Origin: an uncultured Candidatus Saccharibacteria bacterium | Lineage (GTDB): Bacteria; Patescibacteriota; Saccharimonadia; Saccharimonadales; AWTP1-31 | Length of the DNA: 55,566 nt | Direction: 5' to 3' | Assembly: GCA_903946795.1 (NCBI GenBank) | Contig: CAJAXB010000073.1 | Coordinates: 1-55,566, forward strand | Part shown: positions 1 to 55,566 of the stretch, in pieces | Layout of the letters: every line of letters begins with the position of its first letter | Position numbering within the stretch: position 1 is the stretch's first letter | The notes under the pieces: generated by a model | What the model saw: only the letters and a program-made list of their open reading frames with translations | Databases searched by the model: none | What the model was told of the DNA's origin: nothing | Made by a program: the position numbers and the translations under genes

Positions 1-1
1 A

Positions 2-994
2 TCAAACAACGATCTTCACATAGGAAACTATCTTGGAGCGTTAATGCCGATCATTAATATGCAGGTACAGCACGCAAAAGACTCAACAATACATCTTTTC
101 GTTCCTGACTTGCATAGTTTCACGACGCCCATAGATCACAGTGTGTTTTATGAGCAAACCATCAATAACCTACGCATTTATGTTGCTGCAGGACTCGATC
201 TCGATGATCAAAGTACGCATATATACAGACAGAGCTTTATTCCGGCTCACTCAGAACTGACTATCATTCTTAACTGCTTTAGCCATATGGGTGAACTTAA
301 TCGTATGACTCAGTTCAAAGAAAAAGCAGACAATAAACCAAACATTAGCGTTGGCCTATTCGATTATCCAGTACTTATGGCAAGTGATATTTTGCTCTAC
401 GACGCGAAATACGTACCCGTTGGAGCAGACCAATCACAGCATCTAGAGTTAACGAGAGATATTGCAATTCGCATGAATAATAAATTTGGTGAGCTATTCA
501 CTGTTCCTGAACCAGAAGAAGTCCAAGCTAAGTTTGCAAACCAAACAGGACGCCTGCGTATTCGTGATCTCATTAATCCTGAAAAGAAAATGAGTAAATC
601 AGATGAAACAGGTAAAGGAGTTATATTCCTGACAGACGATCCAGAAGTTGCTGCCAAGAAAGTAATGGGTGCAACAACAGATAGCTTTGGTGAAATCCGC
701 TATGACAAGAAGGAGCGTCCTGGAATAAGTAACCTGCTTGATATTCTCGCAGCTTTCAGTGATCGCAGTATTGAAGACGTAGTCAAAGAATATGATGGAC
801 AGACACAATATAGACCACTAAAGTCAGCAGTTTCTGATGCAGTGCGTACATTTCTCGCTGACTTCCAAAGCCGTATGTCGAGTATTGATGACAGCGTCAT
901 TCTGAATAAACTTGAATCAAGTGAAAAACTCATGAATGAAATTGCTAACAAAAAACTACTGAATGTCCAAAAAGCCATAGGCTTACGATCATGA
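2..994 (+). CDS. trpS: Tryptophan--tRNA ligase (class I), 5' end runs off the window
   Basis: The ORF-track Met at 44 is internal. The same frame is open back to nt 2 and encodes SNNDLHIGNYLGAL, with the HIGH-type signature HIGN at 17-28. KMSKS is present verbatim (EKKMSKSDE). The GADQSQHLELTRDIAIRMN block is typical of TrpRS. The stop overlaps the next start (ATGA at 991-994). Confidence 0.9.
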   Translation, partial: SNNDLHIGNYLGALMPIINMQVQHAKDSTIHLFVPDLHSFTTPIDHSVFYEQTINNLRIYVAAGLDLDDQSTHIYRQSFIPAHSELTIILNCFSHMGELNRMTQFKEKADNKPNISVGLFDYPVLMASDILLYDAKYVPVGADQSQHLELTRDIAIRMNNKFGELFTVPEPEEVQAKFANQTGRLRIRDLINPEKKMSKSDETGKGVIFLTDDPEVAAKKVMGATTDSFGEIRYDKKERPGISNLLDILAAFSDRSIEDVVKEYDGQTQYRPLKSAVSDAVRTFLADFQSRMSSIDDSVILNKLESSEKLMNEIANKKLLNVQKAIGLRS

Positions 995-1857
995 GGCAAC
1001 ACTTCACCGCAACTGAAGCCTCTCGGCTTGACGTCTTTGTCGTGCAGTCTATTCCTGATGCCAGTAGATCATTTGCCAGTTCACTGTGCGATCAAGGCAA
1101 GGTATCAATAAACGGAGTTGTGACGTATAAGACCTCTGCAAAGGTTAAAACAGGTGACAAAATCGAAATTGAATTTGATAAAAAGCTTGCTGATACTATT
1201 CCAGAAATCTCACTTGAAATTCTTTATGAAGACGACGATTGCATTGTAATCATAAAGCCAGAAGGGGTATTAACGCATTCAAAAGGAGCATTTAACCCAG
1301 AAGCAACAGTATCTTCCTTCATTCGTCCTTACACCATAGGCATGCAAGATAACCGGGGAGGAATAGTACACAGACTAGACCGCGTCACGTCTGGAGTGCT
1401 GATTTGTGCAAAGCACGAGAAAGCACTTGAGTGGCTACAGCAACAATTTGCAGACCGTAAAGCTAAAAAAGAGTACATTGCAGTAGTAGAAGGAGTTCCA
1501 GAGACTCTTGAGGCTACAATAGAAATGCCTATTGAACGCAATCCAAAAAAGCCGCAGACCTTCCGAGTAGGCCCAAATGGCAAAAAGGCTGAAACGTACT
1601 ACAAAGTACTCAAACATACAGCCGATTATAGCCTCGTTGATTTAAAGCCTGTTACGGGACGTACGCACCAGTTGCGTGTGCATATGCAACAAATAGGCCA
1701 TCCTATTGTTGGAGACGTTCTCTATGGTGCACAGCCAGCCGATAGGACATATCTGCATGCGCACTCATTAACGATTACTATTCCAAGTGGCGAAACAAAG
1801 ACGTTCACTGCAGCCGTGCCATCAAGCTTTAATGACCGCGTAGACTCTCATGGCTAA
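991..1857 (+). CDS. RluA-family 23S rRNA pseudouridine synthase with N-terminal S4-like domain
   Basis: Catalytic motif HRLDRVTSGVLICAK and the GRTHQLRVHM block are present. The start overlaps the trpS stop by 4 nt. Confidence 0.85.
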   Translation: MRQHFTATEASRLDVFVVQSIPDASRSFASSLCDQGKVSINGVVTYKTSAKVKTGDKIEIEFDKKLADTIPEISLEILYEDDDCIVIIKPEGVLTHSKGAFNPEATVSSFIRPYTIGMQDNRGGIVHRLDRVTSGVLICAKHEKALEWLQQQFADRKAKKEYIAVVEGVPETLEATIEMPIERNPKKPQTFRVGPNGKKAETYYKVLKHTADYSLVDLKPVTGRTHQLRVHMQQIGHPIVGDVLYGAQPADRTYLHAHSLTITIPSGETKTFTAAVPSSFNDRVDSHG

Positions 1858-2701
1858 CCTTCCAGTTCATGAGAGCTCATTGGCCCTAATCAAAGCATTC
1901 GTGCAAAAGCCTGCCCACGCGCTGATTCTTCAAAGTGCGTCTTCTCAAGCACTGCAGCTCACAGCCGATTTTCTAGCTACATCCATCCTTGATACTTTCA
2001 GTACAAAAGATAATCCTGCGGTGCTTCTCATGCCTAAGGACAGTGCAGCAGTCGGAATTGAAGAGATACGTGAAATACAGAAGTTCATAAAACTAAAAAC
2101 TGTAGGCAAACAGACTATTCGAAGAATTATTTGTATTTCGAACGCAGAAAAAATGAGTACCGAAGCTCAGAACGCTCTTTTGAAGATTCTTGAAGAACCA
2201 CCACTCGATACAATACTAATAATATGTACAAAAAGTACTGATGCATTACTACCGACAATTCGTTCACGTGCACAAACAATATCTCTTAAAAATCCGACTC
2301 GTACACAGTACATGAGTATCTATTCTACCCAAGGTCCGACTGCAGTAGAAAAAGCATTTCTCATGAGCGACGGCTTACCTGAGGCTATGGATGCACTACT
2401 TCTCGGCGAAACTGAAAACTCAAGCGCGGCAGACATAACACAAGCAAAACAGATTCTCGGTTCAAGTGCTTTTGATAGGCTCATTCAAGTCGAAGTAATT
2501 TCTAAAAATAAAACAGCACCGCAAGTCTTAAAAGCACTGGAAAGCATGTGCTATGCAGCGCTGAAACAATCGGCAAGCAAAAACGCCGCTTCATCTAAAC
2601 AATGGGCACGTAGGCTTAAACTTATTCTTGACGCAGAACGTGACCTAACATTTAATGTGTCTTCAAAGATTGTGCTTACTGATCTTTTTCTACAGATGTA
2701 A
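1850..2701 (+). CDS. holB: DNA polymerase III delta-prime subunit (clamp loader)
   Basis: Carries the NALLKILEEPP box and an SRAQ/SRC-like TIRSRAQ motif. Size is about 280 aa. The start overlaps the upstream stop. Confidence 0.75.
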   Translation: MANLPVHESSLALIKAFVQKPAHALILQSASSQALQLTADFLATSILDTFSTKDNPAVLLMPKDSAAVGIEEIREIQKFIKLKTVGKQTIRRIICISNAEKMSTEAQNALLKILEEPPLDTILIICTKSTDALLPTIRSRAQTISLKNPTRTQYMSIYSTQGPTAVEKAFLMSDGLPEAMDALLLGETENSSAADITQAKQILGSSAFDRLIQVEVISKNKTAPQVLKALESMCYAALKQSASKNAASSKQWARRLKLILDAERDLTFNVSSKIVLTDLFLQM

Positions 2702-2745
2702 GGAGTATTCGTAATATAGGGCCGGGTACGGTATAATCATTTAAT

Positions 2746-3402
2746 ATGCTAGCACTTGTACTTGTACTAATCTTTGGTGTCATCGCGCTACGCGGTGCAG
2801 ATAAAATTGGTGAAGATGAACTTTCAGAGTTGCCAAGAAAAATTACTGACCGAGTTGGCAAGCTATGGGATATAGCTCACCAGGGAATGCGTGAAAACCG
2901 CTTTTTACGCGCTGAGAAAGCTTTGCTCTCCATCTTAAAGATTGACCAAAGAAACGCTGCAGCCTATAACCGTCTTGGTATCCTTTACGCCAAACAAAAA
3001 GAATATAAAGACGCCATTGACTGCTTCGAGATTGCAAGCAGTATTGAAGCAACTCCTTCTAGCCTCCATAACCTAGGTCTGATCTATTTCGAAACAGAGA
3101 ACTACGAAAAGGCTGCTATCGCTTTTGAACAATCACTTAAGCTTGATGACGGTCTTGCTGCACGTCACATTGCGTATGCAAAAGTACAAGAGCAATTAGG
3201 GAACGATAAATCAATGCTTAATGAGCTTGAGAAGGCTGCAGAGCTTGAACCAAACAAGGAAACATACCAATTACTTCAGAAAGCATACAAGGATAAGGGT
3301 ATGGATCGCGAAGCAGATGAAGTTGAACAAAAGCTTAAGAAACTTATTATCCCAAGCGGTAAACCAAAAAAAGTCGTTCGTCCAAGACGGGTTGTCATTT
3401 AA
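2746..3402 (+). CDS. Membrane-anchored tetratricopeptide-repeat protein
   Basis: Has an N-terminal hydrophobic helix (LALVLVLIFGVIAL). It is followed by TPR-like repeats (AAAYNRLGILYAKQKEYKDAIDCFE, LHNLGLIYFETENYEKAAIAFEQSL) and a basic C-terminal tail. Confidence 0.7.
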   Translation: MLALVLVLIFGVIALRGADKIGEDELSELPRKITDRVGKLWDIAHQGMRENRFLRAEKALLSILKIDQRNAAAYNRLGILYAKQKEYKDAIDCFEIASSIEATPSSLHNLGLIYFETENYEKAAIAFEQSLKLDDGLAARHIAYAKVQEQLGNDKSMLNELEKAAELEPNKETYQLLQKAYKDKGMDREADEVEQKLKKLIIPSGKPKKVVRPRRVVI

Positions 3403-3436
3403 CCCCTGTTTTGATACACTTATTTAGTATTTTTAC

Positions 3437-3513
3437 GCCGGCATAGCTCAGTTGGTTAGAGCACCTGTTTTGTAAACAGGGGGTCGTGGGTTCGAATCCC
3501 TCTGCCGGCTCCA
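3437..3513 (+). tRNA. tRNA-Thr (anticodon UGU), CCA encoded
   Basis: Hand-folded cloverleaf. Acceptor gccggca/tgccggc; anticodon stem cctgt/acagg with loop ttTGTaa; T-loop GGTTCGAATCC. Confidence 0.9.
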
Positions 3514-3533
3514 TATATTTACGTTAATAATTT

Positions 3534-3619
3534 GCAGGGTTAGTGAAGCGGTCAAACACGACAGACTGTAAATCTGTTGGCTTATGCCTTCGTAGGTTCG
3601 AATCCTACACCCTGCACCA
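3534..3619 (+). tRNA. tRNA-Tyr (anticodon GUA), long variable arm, CCA encoded
   Basis: Acceptor gcagggt/accctgc; anticodon stem acaga/tctgt with loop ctGTAaa. The long extra arm (tggcttatgccttcg) is typical of bacterial type II tRNA-Tyr. T-loop GGTTCGAATCC. Confidence 0.9.
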
Positions 3620-3635
3620 ATCACTAGCGAAATAG

Positions 3636-3660
3636 AAGACTTCTAAGGAAGTCTTTTGTT
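3636..3660 (+). terminator. Intrinsic terminator after the tRNA-Thr/Tyr pair
   Basis: Stem aagacttc/gaagtctt (8 bp), loop taag, followed by a TT-G-TT tract. Confidence 0.55.
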
Positions 3661-3671
3661 ATTCTTAGTAT

Positions 3672-4208
3672 ATGTTTGAAACATCCATTAACGAAGCTAA
3701 AAAACTACTCAGTAAGACAGATGATAGGGCTCATGATATTAACCATGCTAGACGAGTCTCTGAAAACGCAGTTTCAATTGGCAAGCGATTGGATCATAAG
3801 AACATTGAACTATTAGAGCTATGCGGTTGGTGGCATGATGTGGGACGAACTATACGTGATGCAGGTCACGAAAAAATTAGTGCAGAAATGTTATACAAGG
3901 ATTTGATTAAAAGACAAAAGGATATTAAGCTATCCAAATCTGCTTATGATGCTATTGTTTTCCATAGATGGGATATGAGTCCACAAACACTGGAAGGCAA
4001 AATAATTCGTGATGCCGATAAGCTAGACTTTATTTCGATTGAGAGGTGGCAGGCATGTATTGAGCATGGCCAATTTAAACATTTGAGAGATATGAAGACG
4101 CTACTCGATCAATTGCCTGATCTACTCAAATTAGATGTTTCTGTAGAAATATATCTTAAGAAAATAATTATGTTTAAAAAATCCAGGTTAATCGATTTAG
4201 TTAAGTAG
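3672..4208 (+). CDS. HD-domain phosphohydrolase
   Basis: Has H..H (HDINHARRV), the HD doublet (WWHDVGR) and a distal Asp (RDADKLDF). Confidence 0.7.
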   Translation: MFETSINEAKKLLSKTDDRAHDINHARRVSENAVSIGKRLDHKNIELLELCGWWHDVGRTIRDAGHEKISAEMLYKDLIKRQKDIKLSKSAYDAIVFHRWDMSPQTLEGKIIRDADKLDFISIERWQACIEHGQFKHLRDMKTLLDQLPDLLKLDVSVEIYLKKIIMFKKSRLIDLVK

Positions 4209-4293
4209 CAAATTTCTTACCGCGTTCATTACTCAATCCACATTGTTTCGTTACTTACATACGCGAGCTATTTTTATTTGGTATACTTTGTAG

Positions 4294-4902
4294 ATGAATC
4301 AGCAAGTACTTGTCATTCACGGTGGAACAACGTTTCCGAATCATAAAAAATTCCTAGAGCATCTATCTACGCTGGATATAGATCTTGAAAGATTACGCTA
4401 TAAGCTAGACTGGAAAGGATCCCTCGCACAAGACCTTGGCAACGACTACGATGTCTTCACACCGAAAATGCCTAATGCAACAAATGCGCAGTACGACGAA
4501 TGGAAAATATGGTTTGAAAATATTTTGCCGCGCATGCATAAGGATATTATTCTCGTCGGACACTCATTGGGAGGGGCATTTCTTATTAGATATCTATCAG
4601 AAAACAAAGTAAGTAGTAGTATTAAAGCATTATTCTTAATTGCTTCACCATACGAAGCAATTGAAGATGAAGAGTACTTAGGTGGATTTGAACTATCCAA
4701 AAAAAACGAACCGCTATCTCTGCAGTCAAATCAGATTATTATATTTCATAGTGATGACGACAAAGTGGTCCCCGTTGAGCAATCAAAGCAATTACATGCT
4801 CTCGTTGAAGGCTCACAGCTTAAAATACTGAATAATTATGGGCACATAAACACTGAACATTTTCCAGAGTTAGTTAAAGAGATTCGTAATATCATGCTGT
4901 GA
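4294..4902 (+). CDS. Alpha/beta serine hydrolase (YdeN/RBBP9-like)
   Basis: Nucleophile elbow VGHSLGG, N-terminal VLVIHGG and late D/H residues (HSDDDKVVP, YGHIN). Length is about 200 aa. Confidence 0.65.
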   Translation: MNQQVLVIHGGTTFPNHKKFLEHLSTLDIDLERLRYKLDWKGSLAQDLGNDYDVFTPKMPNATNAQYDEWKIWFENILPRMHKDIILVGHSLGGAFLIRYLSENKVSSSIKALFLIASPYEAIEDEEYLGGFELSKKNEPLSLQSNQIIIFHSDDDKVVPVEQSKQLHALVEGSQLKILNNYGHINTEHFPELVKEIRNIML

Positions 4903-4914
4903 TATCATTTATGT

Positions 4915-5493
4915 ATGAGTAAAAAGCATAAAAAGAATAACTTTCAAATAATATTAATTGTTTTTCTGATAGTAGTACTAGCAATTGGTTCCTATATTTT
5001 ATTTTTTGGAGGCAATAAACAGATTAAAAAAATGTACTATAGCCGTAAAGCAATGCGAGCATTTAATGATGAAAAAAATAAGCTAGGTCCATCGATAACT
5101 GCTCTAGGATTAACAGATACTGAAAAACTTAAACCTGAGTGCAAGGAAATTGAAAAAACAGGAGAGTCTAATAAATCGATCAATTGTACAGTTACATACA
5201 ATAAAGCTACAACCTACGATTCTGCTGATTCCGTTAGTAAAGCACTAGGAAATGCTAAAATATTGAGTCAGCAACTAGGCTCGCAAGGCTGGGTAAAGGG
5301 TAACTATGATATTGATCAGTGGTTTAGCGAAGTGTTAAACAAAGTAGACTACAATCCTGATGCAACATTCGAAAGACTTAACAATAATACTCTATGTGTT
5401 CTCCAGTTCACCGTTGCATACTCAAATCCGAAACCACCTACAGTGAACGTTAACTATAGTTGTAGCACTCCTGAAACTAAGACTCCATTTTAA
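4915..5493 (+). CDS. Hypothetical membrane-anchored exported protein
   Basis: Basic N-terminus plus one TM helix (IILIVFLIVVLAIGSYILFF), then a soluble domain with four Cys. No family recognised. Confidence 0.6.
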   Translation: MSKKHKKNNFQIILIVFLIVVLAIGSYILFFGGNKQIKKMYYSRKAMRAFNDEKNKLGPSITALGLTDTEKLKPECKEIEKTGESNKSINCTVTYNKATTYDSADSVSKALGNAKILSQQLGSQGWVKGNYDIDQWFSEVLNKVDYNPDATFERLNNNTLCVLQFTVAYSNPKPPTVNVNYSCSTPETKTPF

Positions 5494-5584
5494 TATACGT
5501 TAGCGTACTACTATTCATTTGATACGAAAATATAACAACACAAATTAATAGCCTTGAGCAGTTTATTTTATTATCATAAGTGTA

Positions 5585-5974
5585 ATGGAGCTGGAAAACA
5601 CAAATTTTGAATCTATTAACTTTGCCCGAGCTACGTACCCGGATGAATTAGCAGTATTTACTATTGGCTCAACACTTATCGATCACATTGAAGGTTCAAT
5701 TACTGATTCTGCTGTGGTAGATATCGAAAGTACAATCGACGATTACGCTCGTGATAACAGCAGGCTTAATCTTCCAATACAGTCTGAGACACTTCCTGGC
5801 ATATTTCCCCTTGAAATAGAGCCTGTCAGTGAAGAAGAATCAGAAGTGCTGCGAAAGTTAATCCCAAACTGGCGTCAGGTTGGATCATTTCTTATTCGTC
5901 TTGATTCAATAAAGTTACCTTCAATTGCACCTGTGAATACAGAACGACCGTCGCTACTTAGTACGTTCTCATAA
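5585..5974 (+). CDS. Hypothetical acidic protein
   Basis: A 129-codon ORF with no competing ORF. No motif recognised. Confidence 0.45.
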   Translation: MELENTNFESINFARATYPDELAVFTIGSTLIDHIEGSITDSAVVDIESTIDDYARDNSRLNLPIQSETLPGIFPLEIEPVSEEESEVLRKLIPNWRQVGSFLIRLDSIKLPSIAPVNTERPSLLSTFS

Positions 5975-6033
5975 CGTTTCTTTGAATACCCCCTCGAAAA
6001 ATGTCATAAAATCTGTTAAAATTGCACGGTTAA

Positions 6034-6108
6034 GCCGTCGTAGCTCAGTGGTAGAGCACCGCCATGGTAAGGCGGGGGTCTCGGGTTCAATCCCCGACGA
6101 CGGCTCCA
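6034..6108 (+). tRNA. tRNA-Thr (anticodon GGU), CCA encoded
   Basis: Acceptor gccgtcg/cgacggc; anticodon stem ccgcc/ggcgg with loop atGGTaa; T-loop GGTTCAATCC. Confidence 0.9.
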
Positions 6109-6190
6109 TGCACTAAAGCTATACAAATTACGTTACAGCAAAGCGAAAAAGACTAGTAATTAAGATTGATATCTGTTAAAATATATTTCT

Positions 6191-6388
6191 ATGGCAAAGA
6201 AAACTGATAAACGAAAGATCGTAGGTCTTGTATGTGAAGAGACTGGCATCCGCCACTACTACACAACCAAGAATACTATGAACACACCCGAAAAACTTCG
6301 TCTTAAGAAGTATAACCCTCTCCTTCGCAAGTACACATGGTACAGTGAAACCAAGAAATCTCTTGGACGCAACGAAGTAAAGAAATAA
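6191..6388 (+). CDS. rpmG: 50S ribosomal protein L33
   Basis: MAKK..KIVGLVCEETGIRHYYTTKN....KLRLKKYNPLLRKYTWYSETK matches the L33 pattern. It lies upstream of secE-nusG, as is usual. Confidence 0.85.
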   Translation: MAKKTDKRKIVGLVCEETGIRHYYTTKNTMNTPEKLRLKKYNPLLRKYTWYSETKKSLGRNEVKK

Positions 6389-6393
6389 AACTA

Positions 6394-6419
6394 ACCACCC
6401 AAACAAGGGTGGTTTTTTT
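6394..6419 (+). terminator. Intrinsic terminator after rpmG
   Basis: Stem accaccc/gggtggt, loop aaacaa, then T6. Confidence 0.8.
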
Positions 6420-6441
6420 ATAACGTGATACCATAAGAAGT

Positions 6442-7182
6442 ATGAAAAAATACTTAGCAACATCACTCCTATCACTTACATTAATCGCAGCGTATGCTCC
6501 GACTGCGTATGCAACCAGCCTGGCGGTAACGGTAGATATTAATGCAGGTTGTCAAGGAACTGTTAATGGAAGCTCTTCGATTACTTTACCCGTAGAATCT
6601 ACGCAGAGTTCTAATATTACAATTTTTAATCAGAACTACGTTTCTTATCAAAATGTTGCAGGACCAGGCTTTTCAGGGTCGCTAGCAAACAACAATAAGG
6701 TTCCTACTGGTGAAGTTGTTAGAACTTTCAATGTTGGAACAATAACTGCTAATACAACAATTACGGTTACTCCAGTAATTACACAAAATACAGATGCATA
6801 CATTGCCGGTAATAATAGCTGCCCTCCTGGGTCAAATCCAGTACCGAGCACAATCATACTAACTCCAATTAAGCCTGCGAGCACTCCAGCACCGACCACC
6901 ACTAAAACTACGACTCCTACCCCAACAGCAAAAACTACTGCGACAGCTTCAACTACAGCTACCACACCAGTAGTATCTAGTGATTCAAAAGACACCTCTG
7001 TAACCAATTCACAGACTCCCTCGCAGCCGACACAGAAGAAACGAAATCTTACTCCTATATATATCGGAGCCTTTGTTGGTGCAGTAGCTGGAGCGATCGC
7101 ATATGTAGCTCAGAATAAGAAAAAGAATACGAAACAAACAAAATCTATGAAAAAAATAAAGAAAAGTAAGACAAAAAAATAG
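6442..7182 (+). CDS. Secreted surface protein with Thr/Pro-rich stalk, C-terminal TM anchor and Lys-rich tail
   Basis: Signal-peptide-like N-terminus (MKKYLATSLLSLTLIAAYAPTAYA). A globular N-domain is followed by the PASTPAPTTTKTTTPTPTAKTTATASTTATTP linker. A TM helix (IYIGAFVGAVAGAIAYV) and a KKKN..KKSKTKK tail close the protein. Confidence 0.75.
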   Translation: MKKYLATSLLSLTLIAAYAPTAYATSLAVTVDINAGCQGTVNGSSSITLPVESTQSSNITIFNQNYVSYQNVAGPGFSGSLANNNKVPTGEVVRTFNVGTITANTTITVTPVITQNTDAYIAGNNSCPPGSNPVPSTIILTPIKPASTPAPTTTKTTTPTPTAKTTATASTTATTPVVSSDSKDTSVTNSQTPSQPTQKKRNLTPIYIGAFVGAVAGAIAYVAQNKKKNTKQTKSMKKIKKSKTKK

Positions 7183-7212
7183 AAGCCATATATAGAGCTT
7201 CTTGATTCATTG

Positions 7213-7287
7213 TGGCAGGGGTACGTGGAATCGAACCACGGTCTTAGGTTTTGGAGACCCATATACTAGCCGCTGTACTATACCCCT
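7213..7287 (-). tRNA. tRNA-Trp (anticodon CCA), CCA encoded
   Basis: The reverse complement reads AGGGGTA..., with anticodon loop ctCCAaa, T-loop GGTTCGATTCC, 3' acceptor TACCCCT, discriminator G and CCA. The A1-U72 pair and G73 match bacterial tRNA-Trp. Confidence 0.9.
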
Positions 7288-7431
7288 ATATTAATGAACT
7301 TAGTATATAGTAAAACATCCTGAGCAATTTGTCACTAGCGATTACTACTTATGGCTACTCTTAGTTTATGCTGTATTATTTTCACAATAGAGTTTATTTA
7401 CAGGGTAGCATAAGATACAATATAGATTACT

Positions 7432-8094
7432 ATGAGCAAAGTGATATCAACAAAACCAGTCCTGATTATGTTGTACGGCTATCCTGGAGCTGGCAAAACT
7501 CACTTTGCACGGCAACTTAGCGAAACATTGCATGCTGCTCATGTGCACGGTGACCGAATTCGCGGTGAGTTATTCGAAAAACCTCAATACGACACGCATG
7601 AGAATGAAGTCGTCAACCACCTGATGATATATATGGCAGAAGAATTTCTAAAAGCTGGGGTCAGCGTTATTTTCGATGCCAATAGCGACAGAACTGCCCA
7701 TCGACGTGAAATGCGTAATATTGCGCGCAAAATTAAGGCTGAAACACTGCTTGTATGGCTTCAGATCGACTCTGTAAGTGCATTTGCACGGCTTGGTCGG
7801 CGCGATAAGCGTAAAGCTGATGATAAGTACGCAACACCATATACCAGCGATTCTTTTGAAAAATACATTCAAAAGATGCAGAATCCAAAGAACGAAGACT
7901 ATGTTGTCGTCAGCGGTAAGCATACCTTTAATACACAACGCAGTGCAGTCATTAAGAAATTGTATGAAATTGGAGCTATCGCAATAGATGAAGCTACCAG
8001 TGGAGTAGTAAAGCCAGGACTCGTAAATCTCATTCCAAATCAACTACGCGGTGGTCGCGTTGATAACTCACGTCGCAATATACTCATTCGATAA
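7432..8094 (+). CDS. P-loop ATP-binding protein (AAA_33/zeta-toxin-like kinase fold)
   Basis: Walker A GYPGAGKTH at the N-terminus and a Walker B-like VIFDAN. Length is 220 aa. Confidence 0.6.
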   Translation: MSKVISTKPVLIMLYGYPGAGKTHFARQLSETLHAAHVHGDRIRGELFEKPQYDTHENEVVNHLMIYMAEEFLKAGVSVIFDANSDRTAHRREMRNIARKIKAETLLVWLQIDSVSAFARLGRRDKRKADDKYATPYTSDSFEKYIQKMQNPKNEDYVVVSGKHTFNTQRSAVIKKLYEIGAIAIDEATSGVVKPGLVNLIPNQLRGGRVDNSRRNILIR

Positions 8095-8783
8095 TGAAGA
8101 CTGTCTCAATACCCGATATTGGGGAAGTGCAGCTTGTAAAAAATTCACGTTCGCGAACTATTAAGATGACTATTGACCGCAATAGTACAGTTAAGGTCAC
8201 ACTACCTTCGTGGGCCCCATATAAAGCTGGTGAGCTTTTCGTATTATCAAAGCAGGAGTGGATTAAGGAACATATACAGCCAAAGACACTTCTCAAGCAT
8301 GGTGACCCAATTGGAAAATTCCATCATCTATATTTTAGAAGCGATGAAACAGTAAAAACCGTCACAAGCCGCCAAAAAGGCAGTGCGCTTTGGGTAACCC
8401 ATCCACATACCCTTAAGCATACTCATGAGACCGTACAAGCCAGTGCACGTAAGATATCTATGAAAGCTTTACGTGTGCAAGCTCAAAATACCTTACCCCA
8501 ACGACTGACGCAGTTAGCGAAGAAGCATGGCTTTGAGTTTTCTTCTGTTAGCGTACGTCAACTAAAAGCACGCTGGGGAAGCTGTAGTAGTAAACAAGAA
8601 ATAACATTGAACTTCTTTCTCATGCAACTACCATGGGAATTGATTGACTACGTCTTGCTTCATGAACTCACACATACAAAAGCTATGCATCATGGTCCTG
8701 AATTCTGGAAGATTTTTGACCAGGCCTTGCCTAATGCCAAAAGCTACAGAAAACAATTGCACGAATACGCTCCATATATTTAG
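8094..8783 (+). CDS. YgjP-like (DUF45/WLM-type) zinc metallopeptidase
   Basis: C-terminal HELTHTKAMHHGPEFW (HExxH plus a downstream H) is characteristic of the YgjP family. The start overlaps the upstream stop (TAATG). Confidence 0.7.
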   Translation: MKTVSIPDIGEVQLVKNSRSRTIKMTIDRNSTVKVTLPSWAPYKAGELFVLSKQEWIKEHIQPKTLLKHGDPIGKFHHLYFRSDETVKTVTSRQKGSALWVTHPHTLKHTHETVQASARKISMKALRVQAQNTLPQRLTQLAKKHGFEFSSVSVRQLKARWGSCSSKQEITLNFFLMQLPWELIDYVLLHELTHTKAMHHGPEFWKIFDQALPNAKSYRKQLHEYAPYI

Positions 8784-8831
8784 CTATACACCTTGCTAAA
8801 CTCCTTGCAATAGTGTAGTATTGACTTATCG

Positions 8832-8860
8832 ACCTACCATTTTAGTAGGTTATTTTTATT
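8832..8860 (+). terminator. Weak intrinsic terminator upstream of secE
   Basis: Stem acctac/gtaggt (6 bp), 7-nt loop, T-rich tail tatttttattt. Confidence 0.35.
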
Positions 8861-8872
8861 TAGAGGAGTGTC

Positions 8873-9301
8873 ATGGCTGATAAATCAAAGGGTACATCAC
8901 CAAAACGTAAACTTGTAACCGTACGAGAGCGTTCAGAAAATACTCCTGAAAATAAATCACGGGCTAGAAGAGTTACATCAACAGCAAAGAAAGCATCTGC
9001 ACCATTTCGTGTTGTAGGTCGGTTTCTAAAAAAGCTCGCACATCCGTTCCGATTCATGCTCGCACCTTTTAAAACACGGCCAGCACGTTTCATTGGACGA
9101 ATACTCGCTAAAGTATTGTTAATCAACTACTTCCGCAGTGCATGGAAAGAGCTTCGCCAAGTCACATGGCCTGATCGAAAAGAAACACGACAACTCACAC
9201 TTGCAGTATTCGCCTTTGCAGTTGTATTTGGCATCATGATTACACTAACAGATTACGGATTAGATAAAGTATTTAAAAAGGTTATATTAAAGAATGAGTA
9301 A
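8873..9301 (+). CDS. secE: Preprotein translocase subunit SecE with a long basic N-terminal extension
   Basis: The C-terminal block ELRQVTWPDRKETRQLTLAVFAFAVVFGIMITLTDYGLD is the canonical SecE TM segment. It lies directly upstream of nusG. About 85 aa of Arg/Lys-rich sequence precede it. Confidence 0.85.
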   Translation: MADKSKGTSPKRKLVTVRERSENTPENKSRARRVTSTAKKASAPFRVVGRFLKKLAHPFRFMLAPFKTRPARFIGRILAKVLLINYFRSAWKELRQVTWPDRKETRQLTLAVFAFAVVFGIMITLTDYGLDKVFKKVILKNE

Positions 9302-9836
9302 AAGATACGACACCACAAAGCAATGGTATGCAATCCATACCTACAGTGGCTATGAAGAAAAAGTAGCTGAAAGTATTCGACAGCGTGCGGATAGTCTTGA
9401 TATGAAGGATAAGATCTACCAGGTCTTAGTTCCTAAAGAAAAGATGATCGAAATTAAGAACGGTAAGCGTAAAGTCGTTGAAAAGAAGATTTTCCAAGGC
9501 TACGTTATCGTAAACATGAAGCTTACTGAAGATGCATGGTACATCGTTCGTAACACTCCTGGTGTTACAGGCTTTGTTGGAACTGGTACAGAACCGACAC
9601 CAATCGATGAAGATGAAATGGAAAAGATCAACAAGCGTATGGGTCTTGAACAGCCGAAGCATAAGATTGATTACAAAATCGGTGACGTTGTCAACATTAC
9701 AGATGGTCCATTCAAGAGCTTTGACGGTACCATTAACGACATTGATGTTGCTAAGGGCAAGCTCAAAGTACTCGTAAACATGTTCGGACGTGAAACACCT
9801 GTTGAGCTTGATAGCTTGCAAGTAAAACGAGTCTAA
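9294..9836 (+). CDS. nusG: Transcription termination/antitermination factor NusG
   Basis: NGN motif WYAIHTYSGYEEKV and KOW region GDVVNITDGPFKSFDGTINDID. secE-nusG-rplK synteny is present. Confidence 0.92.
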   Translation: MSKRYDTTKQWYAIHTYSGYEEKVAESIRQRADSLDMKDKIYQVLVPKEKMIEIKNGKRKVVEKKIFQGYVIVNMKLTEDAWYIVRNTPGVTGFVGTGTEPTPIDEDEMEKINKRMGLEQPKHKIDYKIGDVVNITDGPFKSFDGTINDIDVAKGKLKVLVNMFGRETPVELDSLQVKRV

Positions 9837-9845
9837 TCATAACCC

Positions 9846-9874
9846 TGGACAACAGAGGTAAACTTTAGTATAAT
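9846..9874 (+). promoter_or_regulatory. Sigma-70-type promoter for rplK-rplA
   Basis: TGGACA, a 17-nt spacer, then TATAAT. An untranslated leader of about 85 nt precedes the rplK ATG. Confidence 0.5.
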
Positions 9875-9965
9875 AGCCCTGTTACGCACACAGTGCATTG
9901 TATATCACCGCTTCTTTGGGTATACAAATATCAATATCTAGAAAATCAAAGGAGATTTTCACACT

Positions 9966-10397
9966 ATGGCAGAAAAGAAAGTAAAAGCTAATCTTAAGAT
10001 GAAGATCCCTGCTGGACGCGCAAGTGCAGCTCCACCAGTTGGTAGCACACTCGGTCAGTACGGAGTTAATATGATGGATTTCATTAATCCATTTAACGAC
10101 GCAACTAAGGATATGCAAGGAGCAACAGTTACTGCGCATATTACTATTTATGACGATCGAACTATGGAATTCCGCGTTGTGGGCGCTCCAACAGATGACC
10201 TTATCCGCGCTAAGCTTGGTATCCAAAAAGGATCAGGCAAGCCAAACAGCGAAAAGATTGCTAAAAAACTAAGCGACCAAGCGTTAACTGAAATTGCTGA
10301 AGCAAAAGCACACGACATGAACACAACTGATATCGATGCTGTCAAAAAGATGGTGGCTGGTACAGCTCGAAGCATGGGCGTTGAAATAGAACAATAA
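9966..10397 (+). CDS. rplK: 50S ribosomal protein L11
   Basis: KMKIPAGRASAAPPVGSTLGQYGVNMMDFINPFN matches the L11 N-domain. An SD sequence aaaggag lies upstream. Confidence 0.95.
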   Translation: MAEKKVKANLKMKIPAGRASAAPPVGSTLGQYGVNMMDFINPFNDATKDMQGATVTAHITIYDDRTMEFRVVGAPTDDLIRAKLGIQKGSGKPNSEKIAKKLSDQALTEIAEAKAHDMNTTDIDAVKKMVAGTARSMGVEIEQ

Positions 10398-10456
10398 TCA
10401 ATTAATTTGTGGGAGCTAGTAAGAATCTAGCGTATGCACCACGAAAGGATCAAACA

Positions 10457-11359
10457 ATGGCAGAAAAGAAAGAAGTAACAACTCCAGAAGAAGTTAGTTC
10501 AACCGTAGAAGAAACTCCTAAAGCTCCAAAAGCTACAGCGAAAGCTGGAAAGCGAAGCGATAAAGCAGTTAAAGAAGCTGCTGAAAAAGAAGCAAAAGAA
10601 GCTCGTAAGGCCGAGACTAAGACAGAAGAAACAGAAAAGCCAAAAGCTGGCCCTGCTCCAAAGACTCGAAGCCTACTTGAGCGACGCGGTAAAAAATACC
10701 AGGAATCACAAAAGCTTGTTGAAGCAGATAAAGAATACAGCCTCAATGAAGCACTAGCCCTTGCAACTAAGAGTAGCCCTGTTAAGTTTGACGCTACTGT
10801 TGAGATGCACATTCGTCTTGGCGTTGACCCACGTCATGCCGACCAGAACATTCGCGGTAACCTGACACTCCCTGCAGGAACAGGTCGCACTGTACGTGTT
10901 GCTGTGTTTGCAGATGGTGACGACGCAGAAAAAGCAAAAGCAGCTGGTGCTGACATTGTCGGAACAGAAACAATTACCAATGCACTCAACAAAGGTGTCA
11001 TCGAATTTGACGTTCTTGTTGCAATGCCTACACTCATGGCTAAGCTTGGTAAGTTTGCTCGTTTGCTTGGCCCTCGTGGTCTTATGCCAAACCCTAAGAG
11101 CGGTACTGTTACAACTAACGTTGCAAAAGCAGTTAAAGAATCTAAGGGCGGACGTATTGAGTTCCGTGTAGATAGCACTGGAATCGTACACCTTGGTATT
11201 GGTAAAGTTAGCTTTGGTGAAAAGAAACTCCTTGAAAACGCAGAAGCAGTAATGGCGAGTGTAAAAGCTGCTAAGCCTGCAAGCGTTAAGGGTAACTATG
11301 TTCGTTCAATGTATATTGCAACAACAATGGGCCCTAGCATCAAAGTCGTTACACAATAA
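10457..11359 (+). CDS. rplA: 50S ribosomal protein L1 with a ~75-aa Lys/Glu/Ala/Thr-rich N-terminal extension
   Basis: The L1 core begins near GKKYQESQKLV...FDATVEMHIRLGVDPRHADQNIRG and includes LGPRGLMPNPKSGTV. I prefer the ATG at 10457 (preceded by gaaaggat) over the ORF-track GTG at 10409. Confidence 0.9.
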   Translation: MAEKKEVTTPEEVSSTVEETPKAPKATAKAGKRSDKAVKEAAEKEAKEARKAETKTEETEKPKAGPAPKTRSLLERRGKKYQESQKLVEADKEYSLNEALALATKSSPVKFDATVEMHIRLGVDPRHADQNIRGNLTLPAGTGRTVRVAVFADGDDAEKAKAAGADIVGTETITNALNKGVIEFDVLVAMPTLMAKLGKFARLLGPRGLMPNPKSGTVTTNVAKAVKESKGGRIEFRVDSTGIVHLGIGKVSFGEKKLLENAEAVMASVKAAKPASVKGNYVRSMYIATTMGPSIKVVTQ

Positions 11360-11361
11360 AG

Positions 11362-12555
11362 CTATTGATTCATTGTATCCTTGATGAGCATTTGCAGTGC
11401 CAGGATCCAAAAGATTACTTCAATTTGTAGGTTGATATTGTTTACTGCCAAAAAGAGGCAGGTCGTCACTAGCAACCCCTTTATTACTAGTAATTCTTCA
11501 GGCATGCGGTATGATGTCTTGCGCAACACCTGATATAACAGAATAGAGTACAGTAATACAACTGTGACACCTCTCTCAACGAGTAGATCCGCATAGTAAT
11601 TATGGCTACTTTCAAAGCGAACTCCCTTCTGATAAATATCAGTGTAGAGATCAGGGTAATTTGTTGAGTTTTGAATTATATTTTTTTCTATACTTTTCAT
11701 ACCTCCACCAAATAGTAGTTCTTTGTTTGATATCGGAAAACTTGCAGCAAGTAAATGATAACGATACATTGAGCTTTCACCAAAATATGATACGTTCATT
11801 AGACGCGTAAAGAAATTAAAGATTAGAAAAACGCTGATACTAATTGCAAAAACAGTGAATATTGTTCTTTTTGAAATAATAACTAGATCCCGTCTATGGG
11901 CCCATAGTACATAGAGAAATGTCAGGACAATTGCACTTCGTGTTTGCGTAAGCACTAGACAGATTATTAATAATACCAATCCTAAACGACCAATGTTGTC
12001 AGGGATTAATTTACGAGATACCAGCCAACTACCTATGATGATTCCAATCATAAACAGATATGCAGCGTAAATAATTTGAGTGTCAATGAACCCAAGCCGT
12101 ATTTTGTCATGACCAGTAATCCAATACAGCAGGCAGACAGTGCCCCACCACACAATAATGTAAAACATACCTCTTAAAAGATCTTTTGTTCGAATTGTAG
12201 TCAATGATAAGCCTATACATAAAGCTGCTATTAGTGAGCCTAATGCAGGATGTACAAAAGGGCTTCCGAATACAGCATTAGAAATTGATGATCTGAGCAA
12301 TAACGTGAACGCGGAGGCTAGAATAATCCATAACAGTATTTTTCGATGCGTGAAAACACGTAAAGATTTTGGATTATATAACATGATGTACCCAAGTGAG
12401 GATATACCGCTCACCAGAATAAAAAATCTTCTGTACCAAAACATGTCACGCGTAGACGGTAGCCATATAAACATACCTAGAAGCAAAAGTATGATTGTCA
12501 ATGCCAAAAATAACTTTTGACCTAAAAGCTTAGTTGATCCATTTTTATTAGGCAT
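11362..12555 (-). CDS. Polytopic membrane protein, O-antigen ligase/Wzy_C-like
   Basis: Has about 10 predicted TM helices. An LTQTRSAIVLTFLYVLW segment resembles the Wzy_C/O-antigen ligase core. Start placed at the ATG at 12555 (MPNKNGS...) so that it does not overlap the divergent gene. Confidence 0.55.
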   Translation of the reverse strand: MPNKNGSTKLLGQKLFLALTIILLLLGMFIWLPSTRDMFWYRRFFILVSGISSLGYIMLYNPKSLRVFTHRKILLWIILASAFTLLLRSSISNAVFGSPFVHPALGSLIAALCIGLSLTTIRTKDLLRGMFYIIVWWGTVCLLYWITGHDKIRLGFIDTQIIYAAYLFMIGIIIGSWLVSRKLIPDNIGRLGLVLLIICLVLTQTRSAIVLTFLYVLWAHRRDLVIISKRTIFTVFAISISVFLIFNFFTRLMNVSYFGESSMYRYHLLAASFPISNKELLFGGGMKSIEKNIIQNSTNYPDLYTDIYQKGVRFESSHNYYADLLVERGVTVVLLYSILLYQVLRKTSYRMPEELLVIKGLLVTTCLFLAVNNINLQIEVIFWILALQMLIKDTMNQ

Positions 12556-12579
12556 TACATATAGTCTATACTTGATGTC

Positions 12580-14100
12580 ATGTCGATTAAAATAAAAAAG
12601 ACAATACAAAAGAAATTACATAAAGACTATACCCTATACCTTCCGACACTCAGTGCCGTAATTCTTGGGACTGCTTTCTTAAATACACATTTTTATATAT
12701 TTGGCTTTATTGGATTATTACCCTTCATCTGGTTTATCTTCCATCTTACTAAATTTAGCAAGCAGCAAATCATACGAAGCATCTATTGGTCGGGTCTCGT
12801 ATATGGCAGCATCATATTTGCATGGGAGTTACAAACTAGCCCAAGTAGCTGGACCGCGCTTGAGGGATCTCTGTCAATAGTTACTAAAATATTAGCTTGG
12901 ACATTGTCTGCTTTTATTTTTTCAATTGGCTTCTGGCTTTTAGCTCGTTACATTCTTCGTTTTAGACATCAACCAAGAACAATACTAGTAACACTTCCAT
13001 TTGTATGGGCACTGATGGAGCTTACGAGAACCTATCTTTTTGCAATCATAACATATGGCCCTGGTTCGAGCATTAGTCCCAACTGGAATCTAGGCGTCCT
13101 AGGCTTAACCCTTATGCCAACACCCCTTGCATATATTTCACGATTCGTTGGATTACTTGGATCAACAATAGTAGTCGTGCTCATAAATATAGCTATGTAC
13201 TTCATTATTGTGAAGCGTCGTTACATGGTCGCAGCCTACATTTGCACACCTTTATTACTGTTAAGCGTCATTGGCTATATTTTATTTCAGCCAAACACCA
13301 GCAACATATTTGTGTCGTCCATTCATCTTGAATCAACAGATACTCTAGAAGCCTGGGATTCTATACCATTGCCTGAAAAAAACACTGATATATTGGTAGC
13401 GCCTGAATATTCGCTTATTTTTAATAATAAAAACTATGAAACGTTTTTGAAAAATTCCCTTGGTCCTCAGACAACACTTATTACAAGTGTGGCTACAGAT
13501 GGAAAGCCTGGGCAAAATGAACTAACTTTATATGAGACAGGTGGGGGCTTCGTGAATAAACAGCCAAAAACATTTCTTATTGCTGGGGGAGAATACATGC
13601 CTTATATATTTTCTGGATTTTTCAAAGCTATAAAACAGGAGTACTTAACTAAAGCATTCAACGATAGTCAGCAGATTAAAAAAGGAAGTACTCCCGAACA
13701 AGCAGTCCAGTTACATAAAGTAAAAACCGGAAGTCTTGTCTGTTCAGGGGTCTTGGCACTCAGTGAATACAGGCGACTAACAAATGAAGGAGCAGAGGTC
13801 TTAACTAACTCTGCATCATTATCTTTAATCGCCAATGCAAGCCTATACCACGTTCAGGAGGGGTATCTAACGCGCTTTCATAGTATTGCGAATGCACGAC
13901 CCTTCATTCATTCTTCAAGAAGCGGAGAAAGCTACATTTTAGATGCTAATGGAACAGAAAAGGCGCATGCAACAGGCAACTCACAGCTACTGAATGCTCA
14001 GGTAAAAGCGTCTAATAGAAAAACGCCTTATACAATTTTGGGAGAGTGGACAGTACTTTTAGGTATTATCTTTACACTCGTATATATAAGGCGTTTCTAA
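12580..14100 (+). CDS. Apolipoprotein N-acyltransferase-like protein (N-terminal TM bundle plus CN-hydrolase domain)
   Basis: The N-terminal ~230 aa are polytopic. The C-domain has an E-K-C-like triad context: ILVAPEYSL (Glu), KQPKTFLIAGGEYMPY (cf. Lnt K.HLVPFGEY.P) and GSLVCSGV (Cys). A C-terminal TM helix follows. Confidence 0.55.
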   Translation: MSIKIKKTIQKKLHKDYTLYLPTLSAVILGTAFLNTHFYIFGFIGLLPFIWFIFHLTKFSKQQIIRSIYWSGLVYGSIIFAWELQTSPSSWTALEGSLSIVTKILAWTLSAFIFSIGFWLLARYILRFRHQPRTILVTLPFVWALMELTRTYLFAIITYGPGSSISPNWNLGVLGLTLMPTPLAYISRFVGLLGSTIVVVLINIAMYFIIVKRRYMVAAYICTPLLLLSVIGYILFQPNTSNIFVSSIHLESTDTLEAWDSIPLPEKNTDILVAPEYSLIFNNKNYETFLKNSLGPQTTLITSVATDGKPGQNELTLYETGGGFVNKQPKTFLIAGGEYMPYIFSGFFKAIKQEYLTKAFNDSQQIKKGSTPEQAVQLHKVKTGSLVCSGVLALSEYRRLTNEGAEVLTNSASLSLIANASLYHVQEGYLTRFHSIANARPFIHSSRSGESYILDANGTEKAHATGNSQLLNAQVKASNRKTPYTILGEWTVLLGIIFTLVYIRRF

Positions 14101-14106
14101 TTTAAC

Positions 14107-15102
14107 TTAGTAACCTGAACCGTAAGAACCGCGGTGCAGTGAGAAGTTGTATACTAGCCAAGTTCCCTTATTGCTCGTGAAAAACGTCTCGAATTGCGAT
14201 GCTGATGCCCCAGATACATTAAAGCTATACGTACAATTTTCTACATAAGCCGTAGTCGATAGTAATGGCGTGCCGGAAGGGCCGAAACCTGCCTGACCAA
14301 CCTTACCGCCACCAGCACCCCCAAGGTTACCTTGCGCGACTGAAATGAAGCTTACTGCATCTGGAGTTGCTGCTTTGACGTTGTAGCACACGTAATACTC
14401 GCCGTCAGATAAAGCAGTAGTCTTGAATGAGATCTTGCCCCCTTCTGGAACCTGGAGAACTTTAACAGGCTGGGATGCATCGCTGACTTGCGTCGTATTA
14501 GTAAATGTAAACTGGGAGTCTTTTGCATTTTGAGCATTAGATAGAGTATATAAGACAGCACTGTTGTCTTGCGGTTTTACATTAAATGTCGTGATCTGAA
14601 ATGTGCCTTCGACAGGAAATATAGCCTTGAGCTTTGTAAGACCACTAGTATTTTGCACTACAAAGTCCTTGCATACTTCTTTATACGTGTTGAGCGTGAG
14701 GAAGCTATCTCCTCCACCACCGCCTCCATAGCTATTTGTTGCTTCAATTCCTACATAGGGGGTTGTACCTTTATACGCTGTCGGCTTGATATTAAAGCAG
14801 CCTGTATAAATACCGATGTTTAACTTGGGTGTGAATGCAAGGGAACCGCCACCACTGATTTCAGTTACTTTAACGGTTTTTTTGCCATCCGGGACATCAA
14901 CAACGCGAGCATTAACGCTAGACCACATGCTATTGCCAGAAAGAACATCGGCAGTATTAACTTGGTAAATAACAGTTGCAGCAAAGGATCTAATGAGAAT
15001 TACTACACCGACTGCCGCAAAAGCAGCAATAATTAATATTATTCGAGTTTTATTACCAGTAAAATTATTTTTGTTTTTAACATTCACTTTTGATGAAGCC
15101 AT
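14107..15102 (-). CDS. Secreted/anchored protein with two internally duplicated beta-rich domains and Gly runs
   Basis: N-terminal TM/signal anchor (RIILIIAAFAAVGVVILI). Two ~130-aa halves each end in a Gly run (SYGGGGGGDSF, LGGAGGGKVG) and share a C..N.K / Y.E.C pattern. Confidence 0.65.
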   Translation of the reverse strand: MASSKVNVKNKNNFTGNKTRIILIIAAFAAVGVVILIRSFAATVIYQVNTADVLSGNSMWSSVNARVVDVPDGKKTVKVTEISGGGSLAFTPKLNIGIYTGCFNIKPTAYKGTTPYVGIEATNSYGGGGGGDSFLTLNTYKEVCKDFVVQNTSGLTKLKAIFPVEGTFQITTFNVKPQDNSAVLYTLSNAQNAKDSQFTFTNTTQVSDASQPVKVLQVPEGGKISFKTTALSDGEYYVCYNVKAATPDAVSFISVAQGNLGGAGGGKVGQAGFGPSGTPLLSTTAYVENCTYSFNVSGASASQFETFFTSNKGTWLVYNFSLHRGSYGSGY

Positions 15103-15166
15103 ATTATTTCCTTATACTAATTTATACTTTTAACGATAAATGATTTCAACCGTAAGCACAATAACT

Positions 15167-15790
15167 TTATTGATTCAACGTGTAGCTTATAACCTTCCAG
15201 CTACCGTTTATTACTTGAAAGAATGCATCTCCAGTGTAGGTCTTGTTAGAATATTGTGCAGAAAATGAGATACTGCCAATCTCTGGTCCTGTTTGCTGCC
15301 ATGCTTTTCTATTAATTGAAATCGATGCGTTATTAGGAAAATTTGAAGTATCGGCTGCGACGTATTTATTGCCTTTTAGTCCAGTCTGCTCGATAGATGT
15401 TATGGCTGTACAAACACCTTCAGGCATTCCACTCACTCCACAGTACACATTATTTGTTGATGGTGATGCCTGAGAATTGTTTGAAATAGGCTCTGGGGAT
15501 GTATTTGTTGATTCTGGCGTACCCTGCAAAGGGGTATCTTTTTGAGACTTTTGTTGCACAATTTCTGACTGCGTCGTAGGTTTTATTGTGTTCTGTCTTG
15601 ATGCAATAATTATTGATGCCCCAGCAAAACCAATAAACGGTGAACTCAGTATTGCAAGTGCTACGATAATCGTCTTAAGTTTATTAAAAAATGGTTTTTG
15701 CGCAACGAGCTCCACAGAGTTGTGCGCTGTGGTAACTTGAGCTGAAGAATTTTTATTATTTGGTTTCCGCATGTAACCAAGAGGATTCAT
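15167..15790 (-). CDS. Hypothetical membrane-anchored exported protein
   Basis: Start moved to the ATG at 15790 (MNPLGYMRKPNN...). One TM helix (IIVALAILSSPFIGFAGASIIIA), then a Ser/Thr/Pro/Gln-rich linker and a small Cys-containing domain. Confidence 0.55.
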   Translation of the reverse strand: MNPLGYMRKPNNKNSSAQVTTAHNSVELVAQKPFFNKLKTIIVALAILSSPFIGFAGASIIIASRQNTIKPTTQSEIVQQKSQKDTPLQGTPESTNTSPEPISNNSQASPSTNNVYCGVSGMPEGVCTAITSIEQTGLKGNKYVAADTSNFPNNASISINRKAWQQTGPEIGSISFSAQYSNKTYTGDAFFQVINGSWKVISYTLNQ

Positions 15791-15926
15791 AGAAAAAGTA
15801 TAGCATAACCATAGCCATATACACTTGGAGGATATGGAGTAATAATTTAGTTGTAATATTGCACTATACTCTTGTAGATAGTGCAATTTTTTCTGTACAA
15901 TACACTGTAATTGAAGAGGGTTATTT

Positions 15927-16628
15927 GTGGGTGTATACAGCAATATTCAGATTAAAGAGGCAATAAAAGAAGGACATATTGTCTTTCATCCATATGTCGA
16001 AGATCATATTGCTGGTAGCAGTATTGATGTAACACTTGGCGACTGGTTCTATCGAACTGAAAGACCAAGCCAAGGTGCGTTCTATAACCCATTTGATGAA
16101 AAAGCTGTGAATGCCTACTTTGGTGAACCGCAACAAGCTGAAATTCACGAGAAATGGGCAAAGAAACATGGACGTCGACTATTTGAAAATATTCCTGCGG
16201 ATCACCCGATTATTGTGCTACGCCCACACGAACGAATCTTAGCCCACACACATGAATTTATTGGCATCAAAGCTCCAGGAACAAGCACTATGCAGGCTCG
16301 CAGTACTTGGGGACGCAATGGTGTTGCAGTCTGTCTAGACGCAGGCTGGGGAGATCCAGGCTACATTAATCGCTGGACGATGGAAATTTATAATATGAAC
16401 CAACATGAAAGTGTTGTCCTGCCAGTCGGTGAGCGCATTGCTCAGCTTGTATTCTATGAAACAGGACCTGTTGACCTCGAATACAAAAAACTCAGTGGTA
16501 AGTACCAAACAAAGGCTAGCGACAGACTTGATGACATTATCGCCGATTGGAAACCATCTCAAATGCTACCGCGTGCCCATAAGGATGTTCGTCGTAAACC
16601 TAAGCCAATCAAAGGACTTAAAAAGTAA
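15927..16628 (+). CDS. dcd: dCTP deaminase family protein (dUTPase fold)
   Basis: N-terminus IKEAIKEGHIVFHPYVEDHIAGSSIDVTLG, RPHERILAHTHEFIG, the ARSTWGRNGVAV...GWGDPGY..RWTMEIYN core and ERIAQLVF. Uses a GTG start. Confidence 0.8.
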   Translation: MGVYSNIQIKEAIKEGHIVFHPYVEDHIAGSSIDVTLGDWFYRTERPSQGAFYNPFDEKAVNAYFGEPQQAEIHEKWAKKHGRRLFENIPADHPIIVLRPHERILAHTHEFIGIKAPGTSTMQARSTWGRNGVAVCLDAGWGDPGYINRWTMEIYNMNQHESVVLPVGERIAQLVFYETGPVDLEYKKLSGKYQTKASDRLDDIIADWKPSQMLPRAHKDVRRKPKPIKGLKK

Positions 16629-16672
16629 CTATACATGCTTAATAACGTAACTGTGGTGGGGGAAGGATAGCA

Positions 16673-18994
16673 ATGCAAGACACTACAGGACTTTTTCTCG
16701 TCATAGAGGGAACAGATGGCTCAGGCAAGGGAACGCAGTTTAAGATCCTTGCTGACCGACTCAAGCGTGAAGGACATGATGTCGTCACATTCGATTTTCC
16801 ACAGTATGAACACGACTCAAGCTACTTTGTAAAACAATATCTTAATGGTAACTATGGCACTGCTGAAGAAGTTGGACCATATACTGGGTCATTGTTTTAC
16901 GCCTTGGATCGCTACCAAGCATCAAATGCTATTCGACAAGCACTCGCAGAAGGTAAGATCGTTTTAGCCAATAGATTCACGGGATCTAATATGGCACATC
17001 AGGGTACAAAGTTCCAAAACGACGAAGAACGTCGTGGGTACTTTATTTGGCTTGATAACCTCGAATTCATGATGCTCAAGATTCCCAGGCCTCATAAGAA
17101 CATAGTGCTCCGTGTTCCAGCTGAAACCGCTCAAAAACTCGTAGATAACAAAGGGGAGCGCTCATATACTGAGAAGAAGCGAGATATTCATGAAGCTGAC
17201 CTTAGTCACTTGCAAAAATCAGTGCAAGTCTACGATGATCTCTGTCAGCTATTCCCTCGAGACTTCCAAAGAATAGACTGTGTCCGTAGCGGTCAACTCA
17301 TGGATATTGAAACTATAAGTGACCTATTATGGAACACTGTACAGCCCCTTCTGCCACTTATTCCATATAATGGAGAACCACAACTTACGAGCAAACCTAC
17401 AGAAGCTAATCCATATGTGACAAAATCTGATGATGGCCACTATACTATCACTCCACTTGGTAAAGAGTTTCTTGATAAATCAGTGACAAGTAGCACAAAT
17501 AACGTCTATGTGTTTAACGATAACTTAAGCCCGACCATGATCGCGGCAGCAATGGCAAGACTCAGCCGTCGAAGTGATGATATGCGCATTACAATCCTTG
17601 ATGAATTTGCAGGAGCTGCAGGAAAAGACGAAAAGCTACTACAGCGGGTTATTACTGCGTACGGAGACGATTCGGTACAACAGCTTGTCGGACTGCATCT
17701 GGTAGTAGAAAAAGCCTCGAACCTGCTCACGAAAAAACTAGAATGGGGACGACTTGCAGCCTATCTTGAACAGTCTACTCGCTACATATACTTTGACCAG
17801 AAAGATGAGAACGGCAACTATCGATACCATGTTCCTGAACACTTTGACGCAGATCTAAAACTGACATACATGAAAGCTATGGACAGTATTTTTGATAAAT
17901 ACTCGCTCATGGTACGACATTTAACAAAATACATTGCCGACAAATCATCAACACCAGAGTCAGAAAGAGACATTGCTTGGAAAGGCGCAGTCCGAGCTCA
18001 AGCCTGCGACGCAATTCGTCCAGTATTACCCGTGTCGACACAATCTACTGTCGGTATTTATGCATCTGGACAAGCTCTGGAGAGCCTGATTATGCATCTG
18101 TTAAGCGATGAACTTAAGGAAGCGCAAAGTGTTGGCCAGCAACTCTTGGATGAAGCCCGTAAGGTTATACCGACCTTCTTAGAGCGAGCAGATAAACCAG
18201 CTCGCGGCGGCGCTACAATAGCGTACCGTGCAAATACCAGCAAGGCTGTTGAAAAACTATCCCAGGAACTTTTGCCACAGCAATATGGTCAATACGAAGA
18301 GCCAGTCAGACTAAACTACGTGTGGCCACGTAATGAACTCGATCTTGTTCCTGACATGCTGTACGAACACAGTCATTTATCCCTTCAGGAAATAAAACAG
18401 GAAGTAGAAACTTGGGATTACGCTAAAAAATCTTCAGTATTTCAGGCATACATGGGTGAACGACTGAATCGCAGGCACAAACCGGGCCGTGCAATCGAGA
18501 ACGCCCACTATAGCTGGGATCTGGTATGCGACTATGGCATCTTTAGAGATTTACAACGTCACCGCATGGTAGATGATATGGAATGGCAATACCTTACTCC
18601 ACGCTATGGCTATGAGGTGCCAGATCTTGTCGATGAAGCAGAACTTACTGAGCTCTTTGAAGATTGTTTCGACATTAGTCTCAGGCTCCATAGTGTATTG
18701 CAAGCAGCCGGTCATGAACTCGATGCACAGTATGCAACACTTCTTGGTCACCGTATGCGATGGAAGATGACGTATAACGCACGAGAAGCTTTCCATTTTA
18801 ATGAACTCCGTACAAGCCCTCAAGGACACCCAGGATATCGTAAATTAGTTCTACACATGCACGAGAAGCTTGCAGAAGTACACCCAATGCTCGCAGATGC
18901 TATGAAATTCGTAAATAAGGATGAAGACGAAGAACTTACGCGACTTGCGGCAGAAAAGTATACACAGTTCAAACTCGAGCAAATGGAATCATAA
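16673..18994 (+). CDS. tmk-thyX: Fusion protein: thymidylate kinase (aa ~1-225) plus tandem ThyX-like FAD-dependent thymidylate synthase domains (aa ~270-773)
   Basis: Tmk P-loop LVIEGTDGSGKGTQ plus a DRY-type motif (ALDRY). ThyX-like domain 1 has AMARLSRRS and GRLAAYLEQSTRY (a degenerate RHR with S.RY retained). Domain 2 has FRDLQRHRMVD...PRY and the C-terminal AREAFHFNELRTSPQGHPGYR block. Confidence 0.8.
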   Translation: MQDTTGLFLVIEGTDGSGKGTQFKILADRLKREGHDVVTFDFPQYEHDSSYFVKQYLNGNYGTAEEVGPYTGSLFYALDRYQASNAIRQALAEGKIVLANRFTGSNMAHQGTKFQNDEERRGYFIWLDNLEFMMLKIPRPHKNIVLRVPAETAQKLVDNKGERSYTEKKRDIHEADLSHLQKSVQVYDDLCQLFPRDFQRIDCVRSGQLMDIETISDLLWNTVQPLLPLIPYNGEPQLTSKPTEANPYVTKSDDGHYTITPLGKEFLDKSVTSSTNNVYVFNDNLSPTMIAAAMARLSRRSDDMRITILDEFAGAAGKDEKLLQRVITAYGDDSVQQLVGLHLVVEKASNLLTKKLEWGRLAAYLEQSTRYIYFDQKDENGNYRYHVPEHFDADLKLTYMKAMDSIFDKYSLMVRHLTKYIADKSSTPESERDIAWKGAVRAQACDAIRPVLPVSTQSTVGIYASGQALESLIMHLLSDELKEAQSVGQQLLDEARKVIPTFLERADKPARGGATIAYRANTSKAVEKLSQELLPQQYGQYEEPVRLNYVWPRNELDLVPDMLYEHSHLSLQEIKQEVETWDYAKKSSVFQAYMGERLNRRHKPGRAIENAHYSWDLVCDYGIFRDLQRHRMVDDMEWQYLTPRYGYEVPDLVDEAELTELFEDCFDISLRLHSVLQAAGHELDAQYATLLGHRMRWKMTYNAREAFHFNELRTSPQGHPGYRKLVLHMHEKLAEVHPMLADAMKFVNKDEDEELTRLAAEKYTQFKLEQMES

Positions 18995-19002
18995 GACCCA
19001 TC

Positions 19003-19031
19003 TTGCGGCACGAACAAGTCTTTGCTATATA
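19003..19031 (+). promoter_or_regulatory. Sigma-70-type promoter
   Basis: TTGCGG, a 17-nt spacer, then TATATA, starting 9 nt after the tmk-thyX stop. Confidence 0.45.
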
Positions 19032-19037
19032 TAGAGT

Positions 19038-19174
19038 ATGGTAAAAGCACAGTTACAGACTCTCGGACTCCTCCTCGGCCTTCATGGGCTGTGCTTCAGT
19101 TTTGCTGGGGCCAGGACGATATAATCGTCATAGCGCAGCCCGAACGATCTAGGCCTCAGCAACTGAGGTTTTTT
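19038..19174 (+). ncRNA. Candidate structured RNA (attenuating 5' leader or small RNA), class unknown
   Basis: Bounded by the promoter-like element and an intrinsic terminator (cctcag/ctgagg plus T6, 19154-19174). Internal helices are visible by eye: gcacag 19046-19051 with ctgtgc 19089-19094; gacga/tcgtc 19113-19128; GGGC/GCCC 19107-19110 with 19138-19141. The overlapping ORF-track ORF 19022-19207 has no SD. Confidence 0.35.
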
Positions 19175-19193
19175 AATTTTATGGAGAATATAC

Positions 19194-19364
19194 ATGCACG
19201 AACATGATCCAACACAAGGAGTAATTCAGCAAGAGACAGTGTCAGAAGACACCATACGAAAGATTGCCCGCGTAGTTATTCCGTATGCCGGAACGGAGCA
19301 AGCTCATGAAGAGCCACAGATCATACATCAAGTGAGTGAATTTCGAGCAAATTTACCAGCATAA
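19194..19364 (+). CDS. Small hypothetical protein (56 aa), below the ORF-track cutoff
   Basis: The ATG at 19194 is preceded by ggaga at a 7-nt spacing, immediately after the terminator hairpin. Translation: MHEHDPTQGVIQQETVSEDTIRKIARVVIPYAGTEQAHEEPQIIHQVSEFRANLPA. Confidence 0.4.
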   Translation: MHEHDPTQGVIQQETVSEDTIRKIARVVIPYAGTEQAHEEPQIIHQVSEFRANLPA

Positions 19365-19412
19365 GACTCAATTGATAGATGTTAGCTAAAAAACAGCTCA
19401 ACCCTCTTATGC

Positions 19413-19441
19413 TTGACATTTTAGCATAATTAATGTAAAAT
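19413..19441 (+). promoter_or_regulatory. Near-consensus sigma-70 promoter
   Basis: TTGACA, a 17-nt spacer, then TAAAAT. It ends 9 nt before the ATG at 19450, so the mRNA would have a very short leader or none. Confidence 0.6.
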
Positions 19442-19449
19442 AGGCATAT

Positions 19450-20484
19450 ATGAAGTCACAGTTTCAGGGAGCTCAAACTCTCGAATCTTCACAAACGGTT
19501 AAAGAACTAAAGGCAAACTATGATCTTGCTCTTAGTGATGTGCTTACTCCTAGAGATTCCGCACTATCAAACCTAGGTTCTTGGGTCTCAGAATTTGAGA
19601 ATAGCGGCCTTACATTGGTTGATTTTACACGTCAGCATTCTGAACGTGTCTACGAAACTTTGTTTGAAACTTCTCAAGAAATCGGAAGAATTATTTCTTC
19701 AGTTCCAGAAATTTTAGATGGCATAGAGGACTTTTTGCCTGTTGACAGACTGGAATATCATAAAGCACGACGCACTTACTCCAGTCACCCATCTACTACG
19801 TTAAGGATGCTTGATCGCACCTCATCAAGCCGAAGAGCAACTCAGGCAATGCGTGCAGGTCTTGATGATCTCGTATTGATGACTGCACGTAGAACATTTC
19901 GGAGCTATCCTATTTCGACTATTAATAATCTTGAGAGAGATGCTTCAGGGCGCAGAGCAACTCAGGCAATGCGTGCAGGTCTTGATAATCTCGTATTGAT
20001 GACTGCACGTAGAAATTATCCCAAATTTCCTACTCGAACCATTTATGATCTTGAAAGAGATGCTTCAGGGCGCAGAGCGGCTACGAAAATTAAGGAGCAT
20101 TTAGTGACTCCTTATGACGATCCAAGTGCTGAAGACAGTAAAAGTCAAAACCCGTACGAAGAATCTCGAACATCTTATAGTCAGACACAAGAGTCAACGC
20201 GAACGTCACCTGCATACGATGACCTCCTTAGTTCTTTACGTAGACTTGGTGACCGTAGCATTCTTACGACTATAGAAAGCTTTGATCCATCAGAGGTTTC
20301 TAAAGTTGTTGCTACAGTAAAATATCTACGCGATAAGCACCCAGAAATTACCGATAAAGAAATTGCATTGAAATATACTCGATTATCTAATAACGCAGAA
20401 AATACAAGCCCTGAGAGAATGCGTGCAACGCAAATTGTCTTAACGCTCATGGGTAATAAAATTTCTGGAACACTGCCGTTTTAA
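19450..20484 (+). CDS. Hypothetical protein with 40-aa tandem repeats
   Basis: A 344-codon ORF. The central region repeats the unit RRATQAMRAGLD.LVLMTARR....P..TI..LERDASG. No family recognised. Confidence 0.7.
   Translation: MKSQFQGAQTLESSQTVKELKANYDLALSDVLTPRDSALSNLGSWVSEFENSGLTLVDFTRQHSERVYETLFETSQEIGRIISSVPEILDGIEDFLPVDRLEYHKARRTYSSHPSTTLRMLDRTSSSRRATQAMRAGLDDLVLMTARRTFRSYPISTINNLERDASGRRATQAMRAGLDNLVLMTARRNYPKFPTRTIYDLERDASGRRAATKIKEHLVTPYDDPSAEDSKSQNPYEESRTSYSQTQESTRTSPAYDDLLSSLRRLGDRSILTTIESFDPSEVSKVVATVKYLRDKHPEITDKEIALKYTRLSNNAENTSPERMRATQIVLTLMGNKISGTLPF
19831..20080 (+). repeat. 120-bp in-frame tandem repeat, about 2.1 copies plus a degenerate upstream copy
   Basis: 19831-19950 versus 19951-20070. 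The first 64 nt differ at 2 positions, the next ~26 nt diverge, and the last 30 nt differ at 4 positions. A third unit begins at 20071 (cgcagagcgg). Confidence 0.9.
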
Positions 20485-20520
20485 TATAGATTACAAATGA
20501 ATTTAATTTTCTAGGGTATA

Positions 20521-20550
20521 TTGACAAAACAGCGGTAAATACCGTAAAAT
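20521..20550 (+). promoter_or_regulatory. Near-consensus sigma-70 promoter for rplJ-rplL
   Basis: TTGACA, an 18-nt spacer, then TAAAAT. Confidence 0.6.
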
Positions 20551-20556
20551 AAGCCT

Positions 20557-20727
20557 ATCGTTACCAAAGACAGTGGCAGCCATTAGGCTTAATACGCTAC
20601 CGAGGTAGAAACAACTTGTTTCATGCTTTGATCAAATGTCTTTGGATAGTACGTCCAAAGACATTTTGTTTTTAAGCGGTAACGTGTCAAATAGGTCGAT
20701 TTGACTAAAAATCTAAGAGGAGCCAAC
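20557..20727 (+). promoter_or_regulatory. rplJ 5' leader with an intrinsic-terminator attenuator (L10-leader-like)
   Basis: The leader is about 170 nt. A perfect 13-bp hairpin (aaatgtctttgga/tccaaagacattt, 20634-20666) is followed by tgttttt and ends 55 nt upstream of the rplJ ATG. Helices are possible upstream (aagcct 20551-20556 with aggctt 20585-20590). Confidence 0.55.
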
Positions 20728-21252
20728 ATGGCACTAACAAAAGATAAGAAACAAAACGTTGTCGATGAAGTATCTTCACTATTGAATGATTCTAAATTGA
20801 CAGTCGTTGCAGCTTACCAAGGCACAACTGTAAAGGAACTTCAGAAGCTTCGAAGCGAAGCGAAGAACGACGGCACAGTAGTCAAGGTAGTAAAAAACAG
20901 ACTTGTTATTAAGGCTGTTGAAGCCAACGAAACACTAAAGGGAGCTGATGTCAGCGAACTTAAGGGACAGTTGCTTTACGCTTTTAACACGACTGATGAA
21001 GTTGCTCCTGCAAAAGCTATTGCTGCTTTCGCAAAAACTAATCCAACACTTAAGTTCGTAGGTGCTATTAGCGCTGATGGAACATTCATGAGTGCTGAAG
21101 AAGTTACTGCGCTTGCAACACTACCAAGCAAGACTCAACTTATCGCTGGCATTATCAATACGCTCAACGGACCAGTTAATGGTGTAATGAGTGGACTAGC
21201 CGGTAACCTACACGGACTCCTTCAAGCAATTGAAGCGAAAGCCGCTAATTAA
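20728..21252 (+). CDS. rplJ: 50S ribosomal protein L10
   Basis: MALTKDKKQNVVDEVSSLL..SKLTVVAAYQGTTVKELQKLR is typical of L10. The ATG at 20728 follows taagaggag. The ORF-track TTG at 20701 is rejected. Confidence 0.92.
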   Translation: MALTKDKKQNVVDEVSSLLNDSKLTVVAAYQGTTVKELQKLRSEAKNDGTVVKVVKNRLVIKAVEANETLKGADVSELKGQLLYAFNTTDEVAPAKAIAAFAKTNPTLKFVGAISADGTFMSAEEVTALATLPSKTQLIAGIINTLNGPVNGVMSGLAGNLHGLLQAIEAKAAN

Positions 21253-21268
21253 TCGAAAGGAATATTAA

Positions 21269-21643
21269 ATGGCAGATCTCAAAAAATTTGCAGAACAGCT
21301 TGTTAACCTTACTGTTCTAGAAGTAAACGAACTAAGTACAATCCTTAAGGATGAGTACGGCATTGAACCAGCTGCAGCAGCAGTTGCAGTTGCAGGCCCT
21401 GCAGCAGACGCAGCTCCAGCAGCAGAAGAGAAGAGCGAATATGACGTTGTTCTTAAAGACGCTGGTGCACAAAAAGTTGCAGCTATTAAGGCTGTAAAAG
21501 AAATCACTGGACTTGGTCTCGGTGAAGCTAAAGCTATCGTAGATGGCGCTCCAAAGACTGTGCTTGAAAAAGCAAAGAAAGAAGACGCTGAAGCAGCTAA
21601 AAAAGCCCTCGAAGAAGCAGGTGCTACTGTAGAACTCGCGTAA
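21269..21643 (+). CDS. rplL: 50S ribosomal protein L7/L12
   Basis: An N-terminal dimerisation helix and an Ala/Pro hinge. The C-domain reads [32 protein letters not shown]. Confidence 0.95.
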
Positions 21644-21662
21644 TACGAATCTACACTAATAT

Positions 21663-21696
21663 AAAGAGGCCACTTATGTGGTCTCTTTTAATTTTT
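21663..21696 (+). terminator. Intrinsic terminator after rplL
   Basis: Stem aaagaggccac/gtggtctcttt, loop ttat, T-rich tail. Confidence 0.75.
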
Positions 21697-21740
21697 GGCG
21701 TAAATCAATTTTTGATTATTGTAGGTTATACTAAGTTCAA

Positions 21741-22082
21741 ATGAATACTACTCTTAATTCAGTTGCAGTTATGGTCAGTAAGCTTCCTATCTCAAACTAT
21801 CGAGGATTTTATCTAAAAAAAGGAAAGGTCGTTATTTCTGATGATGAGTTAAGTCTTGTGAGTAGATGGAGCATTGGCGGCGAAAATATATATGGCTTGT
21901 TATATTCCGAAATAGATGGGTATTCAATAACTTTACGTGGATTATGGATTAGACATCATGACAAGTCTGTACCTAAATATGTCTTAGTTCGAAAATCTGG
22001 GCTTCGTAACGGGACTAAGGCCAACGAAGAATTACATATATTAGCCCAGTTCTTGGAAGCTAAAGGCATAAAATCATATTAA
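21741..22082 (+). CDS. Hypothetical protein
   Basis: A 113-codon ORF, AT-richer than the ribosomal genes beside it. No motif recognised. Confidence 0.45.
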   Translation: MNTTLNSVAVMVSKLPISNYRGFYLKKGKVVISDDELSLVSRWSIGGENIYGLLYSEIDGYSITLRGLWIRHHDKSVPKYVLVRKSGLRNGTKANEELHILAQFLEAKGIKSY

Positions 22083-22219
22083 TGCGTTAAGATTTGCATA
22101 ATTGTATAAATATCAAGTTACTTATCCACAGAATTATTATATTATTTTTGACTTAATAAAGCCCACGTGGTATTTTTAGGCGTAAAGGTAGTCAAAAATA
22201 CTACTTCGGAGAGACAAAA

Positions 22220-22729
22220 ATGGCGGAAGTACCAGAGAAACAAATAAAAAGAATGCGTAGCCTCATTCAGGAGGCTGAGACGAGCCTTGCTGCGGCTAAA
22301 GAGCTATTAATTAGTCTTGTTGGCGACGATCCAATGGTACTTACATCTACAAAAGATGAAAGCCTCGGTAAGATAATTGAAGGTGTCTTTGATGGTCAAA
22401 ACATGGTGGGATCAGATGGCAAAATGTACCCAGTACCTGCAAACTATGCAAGTAAATCAAAGCTCGTGCAAGGTGATATTTTAAAACTTACTATTGCAGA
22501 TGACGGCACATTCCTTTACAAGCAAATTGGTCCAATAGCACGACGCCAACTCGTTGGTACTCTCGAGCTTCGTGAAGGCCACTACTTTGTAATTGTTGGC
22601 GACCACTCATACCGCGTACTCCTTGCAAGCGTTACTTACTTTAAAGCAAAACCAGGCGACCAAGTCAGCGTTAACGTTCCAGAAGAAGACCCAAATGCTG
22701 AATGGGCTGCACTTGAAGCTGCTCTCTAA
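22220..22729 (+). CDS. Conserved-looking hypothetical protein
   Basis: A 169-codon ORF with an SD ggagag upstream. An N-terminal helix is followed by a beta-rich domain. No family recognised. Confidence 0.6.
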   Translation: MAEVPEKQIKRMRSLIQEAETSLAAAKELLISLVGDDPMVLTSTKDESLGKIIEGVFDGQNMVGSDGKMYPVPANYASKSKLVQGDILKLTIADDGTFLYKQIGPIARRQLVGTLELREGHYFVIVGDHSYRVLLASVTYFKAKPGDQVSVNVPEEDPNAEWAALEAAL

Positions 22730-22785
22730 TTAGACACATAAATACAACGGTATTTCACACCCTGTTAGGCTATACTATATAGACT

Positions 22786-24240
22786 ATGGGGAGAGCATTG
22801 TATCGTAAGTATCGTCCTCAAACATTGGACGAAATTTTTGGTCAGGAGCATATTACTGACACGCTTCGTAATGCAATCAAAAACAATACCATTAGCCATG
22901 CGTATCTATTGACCGGCCCACGCGGTGTCGGTAAAACGAGTATTGCTCGCATTCTTGCCTATGAACTGAATGCAGTTCCATATGACGAGACCTCTTCATA
23001 TATGGATATTATTGAAATAGATGCTGCGAGTAATCGCCGGATCGATGAGATTCGAGATCTTCGAGATAAAGTGCATGTTCTACCATCTCAACTAAAGTAC
23101 AAGATCTATATCATTGACGAAGTCCATATGTTAACGAAAGAAGCGTTCAATGCACTGCTTAAAACTCTTGAGGAACCGCCAGCCCATGTCGTCTTTATCC
23201 TTGCAACCACTGAAGCCCATAAACTGCCCGATACGATTGTCAGTCGAACACAGCACTTTACTTTCAAGCCTATCGGAAGCGATACGCTTGTAAAACAACT
23301 TGCGACCATTGCAAAAAAAGAAAAGATCAAAATTGACACACCAGCATTAAAACTAATTGCTCAGCATGGCCGTGGTAGCTTCAGGGACAGCATTAGTCTG
23401 CTTGATCAGGTCCAAAGTATTCAGGGTAGCATAGACGGCGTACAAATAGAGAGACTGCTTGGAGTCGTCTCAGACGAAGTGCTAAACAAATTGTTAACAG
23501 CATTGCAAACTGGGAGCCTTAGCGACGTCTCAGGGCTTCTCGATGCCTTACATGACCAAGGAATACAAGGAGCAGATATTGCAAAACAACTAGCGGGTGC
23601 AATTCGTGATCGCATCTACGAAGATCCTACTTTCCAGAGCCTCGCAATGACAGGATTACTTAAAGCTCTTATTGACGTACCAACTAGTTTTAATCCAGAT
23701 AAATACCTTGAGGTCGTATTATTGGAATTTATTTTCCAAGGAAATCCTCAACCACACGTTGCTTCAGCGCCAGCTGCAAAGATAGAGCCTGAAATAAAAG
23801 CACCTACTGCGGCTATAAAAATAGAGTCGCTAAAAACTCCACCAGTCGAGACTCCCAAACCAAAAGCCAAAAAAGTAGAAGAACCAAAAAAGACCGAAAA
23901 AAAAGTTGAGAAATCATCCGAGCATATAGCGTTTAGCGACGAGCTTTGGCCGATCATTGTTGCAGACATTAAAAAAACGAATAACACCATTTACGGTATC
24001 TTACGCATGGCTCAAATGAATTATGAAAATAATACCATTGAGTTACTCTTTAAATTTCCTTTTCATCAGAAACAAATCAACGAACCAAAGAACAAAAAGA
24101 TTATAGAAGATATCGTCAAAAAACATACAGGTCAATCTATTACTATTGTCTGTAGCCTTACCGAAAAACCTAAAGCAGTCAACATTGATGCCATAAGCAA
24201 TATTTTTGAAGGTAGTGAAGTGCTAGAATCAGGTTCATAG
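22786..24240 (+). CDS. dnaX: DNA polymerase III subunit tau/gamma
   Basis: YRPQTLDEIFGQEHI, Walker A GPRGVGKTS, DEVHML, ALLKTLEEPP and SRTQ sensor motifs. A Pro/Ala/Lys-rich linker (aa ~321-378) precedes a C-terminal domain. Confidence 0.95.
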   Translation: MGRALYRKYRPQTLDEIFGQEHITDTLRNAIKNNTISHAYLLTGPRGVGKTSIARILAYELNAVPYDETSSYMDIIEIDAASNRRIDEIRDLRDKVHVLPSQLKYKIYIIDEVHMLTKEAFNALLKTLEEPPAHVVFILATTEAHKLPDTIVSRTQHFTFKPIGSDTLVKQLATIAKKEKIKIDTPALKLIAQHGRGSFRDSISLLDQVQSIQGSIDGVQIERLLGVVSDEVLNKLLTALQTGSLSDVSGLLDALHDQGIQGADIAKQLAGAIRDRIYEDPTFQSLAMTGLLKALIDVPTSFNPDKYLEVVLLEFIFQGNPQPHVASAPAAKIEPEIKAPTAAIKIESLKTPPVETPKPKAKKVEEPKKTEKKVEKSSEHIAFSDELWPIIVADIKKTNNTIYGILRMAQMNYENNTIELLFKFPFHQKQINEPKNKKIIEDIVKKHTGQSITIVCSLTEKPKAVNIDAISNIFEGSEVLESGS

Positions 24241-24242
24241 CC

Positions 24243-26609
24243 ATGGACAACAAGCAGCCAATCATACCGCCACAGAATACCGATGCTGAAGCCAGCCTAC
24301 TTGGCGCTATTCTTATTGACTCTGATGCGATTGTAAAAATAGCAGATATAATTTCTCCGACGGACTTTTATGATGAGCGAAACGGCCGTATATACGAAGC
24401 TATTACGCAACTGTACGAAAAACATAGTCCAATTGATGTGCTTACTTTATCTGACCAGCTTAAAAGCAGTGGATTTATCGATTTTGTCGGGGGAGCAGCC
24501 TACTTAACACAGCTTACCAACTTCGTACCAACAGCCGCTCATGTTGAGCAATATGCAGAAATAGTCTCCCAAAAAGCAATCCGTAGGCGCTTAATCCAGG
24601 TAGCACAAGAAACTGTAACGCTAAGCTACAACGAAGAGCGAAATTTACAAGAGCTTATTGAAGAAGCTGAAACACGGCTTTTTGAAGTTAGTCAAAAACA
24701 CGTAAAACAAGACATAGCGAGCGTTGAATCAGTTTTAAGCGAAAGTTTTGATCGATTAGATGAATTACACAAAGACAAAGGTAAGCTTCGAGGAATCCCT
24801 ACTGGCTTTAAGGATCTCGATAACATATTAGCTGGTTTACAGCGATCCGACCTCTTTATTTTAGCTGCTCGACCTTCTATGGGTAAAGCTCAGCCGCTGG
24901 ATGCTCCAATATTAAAGAAGGATGGCTGGACAACCATGGGAGATCTTAAAATCGGGGACTCGCTTGCATCTATTGACGGCAAAGCATCAAAAGTAATTGG
25001 CATCTTCCCTCAAGGTAAAAAGCAAATATATAGACTGACATTTTCAGACGGTCGCAGTGTCGAAGCAACGGGCGATCACTTGTGGCGTGTGAATTTCCGA
25101 AAATGGGCTCAACCAAAAATACTTACGACGGACGCGCTTATTGAACTACTTGATAAAACACAGTATAAAAAGCGACTATGGATCGATCAGTTTAACGGAA
25201 AGTTCGGTTCAAACAAGAAACTTCCAATAAACCCCTGGGTCCTTGGAATGCTTCTTGGCGATGGAGATTTGCACCATCTACGCGTTTCAACTGCCGAAAA
25301 GTCTGTAGTTTCAAAACTCAAGAAAGAGCTTGGGTCGAACTACGAAGTAAAGTATGCCGGTAAATATGACTACCGGGTTATTAGTCCTACGACAAGGAAT
25401 AATCCTTTGCGTGATACACTACGTCGCATTGGTCTTTGGAATCTCAGTAGTCATGAAAAATTTGTGCCAGAACAATACCTTAACGCGTCGTTGACCGATC
25501 GCATTGCTCTTTTACAAGGACTCATGGATGCAGATGGTTGGGTAGAAAAACATGGAACAGTCAGGTTCTCATCTTCCAGTGAACAGCTTGCTCGTGATGT
25601 CGTAACATTAGCTAGGTCACTTGGGGCTTGGGTTAGCATTAAAAAGAAGCAGCCATTTTTTACTTACAAGAATATACGTAAGCAGGGGCTACCTGCATAT
25701 GTGGTCAATATCGTATATGATAATCCAAAAGCGCTCTTTACGATTCGAGCTAAAAAAGCTCGCGCCAAAACAATGACCAGACAAAAGCGACTTACATTTG
25801 CGAGTATTACGCCAACGAGAAAGGCAGAAGCGCAGTGTATAGCAGTATCTCATCCGGAACACTTGTATATTTCGGAAAACTTTACTGTAACTCATAACAC
25901 AGCATTTTCACTCGGTTTAGCTCACAGTATTGCACTCAAAGCTAAAGAACCGGTACTTATATTTAGTCTTGAAATGAGTAAGGAACAGTTGGTTGACCGA
26001 ATGCTAGCCACTGAATCAGGTGTTGATGCATGGGCTCTACGAACTGGAAATCTGACGGACAGCGACTTTGAAAAAATCGGTCATGCTATGGGATCGTTGT
26101 CTGAAGCCCAGATCTTTATTGATGATACCCCAGGTATAACAGTGAGTGACCTACGAACAAAAGCACGTCGAGAAGCACATATTCGTCCACTCGGACTTAT
26201 AATTGTTGACTACTTACAGCTCATGAGTGGTGGATCACGTTTTGCATCAGATGGTAACCGTGTACAGGAAATTTCAGCAATATCACGAGGTCTCAAGGGA
26301 ATAGCCAGGGAGCTTAATGTGCCTCTTATTGCGCTCAGTCAGTTGAGCCGTAGTGTTGAAAGCCGCACGCCTCAAATTCCGCAGTTGCAGGACCTTCGTG
26401 AATCAGGTTCGATTGAGCAAGATGCCGACGTGGTAGCATTCTTGTATCGAGAGGATTACTACAATCCGGAGTCTGAACGTAAAAACATTATGGATATTTT
26501 TATCAAGAAACATCGTAATGGACCTACTGGCGCAGTTGAACTGTACTTTGACCGTGAAAAACAACGTTTTAGAAGTGTCGACACTCGCCATAGCGATCCG
26601 TTTGCCTAA
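24243..26609 (+). CDS. dnaB: Replicative DNA helicase DnaB, interrupted in the Walker A loop by a 337-aa intein
   Basis: N-domain PPQNTDAEASLLGAIL and linker GIPTGFKDLDN. Walker A is split as AARPSMGK / TAFSLGLA. RecA-fold motifs: IIVDYLQLM, SRGLKGIARELNVPLIALSQLSR and IEQDADVV. The exteins sum to 451 aa. Confidence 0.95.
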   Translation: MDNKQPIIPPQNTDAEASLLGAILIDSDAIVKIADIISPTDFYDERNGRIYEAITQLYEKHSPIDVLTLSDQLKSSGFIDFVGGAAYLTQLTNFVPTAAHVEQYAEIVSQKAIRRRLIQVAQETVTLSYNEERNLQELIEEAETRLFEVSQKHVKQDIASVESVLSESFDRLDELHKDKGKLRGIPTGFKDLDNILAGLQRSDLFILAARPSMGKAQPLDAPILKKDGWTTMGDLKIGDSLASIDGKASKVIGIFPQGKKQIYRLTFSDGRSVEATGDHLWRVNFRKWAQPKILTTDALIELLDKTQYKKRLWIDQFNGKFGSNKKLPINPWVLGMLLGDGDLHHLRVSTAEKSVVSKLKKELGSNYEVKYAGKYDYRVISPTTRNNPLRDTLRRIGLWNLSSHEKFVPEQYLNASLTDRIALLQGLMDADGWVEKHGTVRFSSSSEQLARDVVTLARSLGAWVSIKKKQPFFTYKNIRKQGLPAYVVNIVYDNPKALFTIRAKKARAKTMTRQKRLTFASITPTRKAEAQCIAVSHPEHLYISENFTVTHNTAFSLGLAHSIALKAKEPVLIFSLEMSKEQLVDRMLATESGVDAWALRTGNLTDSDFEKIGHAMGSLSEAQIFIDDTPGITVSDLRTKARREAHIRPLGLIIVDYLQLMSGGSRFASDGNRVQEISAISRGLKGIARELNVPLIALSQLSRSVESRTPQIPQLQDLRESGSIEQDADVVAFLYREDYYNPESERKNIMDIFIKKHRNGPTGAVELYFDREKQRFRSVDTRHSDPFA
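24888..25898 (+). mobile_element. Intein (Ala1; class-3-type W-C-T signature) carrying a LAGLIDADG homing endonuclease domain
   Basis: Starts with AQPLDAPILKKDGWTTMGDL straight after GK and ends in FTVTHN before the +1 Thr. Block B is TGDHLW. Block F has Cys (AQCIAV). Two LAGLIDADG-type motifs are present: LGMLLGDGDL and LQGLMDADGW. Confidence 0.85.
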
Positions 26610-26628
26610 GGATTTTCGCCAGTGAACC

Positions 26629-27888
26629 ATGTCCTGTGACATGGTATACTTTAGCGTATACATTATGGAAGTTAATAAAACCGCTCGAATAATTCGATCT
26701 GAGATTCTCAACCCAGTAATGGGCTTTTCTGCTGTATTTCTTGGAGCTGTTATAACGCTTACATATCGACTTCGCTATCTGCTTCCAGGTTTTAGCCTTC
26801 AAGAAAAAGCCGCCATTACAGCATCAAGCACTGTAAAAGCTATCCTCACTGATCCATTGTACGCGCCTCATAAGATCTTCCAATACCTCATGGGCAAGCT
26901 TGCGCACACTGGCTTTATCGCGATGCGTAGCATTTCTGTACTCATGGGACTAGCTGTTGTCTATCTCTTTTTCTATGCTGCACGTAAATGGTTCAGTTTT
27001 AGAGTTAGTTTACTTGCAACAATTTTGCTTGCAACGTCTGGTTGGTTTGTCTTTGCCGCACGATCTGCAACTACCAGCATCATGAGCTTAAGCCTCATTG
27101 GTGTTGTAGCATTTGGCAGTTGGATAATTAATAACCGATTTCACCGCACACTACTTATTGCAGGCTTTGGGCTCACGCTATGGCTTCTATACGTTCCAGG
27201 TCTCATATGGTTTGTAATATTTGGCACTATTGTGCAACGGGACAAAATTCGTGAAGCAGCGAATCACAACAAAGCGCTTTCTGTTGTACTGCTCCTTGGA
27301 CTGTTGATCCTTCTTGCACCGTTAATCTACACTTTCATTAAGAATCCATATCTTTTACAGTCATATTTTGGTTTTACAACTCGACCGTTTACTAACCTAA
27401 TCAACTTTCCGAAAAATCTCATTAATATTCCGCTGCATCTGTTTATTATGAATAGTAGCAACCCATTACGCTACGCTGGGCGTATGCCAATCCTAGACAT
27501 TTTTACAAGTGTCATGGTTGTACTTGGCATTTATAATTTTTATGTCAACGAGCGACAACTCGACCGCGTACGATTTCTCCTTGGAACAATTTCGCTCGCA
27601 TGTATTCTTATCGCTCTTGGAGGTTCTGTCGGTATTGAAATACTTATCCCATTTGTATATCTGGTTGCAGCCAGTGGAATTGCATACCTCATGAACCAGT
27701 GGTTCATCGTATTTCCAAGTAACCCCATTGCCCGATTCCTTGCCTGGACTATGATTACGTTCATAGTTTTCACTGCGGCTTTCTACAACCTTAAGAGTTA
27801 CTTTGTTGCATGGGCACGAGCTCCAATTACAAAAACCTTTTACAGCATCCAGCCTACAAAACCTGCACCGCGTAACATAATCAAATAG
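26629..27888 (+). CDS. Polytopic membrane protein, possibly a GT-C-fold (PMT_2/ArnT-like) glycosyltransferase; start uncertain
   Basis: About 11 hydrophobic helices, with architecture like the ArnT/PMT family. Alternative ATGs at 26641 and 26665. No diagnostic motif confirmed. Confidence 0.5.
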   Translation: MSCDMVYFSVYIMEVNKTARIIRSEILNPVMGFSAVFLGAVITLTYRLRYLLPGFSLQEKAAITASSTVKAILTDPLYAPHKIFQYLMGKLAHTGFIAMRSISVLMGLAVVYLFFYAARKWFSFRVSLLATILLATSGWFVFAARSATTSIMSLSLIGVVAFGSWIINNRFHRTLLIAGFGLTLWLLYVPGLIWFVIFGTIVQRDKIREAANHNKALSVVLLLGLLILLAPLIYTFIKNPYLLQSYFGFTTRPFTNLINFPKNLINIPLHLFIMNSSNPLRYAGRMPILDIFTSVMVVLGIYNFYVNERQLDRVRFLLGTISLACILIALGGSVGIEILIPFVYLVAASGIAYLMNQWFIVFPSNPIARFLAWTMITFIVFTAAFYNLKSYFVAWARAPITKTFYSIQPTKPAPRNIIK

Positions 27889-27956
27889 AACAGATACAAA
27901 CACTGGCGAACGACCACATCTGTTGGTATACTACTAGGTATAACAAAGGAGAAACA

Positions 27957-28250
27957 ATGAGTCGTTTTGACCAAGCAAAAATGTTGATGAAAGTTAAAAA
28001 GCTTCAGAAAGAATTACAGAAGCAAATTATTACTGTTGAGCAAGGTGATGGTGCTGTAAAGGTTGAGATTACTGGCGAACAAAAGATTAAGCGCATTCAC
28101 ATTGATCCAGAAGCGGTAGATCTCGATGATATTCGTGTCCTTGAACGCTGGGTTGAAGACGCTGTTAAAGATGCAATTTCTCAATCACAAAAACTTGCTG
28201 CAGAAAAAATGCAGCCATTTATGGGCGCCCTTGGCGATCTCGGTCTTTAA
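27957..28250 (+). CDS. ybaB: YbaB/EbfC family nucleoid-associated protein
   Basis: 97 aa with an SD aaaggag. Pattern: KKLQKELQK...VEITGEQKIKRIHIDPEAVD.DD...LE..V..A..DA. It lies directly upstream of recR. Confidence 0.85.
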   Translation: MSRFDQAKMLMKVKKLQKELQKQIITVEQGDGAVKVEITGEQKIKRIHIDPEAVDLDDIRVLERWVEDAVKDAISQSQKLAAEKMQPFMGALGDLGL

Positions 28251-28276
28251 TCCCGAGCTAGAAAACAAAAGAAACT

Positions 28277-28882
28277 ATGCACATATTGCCTCCAGCACTT
28301 GATGACCTTATTGAAGCCTTTGGTTCGTTGCCTGGAGTTGGACCGAAAACTGCAGAACGCTACGCATATTTTATTTTACGGAATGAGCAGCATACTGCAC
28401 GCAAGCTCAGTGATGCACTCACACAACTACACGGCAAGATAGACTACTGTAAAAAAACTTTTGCGCTCGTCGAACATGGGAAAGAATTTTCAGATCTCTA
28501 TACGGATCCGAGCCGTAACAAGAAACTCATTGCCGTTGTCGCTGAACCCTTTGACCTTGTTGCCTTAGAAAAGACAAATGAGTTTAAAGGCACCTACCAC
28601 GTGCTTGGTGGCCTTATATCGCCCATTGACGGTATTGGACCCGACCAACTCCATATTCGTGAACTCATTGCACGCGTGAAAGAAGATGGGGTCGAAGAGA
28701 TTATTCTTGCAACCAACGCGGGAGTAGAAGGCGAGTCTACGGCACTCTACATACAACAACAGCTCCAATATCTTCCAGTACGAATCACTCGCCTAGCACG
28801 AGGCTTACCGGTTGGTGTAGACTTGGAGTATGCAGATCAAATTACGCTCAGTCGAGCACTAGAAGGCAGGCAATCACTATGA
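28277..28882 (+). CDS. recR: Recombination protein RecR (zinc-finger cysteines mostly lost)
   Basis: HhH motif LPGVGPKTAERYAY and Toprim region VVAEPFDLVALE..GTYHVLGG..SP..GIGP...EIILATN..VEGE.TA.YI. At the C4 position it reads YCKKT...FSDLY. Confidence 0.9.
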   Translation: MHILPPALDDLIEAFGSLPGVGPKTAERYAYFILRNEQHTARKLSDALTQLHGKIDYCKKTFALVEHGKEFSDLYTDPSRNKKLIAVVAEPFDLVALEKTNEFKGTYHVLGGLISPIDGIGPDQLHIRELIARVKEDGVEEIILATNAGVEGESTALYIQQQLQYLPVRITRLARGLPVGVDLEYADQITLSRALEGRQSL

Positions 28883-29880
28883 CATACTCACAAGCCGACG
28901 ATATACAAAAACGTATCACCAATGCAAAACACATCGTTATTTTACAAGCAGACAATCCAGATGGAGACAGTCTCGCAAGTGCGCTAGCCCTCGAACACAT
29001 CTTGGGTGATATGGACAAAAACGTATCTCTCTACTGTGGCGTCGATATATCTACCTATATGCACTACATTCCGGGATATGATCGAGTAACAAAAGATCTG
29101 CCTCATGATTTTGATCTCTCTATTCTGGTCGATTGCTCAAGTGCAACACTCCTTGAACAACTTGGCAAAACAAACCAAATGGGTGCTCTACGAACACGTC
29201 CAATGATCATCCTTGATCATCACAAGACTGAAAATGACGTGCCAGTCACCAATACTGCACTTGTTGACGACGCTGCGGTTGCAACTGGTGAGGTAATTTA
29301 CCAGCTCGCAAAACAACTGTCTTGGAAAGTATCAAGTGATGCAGCAAACTTACTTGCTTCATCTGTACTATCTGACTCCCTTGGATTAACTGTTGAATCT
29401 GTTACTGCTCGAAGTATTCATACGTTAGCAGAACTTGTTGAACATGGCGCTAATCTTGCAGCACTTGAAAACAAACGTCGTGAAAGTATGGTAAAGCCGC
29501 TTGAAATTATTGCCTACAAAGGTGTGCTCCTCCAGCGAATAGAGTACTATGCAGATAACAAACTCGCAGTCGTTACGATTCCTTGGGATGAGATTCAAAA
29601 GTATAGCCCTCTGTATAACCCAGCTGTATTGGCACTGGAAGAACTACGATTTGCAGAAGGTGTAAAAATATCTGTAGTGATTAAGCTATATCCTGACGGA
29701 AAGATTACTGGAAAACTCAGAAGTAACCACGGTGCGCCGTTTGCCGGAAAACTATCTGAGCACTTTGGTGGCGGTGGCCATGCAAATGCTGCAGGTTTTA
29801 AGACGTTTGACTGGAAATTCGACGAACTCAAAGCAGAACTTATCAAAGAAGCAACAAGCCTACTGGGAGACACGAAGTAA
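28879..29880 (+). CDS. DHH/DHHA1 phosphoesterase (NrnA-like oligoribonuclease/pAp phosphatase)
   Basis: Motifs DNPDGDSLAS, VDCS, LDHH and GGGHANAAG. Confidence 0.8.
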   Translation: MTYSQADDIQKRITNAKHIVILQADNPDGDSLASALALEHILGDMDKNVSLYCGVDISTYMHYIPGYDRVTKDLPHDFDLSILVDCSSATLLEQLGKTNQMGALRTRPMIILDHHKTENDVPVTNTALVDDAAVATGEVIYQLAKQLSWKVSSDAANLLASSVLSDSLGLTVESVTARSIHTLAELVEHGANLAALENKRRESMVKPLEIIAYKGVLLQRIEYYADNKLAVVTIPWDEIQKYSPLYNPAVLALEELRFAEGVKISVVIKLYPDGKITGKLRSNHGAPFAGKLSEHFGGGGHANAAGFKTFDWKFDELKAELIKEATSLLGDTK

Positions 29881-31271
29881 TGCGACTCTACAACACGATG
29901 ACCAGAAACAAAGAAGCGTTTGTGCCACTCGTGGATGGCAAAGTATCTTTGTACAGTTGTGGACTTACCGTTTACGACGAACCACACATTGGTAACTGGT
30001 CTGTGTACATTGTTTGGGACTTGCTTTCACGCGTTCTTAAAGATGCTGGTTACGACGTTAATCACGTCGAAAACTACACGGACGTAGGTCATCTCGTGAG
30101 CGACGAGGATACTGGTGAAGATAAGATGGTCAAAGCATCGAAGCGCGAAAAGAAATCTGCCTGGGATGTGGCACAACATTATATTAATCGCGCAGAAGAT
30201 GACATGAAGCTACTCAATATCATGCGCCCAACGCACATGCCTCGAGCTACTGATTTTATTCAGCAGCAAATTGATTTTATTAAAGGGCTTGAAGATCGTG
30301 GCTTTACATATGAGATTGCTGATGAAGGAATATACTTTGATACCAGCAAACTAGATGACTACGGCAAGCTTGCCCGACTTGATATAGAAGGTCTGCAGTC
30401 TGGCGCTCGCGTCGACGACAGTGGCAAACGAAATGCGACAGACTTTGCACTCTGGAAGTTCTCACCAAAAGAAGAACAACGTGATATGGAATGGGAAAGT
30501 CCATGGGGCGTTGGCTTTCCTGGTTGGCACATAGAGTGTTCTGCAATGATACGCGAATTGCTCGGAGACACAATCGATATTCACACTGGCGGTATTGACC
30601 ATATTCCAGTGCACCATACAAATGAAATCGCACAGACCGAGTCACTGACTGGTAAACCTTTTGTGCATTACTGGATACATAGGAACTTCATCAAGATAGA
30701 CGGCCATAAAATGAGTAAAAGCCTTGGCAATATCTATACGCTCGAAACCCTACAAGACAAAGGCTTTGCGCCACTTGACTTCAGACTACTCATGCTCCAA
30801 AGCACGTACCATAATGAAAGTAACTTCAGCTGGGAAAATATTGAAGCTGCTAAACAACGTCGCAAGAGTCTTCAGGCATTTGCCGATCTACGCTTCCAAC
30901 TCCAAGACGATGGTATCTCACAAAAAGAACTAGATGAGACGCAAGAATCTATGATAGAAGCACTACAAGATGACCTGAATAGCCCCGAAGCACTTGCGAT
31001 CTTAAGCCAACTAGAAACAAAGGCTATGGCTCAGCTCGTGGCACATGACAGTGAGTTTAGTTCCTTTATTGATTGGCTGGATAGTATTCTTGGGCTCGAT
31101 CTTGCAAGCTCAGAAGATATTACACTGTCCCAGCGTGATTTGCTTGAAAAACGTGAATCAGCTCGGAGGGAACAAGACTTCAAAACATCAGACGACATAC
31201 GCGATGAACTTATGCGGCAGGGAATAGACGTTCGAGATAGTCCGTATGGCTATGTCTGGAGCCGCGTCTAA
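29880..31271 (+). CDS. cysS: Cysteine--tRNA ligase
   Basis: MRLYNTMTRNKEAFVP, CGLTVYDEPHIGN (HIGH), GGIDHIPVHHTNEIAQ and KMSKSLGN. Confidence 0.95.
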   Translation: MRLYNTMTRNKEAFVPLVDGKVSLYSCGLTVYDEPHIGNWSVYIVWDLLSRVLKDAGYDVNHVENYTDVGHLVSDEDTGEDKMVKASKREKKSAWDVAQHYINRAEDDMKLLNIMRPTHMPRATDFIQQQIDFIKGLEDRGFTYEIADEGIYFDTSKLDDYGKLARLDIEGLQSGARVDDSGKRNATDFALWKFSPKEEQRDMEWESPWGVGFPGWHIECSAMIRELLGDTIDIHTGGIDHIPVHHTNEIAQTESLTGKPFVHYWIHRNFIKIDGHKMSKSLGNIYTLETLQDKGFAPLDFRLLMLQSTYHNESNFSWENIEAAKQRRKSLQAFADLRFQLQDDGISQKELDETQESMIEALQDDLNSPEALAILSQLETKAMAQLVAHDSEFSSFIDWLDSILGLDLASSEDITLSQRDLLEKRESARREQDFKTSDDIRDELMRQGIDVRDSPYGYVWSRV

Positions 31272-32341
31272 GCGTGTTTCGCTATTTGCGAGCGATAGTA
31301 ATCGTTTGTGAGTACTTTGAGGCATCCTGCGGCCGGAATAGCTACAATCGCACCTAAGAGTCCACCAAAACTGAGACCAATCAAAGCAGCAATGAATACG
31401 AGCAGAGGCGTGAGTTCACTCTTCCGTGCCTGCACAACTGGCTGAATAGTCATATTTTCAATTTGCTGGTAGACCATGAAGAAGATTGCCATGATCACTG
31501 CTAGTGGTAGTGATGTTAGCGCGCAAACTGCAACAACGATTATGGAACCAGCTGCATTACCAAACATAGGAATTAATCCAGTAAGACACACAACTCCAGC
31601 CAAACCGACGGCGTTCACTGAAACATTGAGGATATTTGATGTTATGAGCATAGCAAGTAACGCAAAGAACGCTGCGATAGATGCAACGACCAACTGACCG
31701 TTTACATACCCCGTTATGACGTTATACATCTGCCGTGCAATACGCTGACTATGTTCGCGCTTAGCTTTAGGTTGTAGCCTCCAGAATCGATCAAGCCATT
31801 TCGGACCTTCCACGATCATCATAAACGTCATGACTAGGACTGCAATGAGTGACAAGACGGTCGAACCAATCCTACCGGCATTTGAAAGTACTGGCTGCGG
31901 TAAATTGCGAACTTTATCGCGAAGGGTGTTTGAAAGCGTATCAACATTATCTTCAAGTTTGTAACGACTTATCAATCGTCCCACTGAAGTATCTGGCTTT
32001 TTGATTTGTTGGACTGTTTCAGGCAGCGTACTAACAAAATTGCCTGTTTGACTGACGAGCGGCGGAATAATGACGAGAAACATACTGACGAGAATTGTTA
32101 GCACGCAAAGATAGGCAACTCCAGTAGCTGCCGCTCGACTTTTAATGCGTAAATGCTTCGTTATACGATCAATGACTGGGTTTAAGGCTATTGCGAGAAA
32201 CAATGAAATTCCAACCAATGCCAGAGCGTGCGAGATTTCTATAAAGACACGAATTGCAATTAACGTTCCGAGTATCATTACGATCACGCGAATGATAGTG
32301 CGGTTAGATACGGTTAATTCTACCTGGGACGGCTTACTCAT
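31268..32341 (-). CDS. AI-2E family (PerM/UPF0118) transporter
   Basis: An 8-TM architecture with a soluble loop and a C-terminal GLLGAIVAIPAAG motif typical of the family. The ATG at 32341 is preferred over the TTG at 32356. It converges on and overlaps the cysS stop by 4 nt. Confidence 0.75.
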   Translation of the reverse strand: MSKPSQVELTVSNRTIIRVIVMILGTLIAIRVFIEISHALALVGISLFLAIALNPVIDRITKHLRIKSRAAATGVAYLCVLTILVSMFLVIIPPLVSQTGNFVSTLPETVQQIKKPDTSVGRLISRYKLEDNVDTLSNTLRDKVRNLPQPVLSNAGRIGSTVLSLIAVLVMTFMMIVEGPKWLDRFWRLQPKAKREHSQRIARQMYNVITGYVNGQLVVASIAAFFALLAMLITSNILNVSVNAVGLAGVVCLTGLIPMFGNAAGSIIVVAVCALTSLPLAVIMAIFFMVYQQIENMTIQPVVQARKSELTPLLVFIAALIGLSFGGLLGAIVAIPAAGCLKVLTNDYYRSQIAKHA

Positions 32342-33485
32342 GACTATAATTATCAAACTTTATTTGCTTCTTTGCAAGTACCGTCCTGTAGTCCTTAAGT
32401 AGTTTTGCTCCGACAGTCGCTACATCAAATTGTTTAATGTATTGACGTTGGGCGTTTCCTAGCTTCTGAGCATGAGTTTTATCTGTTAATAATGCATCGA
32501 TTCTATCTGCAAACGCAGCAGTATCTGCAGGATTAATAAGTGTTTCTTCAATATCGTTTAATACATACCGATAGCCAGGGTTATCTCCACCGAGAACAAC
32601 CCCCGAACCAGAAGCAATTGCTTCGACGACAACAATGCCGAAGCTTTCCCCATACTTACTTGGTAGTACTGCGACTTCTGCTGTAGCGAAATAGTTTTTC
32701 TTATCAGACTCTTTTATAAATCCCGTGCACGTTACGTATGGTTCAAGCTTATGAGTTGCGATATAGCGATCTATCTTTGCTTGCAGTGGTCCCGTGCCAC
32801 AAAGGATGAGTTTACGACCAGTAAATCTATCTGAGCTCACAAGGATTGCAATCGCCTTGAGAAGCTCGAGTGCGCCCTTACGTTCAACGAGTCGTCCAAG
32901 AAAAACAACATTCTGTGTTTTTGCATACGTACGCAGCGCGTGTCCGGCAGCAAAGCTCGAAAGATCAACAGCATTCGCTAAGACCTGTGATTGTATATTC
33001 ATATACTGCCTAGCAAAGGCTTGTGCGGCAGGCGAAACTGAGTAGACCACGTCAATTCGCTTTTTTGTAGCATGCAGCAGCTTACTGAGAATTTGAGCAC
33101 CAATTTGTTGTACACCGCCGGACGGTAAAATATGAAACGTTCCAATAATTGCGGTTTGTGCTGGGGCAGACTGAATGACTCGCGCAACGAATTGTGGGCT
33201 ATACGGCATTTGTACGTGCAAGACATCGAACTGTTCTTTTTGCAGCAGCGCACGTATCGCTTTTCGGGAAGCGAGTAGTGGCATAGCCAGTCTATTTTTA
33301 TTAAATCGCACATGAATATTGCGTGACAGTACGTGCACATTAGGAATATCTTTACGAGTCGTTTCACCAACTATATAGTGCACCTCATGGCCCTGTGATC
33401 GAAACCAATCTCCAAGTGTCAGAATATATTGCTGTACTCCATCCGGACGATCGAGGCCATCATCTAACACAAAACAAATCTTCAT
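32334..33485 (-). CDS. Glycosyltransferase family 4 (GT-B)
   Basis: N-terminus KICFVLDD....GGVQQY. The C-domain reads ESFGIVVVEAIASGS (E-x7-E region). Confidence 0.8.
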   Translation of the reverse strand: MKICFVLDDGLDRPDGVQQYILTLGDWFRSQGHEVHYIVGETTRKDIPNVHVLSRNIHVRFNKNRLAMPLLASRKAIRALLQKEQFDVLHVQMPYSPQFVARVIQSAPAQTAIIGTFHILPSGGVQQIGAQILSKLLHATKKRIDVVYSVSPAAQAFARQYMNIQSQVLANAVDLSSFAAGHALRTYAKTQNVVFLGRLVERKGALELLKAIAILVSSDRFTGRKLILCGTGPLQAKIDRYIATHKLEPYVTCTGFIKESDKKNYFATAEVAVLPSKYGESFGIVVVEAIASGSGVVLGGDNPGYRYVLNDIEETLINPADTAAFADRIDALLTDKTHAQKLGNAQRQYIKQFDVATVGAKLLKDYRTVLAKKQIKFDNYSHE

Positions 33486-34618
33486 GATGTAGTTTTTTTC
33501 TTGATAGCAATTGCTTTCTTATACATCCGTTCGTATTGGTCTACAATTTTTGGAAAGTCAAACTGCTTTACGTATTCACGTGACCATTCATGCATCAGGT
33601 CGCGCATATCTTCATCAAAAAGTAGCAGTTCAAGCCGCTGTGCAAAATCTTCAATATTTTTAGGATTCACTAAACTCAACTTACCCTTACCCGTAAGAAC
33701 ACCGCTATATCCTGGATTATTACCAGCAACGATGACCGCTCCAGCTGCCATTGCTTCGAGGAGTACGATGCCAAAACTTTCGCCGTAAATTGCAGGACTA
33801 CAGTAAACATCTGCTTGTTGCATAAGTCGCACTTTTTCTTCGTCCGTAACAAAGCCTACAAACGTAACATCAGGGATAGCATACTTTTCGACGCGTGCTT
33901 CGAGACTTTCCCGTAAGCCCCCATCGCCAGCAATTGTGAGTGTGACGTCAGAATACGTTTGTCTGAGTAGCGCATACGCGTCGAGCAGATATTTTATACC
34001 TTTTCGTTTTTCGAGGCGTCCAATAGCAACAATAGATTTCTTCTTAGAAGGTACTCGTTTCTTTTTTGGCAAATAATCTTTAATGCGAATACCATTCGGT
34101 ACGATATCAATCTCTCGATCAGGTCCGTACGTAAGGGCAGCTTCTTTAGCAACCTCAGATACTGCTGTAACAACGTGCAAACGGGGTTCAATATACTTAG
34201 CAAACGGCATCATTAGTTTTTCAAAAGATTTACTGACCATGCTTTCAGGCAGTGTTGCATGCATGGTGCCAACGTTAGCTGAAGTAGACTTACCAATAAT
34301 CTGCATGCTCAGCAGTGGAATGCCTGGTTCGTGATAATGAATAACATCAAACTTTTCACGTTCCAGAACATCTTCTATAGCGTCGCCGGACTTGCTCATA
34401 CTGAGATCTGCTTTGGTAGCAAACGGAGTTTGAAATTCAGTAGAGCCTCCGATCATAATAATATTGGCTTCGATCTTGGTAGGTACTTTTTTAGGGCGCG
34501 GTATAATAATTCGTACGTAATTACCTCGTGCAGTCAGTTCAGTAGAGAGTTCACGAATACAGGCTTGGACACCACCAGGGCGAAAATAGTTATACGGACA
34601 AACTAAAGCAATACGCAT
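33482..34618 (-). CDS. Glycosyltransferase family 4 (GT-B)
   Basis: MRIALVCPYNYFRPGGVQ and GESFGIVLLEAMAAGAVIV. It overlaps the downstream GT4 start by 4 nt. The ATG at 34618 is preferred. Confidence 0.8.
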   Translation of the reverse strand: MRIALVCPYNYFRPGGVQACIRELSTELTARGNYVRIIIPRPKKVPTKIEANIIMIGGSTEFQTPFATKADLSMSKSGDAIEDVLEREKFDVIHYHEPGIPLLSMQIIGKSTSANVGTMHATLPESMVSKSFEKLMMPFAKYIEPRLHVVTAVSEVAKEAALTYGPDREIDIVPNGIRIKDYLPKKKRVPSKKKSIVAIGRLEKRKGIKYLLDAYALLRQTYSDVTLTIAGDGGLRESLEARVEKYAIPDVTFVGFVTDEEKVRLMQQADVYCSPAIYGESFGIVLLEAMAAGAVIVAGNNPGYSGVLTGKGKLSLVNPKNIEDFAQRLELLLFDEDMRDLMHEWSREYVKQFDFPKIVDQYERMYKKAIAIKKKTTS

Positions 34619-34653
34619 ATGCAAACTATTATAACGTACTTCGTGGTGATGGC

Positions 34654-35601
34654 TTATTTTCTGGTGTCGTTGAGCGACCGTGCGTTAAGGATTCGGCGCA
34701 ATTGAGTCGGTATCAACGAGCTGGCTTCTTTGGCATTTGCTATGACCGTTGGAGCATGTTGTTTCATATGTGCATGTATGACAGTAACTTTGGAATAGAT
34801 CACATTGAGATGCTGTTCAACCATATGATTATTAAAGTACCGATCTTCTGCAACTTGCAGGTGAATAACAGGCATACTAATCTGTTCCTTGCAGAGATCA
34901 AGGGTAAACATACTGACAGCTGTGTCCATGTAGGTGCGAATATCGTTAATCTGCCATAACGTTATTTCGAAATCTATACGGCGGTTACGTTCCTCTATAT
35001 CAGCATCCTTCATTTTAACGTGTGTATCTGCCATACGTTTATAAGTCATGCGAATAAAAGAAGGGCGCAATGCGACATGTTTTACGAACAGTGCTGGCAG
35101 ATAGTTTGAAAAGAAGCTAGCTCCATAGCGCAAAAAGAGAAAGTTCTTTTTCTTAAAAATAAATTCTTCATGATTCACAAAGCCAACAATACTCACGACG
35201 AGTTCAACACGATTTACTAACTCGGGGAAGCGCTGCAACATACGCGTTACAATGGCAAAGCCAAGTGACATTCCAAGAATTGTTACTTTTTTGCGCCGAT
35301 ACTTCATTTTAATAAACGCGGCAAGGTAGTCGGCCATGTTATCTATGGATGGCTTTTCGCCAATCTTATAGAACGCATCCATGCCACCGCAACCGGGAAG
35401 ATCGGGCACGGTTACAGCCCCATATCGGTTCAACGTTTCTGCAATACCAAAGATACGTTCAATACTTGCGTGCATGCCGTAAATAAGTAAAATTTCACGT
35501 TTCTTATTTTTCGGTGCAGGCAGATGGAGCATGCGCCCATGAAGACCGTTCATGGTAAGTGGCGATATAAATTCAGCTGGATCAGTTACTTTTTTTGTCA
35601 T
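34654..35601 (-). CDS. Alpha/beta-fold hydrolase
   Basis: HG-type oxyanion region (LLIYGMHAS) and nucleophile elbow GMSLGF. Confidence 0.65.
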   Translation of the reverse strand: MTKKVTDPAEFISPLTMNGLHGRMLHLPAPKNKKREILLIYGMHASIERIFGIAETLNRYGAVTVPDLPGCGGMDAFYKIGEKPSIDNMADYLAAFIKMKYRRKKVTILGMSLGFAIVTRMLQRFPELVNRVELVVSIVGFVNHEEFIFKKKNFLFLRYGASFFSNYLPALFVKHVALRPSFIRMTYKRMADTHVKMKDADIEERNRRIDFEITLWQINDIRTYMDTAVSMFTLDLCKEQISMPVIHLQVAEDRYFNNHMVEQHLNVIYSKVTVIHAHMKQHAPTVIANAKEASSLIPTQLRRILNARSLNDTRK

Positions 35602-35676
35602 TACTCCTTAAAATGTACTTCATAACAGAGAAAAAGCCAAGTTGAAAAAGTACTTTCGGGTATACTACAAGTAGAC

Positions 35677-36399
35677 ATGAAAACAAGAAAAATCAATCGT
35701 CCATTATTCTTTGTCATCCTTTTTCTGGTATGCATGTTTCCACTCCGCGGTACAATCTTACGTATTGCCGATGAGCGAAGCCAGCAAAAAGGAACAAAAG
35801 GTCTTAATACATCTCTGTACAGCACAAGCAAACCAGGGAGCATCTGGTGGATCGTTAATAAGAATCGATCTCTTCCTCCTGGATATGTACCACCAAATCT
35901 TTCCATTCCTAACGTAACACTACGCCTAGATCGAGATAATGAATCTATGAAAGTTAACAGCTCAATTACAAAAAACATTGAAGAAATGTTCGCAGCTTCA
36001 GAAAAAGCCGGTAATCCATTACTTTTTGCGAGTGGCTATAGGTCTGAAGAATACCAACGGCAACTCTATCAAAGCTACACTGAGCAGGGCGGTCAAGCGT
36101 TTGCAGATAAGACCAGTGCTAAACCAGGGACCAGCGAGCATCAGACTGGATACGCGTTTGATGTATGCGAACTCAACAAAGACTGTGTTCTTGAAAAATC
36201 ATTTGCAGATACAAAAGCTGGCATATGGCTCAAAAATAATGCACACAAGTACGGCTTCATTATTCGCTATCTAGATGGCAAAGAAAATGAAACGGGGTAC
36301 GACTACGAACCATGGCACCTACGATACGTTGGGGCTGAGCTGGCAACAGAACTGCACAACAGCAACCGTACAATGGAAGACTTTTTTGGGTTGAAGTAA
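35677..36399 (+). CDS. VanY-type D-alanyl-D-alanine carboxypeptidase (peptidase M15B)
   Basis: An N-terminal TM helix, SGYRSEEYQ, SEHQTGYAFD and EPWHLRYVG. Confidence 0.85.
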   Translation: MKTRKINRPLFFVILFLVCMFPLRGTILRIADERSQQKGTKGLNTSLYSTSKPGSIWWIVNKNRSLPPGYVPPNLSIPNVTLRLDRDNESMKVNSSITKNIEEMFAASEKAGNPLLFASGYRSEEYQRQLYQSYTEQGGQAFADKTSAKPGTSEHQTGYAFDVCELNKDCVLEKSFADTKAGIWLKNNAHKYGFIIRYLDGKENETGYDYEPWHLRYVGAELATELHNSNRTMEDFFGLK

Positions 36400-36402
36400 A
36401 GC

Positions 36403-37650
36403 TTACCAAAATCGTATAGCACGCTTTAATTTCCAAGCGAAACTTGGCTGCTCTATTTTTTCTGCTAATATTGCTTGTCCGGTAGTTTTCGATCCAACTT
36501 TCACTGCGCCCACTGTTTGGCCTTTGTCGGCAGGAATCTTTATGTCATCGAGCTGCACTTCAGCCTGATATTTCGTGCCGGCCCAGCCGTAAGCGCTCAG
36601 TGCATTTTGAGAAATGACATTCACCTTACCTTGCCACGGCACATCATAGAATCCTACTTTCTGATTTGCTTGTACAACAGTGCTCTGTACGTAATTCTGT
36701 TCTAACGATTGTAGGAGCGGTATTGAATCAGCCATTGCCTTTGGTTTATCTGGCGCGCCAAGGATTGCAGCAATAAGTGTCTTTGTCGTACCGTCGGGCA
36801 TAGCACGAGTTGCAGATACTATATAACACCCGCCAGCTTGGTCGGTAGTACCAGTCTTTATGCCATTTATGCCATTACGTCCAAGTAAAAAGTTCGTGGA
36901 AGTAATTTCGCCCTGAACTGGAATCGTTGCACGTTTCATGCCGACAATTTCAGAGAGAACGGGATCTTCCATTGCGGCACGACCAAGAAGCACAAGATCA
37001 CTCGCAGTACTTTTAGTCGTTGAGTTAAATCCACTTGGATCAGTAATGGTTGTATTCTTCATTCCGAGAGACAGTGCAAGTGTGTTGGCATACTCGTTAT
37101 ATTGCCGTACTGAACCAAAAGCCCAAGTTGCAATAGTTTCTGCCATGTTATTTGCAGAAGGGAGCATCAGCGCCTCAAGTGCTTGGCGCTCGGTAATTGT
37201 TTCCCCAATCGCAACCTTAACAACTGACCCATCTTGAGAAACGTATTTATCATAAATGTCGACATCAGCAATGGTAAGGGTTATCGTTGGACCTTGCTCA
37301 TTGGGTCCAAGAGGTTTTTTACGGAGTACCGCAAGTGCTGTTAATGTCTTTGCCGTGCTGGCAATTGGTCGAGGCGCCGTTTCGGGACTGGAACTCAAAA
37401 GTCCGCTGTCTACAGATCCTACTGCAGATTGACCATAGGCAGGCCAGACGACATTCATTGTGCCACTGACGGCAGAAGGAGCAGATGGCAATGCTTTTAC
37501 TGCCGGTAAGGGCATAAAGAGACGAACGACAATGAGTACTAGATAAGCGAAAAGAACGATAATAAGAAACATAATACCGGTACGACTCAACGAGCGATTT
37601 TTTCTACGCTTTGGCGTACGAGAATAGTTTCGATGTTCAATAATATGCAT
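36403..37650 (-). CDS. Serine-type D-Ala-D-Ala carboxypeptidase (PBP5/6-like, peptidase S11)
   Basis: SxxK (IASTAKTLTA), SxN (PSANN) and KTG (GIKTGTT) motifs, plus an N-terminal TM anchor. The ATG at 37650 is preferred; a GTG at 37701 is possible. Confidence 0.85.
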   Translation of the reverse strand: MHIIEHRNYSRTPKRRKNRSLSRTGIMFLIIVLFAYLVLIVVRLFMPLPAVKALPSAPSAVSGTMNVVWPAYGQSAVGSVDSGLLSSSPETAPRPIASTAKTLTALAVLRKKPLGPNEQGPTITLTIADVDIYDKYVSQDGSVVKVAIGETITERQALEALMLPSANNMAETIATWAFGSVRQYNEYANTLALSLGMKNTTITDPSGFNSTTKSTASDLVLLGRAAMEDPVLSEIVGMKRATIPVQGEITSTNFLLGRNGINGIKTGTTDQAGGCYIVSATRAMPDGTTKTLIAAILGAPDKPKAMADSIPLLQSLEQNYVQSTVVQANQKVGFYDVPWQGKVNVISQNALSAYGWAGTKYQAEVQLDDIKIPADKGQTVGAVKVGSKTTGQAILAEKIEQPSFAWKLKRAIRFW

Positions 37651-37776
37651 ATGCGTTACACACCTACTATACCAAACTGTACGTGTAACAAATGGTAACA
37701 CCTTAAGAGCATTGTCAGAAACTTGATTTTACGTTAAAATTGTTCTGTTACATTGACCACATGTAGCATTGCATAA

Positions 37777-37851
37777 TAGGGCGTCGCCAAGTGGTAAGGC
37801 ACCAGTTTTTGGTACTGGCATTCGGGGGTTCGAATCCCTCCGCCCTAGCCA
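37777..37851 (+). tRNA. tRNA-Gln (anticodon UUG), CCA encoded
   Basis: Acceptor tagggcg/cgcccta (U1-A72), discriminator G. Anticodon stem ccagt/actgg with loop ttTTGgt. T-loop GGTTCGAATCC. Confidence 0.9.
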
Positions 37852-37908
37852 CGAGCTCATCAAAGATATGAGCTTTTTAATTCTGTCATCATAATCTATA
37901 CTTAAATA

Positions 37909-38448
37909 ATGGCACAAGAACTGTTTGATAAAGTAGATGAACTCGATAATGTAATTGGTGTAACGAATAAACAAGAAGCGCACGACAAGGGTTTTATTCA
38001 CCGCGTAGCTGCAGTATATGTATTTGATACGAAAGGTAATCTATATGTCCAAGATCATGTAAAGGCAGGGCTTCTTGATCATAGCGTTGGGGGTCACATT
38101 GCAAAAGGAGAATCCTATCAAGAAGGCGCGACTCGTGAAGCACGAGAGGAACTTGGTATCTCAGATCCTGTAGAACTACTAGATGTCTTTTACTCTGACG
38201 AAACATATACGGGATCAAATTACCGACACATGTTTGGTTTGTTTACATGCACACCAAATCCCAGTTGGCGTTTTAAGCCTAATGATGAGGTTCACAGTAT
38301 ATTTCCAATGAGCATAGAAGATGTTGTTAAACAAATGAATGAGAGTCCGCAATCTTTTACTCCTGGTTTTTTAAATACAATGGAACAATTTATTAAAATA
38401 AAGAGTCTTAATCTTTCTCTAGATCTTGGTAGTTATAAAAATGCCTAA
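37909..38448 (+). CDS. Nudix hydrolase
   Basis: A perfect Nudix box: GHIAKGESYQEGATREAREELGI (G-x5-E-x7-REUxEExGU). Confidence 0.85.
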   Translation: MAQELFDKVDELDNVIGVTNKQEAHDKGFIHRVAAVYVFDTKGNLYVQDHVKAGLLDHSVGGHIAKGESYQEGATREAREELGISDPVELLDVFYSDETYTGSNYRHMFGLFTCTPNPSWRFKPNDEVHSIFPMSIEDVVKQMNESPQSFTPGFLNTMEQFIKIKSLNLSLDLGSYKNA

Positions 38449-39107
38449 TTTTTTATAAGGTGCGCTTTAAGTACCGAGCGCTTTCCCGTATTTTCATTTT
38501 TGATATCGTGAGAAATTTCATCTTCCTTTTTTAAGCCATATGAATCTGCAATATTATAAAACATGGCACTAGATAATAATGTCATTTCAAGACCTTCCAT
38601 GGTCTTAACTGTCCATGGCTCATCATCATTTGGCACACGATAAGACTCATCCCATGCATAATTTGTAAAAATATTCATACTTAGAAGCCCACCTTTTTTC
38701 ATAACACGGGAAACTTCAGATATTGCCATTTCATAGTTTTCTATAGACTTCGCTTGGTGCAATACTCCAGTTGCAATAACAACATCCATTGATTCAGCCT
38801 TAAGTGCTAGATTTTCAATACTCAGTTGAAAATATGATGCGTCAAGGCCAAGCCTCCCTAAGCGACGCTGTGTATACGAAATCATACTATCATTGCGATC
38901 AACGGCAACAAGATTATATCCGCGAGATGCCAATAATTCAGAGTGTCTACCGCCGCCGCAACCCAAATCCAGTGCCTTTATACTTGAGGTATCTATGCAT
39001 CGATCAAATATATCTAAGCGACTCTCTATAGCCGGATCTGCAGGTTTTTCTGCAAAATAATCAATAATGTTGTCATTATTCCAAAAAAAATTTTCTGCAG
39101 GATTCAT
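38445..39107 (-). CDS. Class I SAM-dependent methyltransferase
   Basis: Motif I ALDLGCGGGRHS, acidic post-I VAVDRN and motif IV-like VVIATGVLH. Confidence 0.8.
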   Translation of the reverse strand: MNPAENFFWNNDNIIDYFAEKPADPAIESRLDIFDRCIDTSSIKALDLGCGGGRHSELLASRGYNLVAVDRNDSMISYTQRRLGRLGLDASYFQLSIENLALKAESMDVVIATGVLHQAKSIENYEMAISEVSRVMKKGGLLSMNIFTNYAWDESYRVPNDDEPWTVKTMEGLEMTLLSSAMFYNIADSYGLKKEDEISHDIKNENTGKRSVLKAHLIKN

Positions 39108-39170
39108 ACATCACATATATAATAGATTGTTTCTATTGTCAATAAAACCGTACTATGCTTTAATTTAGCC

Positions 39171-39737
39171 ATGAGTTACGAAACAATACACTTATTAACT
39201 GGCAACGAGGATAAGTTACGTATTGCCAAAAATATATTTGGTGAATACGGAATTAATGTTGAAAAATCCGACATTAATATTCCCGAGATCCAGGCAGAGA
39301 CCAGCAAAGAGGTTGCATCGTATGCTACAAAAATTGCATTCCAAGAGTTAGGCGTTGCGGTACTTAGAGAGGATCATAGTTTTTATATTGACGAACTAGG
39401 CATACCCGGTCCGTTCATGGCCTACATGGATAAGACAGTAAGTGTTGAACAACTCATCAAAATAACTGATACTCTCAAAAGTCGTGATGCGCACTTCGAA
39501 ATTGCAGCATCTTATGTAGATATTAATGGCAATAATTTTGAATGCTCTTATGATGTACCCGTCACAATAGCTAACGCCCCTCGTGGTGATAATAAGCTCA
39601 ATTGGGAACGTGCAATGATATTACCTGGATCAGTAACTACCTTTGCAGAAACAGATAGTAGGACACGCGATCACCTATGGTCCCAAAACTATCATTCAAT
39701 TGCTCACCATATCATTGAGAGAACAACTGAATACTAA
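39171..39737 (+). CDS. Ham1/RdgB-family non-canonical purine NTP pyrophosphatase (ITPase-like)
   Basis: LLTGNEDKL, PEIQ, REDHSFYIDELGIPGPF and APRGDN blocks are present. The usual C-terminal SHR motif was not seen. Confidence 0.65.
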   Translation: MSYETIHLLTGNEDKLRIAKNIFGEYGINVEKSDINIPEIQAETSKEVASYATKIAFQELGVAVLREDHSFYIDELGIPGPFMAYMDKTVSVEQLIKITDTLKSRDAHFEIAASYVDINGNNFECSYDVPVTIANAPRGDNKLNWERAMILPGSVTTFAETDSRTRDHLWSQNYHSIAHHIIERTTEY

Positions 39738-40426
39738 TCACTTTGCTTCCAATTGTTGACTATATTGACCAGTTTAGTTTTTGCATAATCTAAAGTAGAA
39801 TTATTTAATATAGTATGATGAGCATGGTTCTTGATTCCATGTAAACCCATGGCAACTTCATCGTCCAATATCTTTCTAAAATCTTCATGACTAAGATTAC
39901 TAAGATTTTCTCGAGATTTATAACGATCGTATAGTGTCTCATAGTGTGCATCAATGTACACAATTTTGTGATCAGAAGGTTCAATTGCGTCTAGGATAAA
40001 TTCTATGCCTTTTAGCGATCTACTACCTACAAGAATAAGACCATTGGTCGGAGCACTGTTATAACTTGGTTGTATTTCATTTACAAGTAGCTCATCTGTA
40101 AAGTTATCGCCATAGATAGCCTCCTTGCCCATAATCCACCTGCCTAAGCTTAAACCCGAATAAGCTTTCCTATGACTTTCCCTTATTATAGGACCAAGGT
40201 CGTGTATAGCATGTTCAGATGAATTAAAGCCAGAGTGTACAACCGCACTTTTTCCTGATGCGTGAGGACCTGTAACGAAAAGTAGTCTGCGTGAGTTCCA
40301 TTCTGAAAGTTCTGAGTTATCTATAGCGACTTCTGTATTCGCATCCTTGTTGATATCTAAAGGTACAATATATCTCGCTTCTTGATCATATGTTTCGTTG
40401 GGGTTTTTAGGCTCTAGTTCACTCAT
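39734..40426 (-). CDS. P-loop nucleoside/nucleotide-kinase-like protein; last gene of the six-gene operon
   Basis: Walker A FVTGPHASGKSAV, Walker-B-like LILVGSRS, and a lid-like YDRYKSRE. A ~45-aa acidic N-terminal extension. It overlaps the upstream gene by 8 nt. Confidence 0.6.
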   Translation of the reverse strand: MSELEPKNPNETYDQEARYIVPLDINKDANTEVAIDNSELSEWNSRRLLFVTGPHASGKSAVVHSGFNSSEHAIHDLGPIIRESHRKAYSGLSLGRWIMGKEAIYGDNFTDELLVNEIQPSYNSAPTNGLILVGSRSLKGIEFILDAIEPSDHKIVYIDAHYETLYDRYKSRENLSNLSHEDFRKILDDEVAMGLHGIKNHAHHTILNNSTLDYAKTKLVNIVNNWKQSD

Positions 40427-41507
40427 ATTCTTTTAACTCTACTATATACTTTTCATTATGGATAATAGCATCATATGTTTCGAGACCTACATTTTTAAAA
40501 ATTGAGCTTACATAGTTTACATCCCTGGTGAGGGCAAAAAATCCAGGCCCCACAGATGATAAAGAGAGAATATCAAATTTTTCGCTAGTATTATAGTCTT
40601 GTAGTTTTGAGGCAATATCATTCATTGGAGGGTATACAAACGAACAGTTCTTTATACTGCCCATTTTCCATCTATAATCAAAGATTAAATTTTTCGCTTT
40701 TTCCAGATTTCCAAACGCTAAGTCCGGTAATACATCATGTAACATCCTATACGCGATTGTTTTTGAATAAATTTTTCCAGTACGACTAAATCCGTCCATA
40801 TTCTCTTCTTCTTTTTTTAATAAGAGTTCAGAATCAGGATGCGTAAAGTTCTTAGGTACACCAATGACGACGTGATATTCTTTAGGCAATGAAACAGTTG
40901 CTATTGGCGTAGCTTCACCCGCTAAAACGATTAAACCTCCTACAAAGTTGCCACAAACTGCTGAACCACCTAAGCATTGCACTGGTGTTAAATTATTATG
41001 ATCTTTCTTGATTTCTTCTCCATGATTTTGCGCACAATATCTACTAATATCTATAGGGCTCATAGGTAAATCATAAATCTCATTTATTGCTGTAGCTACA
41101 CTTGCTATGGTTGCACTACTAGACCCTAGCCCGCAATGCCGCAAGTCGAGATCAGTTTCCACCTTCACATTAAGACTATCGGAAAAATTTAATGCCTTTC
41201 GCATGATTATACAGGCGTGTAAAATGAGCGGCTTTCGACTTGAAGTAGCATCAATATGTATGTTCTTTTTACCATCTTTAACAATTTCAATGGTTACTGT
41301 TTTATAAATTCCGACGCAAAAGTCAATTTGACCAGCTTTGTATACAAGATTGTTGTTAGATGTAATTTTAGAGGGATCCAGCGCCATTGCCTCTAAGCGT
41401 GAGGGGTACCGAATGACAATTTTCTTGTATTTGGGCGTGGCTTTTAGCGTTTTAGAATACGGGTTAAACACGGTTCCTACTGGAAATTTTTTAAAATTTG
41501 TTTTCAT
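40419..41507 (-). CDS. GHMP-kinase-superfamily protein resembling beta-ribofuranosylaminobenzene-5'-phosphate (beta-RFAP) synthase / C-glycoside synthases
   Basis: The N-terminal YPSRLEAMALDPSKI resembles the PSR[IL]H..L.DL motif I recall for the MptG family. It does not match the N-motifs of Gal, mevalonate or homoserine kinases. GHMP motif II-like HCGLGSSSATIASVATAI is present. It overlaps the upstream gene by 17 nt. Confidence 0.5.
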   Translation of the reverse strand: MKTNFKKFPVGTVFNPYSKTLKATPKYKKIVIRYPSRLEAMALDPSKITSNNNLVYKAGQIDFCVGIYKTVTIEIVKDGKKNIHIDATSSRKPLILHACIIMRKALNFSDSLNVKVETDLDLRHCGLGSSSATIASVATAINEIYDLPMSPIDISRYCAQNHGEEIKKDHNNLTPVQCLGGSAVCGNFVGGLIVLAGEATPIATVSLPKEYHVVIGVPKNFTHPDSELLLKKEEENMDGFSRTGKIYSKTIAYRMLHDVLPDLAFGNLEKAKNLIFDYRWKMGSIKNCSFVYPPMNDIASKLQDYNTSEKFDILSLSSVGPGFFALTRDVNYVSSIFKNVGLETYDAIIHNEKYIVELKEYE

Positions 41508-42564
41508 GCTCAGTTAATTCTTCTATCATGGATTCAGTCTTAAAGAGTAAGTGATCTAAGATCGTTGGTTTAAATGATCCACTACCTACTGAATCGTGAG
41601 ATCTAATTTTAAAATTATTATCTGCAACCCGTTTATGAGGATAACGAAATTTACGAATTGCCTTCAATGTTGAAGCTAATGTTTCATTAATTACTAAATT
41701 ATTAATGTTTCTTGAAAAAGTCAGTATACTTGTGTCGTTATTTTTCCTACTAAAGGATTGGATTAATTGACGCTGGTTAAAGTCAAGATACTCAATATTT
41801 TCAGTGAAATAGTCTTGGTACACATCATCCTTATTGTCTAGACCCCAAATCATCCTTTCAATACTCAATAACTGCATTTGGGCACCGCCTGCTCCCATGA
41901 ATTGACGACCATTGATGGTTAAAGGTTCAAAATATGGACGAAGAATGTTTGTGAAAAAACTTGGGCTGACGCTTCGATGGACGTCAACGATAGATTGAGT
42001 AGCCACATTACATCCTCGTGCTACTTCTTCAAGTGCGCTGGAGATTTCAATTACAGAACTTTTTTCAAATGAAACATCGCTTAGTATATTTGATGAGACC
42101 TCAAGTGCTAAAGAGGATTGCTTAACGGCGCTTATGAATCTCTTTTCTTCATTTGAACCCGTAAATGTTCTTAATCTATCGTTGGCTGGGTTTGCCAGGC
42201 CGTATGTATATACAGTACCCCGAGGTATCGTTTGCGCTCGTAAGGCCAGCCTTACTAGAGAATGGCCTAACTTTTTTGTAGATTGAAGTGGATCTATGTT
42301 GTGACGCAATAACGATGAAGCAAGAAAATCGAGATCCCTTAAAGCAGCGACGGCGTCAGTGTCGGTAATTTTATCGGTAATTTCATCATAGTTTGAAATG
42401 GCAATATCAAGACTTAATTGTATAGAATCGGTATCACCGCTAAGATTCTGCTCAGGCAATGCAGCAATGTAACTATCAAGACTAAGGGGGTCTTTTTCAG
42501 AGATTACATTATAGAACTGAATTGATGGTAATAATTGCTCATGCGTTATCATATTGTTATGCAT
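41491..42564 (-). CDS. Tryptophan-2,3-dioxygenase-superfamily-like (heme-dependent aromatic oxygenase-like) protein
   Basis: ILRPYF...GAGGAQMQLLSIERMIWG parallels TDO FR..L.PASGFQS.QFR..E...G. FRYPHKRVADNNFKIRSHDSVGSGS parallels WR..H..MV.R.IG...GTGGSSG, which includes the proximal-His position. Confidence 0.45.
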   Translation of the reverse strand: MHNNMITHEQLLPSIQFYNVISEKDPLSLDSYIAALPEQNLSGDTDSIQLSLDIAISNYDEITDKITDTDAVAALRDLDFLASSLLRHNIDPLQSTKKLGHSLVRLALRAQTIPRGTVYTYGLANPANDRLRTFTGSNEEKRFISAVKQSSLALEVSSNILSDVSFEKSSVIEISSALEEVARGCNVATQSIVDVHRSVSPSFFTNILRPYFEPLTINGRQFMGAGGAQMQLLSIERMIWGLDNKDDVYQDYFTENIEYLDFNQRQLIQSFSRKNNDTSILTFSRNINNLVINETLASTLKAIRKFRYPHKRVADNNFKIRSHDSVGSGSFKPTILDHLLFKTESMIEELTEHENKF

Positions 42565-42622
42565 TACATAACGTAAATATTACGTTATAGAAAGACATAA
42601 AGCAATTATTTTATCTTGGAAT

Positions 42623-43165
42623 TTATTTTTCAGCAGCCTTTGATAGTACTTCGCGTATTAGCTCGCCCTTGCTGACACCTCTGCGGCTAGACTGGATGTT
42701 TAAAAATTCGTCGATCTTACGAGTACTCATAAAGCTTGTTCGGGATGTATTCATATGTTTTTCTGAAAATTTAATAAAATTTTTTATAATTTTTTCAATA
42801 TTTTTTTCATTATATGCTTTTATTTTTATGAGCCTTGAAGGACTATGTAACAGTACTGAGCCAGGCTTAGCCGATCGATCCTCATGATACAAATAGAGAC
42901 AAGGTTTATGATGATTTAATGCATGAGCTAACTCAAAGCCTAATGTTTGGCTTGCTCGACTCATTTCCCCTATAAAAATATCTGCTTTAACAATATTTTC
43001 TGCAACTTCCGTAAAGTCTGAAGTTATTACTGAACTCTCTGGATTATATATATTCTTATATAGCATAGTGGAGAGGTGAGACAATATTTTTGGAATTACC
43101 TCACATGTTAATTCATCTTGACCATGATTACTGGATCCTGAAGCGGCAGAGTAGTATATGTTCAT
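42623..43165 (-). CDS. DNPH1/Rcl-, MilB/BlsM-like nucleotide N-glycosidase (nucleoside 2-deoxyribosyltransferase fold) with an extra C-terminal domain
   Basis: N-terminus NIYYSAAS (cf. IYFCGS). ADIFIGEMSRASQTLGFELAHALNHHKPCLYLY aligns by eye with DNPH1 ADVVVAEVTQPSLGVGYELGRA....K.ILCLF, including the catalytic Glu position. About 60 extra C-terminal residues end in a helix-rich, ribbon-helix-helix (RHH)-like segment. Confidence 0.6.
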   Translation of the reverse strand: MNIYYSAASGSSNHGQDELTCEVIPKILSHLSTMLYKNIYNPESSVITSDFTEVAENIVKADIFIGEMSRASQTLGFELAHALNHHKPCLYLYHEDRSAKPGSVLLHSPSRLIKIKAYNEKNIEKIIKNFIKFSEKHMNTSRTSFMSTRKIDEFLNIQSSRRGVSKGELIREVLSKAAEK

Positions 43166-43179
43166 AAATATATTCTGAT

Positions 43180-43788
43180 TTAGGAACCAGTGCTTTCTTT
43201 AAAATTTCTTTCAGCTTTAATTATTACTGACATATTAGTCTGGTCAATGTGCAATCGTCCTCCCAGATCTTCACCTACATCAATCATAACTACGTCATTA
43301 CCCCTTGAGCGCACATCATGCATGCTTGCTGGCTTAAAGCCGGAACCACATATTTTTTTATACATATCAATATACTTATAATGTAATTCTTTTTTTACAC
43401 TTACGTCTGCAACATTATATGCATCTTTAAAAGAGAAGGGTATATACTCCTCAACCAGCGTAGCTCCATCAACTGCGTAAAGTTCTGGGAATAGCACACC
43501 ATTTTCGGTTAAAATACTTCGCCTATCTAGCCATTCATGCATTGTCTCTTTGGGACACATTTTTATGCATGATTTAGCGATTAAGTCATGCCTTACGCCA
43601 TCCTGTTGCAAAATAGAAAATGTGGCAATGTAAGTTTCTGAACCTCCAGGCTTCCACCAATTAGTAACTTGTATTGTTTCGCCATCATTCAGTCTTAATA
43701 TATCAGCGGTTCGTGGACCAAGAAGGTAACCGGGTTCATATTCCGGATTTCTTGACCCAGGATCCATAATATTATGCCTTCTGTTCAT
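43180..43788 (-). CDS. Small atypical kinase-fold protein (RIO/Kdo/APH-like catalytic loop)
   Basis: Beta3-Lys-like LIAKSCI, hinge LVEEYIP, and catalytic loop plus metal loop MHDVRSRGNDVVMIDVGEDLG (H-D-x4-N ... ID.G). It overlaps the ndk-like gene by 17 nt. Confidence 0.45.
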   Translation of the reverse strand: MNRRHNIMDPGSRNPEYEPGYLLGPRTADILRLNDGETIQVTNWWKPGGSETYIATFSILQQDGVRHDLIAKSCIKMCPKETMHEWLDRRSILTENGVLFPELYAVDGATLVEEYIPFSFKDAYNVADVSVKKELHYKYIDMYKKICGSGFKPASMHDVRSRGNDVVMIDVGEDLGGRLHIDQTNMSVIIKAERNFKESTGS

Positions 43789-44398
43789 TAGAGGTATCTT
43801 GAATGCAGTTCGAGATGATAACTAGCTCTCTACTGACTGATTCTGGGGCGTCACTGCCGTGAACGAGATTATTATATTTATTGACACCAAGTTTACCTCG
43901 AATTGTTGTTTCATCCCTAACTTCATCAATATTCCAATGCCCAAGATGATTTCTCCATTTTTCTATCGCATCGCCGTTCGGGCTGTGTAAAAGTATTGCG
44001 GTTGTTGGAGCTGAACACATAAAATTAACGAATTCAGGCCAGCGTGTATCAAATTGATCACGATCTATTGGAGACTCTTTAAGCATATTTTCTTGAGGAC
44101 CACCTTCGTAGAATTCTTCGACGGTATCTTTGGTAAAATAAAAAGAAAACTTAGCAACAACTCCGAGCCCTTGTATCATTTCTTCTATTTTTTCTGCTGC
44201 TGCAAGATCTGATAAGTGCAAATTATTTGCATCTGGACCAACATTCGGCCTAATCATAGCTAATGTTATATTTCCTGCATTAATTTCATCTTGAAGTAAA
44301 GAATCATTAAGAATCTCTACAATATTTTTATACGCTTCTGGATAGATTTCTTTAGATGATCTATCAAGCTCAGTGCAATAATAGGGCGTTTTTTCCAT
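43772..44398 (-). CDS. ndk: Nucleoside diphosphate kinase family protein with an N-terminal extension; first gene of the operon
   Basis: ITLAMIRPNV (cf. TLAIIKPD), FVNFMCSAPTTAILL, and TTIRGKLGVNKYNNLVHGSDAPESVSRE with the catalytic His in NxxHGSD. Confidence 0.75.
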   Translation of the reverse strand: MEKTPYYCTELDRSSKEIYPEAYKNIVEILNDSLLQDEINAGNITLAMIRPNVGPDANNLHLSDLAAAEKIEEMIQGLGVVAKFSFYFTKDTVEEFYEGGPQENMLKESPIDRDQFDTRWPEFVNFMCSAPTTAILLHSPNGDAIEKWRNHLGHWNIDEVRDETTIRGKLGVNKYNNLVHGSDAPESVSRELVIISNCIQDTSNEQKA

Positions 44399-44544
44399 TT
44401 GTCAGTAGCTCCGTTTACTATTACAGCGCATTATAGCACAGCCATAAATTATATGCTTTAATATGTATTAATCTTCCTATTAAGTATACGTGTCTGCTAA
44501 TGGATGATAGTGCTTTTGTTTGAGTCACAAACTCATAAAACTAT

Positions 44545-45135
44545 ATGAGACGAATGAGCGATCACGAACATAAAACTAATAATAGAGAACTTCTCAACAC
44601 TATCAAAGGTATTTCTATTGCTAACATTGCAATTGGTGCAGCTGAACTTACCGCAGGAACTCTTACTCATAGTGCAACGCTCACGATGGCTGGTATGCAC
44701 GATATGTCAGATGGTGGACTTTATTTTCTGAAACGCAAAGCAGCAGGGGAGACCGACCCGATCAAGAAACGGCGATTGCGGCGCATCGGTGCAAGCGCGC
44801 TCATGTTCGTATCTCTTGGGCTTGGAGCTCATGAAATCCAGAGTCACGTTGACGGCGATAGTCCAACACCCGATCTTGCAGCAGGCGTTGTTGGTGTTGC
44901 TGCAGCAGCAGCCAACATAGCGGCAGCAGTCACAATGCATAACAAACGGCATAATCATGACGGAAAGGATACTTGGAAGCATATCGCCTATGTAGACCTG
45001 CCATCTGCGGGCGTGACCCTCGTCGCGACACCACTATCAGTAAAGTATCCTGGCGTTGATCTTGCAGGAAGTGTAGCAATTATGGGTCTCGCTTGTTCCG
45101 TGGGCCTTAGCACCTGGAAAGATTCAAAAAATTAA
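44545..45135 (+). CDS. Short cation-diffusion-facilitator-like membrane protein (TM domain only)
   Basis: ISIANIAIGAAELTAGTLTHSATLTMAGMHDMSDG resembles CDF TM1-TM2 (..K..AG..TGS.AL.ADA.H...D). It has 5-6 TM helices and no C-terminal cytoplasmic domain. Confidence 0.45.
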   Translation: MRRMSDHEHKTNNRELLNTIKGISIANIAIGAAELTAGTLTHSATLTMAGMHDMSDGGLYFLKRKAAGETDPIKKRRLRRIGASALMFVSLGLGAHEIQSHVDGDSPTPDLAAGVVGVAAAAANIAAAVTMHNKRHNHDGKDTWKHIAYVDLPSAGVTLVATPLSVKYPGVDLAGSVAIMGLACSVGLSTWKDSKN

Positions 45136-45180
45136 TAATAGATTACAATACTACATAGTACATAGATAGTAAGGCACAGT

Positions 45181-45828
45181 ATGACAGTAAAGAACGACTT
45201 TTATGCAGATAGACTTCTCCGTAAGCTCGATGTAAGCGATCCATTTTATGCGGCCTTTGAGGCACAAGATGTATCAAGAAATGTTGGCTTCGATTTTTCG
45301 AGCTTTCAAGATGTTGTTGATAGAGCACTTGATGAAATACGTGAAACGAAAGAAGCTTACTTTGACTCAGGCGAAGATGCAAAAGCGCATTTCGGTGATG
45401 AGCTAGCGGATATCATGTTCTCAGTTATTAATATCTATAGGCACGCAGATTTAAAAGACCCACCATCACTACATGTAATACGTAATGATGCTACAAAACA
45501 GCGTGCAAATGATACTGAAACAATGCAATTAATAGATGACATAGGTACACTAATTAAGCACACAGCTACAATAGCCGAAAATCATCCTAAAGATCTTCAA
45601 AAGTCTGCACAAGAACTATTTGATACAGGAACACAAAATTACATTGTTTTGGCGCAACGTAATGGTTTTGATCCGACAGTACTCTTGAAAGAAAATGTAC
45701 GAAAATATCTCTTGCGATGCCAGGCTGTTGAAAAATTAGCATCTGAAGAGCATAAATGCTGGGCTGATCTTGCACACAATAACGAAATCGTGAAGTACTG
45801 GCAAAAAGCTAAAACAAATCTGAAATAA
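45181..45828 (+). CDS. MazG-family nucleoside triphosphate pyrophosphohydrolase
   Basis: ALDEIRETKEA....HFGDELADIMFSVINIYRH (E..E...E..GD.LF-type MazG helix pair). Confidence 0.6.
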   Translation: MTVKNDFYADRLLRKLDVSDPFYAAFEAQDVSRNVGFDFSSFQDVVDRALDEIRETKEAYFDSGEDAKAHFGDELADIMFSVINIYRHADLKDPPSLHVIRNDATKQRANDTETMQLIDDIGTLIKHTATIAENHPKDLQKSAQELFDTGTQNYIVLAQRNGFDPTVLLKENVRKYLLRCQAVEKLASEEHKCWADLAHNNEIVKYWQKAKTNLK

Positions 45829-45896
45829 CGAGCGTGCAACAACACACTTATGCTTTTTACTAAACGGTGTTATAGTGACAACGGAGGATAATTAAC

Positions 45897-46376
45897 ATGT
45901 TAAAAACAGCATACTCGTTCTTTATAGGAATATTATTAGCAATCTTTGTAGGATTTGGTATCTCTGCCTTCTACACACAACCAAAGGCTCCGGAATTCCC
46001 GAACCAAGTAACCGGCGGTAAAGAACTGACCGAGCAAGAACGACAAGCTGAACAACAGTTTAACGTCGAGCAAAAAGAATGGGATAAGAAAATGAAACCC
46101 TACAACCGTAATGTTTCTATTATGACGCTGGTTGCAGCGACTATTCTGGTTACCATTAGCTTACTCTTTGATCGCAAGATTAAGGTCTTATCGGATGGCC
46201 TCATGCTTGGTGGTATCTTTACACTACTCTACAGCATTGGTCGTAGCTTCGCGGCACAAGACAGTAAATATACGTTCCTTACCGTAAGTATTGGTCTAGC
46301 CGTAGCGGTACTCCTTGGCTACTTCAGGTTTATTCGTCCTGAAAACGCTACCGCAACAAAATCTAAGCGTAAGTAA
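45897..46376 (+). CDS. Hypothetical membrane protein (4 TM)
   Basis: An SD ggagga upstream. Four hydrophobic helices with a charged loop QERQAEQQFNVEQKEWDKK. Confidence 0.65.
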   Translation: MLKTAYSFFIGILLAIFVGFGISAFYTQPKAPEFPNQVTGGKELTEQERQAEQQFNVEQKEWDKKMKPYNRNVSIMTLVAATILVTISLLFDRKIKVLSDGLMLGGIFTLLYSIGRSFAAQDSKYTFLTVSIGLAVAVLLGYFRFIRPENATATKSKRK

Positions 46377-46430
46377 TTAACTTAATCAGATAATTACTAT
46401 ACAATCTGGTTCAAACGTAATAGAGCGTAT

Positions 46431-47177
46431 ATGGAACAGATTCATCCAATATTTGAAAGCGTCGCAGAACTAGATTATGATCTTGCTTCTGCATGCAGTG
46501 AACTCTTTATTCCTGAAGAATATACCTTTGTACAGCCGAGCGATGTCTACACTGAAGACGATGCAGGCTTTCCACCAGAACCCAGCGAACTACTCACGGT
46601 TGTCGCGTCTTATATTGAATACGACTCTCGTGGCCTAAGCCAAGGTATTCGATCTAACTACATTAGTATCCATGAAGATCCTGTGCCAGACGCGGTCGTA
46701 GGTGATATCTATGAATCATATGTTGGCATGCTTCAAGATAGTTTTAAAACAATGCAACGCGGACTTCTCCAAGGAGTCCCTAAGCTTGGTGAATACCCGC
46801 ATTCAATGCGTCAATTCTGTCTTGAATCGACACAGAAAGAAGATCGCCGTTTGGTAGCAGCACACCTTATCGGCCGTACCGCTTCCAAAGGGGCGCTCAT
46901 TCAAGCCATAGCGTACCCGAGAGTACTTGACGACGAGATTGGTCTAGAGATTAGAGATTTTGCAGTATCCATACTGCCTGCAATGGACACTATCCGCAAA
47001 GAGCTCGAAGAATCAATGGATAATGAAGCCTTTTATCAGGCAGATGAGATATTTAAGTCTATCCTGCGCATGGATGGACGTATGCGTGTCATTGGTACTA
47101 TGGCAGCTGCATCAGTCCTTCCGGATGCTCAGATATTTAGAAATGGCATTAACTTCCAAAACTACTCCGAGAACTAG
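46431..47177 (+). CDS. Hypothetical acidic cytoplasmic protein
   Basis: A 248-codon ORF. No motif recognised. Confidence 0.6.
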   Translation: MEQIHPIFESVAELDYDLASACSELFIPEEYTFVQPSDVYTEDDAGFPPEPSELLTVVASYIEYDSRGLSQGIRSNYISIHEDPVPDAVVGDIYESYVGMLQDSFKTMQRGLLQGVPKLGEYPHSMRQFCLESTQKEDRRLVAAHLIGRTASKGALIQAIAYPRVLDDEIGLEIRDFAVSILPAMDTIRKELEESMDNEAFYQADEIFKSILRMDGRMRVIGTMAAASVLPDAQIFRNGINFQNYSEN

Positions 47178-47246
47178 CAAGTCACATACAAAACCATAAG
47201 CATTGTGGTGTATAGTAGCTATAGAGCTAATATAAGGAACATTTCT

Positions 47247-47897
47247 ATGGATAAGAATGAATCAATGCCAGAAGAAAAGAAAACACAAAGTACAAAAGAT
47301 TCAGCAGAGACAAAAAAGAAGATCGGGCTGATCGCATTAATACTTCTACTCATGGTCATATCTGCTGGATCAGTCTTCCTTTGGAAGAACAATGAGAATA
47401 AAGATGTAAAGAAAAAGAAAGATGCTGAGATTGCAGCACTCCAAAAAGCTAAAGATGACCTGCAAAAACAACTTACCGCAGCAAAAGAAACAGCAGCGTC
47501 AACTACAACTCCGGCTACGCCATGTACAGCGAAAGCACCGAGCGCAAGTGCTATAGAAAGTATTCAGGATTCAATTAAGTCCCGCAATACTGCAGCCCTA
47601 GAAGGCTATATGGCCCCCACAGTAAAAGTTATTATTGCAGCTTCAGGCGGAGTCGGAGATAGAACACCGACTCAAGCGGTCAGCGATATCTCTAGCTACA
47701 TCTCAAGCTCAACAGATCCTTGGAATTTTGCACTCGCTAAGGCTGAAACAGATGGCTATGCCAAAGGCTTCTACGGCAAATACTTCCCGAGCATTGCTGT
47801 CGTCGGTAAATCAGCAAATGGCATCGTCATCTCATTCTCATTCGACTGTAACGATAAAATAAATACCGTCTTCATGGCCGCAAAAGGTACACTGTAG
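47247..47897 (+). CDS. Hypothetical membrane-anchored protein with coiled-coil segment
   Basis: The ATG at 47247 follows aaggaa. One TM helix (IGLIALILLLMVISAGSVFLW), a KKKDAEIAALQKAKDDLQKQL segment, then a soluble domain. Confidence 0.6.
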   Translation: MDKNESMPEEKKTQSTKDSAETKKKIGLIALILLLMVISAGSVFLWKNNENKDVKKKKDAEIAALQKAKDDLQKQLTAAKETAASTTTPATPCTAKAPSASAIESIQDSIKSRNTAALEGYMAPTVKVIIAASGGVGDRTPTQAVSDISSYISSSTDPWNFALAKAETDGYAKGFYGKYFPSIAVVGKSANGIVISFSFDCNDKINTVFMAAKGTL

Positions 47898-47974
47898 GCG
47901 GTTAGCCCAAACACCTTGTTTGACGCATAAAGAATATTGCGTATATTACAACCTTGTTGTATAATATACAGATT

Positions 47975-48487
47975 ATGAAGAATGTTCTAAACTGTGATCT
48001 TTTTATCAATCCACTCTACATGGATACACTTTCTGGTGAATTCCAGGCTACTGCTACTCCTGAAAAACTCCATACACTCGGACGCCTTGCTGTTACCACA
48101 TTCAATACAGGTAAACAGGTTGAACCAACGCATGAAGATAAAGACCTTGTTGGTCGAATAGGTGAAATCAGTGCAATTACAATGCGTACAAATGAATTCG
48201 GTACTGACGTAGAATCTAAACTACTTCTCCGTGCAGACGCTCGTCTTCATACGATTCAATACGCAACTGGACTTATTCTGAAGAAAAAAGATGCTTCAAT
48301 TGCATTTATAGATAAAGACCCCGCAATAATTGGAAATACTATAGACCATTTACTTATCCAAACGATTGATTTCGACAAGAGTCAAGAACCATATCGTGAA
48401 ACACGTTATGAGCTTCCTCTAGCAATCAACGATATAGACAATGCACGAACTATTGCAACGACGCTTGCACAAGGATTCGTAAATTAA
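47975..48487 (+). CDS. Hypothetical protein (possibly leaderless mRNA)
   Basis: A TTGCGT-17-TATAAT element (47937-47965) ends 9 nt before the ATG at 47975. The ORF-track TTG start at 47954 lies inside that promoter-like element. Confidence 0.55.
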   Translation: MKNVLNCDLFINPLYMDTLSGEFQATATPEKLHTLGRLAVTTFNTGKQVEPTHEDKDLVGRIGEISAITMRTNEFGTDVESKLLLRADARLHTIQYATGLILKKKDASIAFIDKDPAIIGNTIDHLLIQTIDFDKSQEPYRETRYELPLAINDIDNARTIATTLAQGFVN

Positions 48488-48499
48488 GAAGCCAACACG

Positions 48500-48817
48500 A
48501 TGCAGACTCCTGAAAACGCATACCGTAAACTTGATCATATTGTCATGAACGGTACTGAAGTACAAGAGGGCTTTGAAAATTTAAAAGGTCCTTTACAGGA
48601 AGTGGGTGCACTAGGCGCTATAATGGATTTTATTCTTAATGCCAATATTAATCTCGTAATTGAGGATGGTCCCCTGAATCCATTTCAACTACAGCATGAT
48701 CTTAGCGAACAAGAAATTTTACTAGATGAAGCTATAGCTAACCTTAAAACCTTAATGAGACAAAGCTACGTTGAAGCTATTGAAGATCACCTTAATGCTT
48801 CAAGAGAAGAAAACTAA
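48500..48817 (+). CDS. Hypothetical small acidic protein
   Basis: A 105-codon ORF that follows the previous gene by 12 nt. No motif recognised. Confidence 0.5.
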   Translation: MQTPENAYRKLDHIVMNGTEVQEGFENLKGPLQEVGALGAIMDFILNANINLVIEDGPLNPFQLQHDLSEQEILLDEAIANLKTLMRQSYVEAIEDHLNASREEN

Positions 48818-49263
48818 GTAGCTTGATCAGATCTTCGCTCTAGCGCGATATATAAGCTCGAGCATAGGAAGATTCCGAGTAGACCTGCAATAGAATCAAT
48901 AAAGACATCCCGCAGTTCGCTACTCCTTCCAGTTACAAACTTCTGATGAAACTCATCCGAAATAGCATACAAAAATACAAAGAGCAGGGAATAGAGTATT
49001 CTTTTACGATCGCTAAGCTTAAACTCTCTACTTAAGCTATATACCATAATGCCTAGTATGAAATAAAGAAACATGTGAGCAGACTTACGTACAAGAAACG
49101 TTGCAATTCCTTGCGATGCAGGTACATACGTTTCAATAGGCTCAACGAATATCCTACTTAATGATGAAGAGTCCTGAGCGACCTGATTAGAAAAGAGAAA
49201 TATAGCCAGTAACCAAATAAAGACTGCAGTACTTTTTAATATAGTAAAATACTTCTTATTCAT
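48814..49263 (-). CDS. VanZ-family membrane protein
   Basis: Four TM helices and the SDEFHQKFVTGRSSELRDVFIDSIAG signature of VanZ-like proteins. Confidence 0.75.
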   Translation of the reverse strand: MNKKYFTILKSTAVFIWLLAIFLFSNQVAQDSSSLSRIFVEPIETYVPASQGIATFLVRKSAHMFLYFILGIMVYSLSREFKLSDRKRILYSLLFVFLYAISDEFHQKFVTGRSSELRDVFIDSIAGLLGIFLCSSLYIALERRSDQAT

Positions 49264-49282
49264 GAACTATATAGGTATTCAC

Positions 49283-50818
49283 TTATTTCGTTATTTTCAA
49301 TTTACCAGAGCTTCGCAATCCATGAAGAATACTTTGCCTGAAGTATTTAAATTCAGATGACTTATAAAATGTCGCTGTCAGTATAAGACCAGTTACTGTT
49401 ATGCATGAAATACTTTTTAGCAGCAAAGTTAACAATGCATATTTAGAATTAATATTTATACTTAAAATATAATTTATTGAAACAATTAAAGCAGTGGCCA
49501 GTAACTGGGTAAAAAAAGTTTGATAATATTTCATTGATCTTTTTTTAAATAATACTTTGTAAACGTATTTTGGGTAACTGTATAAATGTAGGAAGAGAAT
49601 ACTTAGCATCGTTCCCAAAAAGACACCTGAAAGCCCAAAAAATTTAACAAAAATTATTGAAAAAATTAAATTAATAAAGGCTTCAATTACTGGCATGTAT
49701 CTATCTTCATGAAAAATACCAGTGGCATCTTTAAAGCTCATAATCGGAGCTCTCATTAATGTAAGATATAGGTTAATCGTGAGTACAACAAGAACCACCT
49801 CTGATAGTAGAAATTGCTTACCGAGCCATAAAGCAACAAACCCTTGCATTAGAATAAAAAATAACGAAGTAACAAAAACGCTTAAGCAATACACTGCAAA
49901 ATTTATTCGCTGATAAACAATTAATGCCCGCTTACTGGATTGAACCATCATATTGCCCACGCTAGAGGTTACGGCATTTGCTGTTTGACCAAAAACAAGA
50001 ACTAAAGCAGCAATCACTAAATAATAATTACTGTAAAGCCCAACAGCACTTATGCCAAGGAAAAAAGCAATTACAATATTATCAGTATTAAGAACTGCAT
50101 AGCTTGCAAACTTATGAAATGATAGCCCCTTGATGCTTTTAACAATGTTATTTCGCGTTACTAAATCTAATTTCTTAACGTTCTTTTCTGTAATGTAAGG
50201 ATATTTTTTAGCAGTTAATAGGCTCAATATTAGATTCTCGACTATTCGCATAACTATCTTGATACCTAGGTATAGGTAAAAATTATTTGTTAAAATTAAT
50301 ATAGCGATTTGGCAGAGATTGAGTGCAATCATATAGATTACATGGATTATATCGATTAGGTATTGTTTTTGATCTGCATAAAGTAATGATCGCTTATAAA
50401 TTAAATAGTACGAAAGTATCGCATCTAATAAAAATAGGTAATAGATCAATACAATGTTTTCATTAATATTTTGTGATCCTACATACCTATACACAAAAGC
50501 TGATGAGATAATTCCAATAATACCAATCACTAAAGCAACAAGCCTATAGGTTTTCTTATAGAAGCCAACTAGAGATTTTACTTTCTCATGGTCGTTGTTG
50601 TGCATTGGCTTATATAGCTGATAATAAATTGCACTGCCTAGGCCTAATTCGGCTATGCCTAGCATTGCAACAAGGTTTGATATAAGCCCGTTTATGCCAA
50701 GATATTTCACTCCAAGCGTATTAACAAAAATACGCTGTGCAAAAAGTCCAATTGTAATTATTAGAGCATTTGACAACAAAGCAATCAATATATTTTTTTT
50801 GGCAGCTCTTGTCCTCAT
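49283..50818 (-). CDS. Wzx-type oligosaccharide flippase (MOP superfamily)
   Basis: About 12-14 TM helices with the typical N-terminus ..KKNILIALLSNALIITIGLFAQRIFVNTLGVKYLGINGL. The ATG at 50818 is preferred; the alternative is 50851. Confidence 0.75.
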   Translation of the reverse strand: MRTRAAKKNILIALLSNALIITIGLFAQRIFVNTLGVKYLGINGLISNLVAMLGIAELGLGSAIYYQLYKPMHNNDHEKVKSLVGFYKKTYRLVALVIGIIGIISSAFVYRYVGSQNINENIVLIYYLFLLDAILSYYLIYKRSLLYADQKQYLIDIIHVIYMIALNLCQIAILILTNNFYLYLGIKIVMRIVENLILSLLTAKKYPYITEKNVKKLDLVTRNNIVKSIKGLSFHKFASYAVLNTDNIVIAFFLGISAVGLYSNYYLVIAALVLVFGQTANAVTSSVGNMMVQSSKRALIVYQRINFAVYCLSVFVTSLFFILMQGFVALWLGKQFLLSEVVLVVLTINLYLTLMRAPIMSFKDATGIFHEDRYMPVIEAFINLIFSIIFVKFFGLSGVFLGTMLSILFLHLYSYPKYVYKVLFKKRSMKYYQTFFTQLLATALIVSINYILSININSKYALLTLLLKSISCITVTGLILTATFYKSSEFKYFRQSILHGLRSSGKLKITK

Positions 50819-50822
50819 TGCT

Positions 50823-51914
50823 TTACAATTGTCCTGTATATAGGCGCTCAACGCTATGAATAGTTATATTAATATCGTGATTGCTTTCTTTAAGATTTAT
50901 ATCTTTCTGCGGAAGAACCCTTGGAGCAATCAGCTCAACCCAGCATTCAGGACCAGCGTCTATACTTATAAATTTAGTGCTTGTAAGCAACTTTGTTGAC
51001 CGATCAATTCTATCGCTAAATATACATTTTAATCCGTTAGCCTGGGCCTCGATTGCAGCAACCGGTACGCCCTCCCAAAATGAAGGCATAATAAAAACAT
51101 CCATGGCGCTATACAGTGGTGCAACATTATCTGATTTACCATAAAATATGATATTATTTTGTAATTTCATATTCTTAGCCTGAATATATACCGACTCGCG
51201 AAGTACTCCGTCTCCTACTAGCAGTAGTTTAATATCTTTTCCGATAGATTTTGAATACTGTAATAATTCAAGCATAAAATTATGGTTTTTAACTTTTTCG
51301 ATTCTTCCAACATTACCAACTAATATAGTATTTTTATCTAGTCCAAGTTTTTTTCTAATGTCTTTTCTGTTTTGTTCACTAAACCTAAAGGTGTCTGTAT
51401 TTATGCTGTTGGGTATAATCGTATAATAATTATTTCCAAAAAGTGAAAGTCCGGCTTGATTACCACATGATACTTTTATGTTAGAAAATATATTAATTAA
51501 ATACTTCGATATTATTATATATATGCGCCGGCTGATTTGCTGGTTAGCTTCATTTTTTGCAGTATGAGAATGTGCAATTCTTAAAGGAACTTGCATAATT
51601 TTTGCTACTCCTAATGGGAGGAATGAACTTAGATATGTATGTGTCTCAACAACATCTATATTTTCTTTTTTAATAATCTCTCTTATTTTATTAGCATAGG
51701 ATAAGATATTTCTTATATTTAAAGCACCAATTTTATACATACTAAAACCTAGTGATATGATTTCTTGCTCATAGTCGTATACTATATTGTCGTGACAAAC
51801 GAAAATGAGATTAAATTTAGATTTATCAATACGCCTTGCTATATTGATCAAGTAGGTCTCGCTTCCTCCTCGGTTCATACCGCCAATAATTAATAGTACG
51901 TTATTTTTTTTCAT
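50823..51914 (-). CDS. Glycosyltransferase family 4
   Basis: N-terminus VLLIIGGMNRGGSETY. The C-domain reads PSFWEGVPVAAIEAQANGLKCIFSD. Confidence 0.8.
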   Translation of the reverse strand: MKKNNVLLIIGGMNRGGSETYLINIARRIDKSKFNLIFVCHDNIVYDYEQEIISLGFSMYKIGALNIRNILSYANKIREIIKKENIDVVETHTYLSSFLPLGVAKIMQVPLRIAHSHTAKNEANQQISRRIYIIISKYLINIFSNIKVSCGNQAGLSLFGNNYYTIIPNSINTDTFRFSEQNRKDIRKKLGLDKNTILVGNVGRIEKVKNHNFMLELLQYSKSIGKDIKLLLVGDGVLRESVYIQAKNMKLQNNIIFYGKSDNVAPLYSAMDVFIMPSFWEGVPVAAIEAQANGLKCIFSDRIDRSTKLLTSTKFISIDAGPECWVELIAPRVLPQKDINLKESNHDINITIHSVERLYTGQL

Positions 51915-52752
51915 AGTCGATATACTTATTTAAATAATCGTATTTATCTTTATTATCTTGACCCAGTACAAATCTTGCCCTATAAGACCGTACGAATATT
52001 ACAGGAAGTAATCCTGCAATTATTGACTTAGCGATTTTTAGATAATCAAATATGCTAGCTTTTAATTTAGGAAAATATATTAGTTTTGCTTTAATCTCGT
52101 ATTTACGCGCTCTCAGGCTTCTTTTCTTATAGTCTAAAGGATTGACCCTGTAAAGGAACAATACTTCATCAATACAGTAAAGCTTTCCTTTATTTAATAA
52201 AATATCACTCCATAGAACAAAATCTTGGGATCTACGATAGTCTTTATACATTCCAATCTTAGTTAACGTTGACCTTTTAATAATGGTTGATGCGTGAACA
52301 AGCATATCGCCGTTAATAATGTTCTTCTCTGTTTTTTCACCGGGAGACCCTATAGACCCATGCATTGTATTATCACTAAACTCAACTGCTAAACTACCGA
52401 CAGCATCATATTGAGGGTTTTCTTCTATGAACTTATAAATTTTTTCTATTCTATCAACAGTACAAAGATCATCTGTGTCCATCCGAACTATGTATTTTCC
52501 TTGAGCTATCTTTATGCCCTCATTTAGAGCTAACGCAAAGCCCATATTTTTATCGTTACGAACAACTCTAATTCTATTATCATTAAATTCTCTAATAATA
52601 CTATTAATATTATTTATGCCATTATCGTCAACTATTATTATTTCAAAGTCCTGAAAGGTTTGATTAATAATTGATTTTATAGCTTGAATAAGATACTCCC
52701 GCTTTGTGTTAAACTCTGCCATTACAACTGAAACTTTTATATTATTTTTCAT
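51901..52752 (-). CDS. Glycosyltransferase family 2
   Basis: VSVVMAEFNTKREYLIQAIKSIINQTFQDFEIIIVDDNG and the DxD-type RMDTDD. Confidence 0.85.
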   Translation of the reverse strand: MKNNIKVSVVMAEFNTKREYLIQAIKSIINQTFQDFEIIIVDDNGINNINSIIREFNDNRIRVVRNDKNMGFALALNEGIKIAQGKYIVRMDTDDLCTVDRIEKIYKFIEENPQYDAVGSLAVEFSDNTMHGSIGSPGEKTEKNIINGDMLVHASTIIKRSTLTKIGMYKDYRRSQDFVLWSDILLNKGKLYCIDEVLFLYRVNPLDYKKRSLRARKYEIKAKLIYFPKLKASIFDYLKIAKSIIAGLLPVIFVRSYRARFVLGQDNKDKYDYLNKYIDYEKK

Positions 52753-54196
52753 TTTCTATATTTCCGTTTCTATTTATGTATTTATACACAATGTAAATTG
52801 CTAATGTAGGAATCATTATTGTATATACGTATTTTCTTATAACAAAAAGTGATGTATCCCTCGCCAAAAATAAAAAGTTATAAATAGCCACAGCAATAAA
52901 TATATTTTTTATTGATTTATCATCTGAATTTTTTTTACCATTACTAAATACATTAATAATAAAAATACCTAGTATGAGAATTGAAACAATTCCAAAAAAG
53001 CCAAAATTATAGTAAGACTCTGCAACTATAGTAAAACCCGGTCCGTAGTTCAAATTTAGCTTAAGCTTCAACCAATTTGCTAAAGCAGCGTCATTTGCAA
53101 ATGAATATCCGGCAAACATTATTCTTGGAAAAATAGCTAAGATTGATGCAAGGTATGTATAGCCATAGCTATAACTCTTCTGAAGTGGCACTAAATCTAT
53201 TGTGTTATACAATGAAAATATGTTAAACCCGTATTCAATAAAAATATTTCTAACTGGCTCCAATAAGCTTTTTGGACTCAAAAGAATATTAATAAACATA
53301 GAAAAAGTACGTTCATTGGAAGCACGAAATAACGCAATAGCGTTTGACGTTTGTGCTACAATTAGGAAAATTGGAACAACTAATAAGCGATTAATCTTTA
53401 TTTTATTAATCTCGGCACTATAGAGCCAAATATAAGCAATCAGAATTCCGATTACTTCTCCTCTAGCGCCAATATAAAGTGAAGTTAAACAAATTAAAAG
53501 TAGCGCGCACGATAAAATTCTTCTAAGATTTTTGTTGTTCTTATTGGCTATCAGAAGCATAAAAATACCTGGTACAAAAAGCATCGAAAGTGCACTAAGT
53601 AGCGAAGAACTACTGTTAGATTCAAGCGGCATTTCGTATATTGCTTTATAGCCGTACTTGTTGGCAAGCGTCAACTGAGTAATCTTAGAGCCAACATAAG
53701 CTGATGCCCCAATTCCAGCCATTGCAAGTCCTACAATGTTTACACTTTTGAACTTGTAGAGGTTAACGACTTTTTTATGTGCATTATCATGATTAATGTT
53801 TTTAATTTTATATAGACCCAATCCACACAAAATATAAAAAGATGCTATTGAATAAAGCAATGTGTGCAGGTAAATGTTAGGTTTAAATTCACTAATTGTT
53901 AATTGCTTGAGAATTTCTGGCTGAAGAGAAAGAATTATTGACTGACCAAACCAGCATATAAATACACCTATAATAAAAAAGTTGTAAGGGTGCATTAATG
54001 ACTTTCTACGAGCTATTTCAACTATATAAACTACCATAATAAAGCATGCGAGAGTACTGTAAATTTGACTTTGTAAAACAAGAGGCTGAATCGGCTGCAA
54101 TGCAAATGATGCGATAAATATCGCAGGTATAATGAATAGATAAAGAATACTTAAAATAATATTAAAATATTTTACTGAATTTAACTTAGATAGCAT
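52742..54196 (-). CDS. Wzy-type O-antigen/polysaccharide polymerase-like membrane protein
   Basis: About 12 TM helices, very AT-rich, no close motif. It sits between glycosyltransferases in a Wzx-containing locus. Confidence 0.55.
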   Translation of the reverse strand: MLSKLNSVKYFNIILSILYLFIIPAIFIASFALQPIQPLVLQSQIYSTLACFIMVVYIVEIARRKSLMHPYNFFIIGVFICWFGQSIILSLQPEILKQLTISEFKPNIYLHTLLYSIASFYILCGLGLYKIKNINHDNAHKKVVNLYKFKSVNIVGLAMAGIGASAYVGSKITQLTLANKYGYKAIYEMPLESNSSSSLLSALSMLFVPGIFMLLIANKNNKNLRRILSCALLLICLTSLYIGARGEVIGILIAYIWLYSAEINKIKINRLLVVPIFLIVAQTSNAIALFRASNERTFSMFINILLSPKSLLEPVRNIFIEYGFNIFSLYNTIDLVPLQKSYSYGYTYLASILAIFPRIMFAGYSFANDAALANWLKLKLNLNYGPGFTIVAESYYNFGFFGIVSILILGIFIINVFSNGKKNSDDKSIKNIFIAVAIYNFLFLARDTSLFVIRKYVYTIMIPTLAIYIVYKYINRNGNIENEK

Positions 54197-54198
54197 GG

Positions 54199-55437
54199 CT
54201 ATTTTGAAGACCTTCTAGATAAACGTTTCGTGTTATGTTTTTCTGTTAATTCAGAGAGCATAGCACTTTGCAGGTCAAGTTTCCGGTTATTACTAAGGTG
54301 AGCATCACTTTGCAGTGTAAGTGCATTAGAATATTGGGTTGCCATAAAATTAATTACATTTGGTATTGAAAACTTTGAAGCAAAATAATGTCTTTTAGCA
54401 GATTGCCCATTGCAGCTATTGATAGCTGTTTTTTGTAGAATTGAAATATAATCATCAATCTTATCATAAGGATAGAACGAGCCAAGATATTTTTCTTGTA
54501 ATATTTCTATATGTCCCCGGTTTTTTGAAATAGCAACTGGGATACCCGAAGCTAGTTCTTCAACGATGCTTAGACCAAAACCTTCACGGATACTGGCTGA
54601 TACGCCAATATCGCTCATCCTCATGAGTTTATGAATATCTTTTCGATAGCCCATCAGTAAAACACTGTGTTCAAGATCTAATTCAATAATATATTTTCTA
54701 TATCGTTCTTCGTAATCACCGATACCACATATCAGAAGTTTTGCTTTGGGATTAATTTTCAATACCTCCCGCATTGCTCGCATAAGGAATCCCTGATTTT
54801 TATTTTTGTTTAGCTCAGCTACACAGATCAAGATTAAGTCATCTTTGTGAAAACCGTATTCTCGCCGGAGTTGGTCTTTCTCTTTTTGATCGTGAACAGG
54901 ACGAAACCTTTTTAGATCAACTCCAACTCCATTAGTCTTTATGATATTTTTTGCACGCAGCTTTTTCTGGGCTCTCATATAGTCTTCTTCATTTATCGTG
55001 ACGAGTACATCAGTAATATGCGCTAATATTTTTTCTACAGGGTAGTAAATAATCCAATTCTGTATTGGTGCTCCAGTATAGAAATGGAAACCATGCGCAG
55101 TATAGAAAACTATTGTTCCAGTCTTTTTACGAGAAGATCGAGCAGCAAGCCTAGTAACGACACTTCCCATAGGGGTATGGGTATGAATAATCTCGAATTT
55201 TTCAATATCGATTATTTTTTTCAGTTGCCTAATTGCTTTTAGGTTATTGAATTTGAAAGGGCTGCGTTCAAAAGACACAGTATGTTTAACGTCACAGTAT
55301 GGTATTTTTTCTGTTCCATTCGTAGCTACATGGACTTCATAGCCTTGATCCTTGAAATATTTAAGGTAGGGAATATGAAAGTTAAGGATATGTGAATCTA
55401 CGGTCGCACTGAATAGTACTTTCTTTTTCGATTTCAT
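54199..55437 (-). CDS. Glycosyltransferase family 4
   Basis: KVLFSATVDSHILNFHIPYLKYFKDQGYEVHV (WbuB/GT4-like N-terminus) and REGFGLSIVEELASGIPV. Confidence 0.8.
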   Translation of the reverse strand: MKSKKKVLFSATVDSHILNFHIPYLKYFKDQGYEVHVATNGTEKIPYCDVKHTVSFERSPFKFNNLKAIRQLKKIIDIEKFEIIHTHTPMGSVVTRLAARSSRKKTGTIVFYTAHGFHFYTGAPIQNWIIYYPVEKILAHITDVLVTINEEDYMRAQKKLRAKNIIKTNGVGVDLKRFRPVHDQKEKDQLRREYGFHKDDLILICVAELNKNKNQGFLMRAMREVLKINPKAKLLICGIGDYEERYRKYIIELDLEHSVLLMGYRKDIHKLMRMSDIGVSASIREGFGLSIVEELASGIPVAISKNRGHIEILQEKYLGSFYPYDKIDDYISILQKTAINSCNGQSAKRHYFASKFSIPNVINFMATQYSNALTLQSDAHLSNNRKLDLQSAMLSELTEKHNTKRLSRRSSK

Positions 55438-55441
55438 CCTA

Positions 55442-55566
55442 TTATCCTCGCTGATCCTTCAGGAGACTTAGTTCAGTATGGATACCGTGCTTCTCAATCT
55501 CACGACTACCTTTAGCTACAATTGCTTTGAACGTTAAGAATACTATCTTTGCATCTTCACGAGATG
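55442..55566 (-). CDS. C-terminal fragment of a probable polyprenyl-phosphate sugar phosphotransferase (bacterial sugar transferase family); gene continues beyond the window
   Basis: The minus-strand frame is open from the window edge to TAA at 55442-55444. It encodes ...SREDAKIVFLTFKAIVAKGSREIEKHGIHTELSLLKDQRG, which resembles the S...D.KI...T.K.V.. C-terminus of WbaP/EpsL-type transferases. Confidence 0.45.
   Translation of the reverse strand, partial: SREDAKIVFLTFKAIVAKGSREIEKHGIHTELSLLKDQRG

Follow-up and report, generated by a model that had tools for sequence, protein, structure and literature searches.

Class 3 inteins, as defined by Tori et al. 2010, carry a non-nucleophilic residue at position 1, a Trp at B:12 two residues past the block B His, a Cys at F:4 and a Thr at G:5 directly before the terminal His-Asn. 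In the intein of mycobacteriophage Bethlehem (MP-Be DnaB), roles have been assigned to B:10, B:12, F:4 (absolutely required), the Thr of the triplet and the terminal Asn (PMC2807308). Splicing takes the route of a branched thioester on the block F Cys, which is lost when this Cys is mutated, as in Bethlehem C320A (PMC2807308) and Mycobacterium smegmatis (Msm) DnaBi1 C118A (PMC6195587). Class 2 inteins of the KlbA type start with Ala, lack the Trp-Cys-Thr triplet and have Asp at F:4 (PMC2807308). The DnaB-b site, where insertion falls between the Walker A Lys and the following Ser or Thr (PMC6195587), is occupied in mycobacteria by the class 3 inteins M. smegmatis DnaBi1 (6bs8), M. chimaera DnaB1 (6rix/6riy) and the M. 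leprae DnaB intein. A full-length LAGLIDADG intein is present at the corresponding position, GK/A...THN/T, of a DnaB-family helicase in an Stx2a-converting phage of E. coli O157:H7 (LC487996.1, BBL33594.1). The class, the insertion site and the phage link of this family are already in the literature.

In the window analyzed here (the whole stretch of 55,566 nucleotides), the replicative helicase gene of a Saccharimonadales bacterium very probably harbors a full-length class 3 intein at the DnaB-b site, consisting of a HINT domain with a nested LAGLIDADG endonuclease and predicted to be active in both splicing and DNA cleavage (Table 1). The 788-aa ORF matched Pfam DnaB (1e-33) and DnaB_C (3e-97; residues 552-777 of the precursor), interrupted by LAGLIDADG_3 (2e-08) and Hom_end (9e-07). 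It also scored 552.7 bits against TIGR00665 (DnaB equivalog; cut-off 385.25) over residues 9-779, indicating that the host protein is the replicative helicase DnaB. The insertion point lies between the Walker A Lys and Thr (AARPSMGK/intein/TAFSLG), as expected for the DnaB-b site. A preliminary description of this DNA had proposed that removal of a 337-aa insert at 24888-25898 restores a GK-T P-loop and a 451-aa helicase, and the ORF translation agrees exactly with this proposal, in silico deletion giving ...AARPSMGK/TAFSLGLA... in a 451-aa DnaB. Because no normal P-loop can form in the 788-aa precursor, helicase activity should need splicing. The second known DnaB intein site (RESG/SIEQDAD, 26397-26429) is unbroken in the C-extein.

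Table 1. Coordinates of the intein-bearing dnaB gene and its parts in the window; residue numbers are those of the intein unless the ORF is named.
Feature	Position	Strand	Details
dnaB precursor gene	24243..26609	+	788 aa + stop; ORF list, Pfam DnaB and DnaB_C, TIGR00665
N-extein, 215 aa	24243..24887	+	DnaB N-terminal domain, linker and start of ATPase domain; ends ...AARPSMGK (Walker A)
Intein, 337 aa (AQPLD...FTVTHN)	24888..25898	+	1011 nt; residues 216-552 of ORF
N-terminal splicing region, blocks A and B, about residues 1-100	24888..25187	+	Approximate domain boundary
Ala1	24888-24890	+	Codon GCT
His64 (B:10)	25077-25079	+	Codon check
Trp66 (B:12)	25083-25085	+	Codon check
LAGLIDADG homing endonuclease domain, about residues 101-300	25188..25787	+	Pfam LAGLIDADG_3 and Hom_end; phmmer, Foldseek
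LAGLIDADG motif 1, LGMLLGDGD (Asp125)	25242-25268	+	Codon check
Lys191	25458-25460	+	phmmer alignment to PI-SceI
LAGLIDADG motif 2, LLQGLMDADG (Asp216)	25509-25538	+	Codon check
C-terminal splicing region, blocks F and G	25788..25898	+	Alignments to 6bs8 and Bethlehem
Cys317 (F:4)	25836-25838	+	Codon check
Thr335 (G:5)	25890-25892	+	Codon check
His336	25893-25895	+	Codon check
Asn337	25896-25898	+	Codon check
C-extein, 236 aa + stop	25899..26609	+	Starts with Thr+1
Thr+1	25899-25901	+	Codon ACA; Walker A Thr and predicted splice nucleophile in one

The host dnaB was 80-81% identical to Saccharibacteria dnaB, started 3 nt after the dnaX stop codon (junction sequence), and lay in a gene neighborhood, dnaX-dnaB-ybaB-recR, that is common to its relatives. 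Judged by the dnaB gene and this synteny, the host is a Saccharimonadales bacterium (Saccharibacteria), which makes the earlier inference of a minimal genome reasonable. The same 788-aa protein was found on at least eight contigs in database records, and three of these contigs, each from a different ENA assembly, had no nucleotide differences over dnaB, excluding an assembly artefact. The identical sequence in several assemblies, the conserved gene context shared with relatives, the intact 788-codon frame with every catalytic position kept and the strong constraint on the exteins (C-extein pN 0.044 versus pS 0.86) make it highly improbable that the intein is decayed and non-splicing and this dnaB copy a pseudogene or non-functional paralogue. 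This holds even though the window represents only 55 kb of the genome, so that a second dnaB may lie elsewhere, and the intein-bearing dnaB of a Saccharibacteria relative (L085) is annotated in two pieces, after an N-extein frameshift. A 773-aa Tmk-ThyX ORF was considered as the site of a second, hidden intein and was rejected, as it had no match to intein or endonuclease families even at E ≤ 1.

Among solved structures, the insert was closest in sequence to 6bs8 (E = 1.1e-10) and 6rix/6riy, all of them class 3 inteins of DnaB. Residues 3-68 of the intein aligned with residues 3-69 of 6bs8, placing HLW on HQW, and QCIAV..PEHLY aligned on RCVEV..PEHLY. At the C-terminal end AQCIAVSHPEHLY aligned to VRCVEVDNPEHLY of 6bs8, with THN on THN. 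Ala1 is the non-nucleophilic first residue and falls on Ala1 of 6bs8; H64-L65-W66 supplies the block B His and the Trp two residues past it; and C317 occupies F:4, on block F Cys118 of 6bs8 (VRCVEV) and Cys320 of Bethlehem (VKCIGI). A full-length BLASTP match to the Bethlehem gp11 intein (E = 2e-26) placed H64/W66/C317/T335/N337 on His65/Trp67/Cys320/Thr339/Asn341. In intein numbering, TGDHLW starts at 61, LLGDGDL at 122, LMDADGW at 212, AQCIAV at 315 and TVTHN at 333. The intein is followed by Thr+1, in keeping with class 3. The Pfam Intein_splicing match stayed under its curated cut-off (16.6 versus 35.8 bits), as did that of TIGR01445.

The preliminary description had read the insert as class 3 from its Ala start, a Trp two residues past the block B His and a Cys in block F, and had proposed a block alignment as the check. 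Each of these residues was borne out, and the alignment placed the Trp, Cys and Thr on B:12, F:4 and G:5, with Ala1, B:10, His-Asn and Thr+1 also aligning with Bethlehem, 6bs8, 6rix and 6riy. One detail had to be corrected: the Thr of the triplet had been placed two residues before the terminal HN, but G:5 corresponds to T335, which adjoins His336-Asn337, and not to T333. Position 333 was variable among relatives (I/T/V), whereas 335 was invariant. These alignments support the reading of the insert as a class 3 (Trp-Cys-Thr) intein that interrupts the Walker A loop of DnaB and carries a LAGLIDADG endonuclease.

The catalytic positions are highly conserved in the family. A1, H64, W66, C317, T335 and H336 were invariant in 44 full-length relatives, and the H64 and W66 pair was invariant in sets of 44, 48 and 150 relatives. 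Among the top 150 of 19,794 cluster representatives, W66 was present in 150, C317 in 149 and T335 in 148; the +1 residue was Thr in 125 and Ser in 23 (148/150), and Ala1 was found in 121 of the 127 relatives in which it was resolved. In standard inteins, the usual F:4 residue is Asp. A class 2 (KlbA-type) route, with direct attack of the +1 residue on the N-terminal junction and no block F thioester, would fit the Ala start, which KlbA inteins share (PMC2807308). It is nevertheless scarcely credible here: F:4 is Cys, whereas KlbA inteins have Asp, the triplet of Trp, Cys and Thr is complete and nearly invariant in the family, and all of the closest homologues for which a structure or biochemical data are available belong to class 3. 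By general chemical reasoning, Thr+1 is also less nucleophilic than a thiol like that of Cys.

In the class 3 mechanism, the thiol of Cys317 would attack the Lys(-1)-Ala1 peptide bond with the assistance of His64 and Trp66, leading to a branched thioester on block F. The N-extein would then be handed to the hydroxyl of Thr+1, and cyclization of Asn337, assisted by His336 and Thr335, would release the intein. An O-to-N shift would finally restore GK-T in the 451-aa DnaB. This scheme, with its dependence on Cys317, is predicted by homology, at 25% identity to the Bethlehem intein and about 30% to the mycobacterial splicing domain.

With the Bethlehem intein, the Saccharibacteria intein shares the architecture, nearly the same size (341 versus 337 aa), a LAGLIDADG endonuclease and Thr+1; it differs in starting with Ala instead of Pro, and the two are 25% identical. 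The preliminary description had cited Bethlehem as the class 3 prototype with an intein at the same DnaB P-loop site. The first part stands, but the second does not, since the intein resides in the 903-aa gp11, with the junctions ...SQDQ/PLALNTEV...ILTHN/TKNTF and no GK upstream, and its host has been treated as the terminase large subunit (gp10/gp11), the site being TerL1-c in 'a poorly conserved helix' outside the P-loop (Kelley et al. 2016; PMC5050341). A tblastn search of Bethlehem nt 30000-52000 with the Saccharibacteria intein gave no match, and the annotated DnaB-like helicase gp62 (273 aa) had no sign of an intein. A class 3 intein in that helicase was therefore rejected in favor of the one in the gp11 terminase. 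Bethlehem gp52 contains an unrelated Cys1 intein.

The relatives that really occupy the same site are, in mycobacteria, the DnaB-b mini-inteins (PMC6195587) and, at full length, the intein of the Stx2a phage helicase. The mycobacterial inteins have in common with the Saccharibacteria intein the host protein, the Walker A Lys/(Ser or Thr) site, a +1 nucleophile that is itself the Walker A residue, Ala1, the block B His and Trp, the F:4 Cys and the Thr-His-Asn end. However, they are only about 139-145 aa long and have no endonuclease, whereas the Saccharibacteria intein has 337 aa with a full LAGLIDADG domain. In addition, block B:7 is Thr in the Saccharibacteria intein and Asp in DnaBi1, and the +1 residue is Thr as opposed to Ser in M. 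smegmatis. The Stx2a phage intein carries the motifs NHLW, CLCIMV and VTHN/T and is 38% identical over 100% of the query, but it has extra cysteines and a phage or prophage helicase as its host, which is only distantly related to the Saccharibacteria host protein. Its position was examined in one record, LC487996.1, the other Stx2a records being equivalent full-length matches.

A word-indexed search with the insert alone as the query retrieved 174 proteins (best E = 7.6e-138), and an exhaustive search retrieved 19,794 cluster representatives at E ≤ 1e-3. Most family members are located at GK/(T or S) of DnaB, PhoH, UvrD or RecA-like ATPases, and the Saccharibacteria intein is a further member of this very large, already described family. 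Tori and Perler reportedly expanded the class 3 definition in 2011 and proposed a phage origin. A scan of a genome collection with the single protein found only two loci. In 79 other DnaB hosts, inteins were 40-51% identical to the Saccharibacteria one but exteins merely 23-46%. Together with the Stx2a phage intein, this difference suggests that the intein is likely of horizontal origin.

An AlphaFold model of the intein (pLDDT 96.8, pTM 0.93) folds the N- and C-terminal segments into a HINT domain, as judged by Foldseek. The model matched 6bs8/6rix with TM 0.75-0.78 on target, and also 6riy; further matches were the gp41-1, Prp8 and NpuDnaE inteins. PI-SceI (yeast VMA1 intein), TliVMA and PI-PfuI share the two-domain fold (TM 0.72-0.74 on query), and these three and I-DmoI were matched by the endonuclease. 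The two LAGLIDADG motifs that had been noted between the splicing halves are both present, LLGDGDL from residue 122 and LMDADGW from 212, and each ends in a catalytic acidic residue (Asp125 and Asp216). This region matched Pfam LAGLIDADG_3 with 34.8-37.2 bits (cut-off 22.5) and Hom_end with 29.4-30.2 bits (cut-off 21.1). The fold matches to I-DmoI and PI-SceI agree with the alpha-beta-beta-alpha-beta-beta-alpha core typical of such endonucleases. A phmmer alignment to PI-SceI, with which the second LAGLIDADG motif is shared, placed K191 on Lys301 and D216 on Asp326. PI-SceI differs in being a class 1 (Cys1) intein of 454 aa with an extra DNA-recognition region, at about 15% identity. Among the top 150 relatives, K191 was kept in 147, D216 in 146 and D125 in 105; in 38 of them, the first catalytic acidic position was Asn.

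If active, the endonuclease would cut intein-free dnaB at PSMGK/TAFSLG, and repair would copy the intein in. A survey for intein-free alleles at this site, which the preliminary description had suggested, found GK/(T or S) uninterrupted in more than 70 related dnaB genes, the relatives without the intein reading AARPSMGK/T. Exteins were up to 81% identical to those of Saccharibacteria genomes with no intein at GK/T, and sister alleles (L098, L093, L095 and L091) had an empty, identical PSMGK/TAFSLGLAHSIALK site. Two Saccharibacteria relatives carried an intein at the same position: L085, in which the C-extein was 96.6% and the intein 61% identical to those of the host, and L002, with 89.6% in the extein and 52.8% in the intein. 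A neighbor-joining tree of exteins, which is without support values and was built from about 268 columns in which the key taxa are 93-97% identical, joined the three Saccharibacteria alleles that carry the intein in one cluster, sister to an intein-free clade. This clustering fits one old gain of the intein followed by vertical descent.

Synonymous sites were saturated relative to the nearest intein-bearing relative (pS about 0.76), and pS was 0.75-0.9 in extein and intein alike in every pair. Because of this saturation, synonymous divergence could not discriminate between vertical descent and re-invasion, and pN/pS per domain and the extein tree were used in its place. No recent intein transfer was visible in the Saccharibacteria alleles compared. 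Relative to the nearest intein-bearing relative, pN was 0.23-0.28 in all three parts of the intein, including the endonuclease; in the comparison with L085, pN/pS was 0.36 in the endonuclease domain and 0.30-0.34 in the splicing domain.

These data bear on whether the endonuclease is still functional. It is quite conceivable, though somewhat less than an even chance, that the intein can still splice while the endonuclease is dead, so that the intein is a fixed, vertically inherited passenger that is no longer mobile. The clustering of the intein-bearing trio beside an intein-free clade would then reflect the single old gain and the saturated synonymous sites a long residence; intein divergence also tracks extein divergence (61% versus 96.6%, and 52.8% versus 89.6%), and the Asn in 38 of the top 150 relatives suggests that loss of activity is common in the family. 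On the other hand, Asp125, Lys191 and Asp216 are all kept, the endonuclease domain is constrained like the splicing domain, and a neutral domain would not have remained 59.5% identical over a time that saturates synonymous sites. Empty targets with the same protein sequence also exist in sister species. The intein may still be mobile, as the preliminary description had suggested. For the class 3 intein with a predicted functional endonuclease, we propose that an ancestor of a small Saccharimonadales subclade acquired it from a pool common to phages and other bacterial P-loop ATPases, and that it would since have been inherited vertically under purifying selection.

Splicing of Msm DnaBi1 is inhibited by H2O2 (PMC6195587) and reportedly by zinc (PMC7360933). 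Its redox trap involves the catalytic Cys118 in a disulfide formed wholly inside the intein, and activity requires Cys48 (PMC6195587). By analogy, redox or metal action on the catalytic cysteine could act as a conditional switch that gates splicing and the supply of helicase in the Saccharibacteria host. The Saccharibacteria intein shares its insertion site and class with DnaBi1 and has been kept over long evolutionary time, both of which would suit a regulatory role. However, Cys317 is the sole cysteine of the entire 788-aa precursor, and block B:6/B:7, which is Cys-Cys in most relatives, is Ala-Thr here. Because there is no second cysteine, an intramolecular disulfide trap of the DnaBi1 type is impossible, and we consider such a switch unlikely. 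A broader scenario appears similarly doubtful, in which the intein would gate the supply of active helicase post-translationally in an obligate-symbiont lineage, with Cys317 as both nucleophile and oxidant or metal sensor, and/or would still be spreading by homing in Saccharimonadales populations, the sister species of which retain the identical empty site.

Literature searches combining inteins with Saccharibacteria, Patescibacteria or CPR found no relevant description within the searchable papers. The current understanding of class 3 inteins is unchanged by this example, as thousands of family members exist and the class, site and phage link are published. The Saccharibacteria intein represents a full-length, endonuclease-bearing counterpart of the mycobacterial DnaB P-loop mini-inteins, and its single cysteine and length of 337 aa could allow a clean test of class 3 chemistry, with the natural intein-free sister alleles as possible homing substrates. 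Recognition of the intein also gives the correct 451-aa helicase and Walker A motif in annotation. Automated annotation can mishandle intein-bearing dnaB genes, and many database entries of relatives start at 'MGK/AQPLD'.

The dnaB gene is one long ORF that starts 3 nt downstream of the stop of a 484-aa ORF (junction sequence), whose product carries DNA polymerase III clamp-loader (DnaX) domains as read in identical contigs. In silico removal of the insert joined ...AARPSMGK to TAFSLGLA... and left the 451-aa helicase that the preliminary description had predicted; its placement of a 337-aa insert at 24888-25898 also matched ORF residues 216-552 exactly, and the motifs it quoted were all found where it had put them, with the key codons verified one by one. 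Because the residues flanking the junctions (↓) are unlike each other at both ends (K↓A and N↓T) and more than 70 homologous dnaB genes run uninterrupted through ...GK↓T/S..., the boundary of the insert is unambiguous. Pfam models identified a DnaB N-terminal domain (1e-33) and DnaB_C (3e-97), the latter split into two stretches, with LAGLIDADG_3 (2e-08) and Hom_end (9e-07) between the DnaB domains; the Intein_splicing match was weak and under its cut-off. The ORF scored 552.7 bits against the NCBIfam DnaB model TIGR00665 (cut-off 385), and the insert alone matched the intein portions of several intein-containing NCBIfam equivalog models.

The preliminary description had assigned the insert to the class 3 inteins and made this depend on the block positions of Trp, Cys and Thr. 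BLASTP alignment with the Bethlehem intein, which covered the full length (E 2e-26, 25% identity), put H64, W66, C317, T335 and N337 on His65, Trp67, Cys320, Thr339 and Asn341, which are B:10, B:12, F:4, the triplet Thr and the terminal Asn, respectively; Cys320 is absolutely required for Bethlehem splicing (Tori et al., PMC2807308). The three residues thus occupy the class 3 positions and the identification is correct except for one detail of the prototype. The complete Trp-Cys-Thr triplet and the Cys at F:4 rule out a class 2 mechanism.

The erroneous detail was that the Bethlehem prototype sits at the same DnaB P-loop site. We found the 'MP-Be DnaB intein' in the 903-aa gp11 of Bethlehem, with the junctions ...AAVSQDQ↓PLALNTEV...ILTHN↓TKNTF; its residue 1 is Pro (PMC2807308). 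The gp11 protein is treated as a terminase large subunit, in which the intein site, TerL1-c, lies in a poorly conserved helix and the P-loop sites are TerL1-a and TerL1-b (Kelley et al. 2016, PMC5050341). No intein was evident in gp62, the real DnaB-like helicase of Bethlehem (273 aa). The element in the window is properly compared with the mycobacterial 'DnaB-b' class 3 mini-inteins, which occupy the same site and lack an endonuclease (PMC6195587, PMC5050341); it is a full-length counterpart of these. The top solved-structure matches of the insert by sequence were the class 3 DnaB inteins 6bs8 (M. smegmatis, E 1.1e-10) and 6rix/6riy (M. chimaera), followed by gp41-1 and PI-SceI. Insert residues 3-68 aligned to 6bs8 residues 3-69, with gdHLW over aqHQW, and further on aeaQCIAVSHPEHLY lay over vpvRCVEVDNPEHLY and vTHN over pTHN.

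An AlphaFold2 model of the intein, built from a 48-sequence family alignment, was very confident (mean pLDDT 96.8, pTM 0.93). In Foldseek searches of the PDB, the whole chain matched the bifunctional intein-endonucleases PI-SceI (TM 0.72-0.74 on query), TliVMA and PI-PfuI, the splicing domain matched class 3 DnaB mini-inteins (TM 0.75-0.78 on target), and the endonuclease core matched I-DmoI. The catalytic residues of PI-SceI include Lys301 and Asp326, on which Lys191 and Asp216 fell in a phmmer alignment; Asp125 ends the first LAGLIDADG motif.

By homology, the precursor would lack normal ATP binding until the intein is excised. Attack of Cys317 on the Lys-Ala1 bond would give a block F thioester, the N-extein would be passed to Thr+1, cyclisation of Asn337 would release the intein, and an O-to-N shift would restore the GK-T peptide bond. 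We infer these four steps by analogy with the Bethlehem intein (PMC2807308) and Msm DnaBi1 (PMC6195587), for which they have been demonstrated.

C317 is the sole cysteine of the whole 788-residue precursor, and the intein of L085, another intein-bearing Saccharibacteria locus, also has a single cysteine. The redox trap of DnaBi1 lies wholly inside that intein, involves the catalytic Cys118 and needs Cys48 (PMC6195587); such a trap cannot operate in the window's intein, since C317 is its only cysteine. Any regulatory role of the intein through conditional splicing is speculative. Block B:6/B:7 (intein positions 60-61) is Ala-Thr here and Cys-Cys in most relatives (62 of the best 150 matches; 34/44 and 30/44 full-length inteins at the two positions). 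This conserved Cys pair adjoins the block B His.

A word-indexed protein search returned 174 relatives of the intein with strikingly uniform junctions (...GK↓AQPLD...VTHN↓T/S...), hosted by DnaB, PhoH, UvrD-like, AAA_24, RecA-like and SNF2 proteins; such inteins are reported in helicase-like proteins, mostly at the ATPase P-loop (PMC2807308). Two sites were seen in PhoH-like ATPases, namely Walker A GK↓A... and FMRGR↓AQPLD...THN↓T (e.g. P0103, P0108 and P0110 among relatives P0040-P0118). A1, H64, W66, C317, I318, L326, T335 and H336 were invariant in 44 full-length inteins. When 1.84 billion cluster representatives were searched exhaustively, 19,794 matched with E <= 1e-3, and 4,990 did so with E <= 1e-30. 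Among the best 150 of the 19,794, the Trp was present in 150/150, the Cys in 149/150 and the Thr in 148/150, with Thr or Ser at +1 in 148/150 and Ala as residue 1 in 121/127 resolved cases; an RPxxGK DnaB Walker A preceded the intein in 72 or more of the 150. In a phage collection, 644 records contained a match, 299 of them mycobacteriophages. A Stx2a-converting phage of E. coli O157:H7 (LC487996.1, 898..3291) encodes a 797-aa DnaB-type 'DNA helicase' that is interrupted by a full-length intein in Walker A, again at GK↓T (AARPGMGK↓AMALSEG...NHLW...CLCIMV...VTHN↓TELALK). This intein has the class 3 signature, a LAGLIDADG domain and 38% identity to the window's intein; the other Stx2a phage records listed gave equivalent full-length matches. 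These matches, uniform junctions and phage records indicate a very large and already recognised family, with thousands of members, whose class, insertion site, architecture and phage connection are all established. Among the papers searched, none was found to mention inteins in Saccharibacteria or the CPR.

Many Saccharibacteria/Saccharimonadales genomes have a dnaB 77-81% identical to the spliced extein, and in all of them GK↓T is free of an intein. Same-site inteins occur in L085 (GCA_026395435.1; C-extein 96.6% and intein 61% identical), which shares the gene order dnaX-dnaB-...-ybaB-recR-DHH-cysS, and in a third locus, L002 (extein 89.6%, intein 52.8%). The dnaB of L085, the nearest relative with the intein, is called as two genes (468..1109, JAPLYT010000009.1) owing to an N-extein frameshift after ...DELHKDKGKL, which may reflect misassembly or a genuine lesion; in the other frame, the intein is intact together with both of its junctions. 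Searching with a degenerate DNA pattern for an empty PSMGK↓TAFSLG site revealed dnaB alleles that lack the intein in four additional Saccharibacteria genomes as well as in contigs from metagenomes. In three of these genomes (L093, L095, L098) and one of the contigs (L091), the extein is 88-91% identical to the window's and the empty site has exactly the window's sequence, PSMGK↓TAFSLGLAHSIALK. In a neighbor-joining tree of the ATPase domain, which has no support values and reflects small differences, the three intein-bearing alleles cluster as a clade whose sister is the empty L098/L093/L095 clade.

In a dS-based look for re-invasion, synonymous sites were saturated in every comparison. Against L085, pN/pS was 0.30, 0.36 and 0.34 in the N-splicing, endonuclease and C-splicing regions, respectively. 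The non-synonymous divergence, far below the synonymous, indicates that the whole intein, endonuclease included, has long been under purifying selection. This dnaB is unlikely to be a decayed pseudogene unable to splice: its reading frame is intact, its catalytic set is conserved, the extein is very strongly constrained (pN 0.044), and several assemblies contain the identical sequence. Outside the clade, 79 further DnaB hosts carry inteins that are 40-51% identical to the window's, while their exteins are only 23-46% identical, a pattern that indicates horizontal transfer among distant helicases. The history is most simply explained by a single old horizontal gain with vertical inheritance since then. 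The intein may still be mobile; a fixed intein with an inactive endonuclease is a live alternative that bears on mobility only.

Coordinates of the intein, its host gene and other features of the window
Feature	Position	Strand	Description
dnaB ORF	24243..26609	+	788 aa (ORF list)
Intein AQPLDAP...FTVTHN	24888..25898	+	ORF residues 216-552; 1011 nt, 337 aa
Tmk-ThyX fusion ORF	16673..18994	+	773 aa; thymidylate kinase (aa 11-202) fused to ThyX/Thy1
Ribosomal protein L1 ORF	10409..11359	+	L1 domain only at aa 121-309
L10 leader, Rfam RF00557	20546..20677	+	68 bits; upstream of rplJ-type ORF at 20701
GHMP-family kinase	40419..41507	-	adjoins PrnB/IDO-like gene
PrnB/indoleamine-dioxygenase-like haem dioxygenase	41491..42564	-	
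Low-GC block	49283..55437	-	GC 0.29-0.34 vs 0.40 for window

Elsewhere in the window, the ThyX/Thy1 region of the Tmk-ThyX ORF is unusually long, with two Thy1 stretches reaching to about aa 770; this ORF had no intein or endonuclease family match, even at E <= 1. The L1 ORF has a Lys/Glu/Ala-rich, charged N-terminal extension of about 95 aa (MAEKKEVTTPEE...) before the L1 domain, which coincides with an AT-skew peak of 0.29 at 10-11 kb and probably explains it. The low-GC block, with genes for GT4, GT2, a Wzy-type O-antigen polymerase and a second GT4 and a 521-aa ORF without a Pfam match, looks like a surface-polysaccharide island. The pairing of the PrnB/IDO-like gene with the GHMP kinase (40419..42564) is unexpected in a reduced genome.
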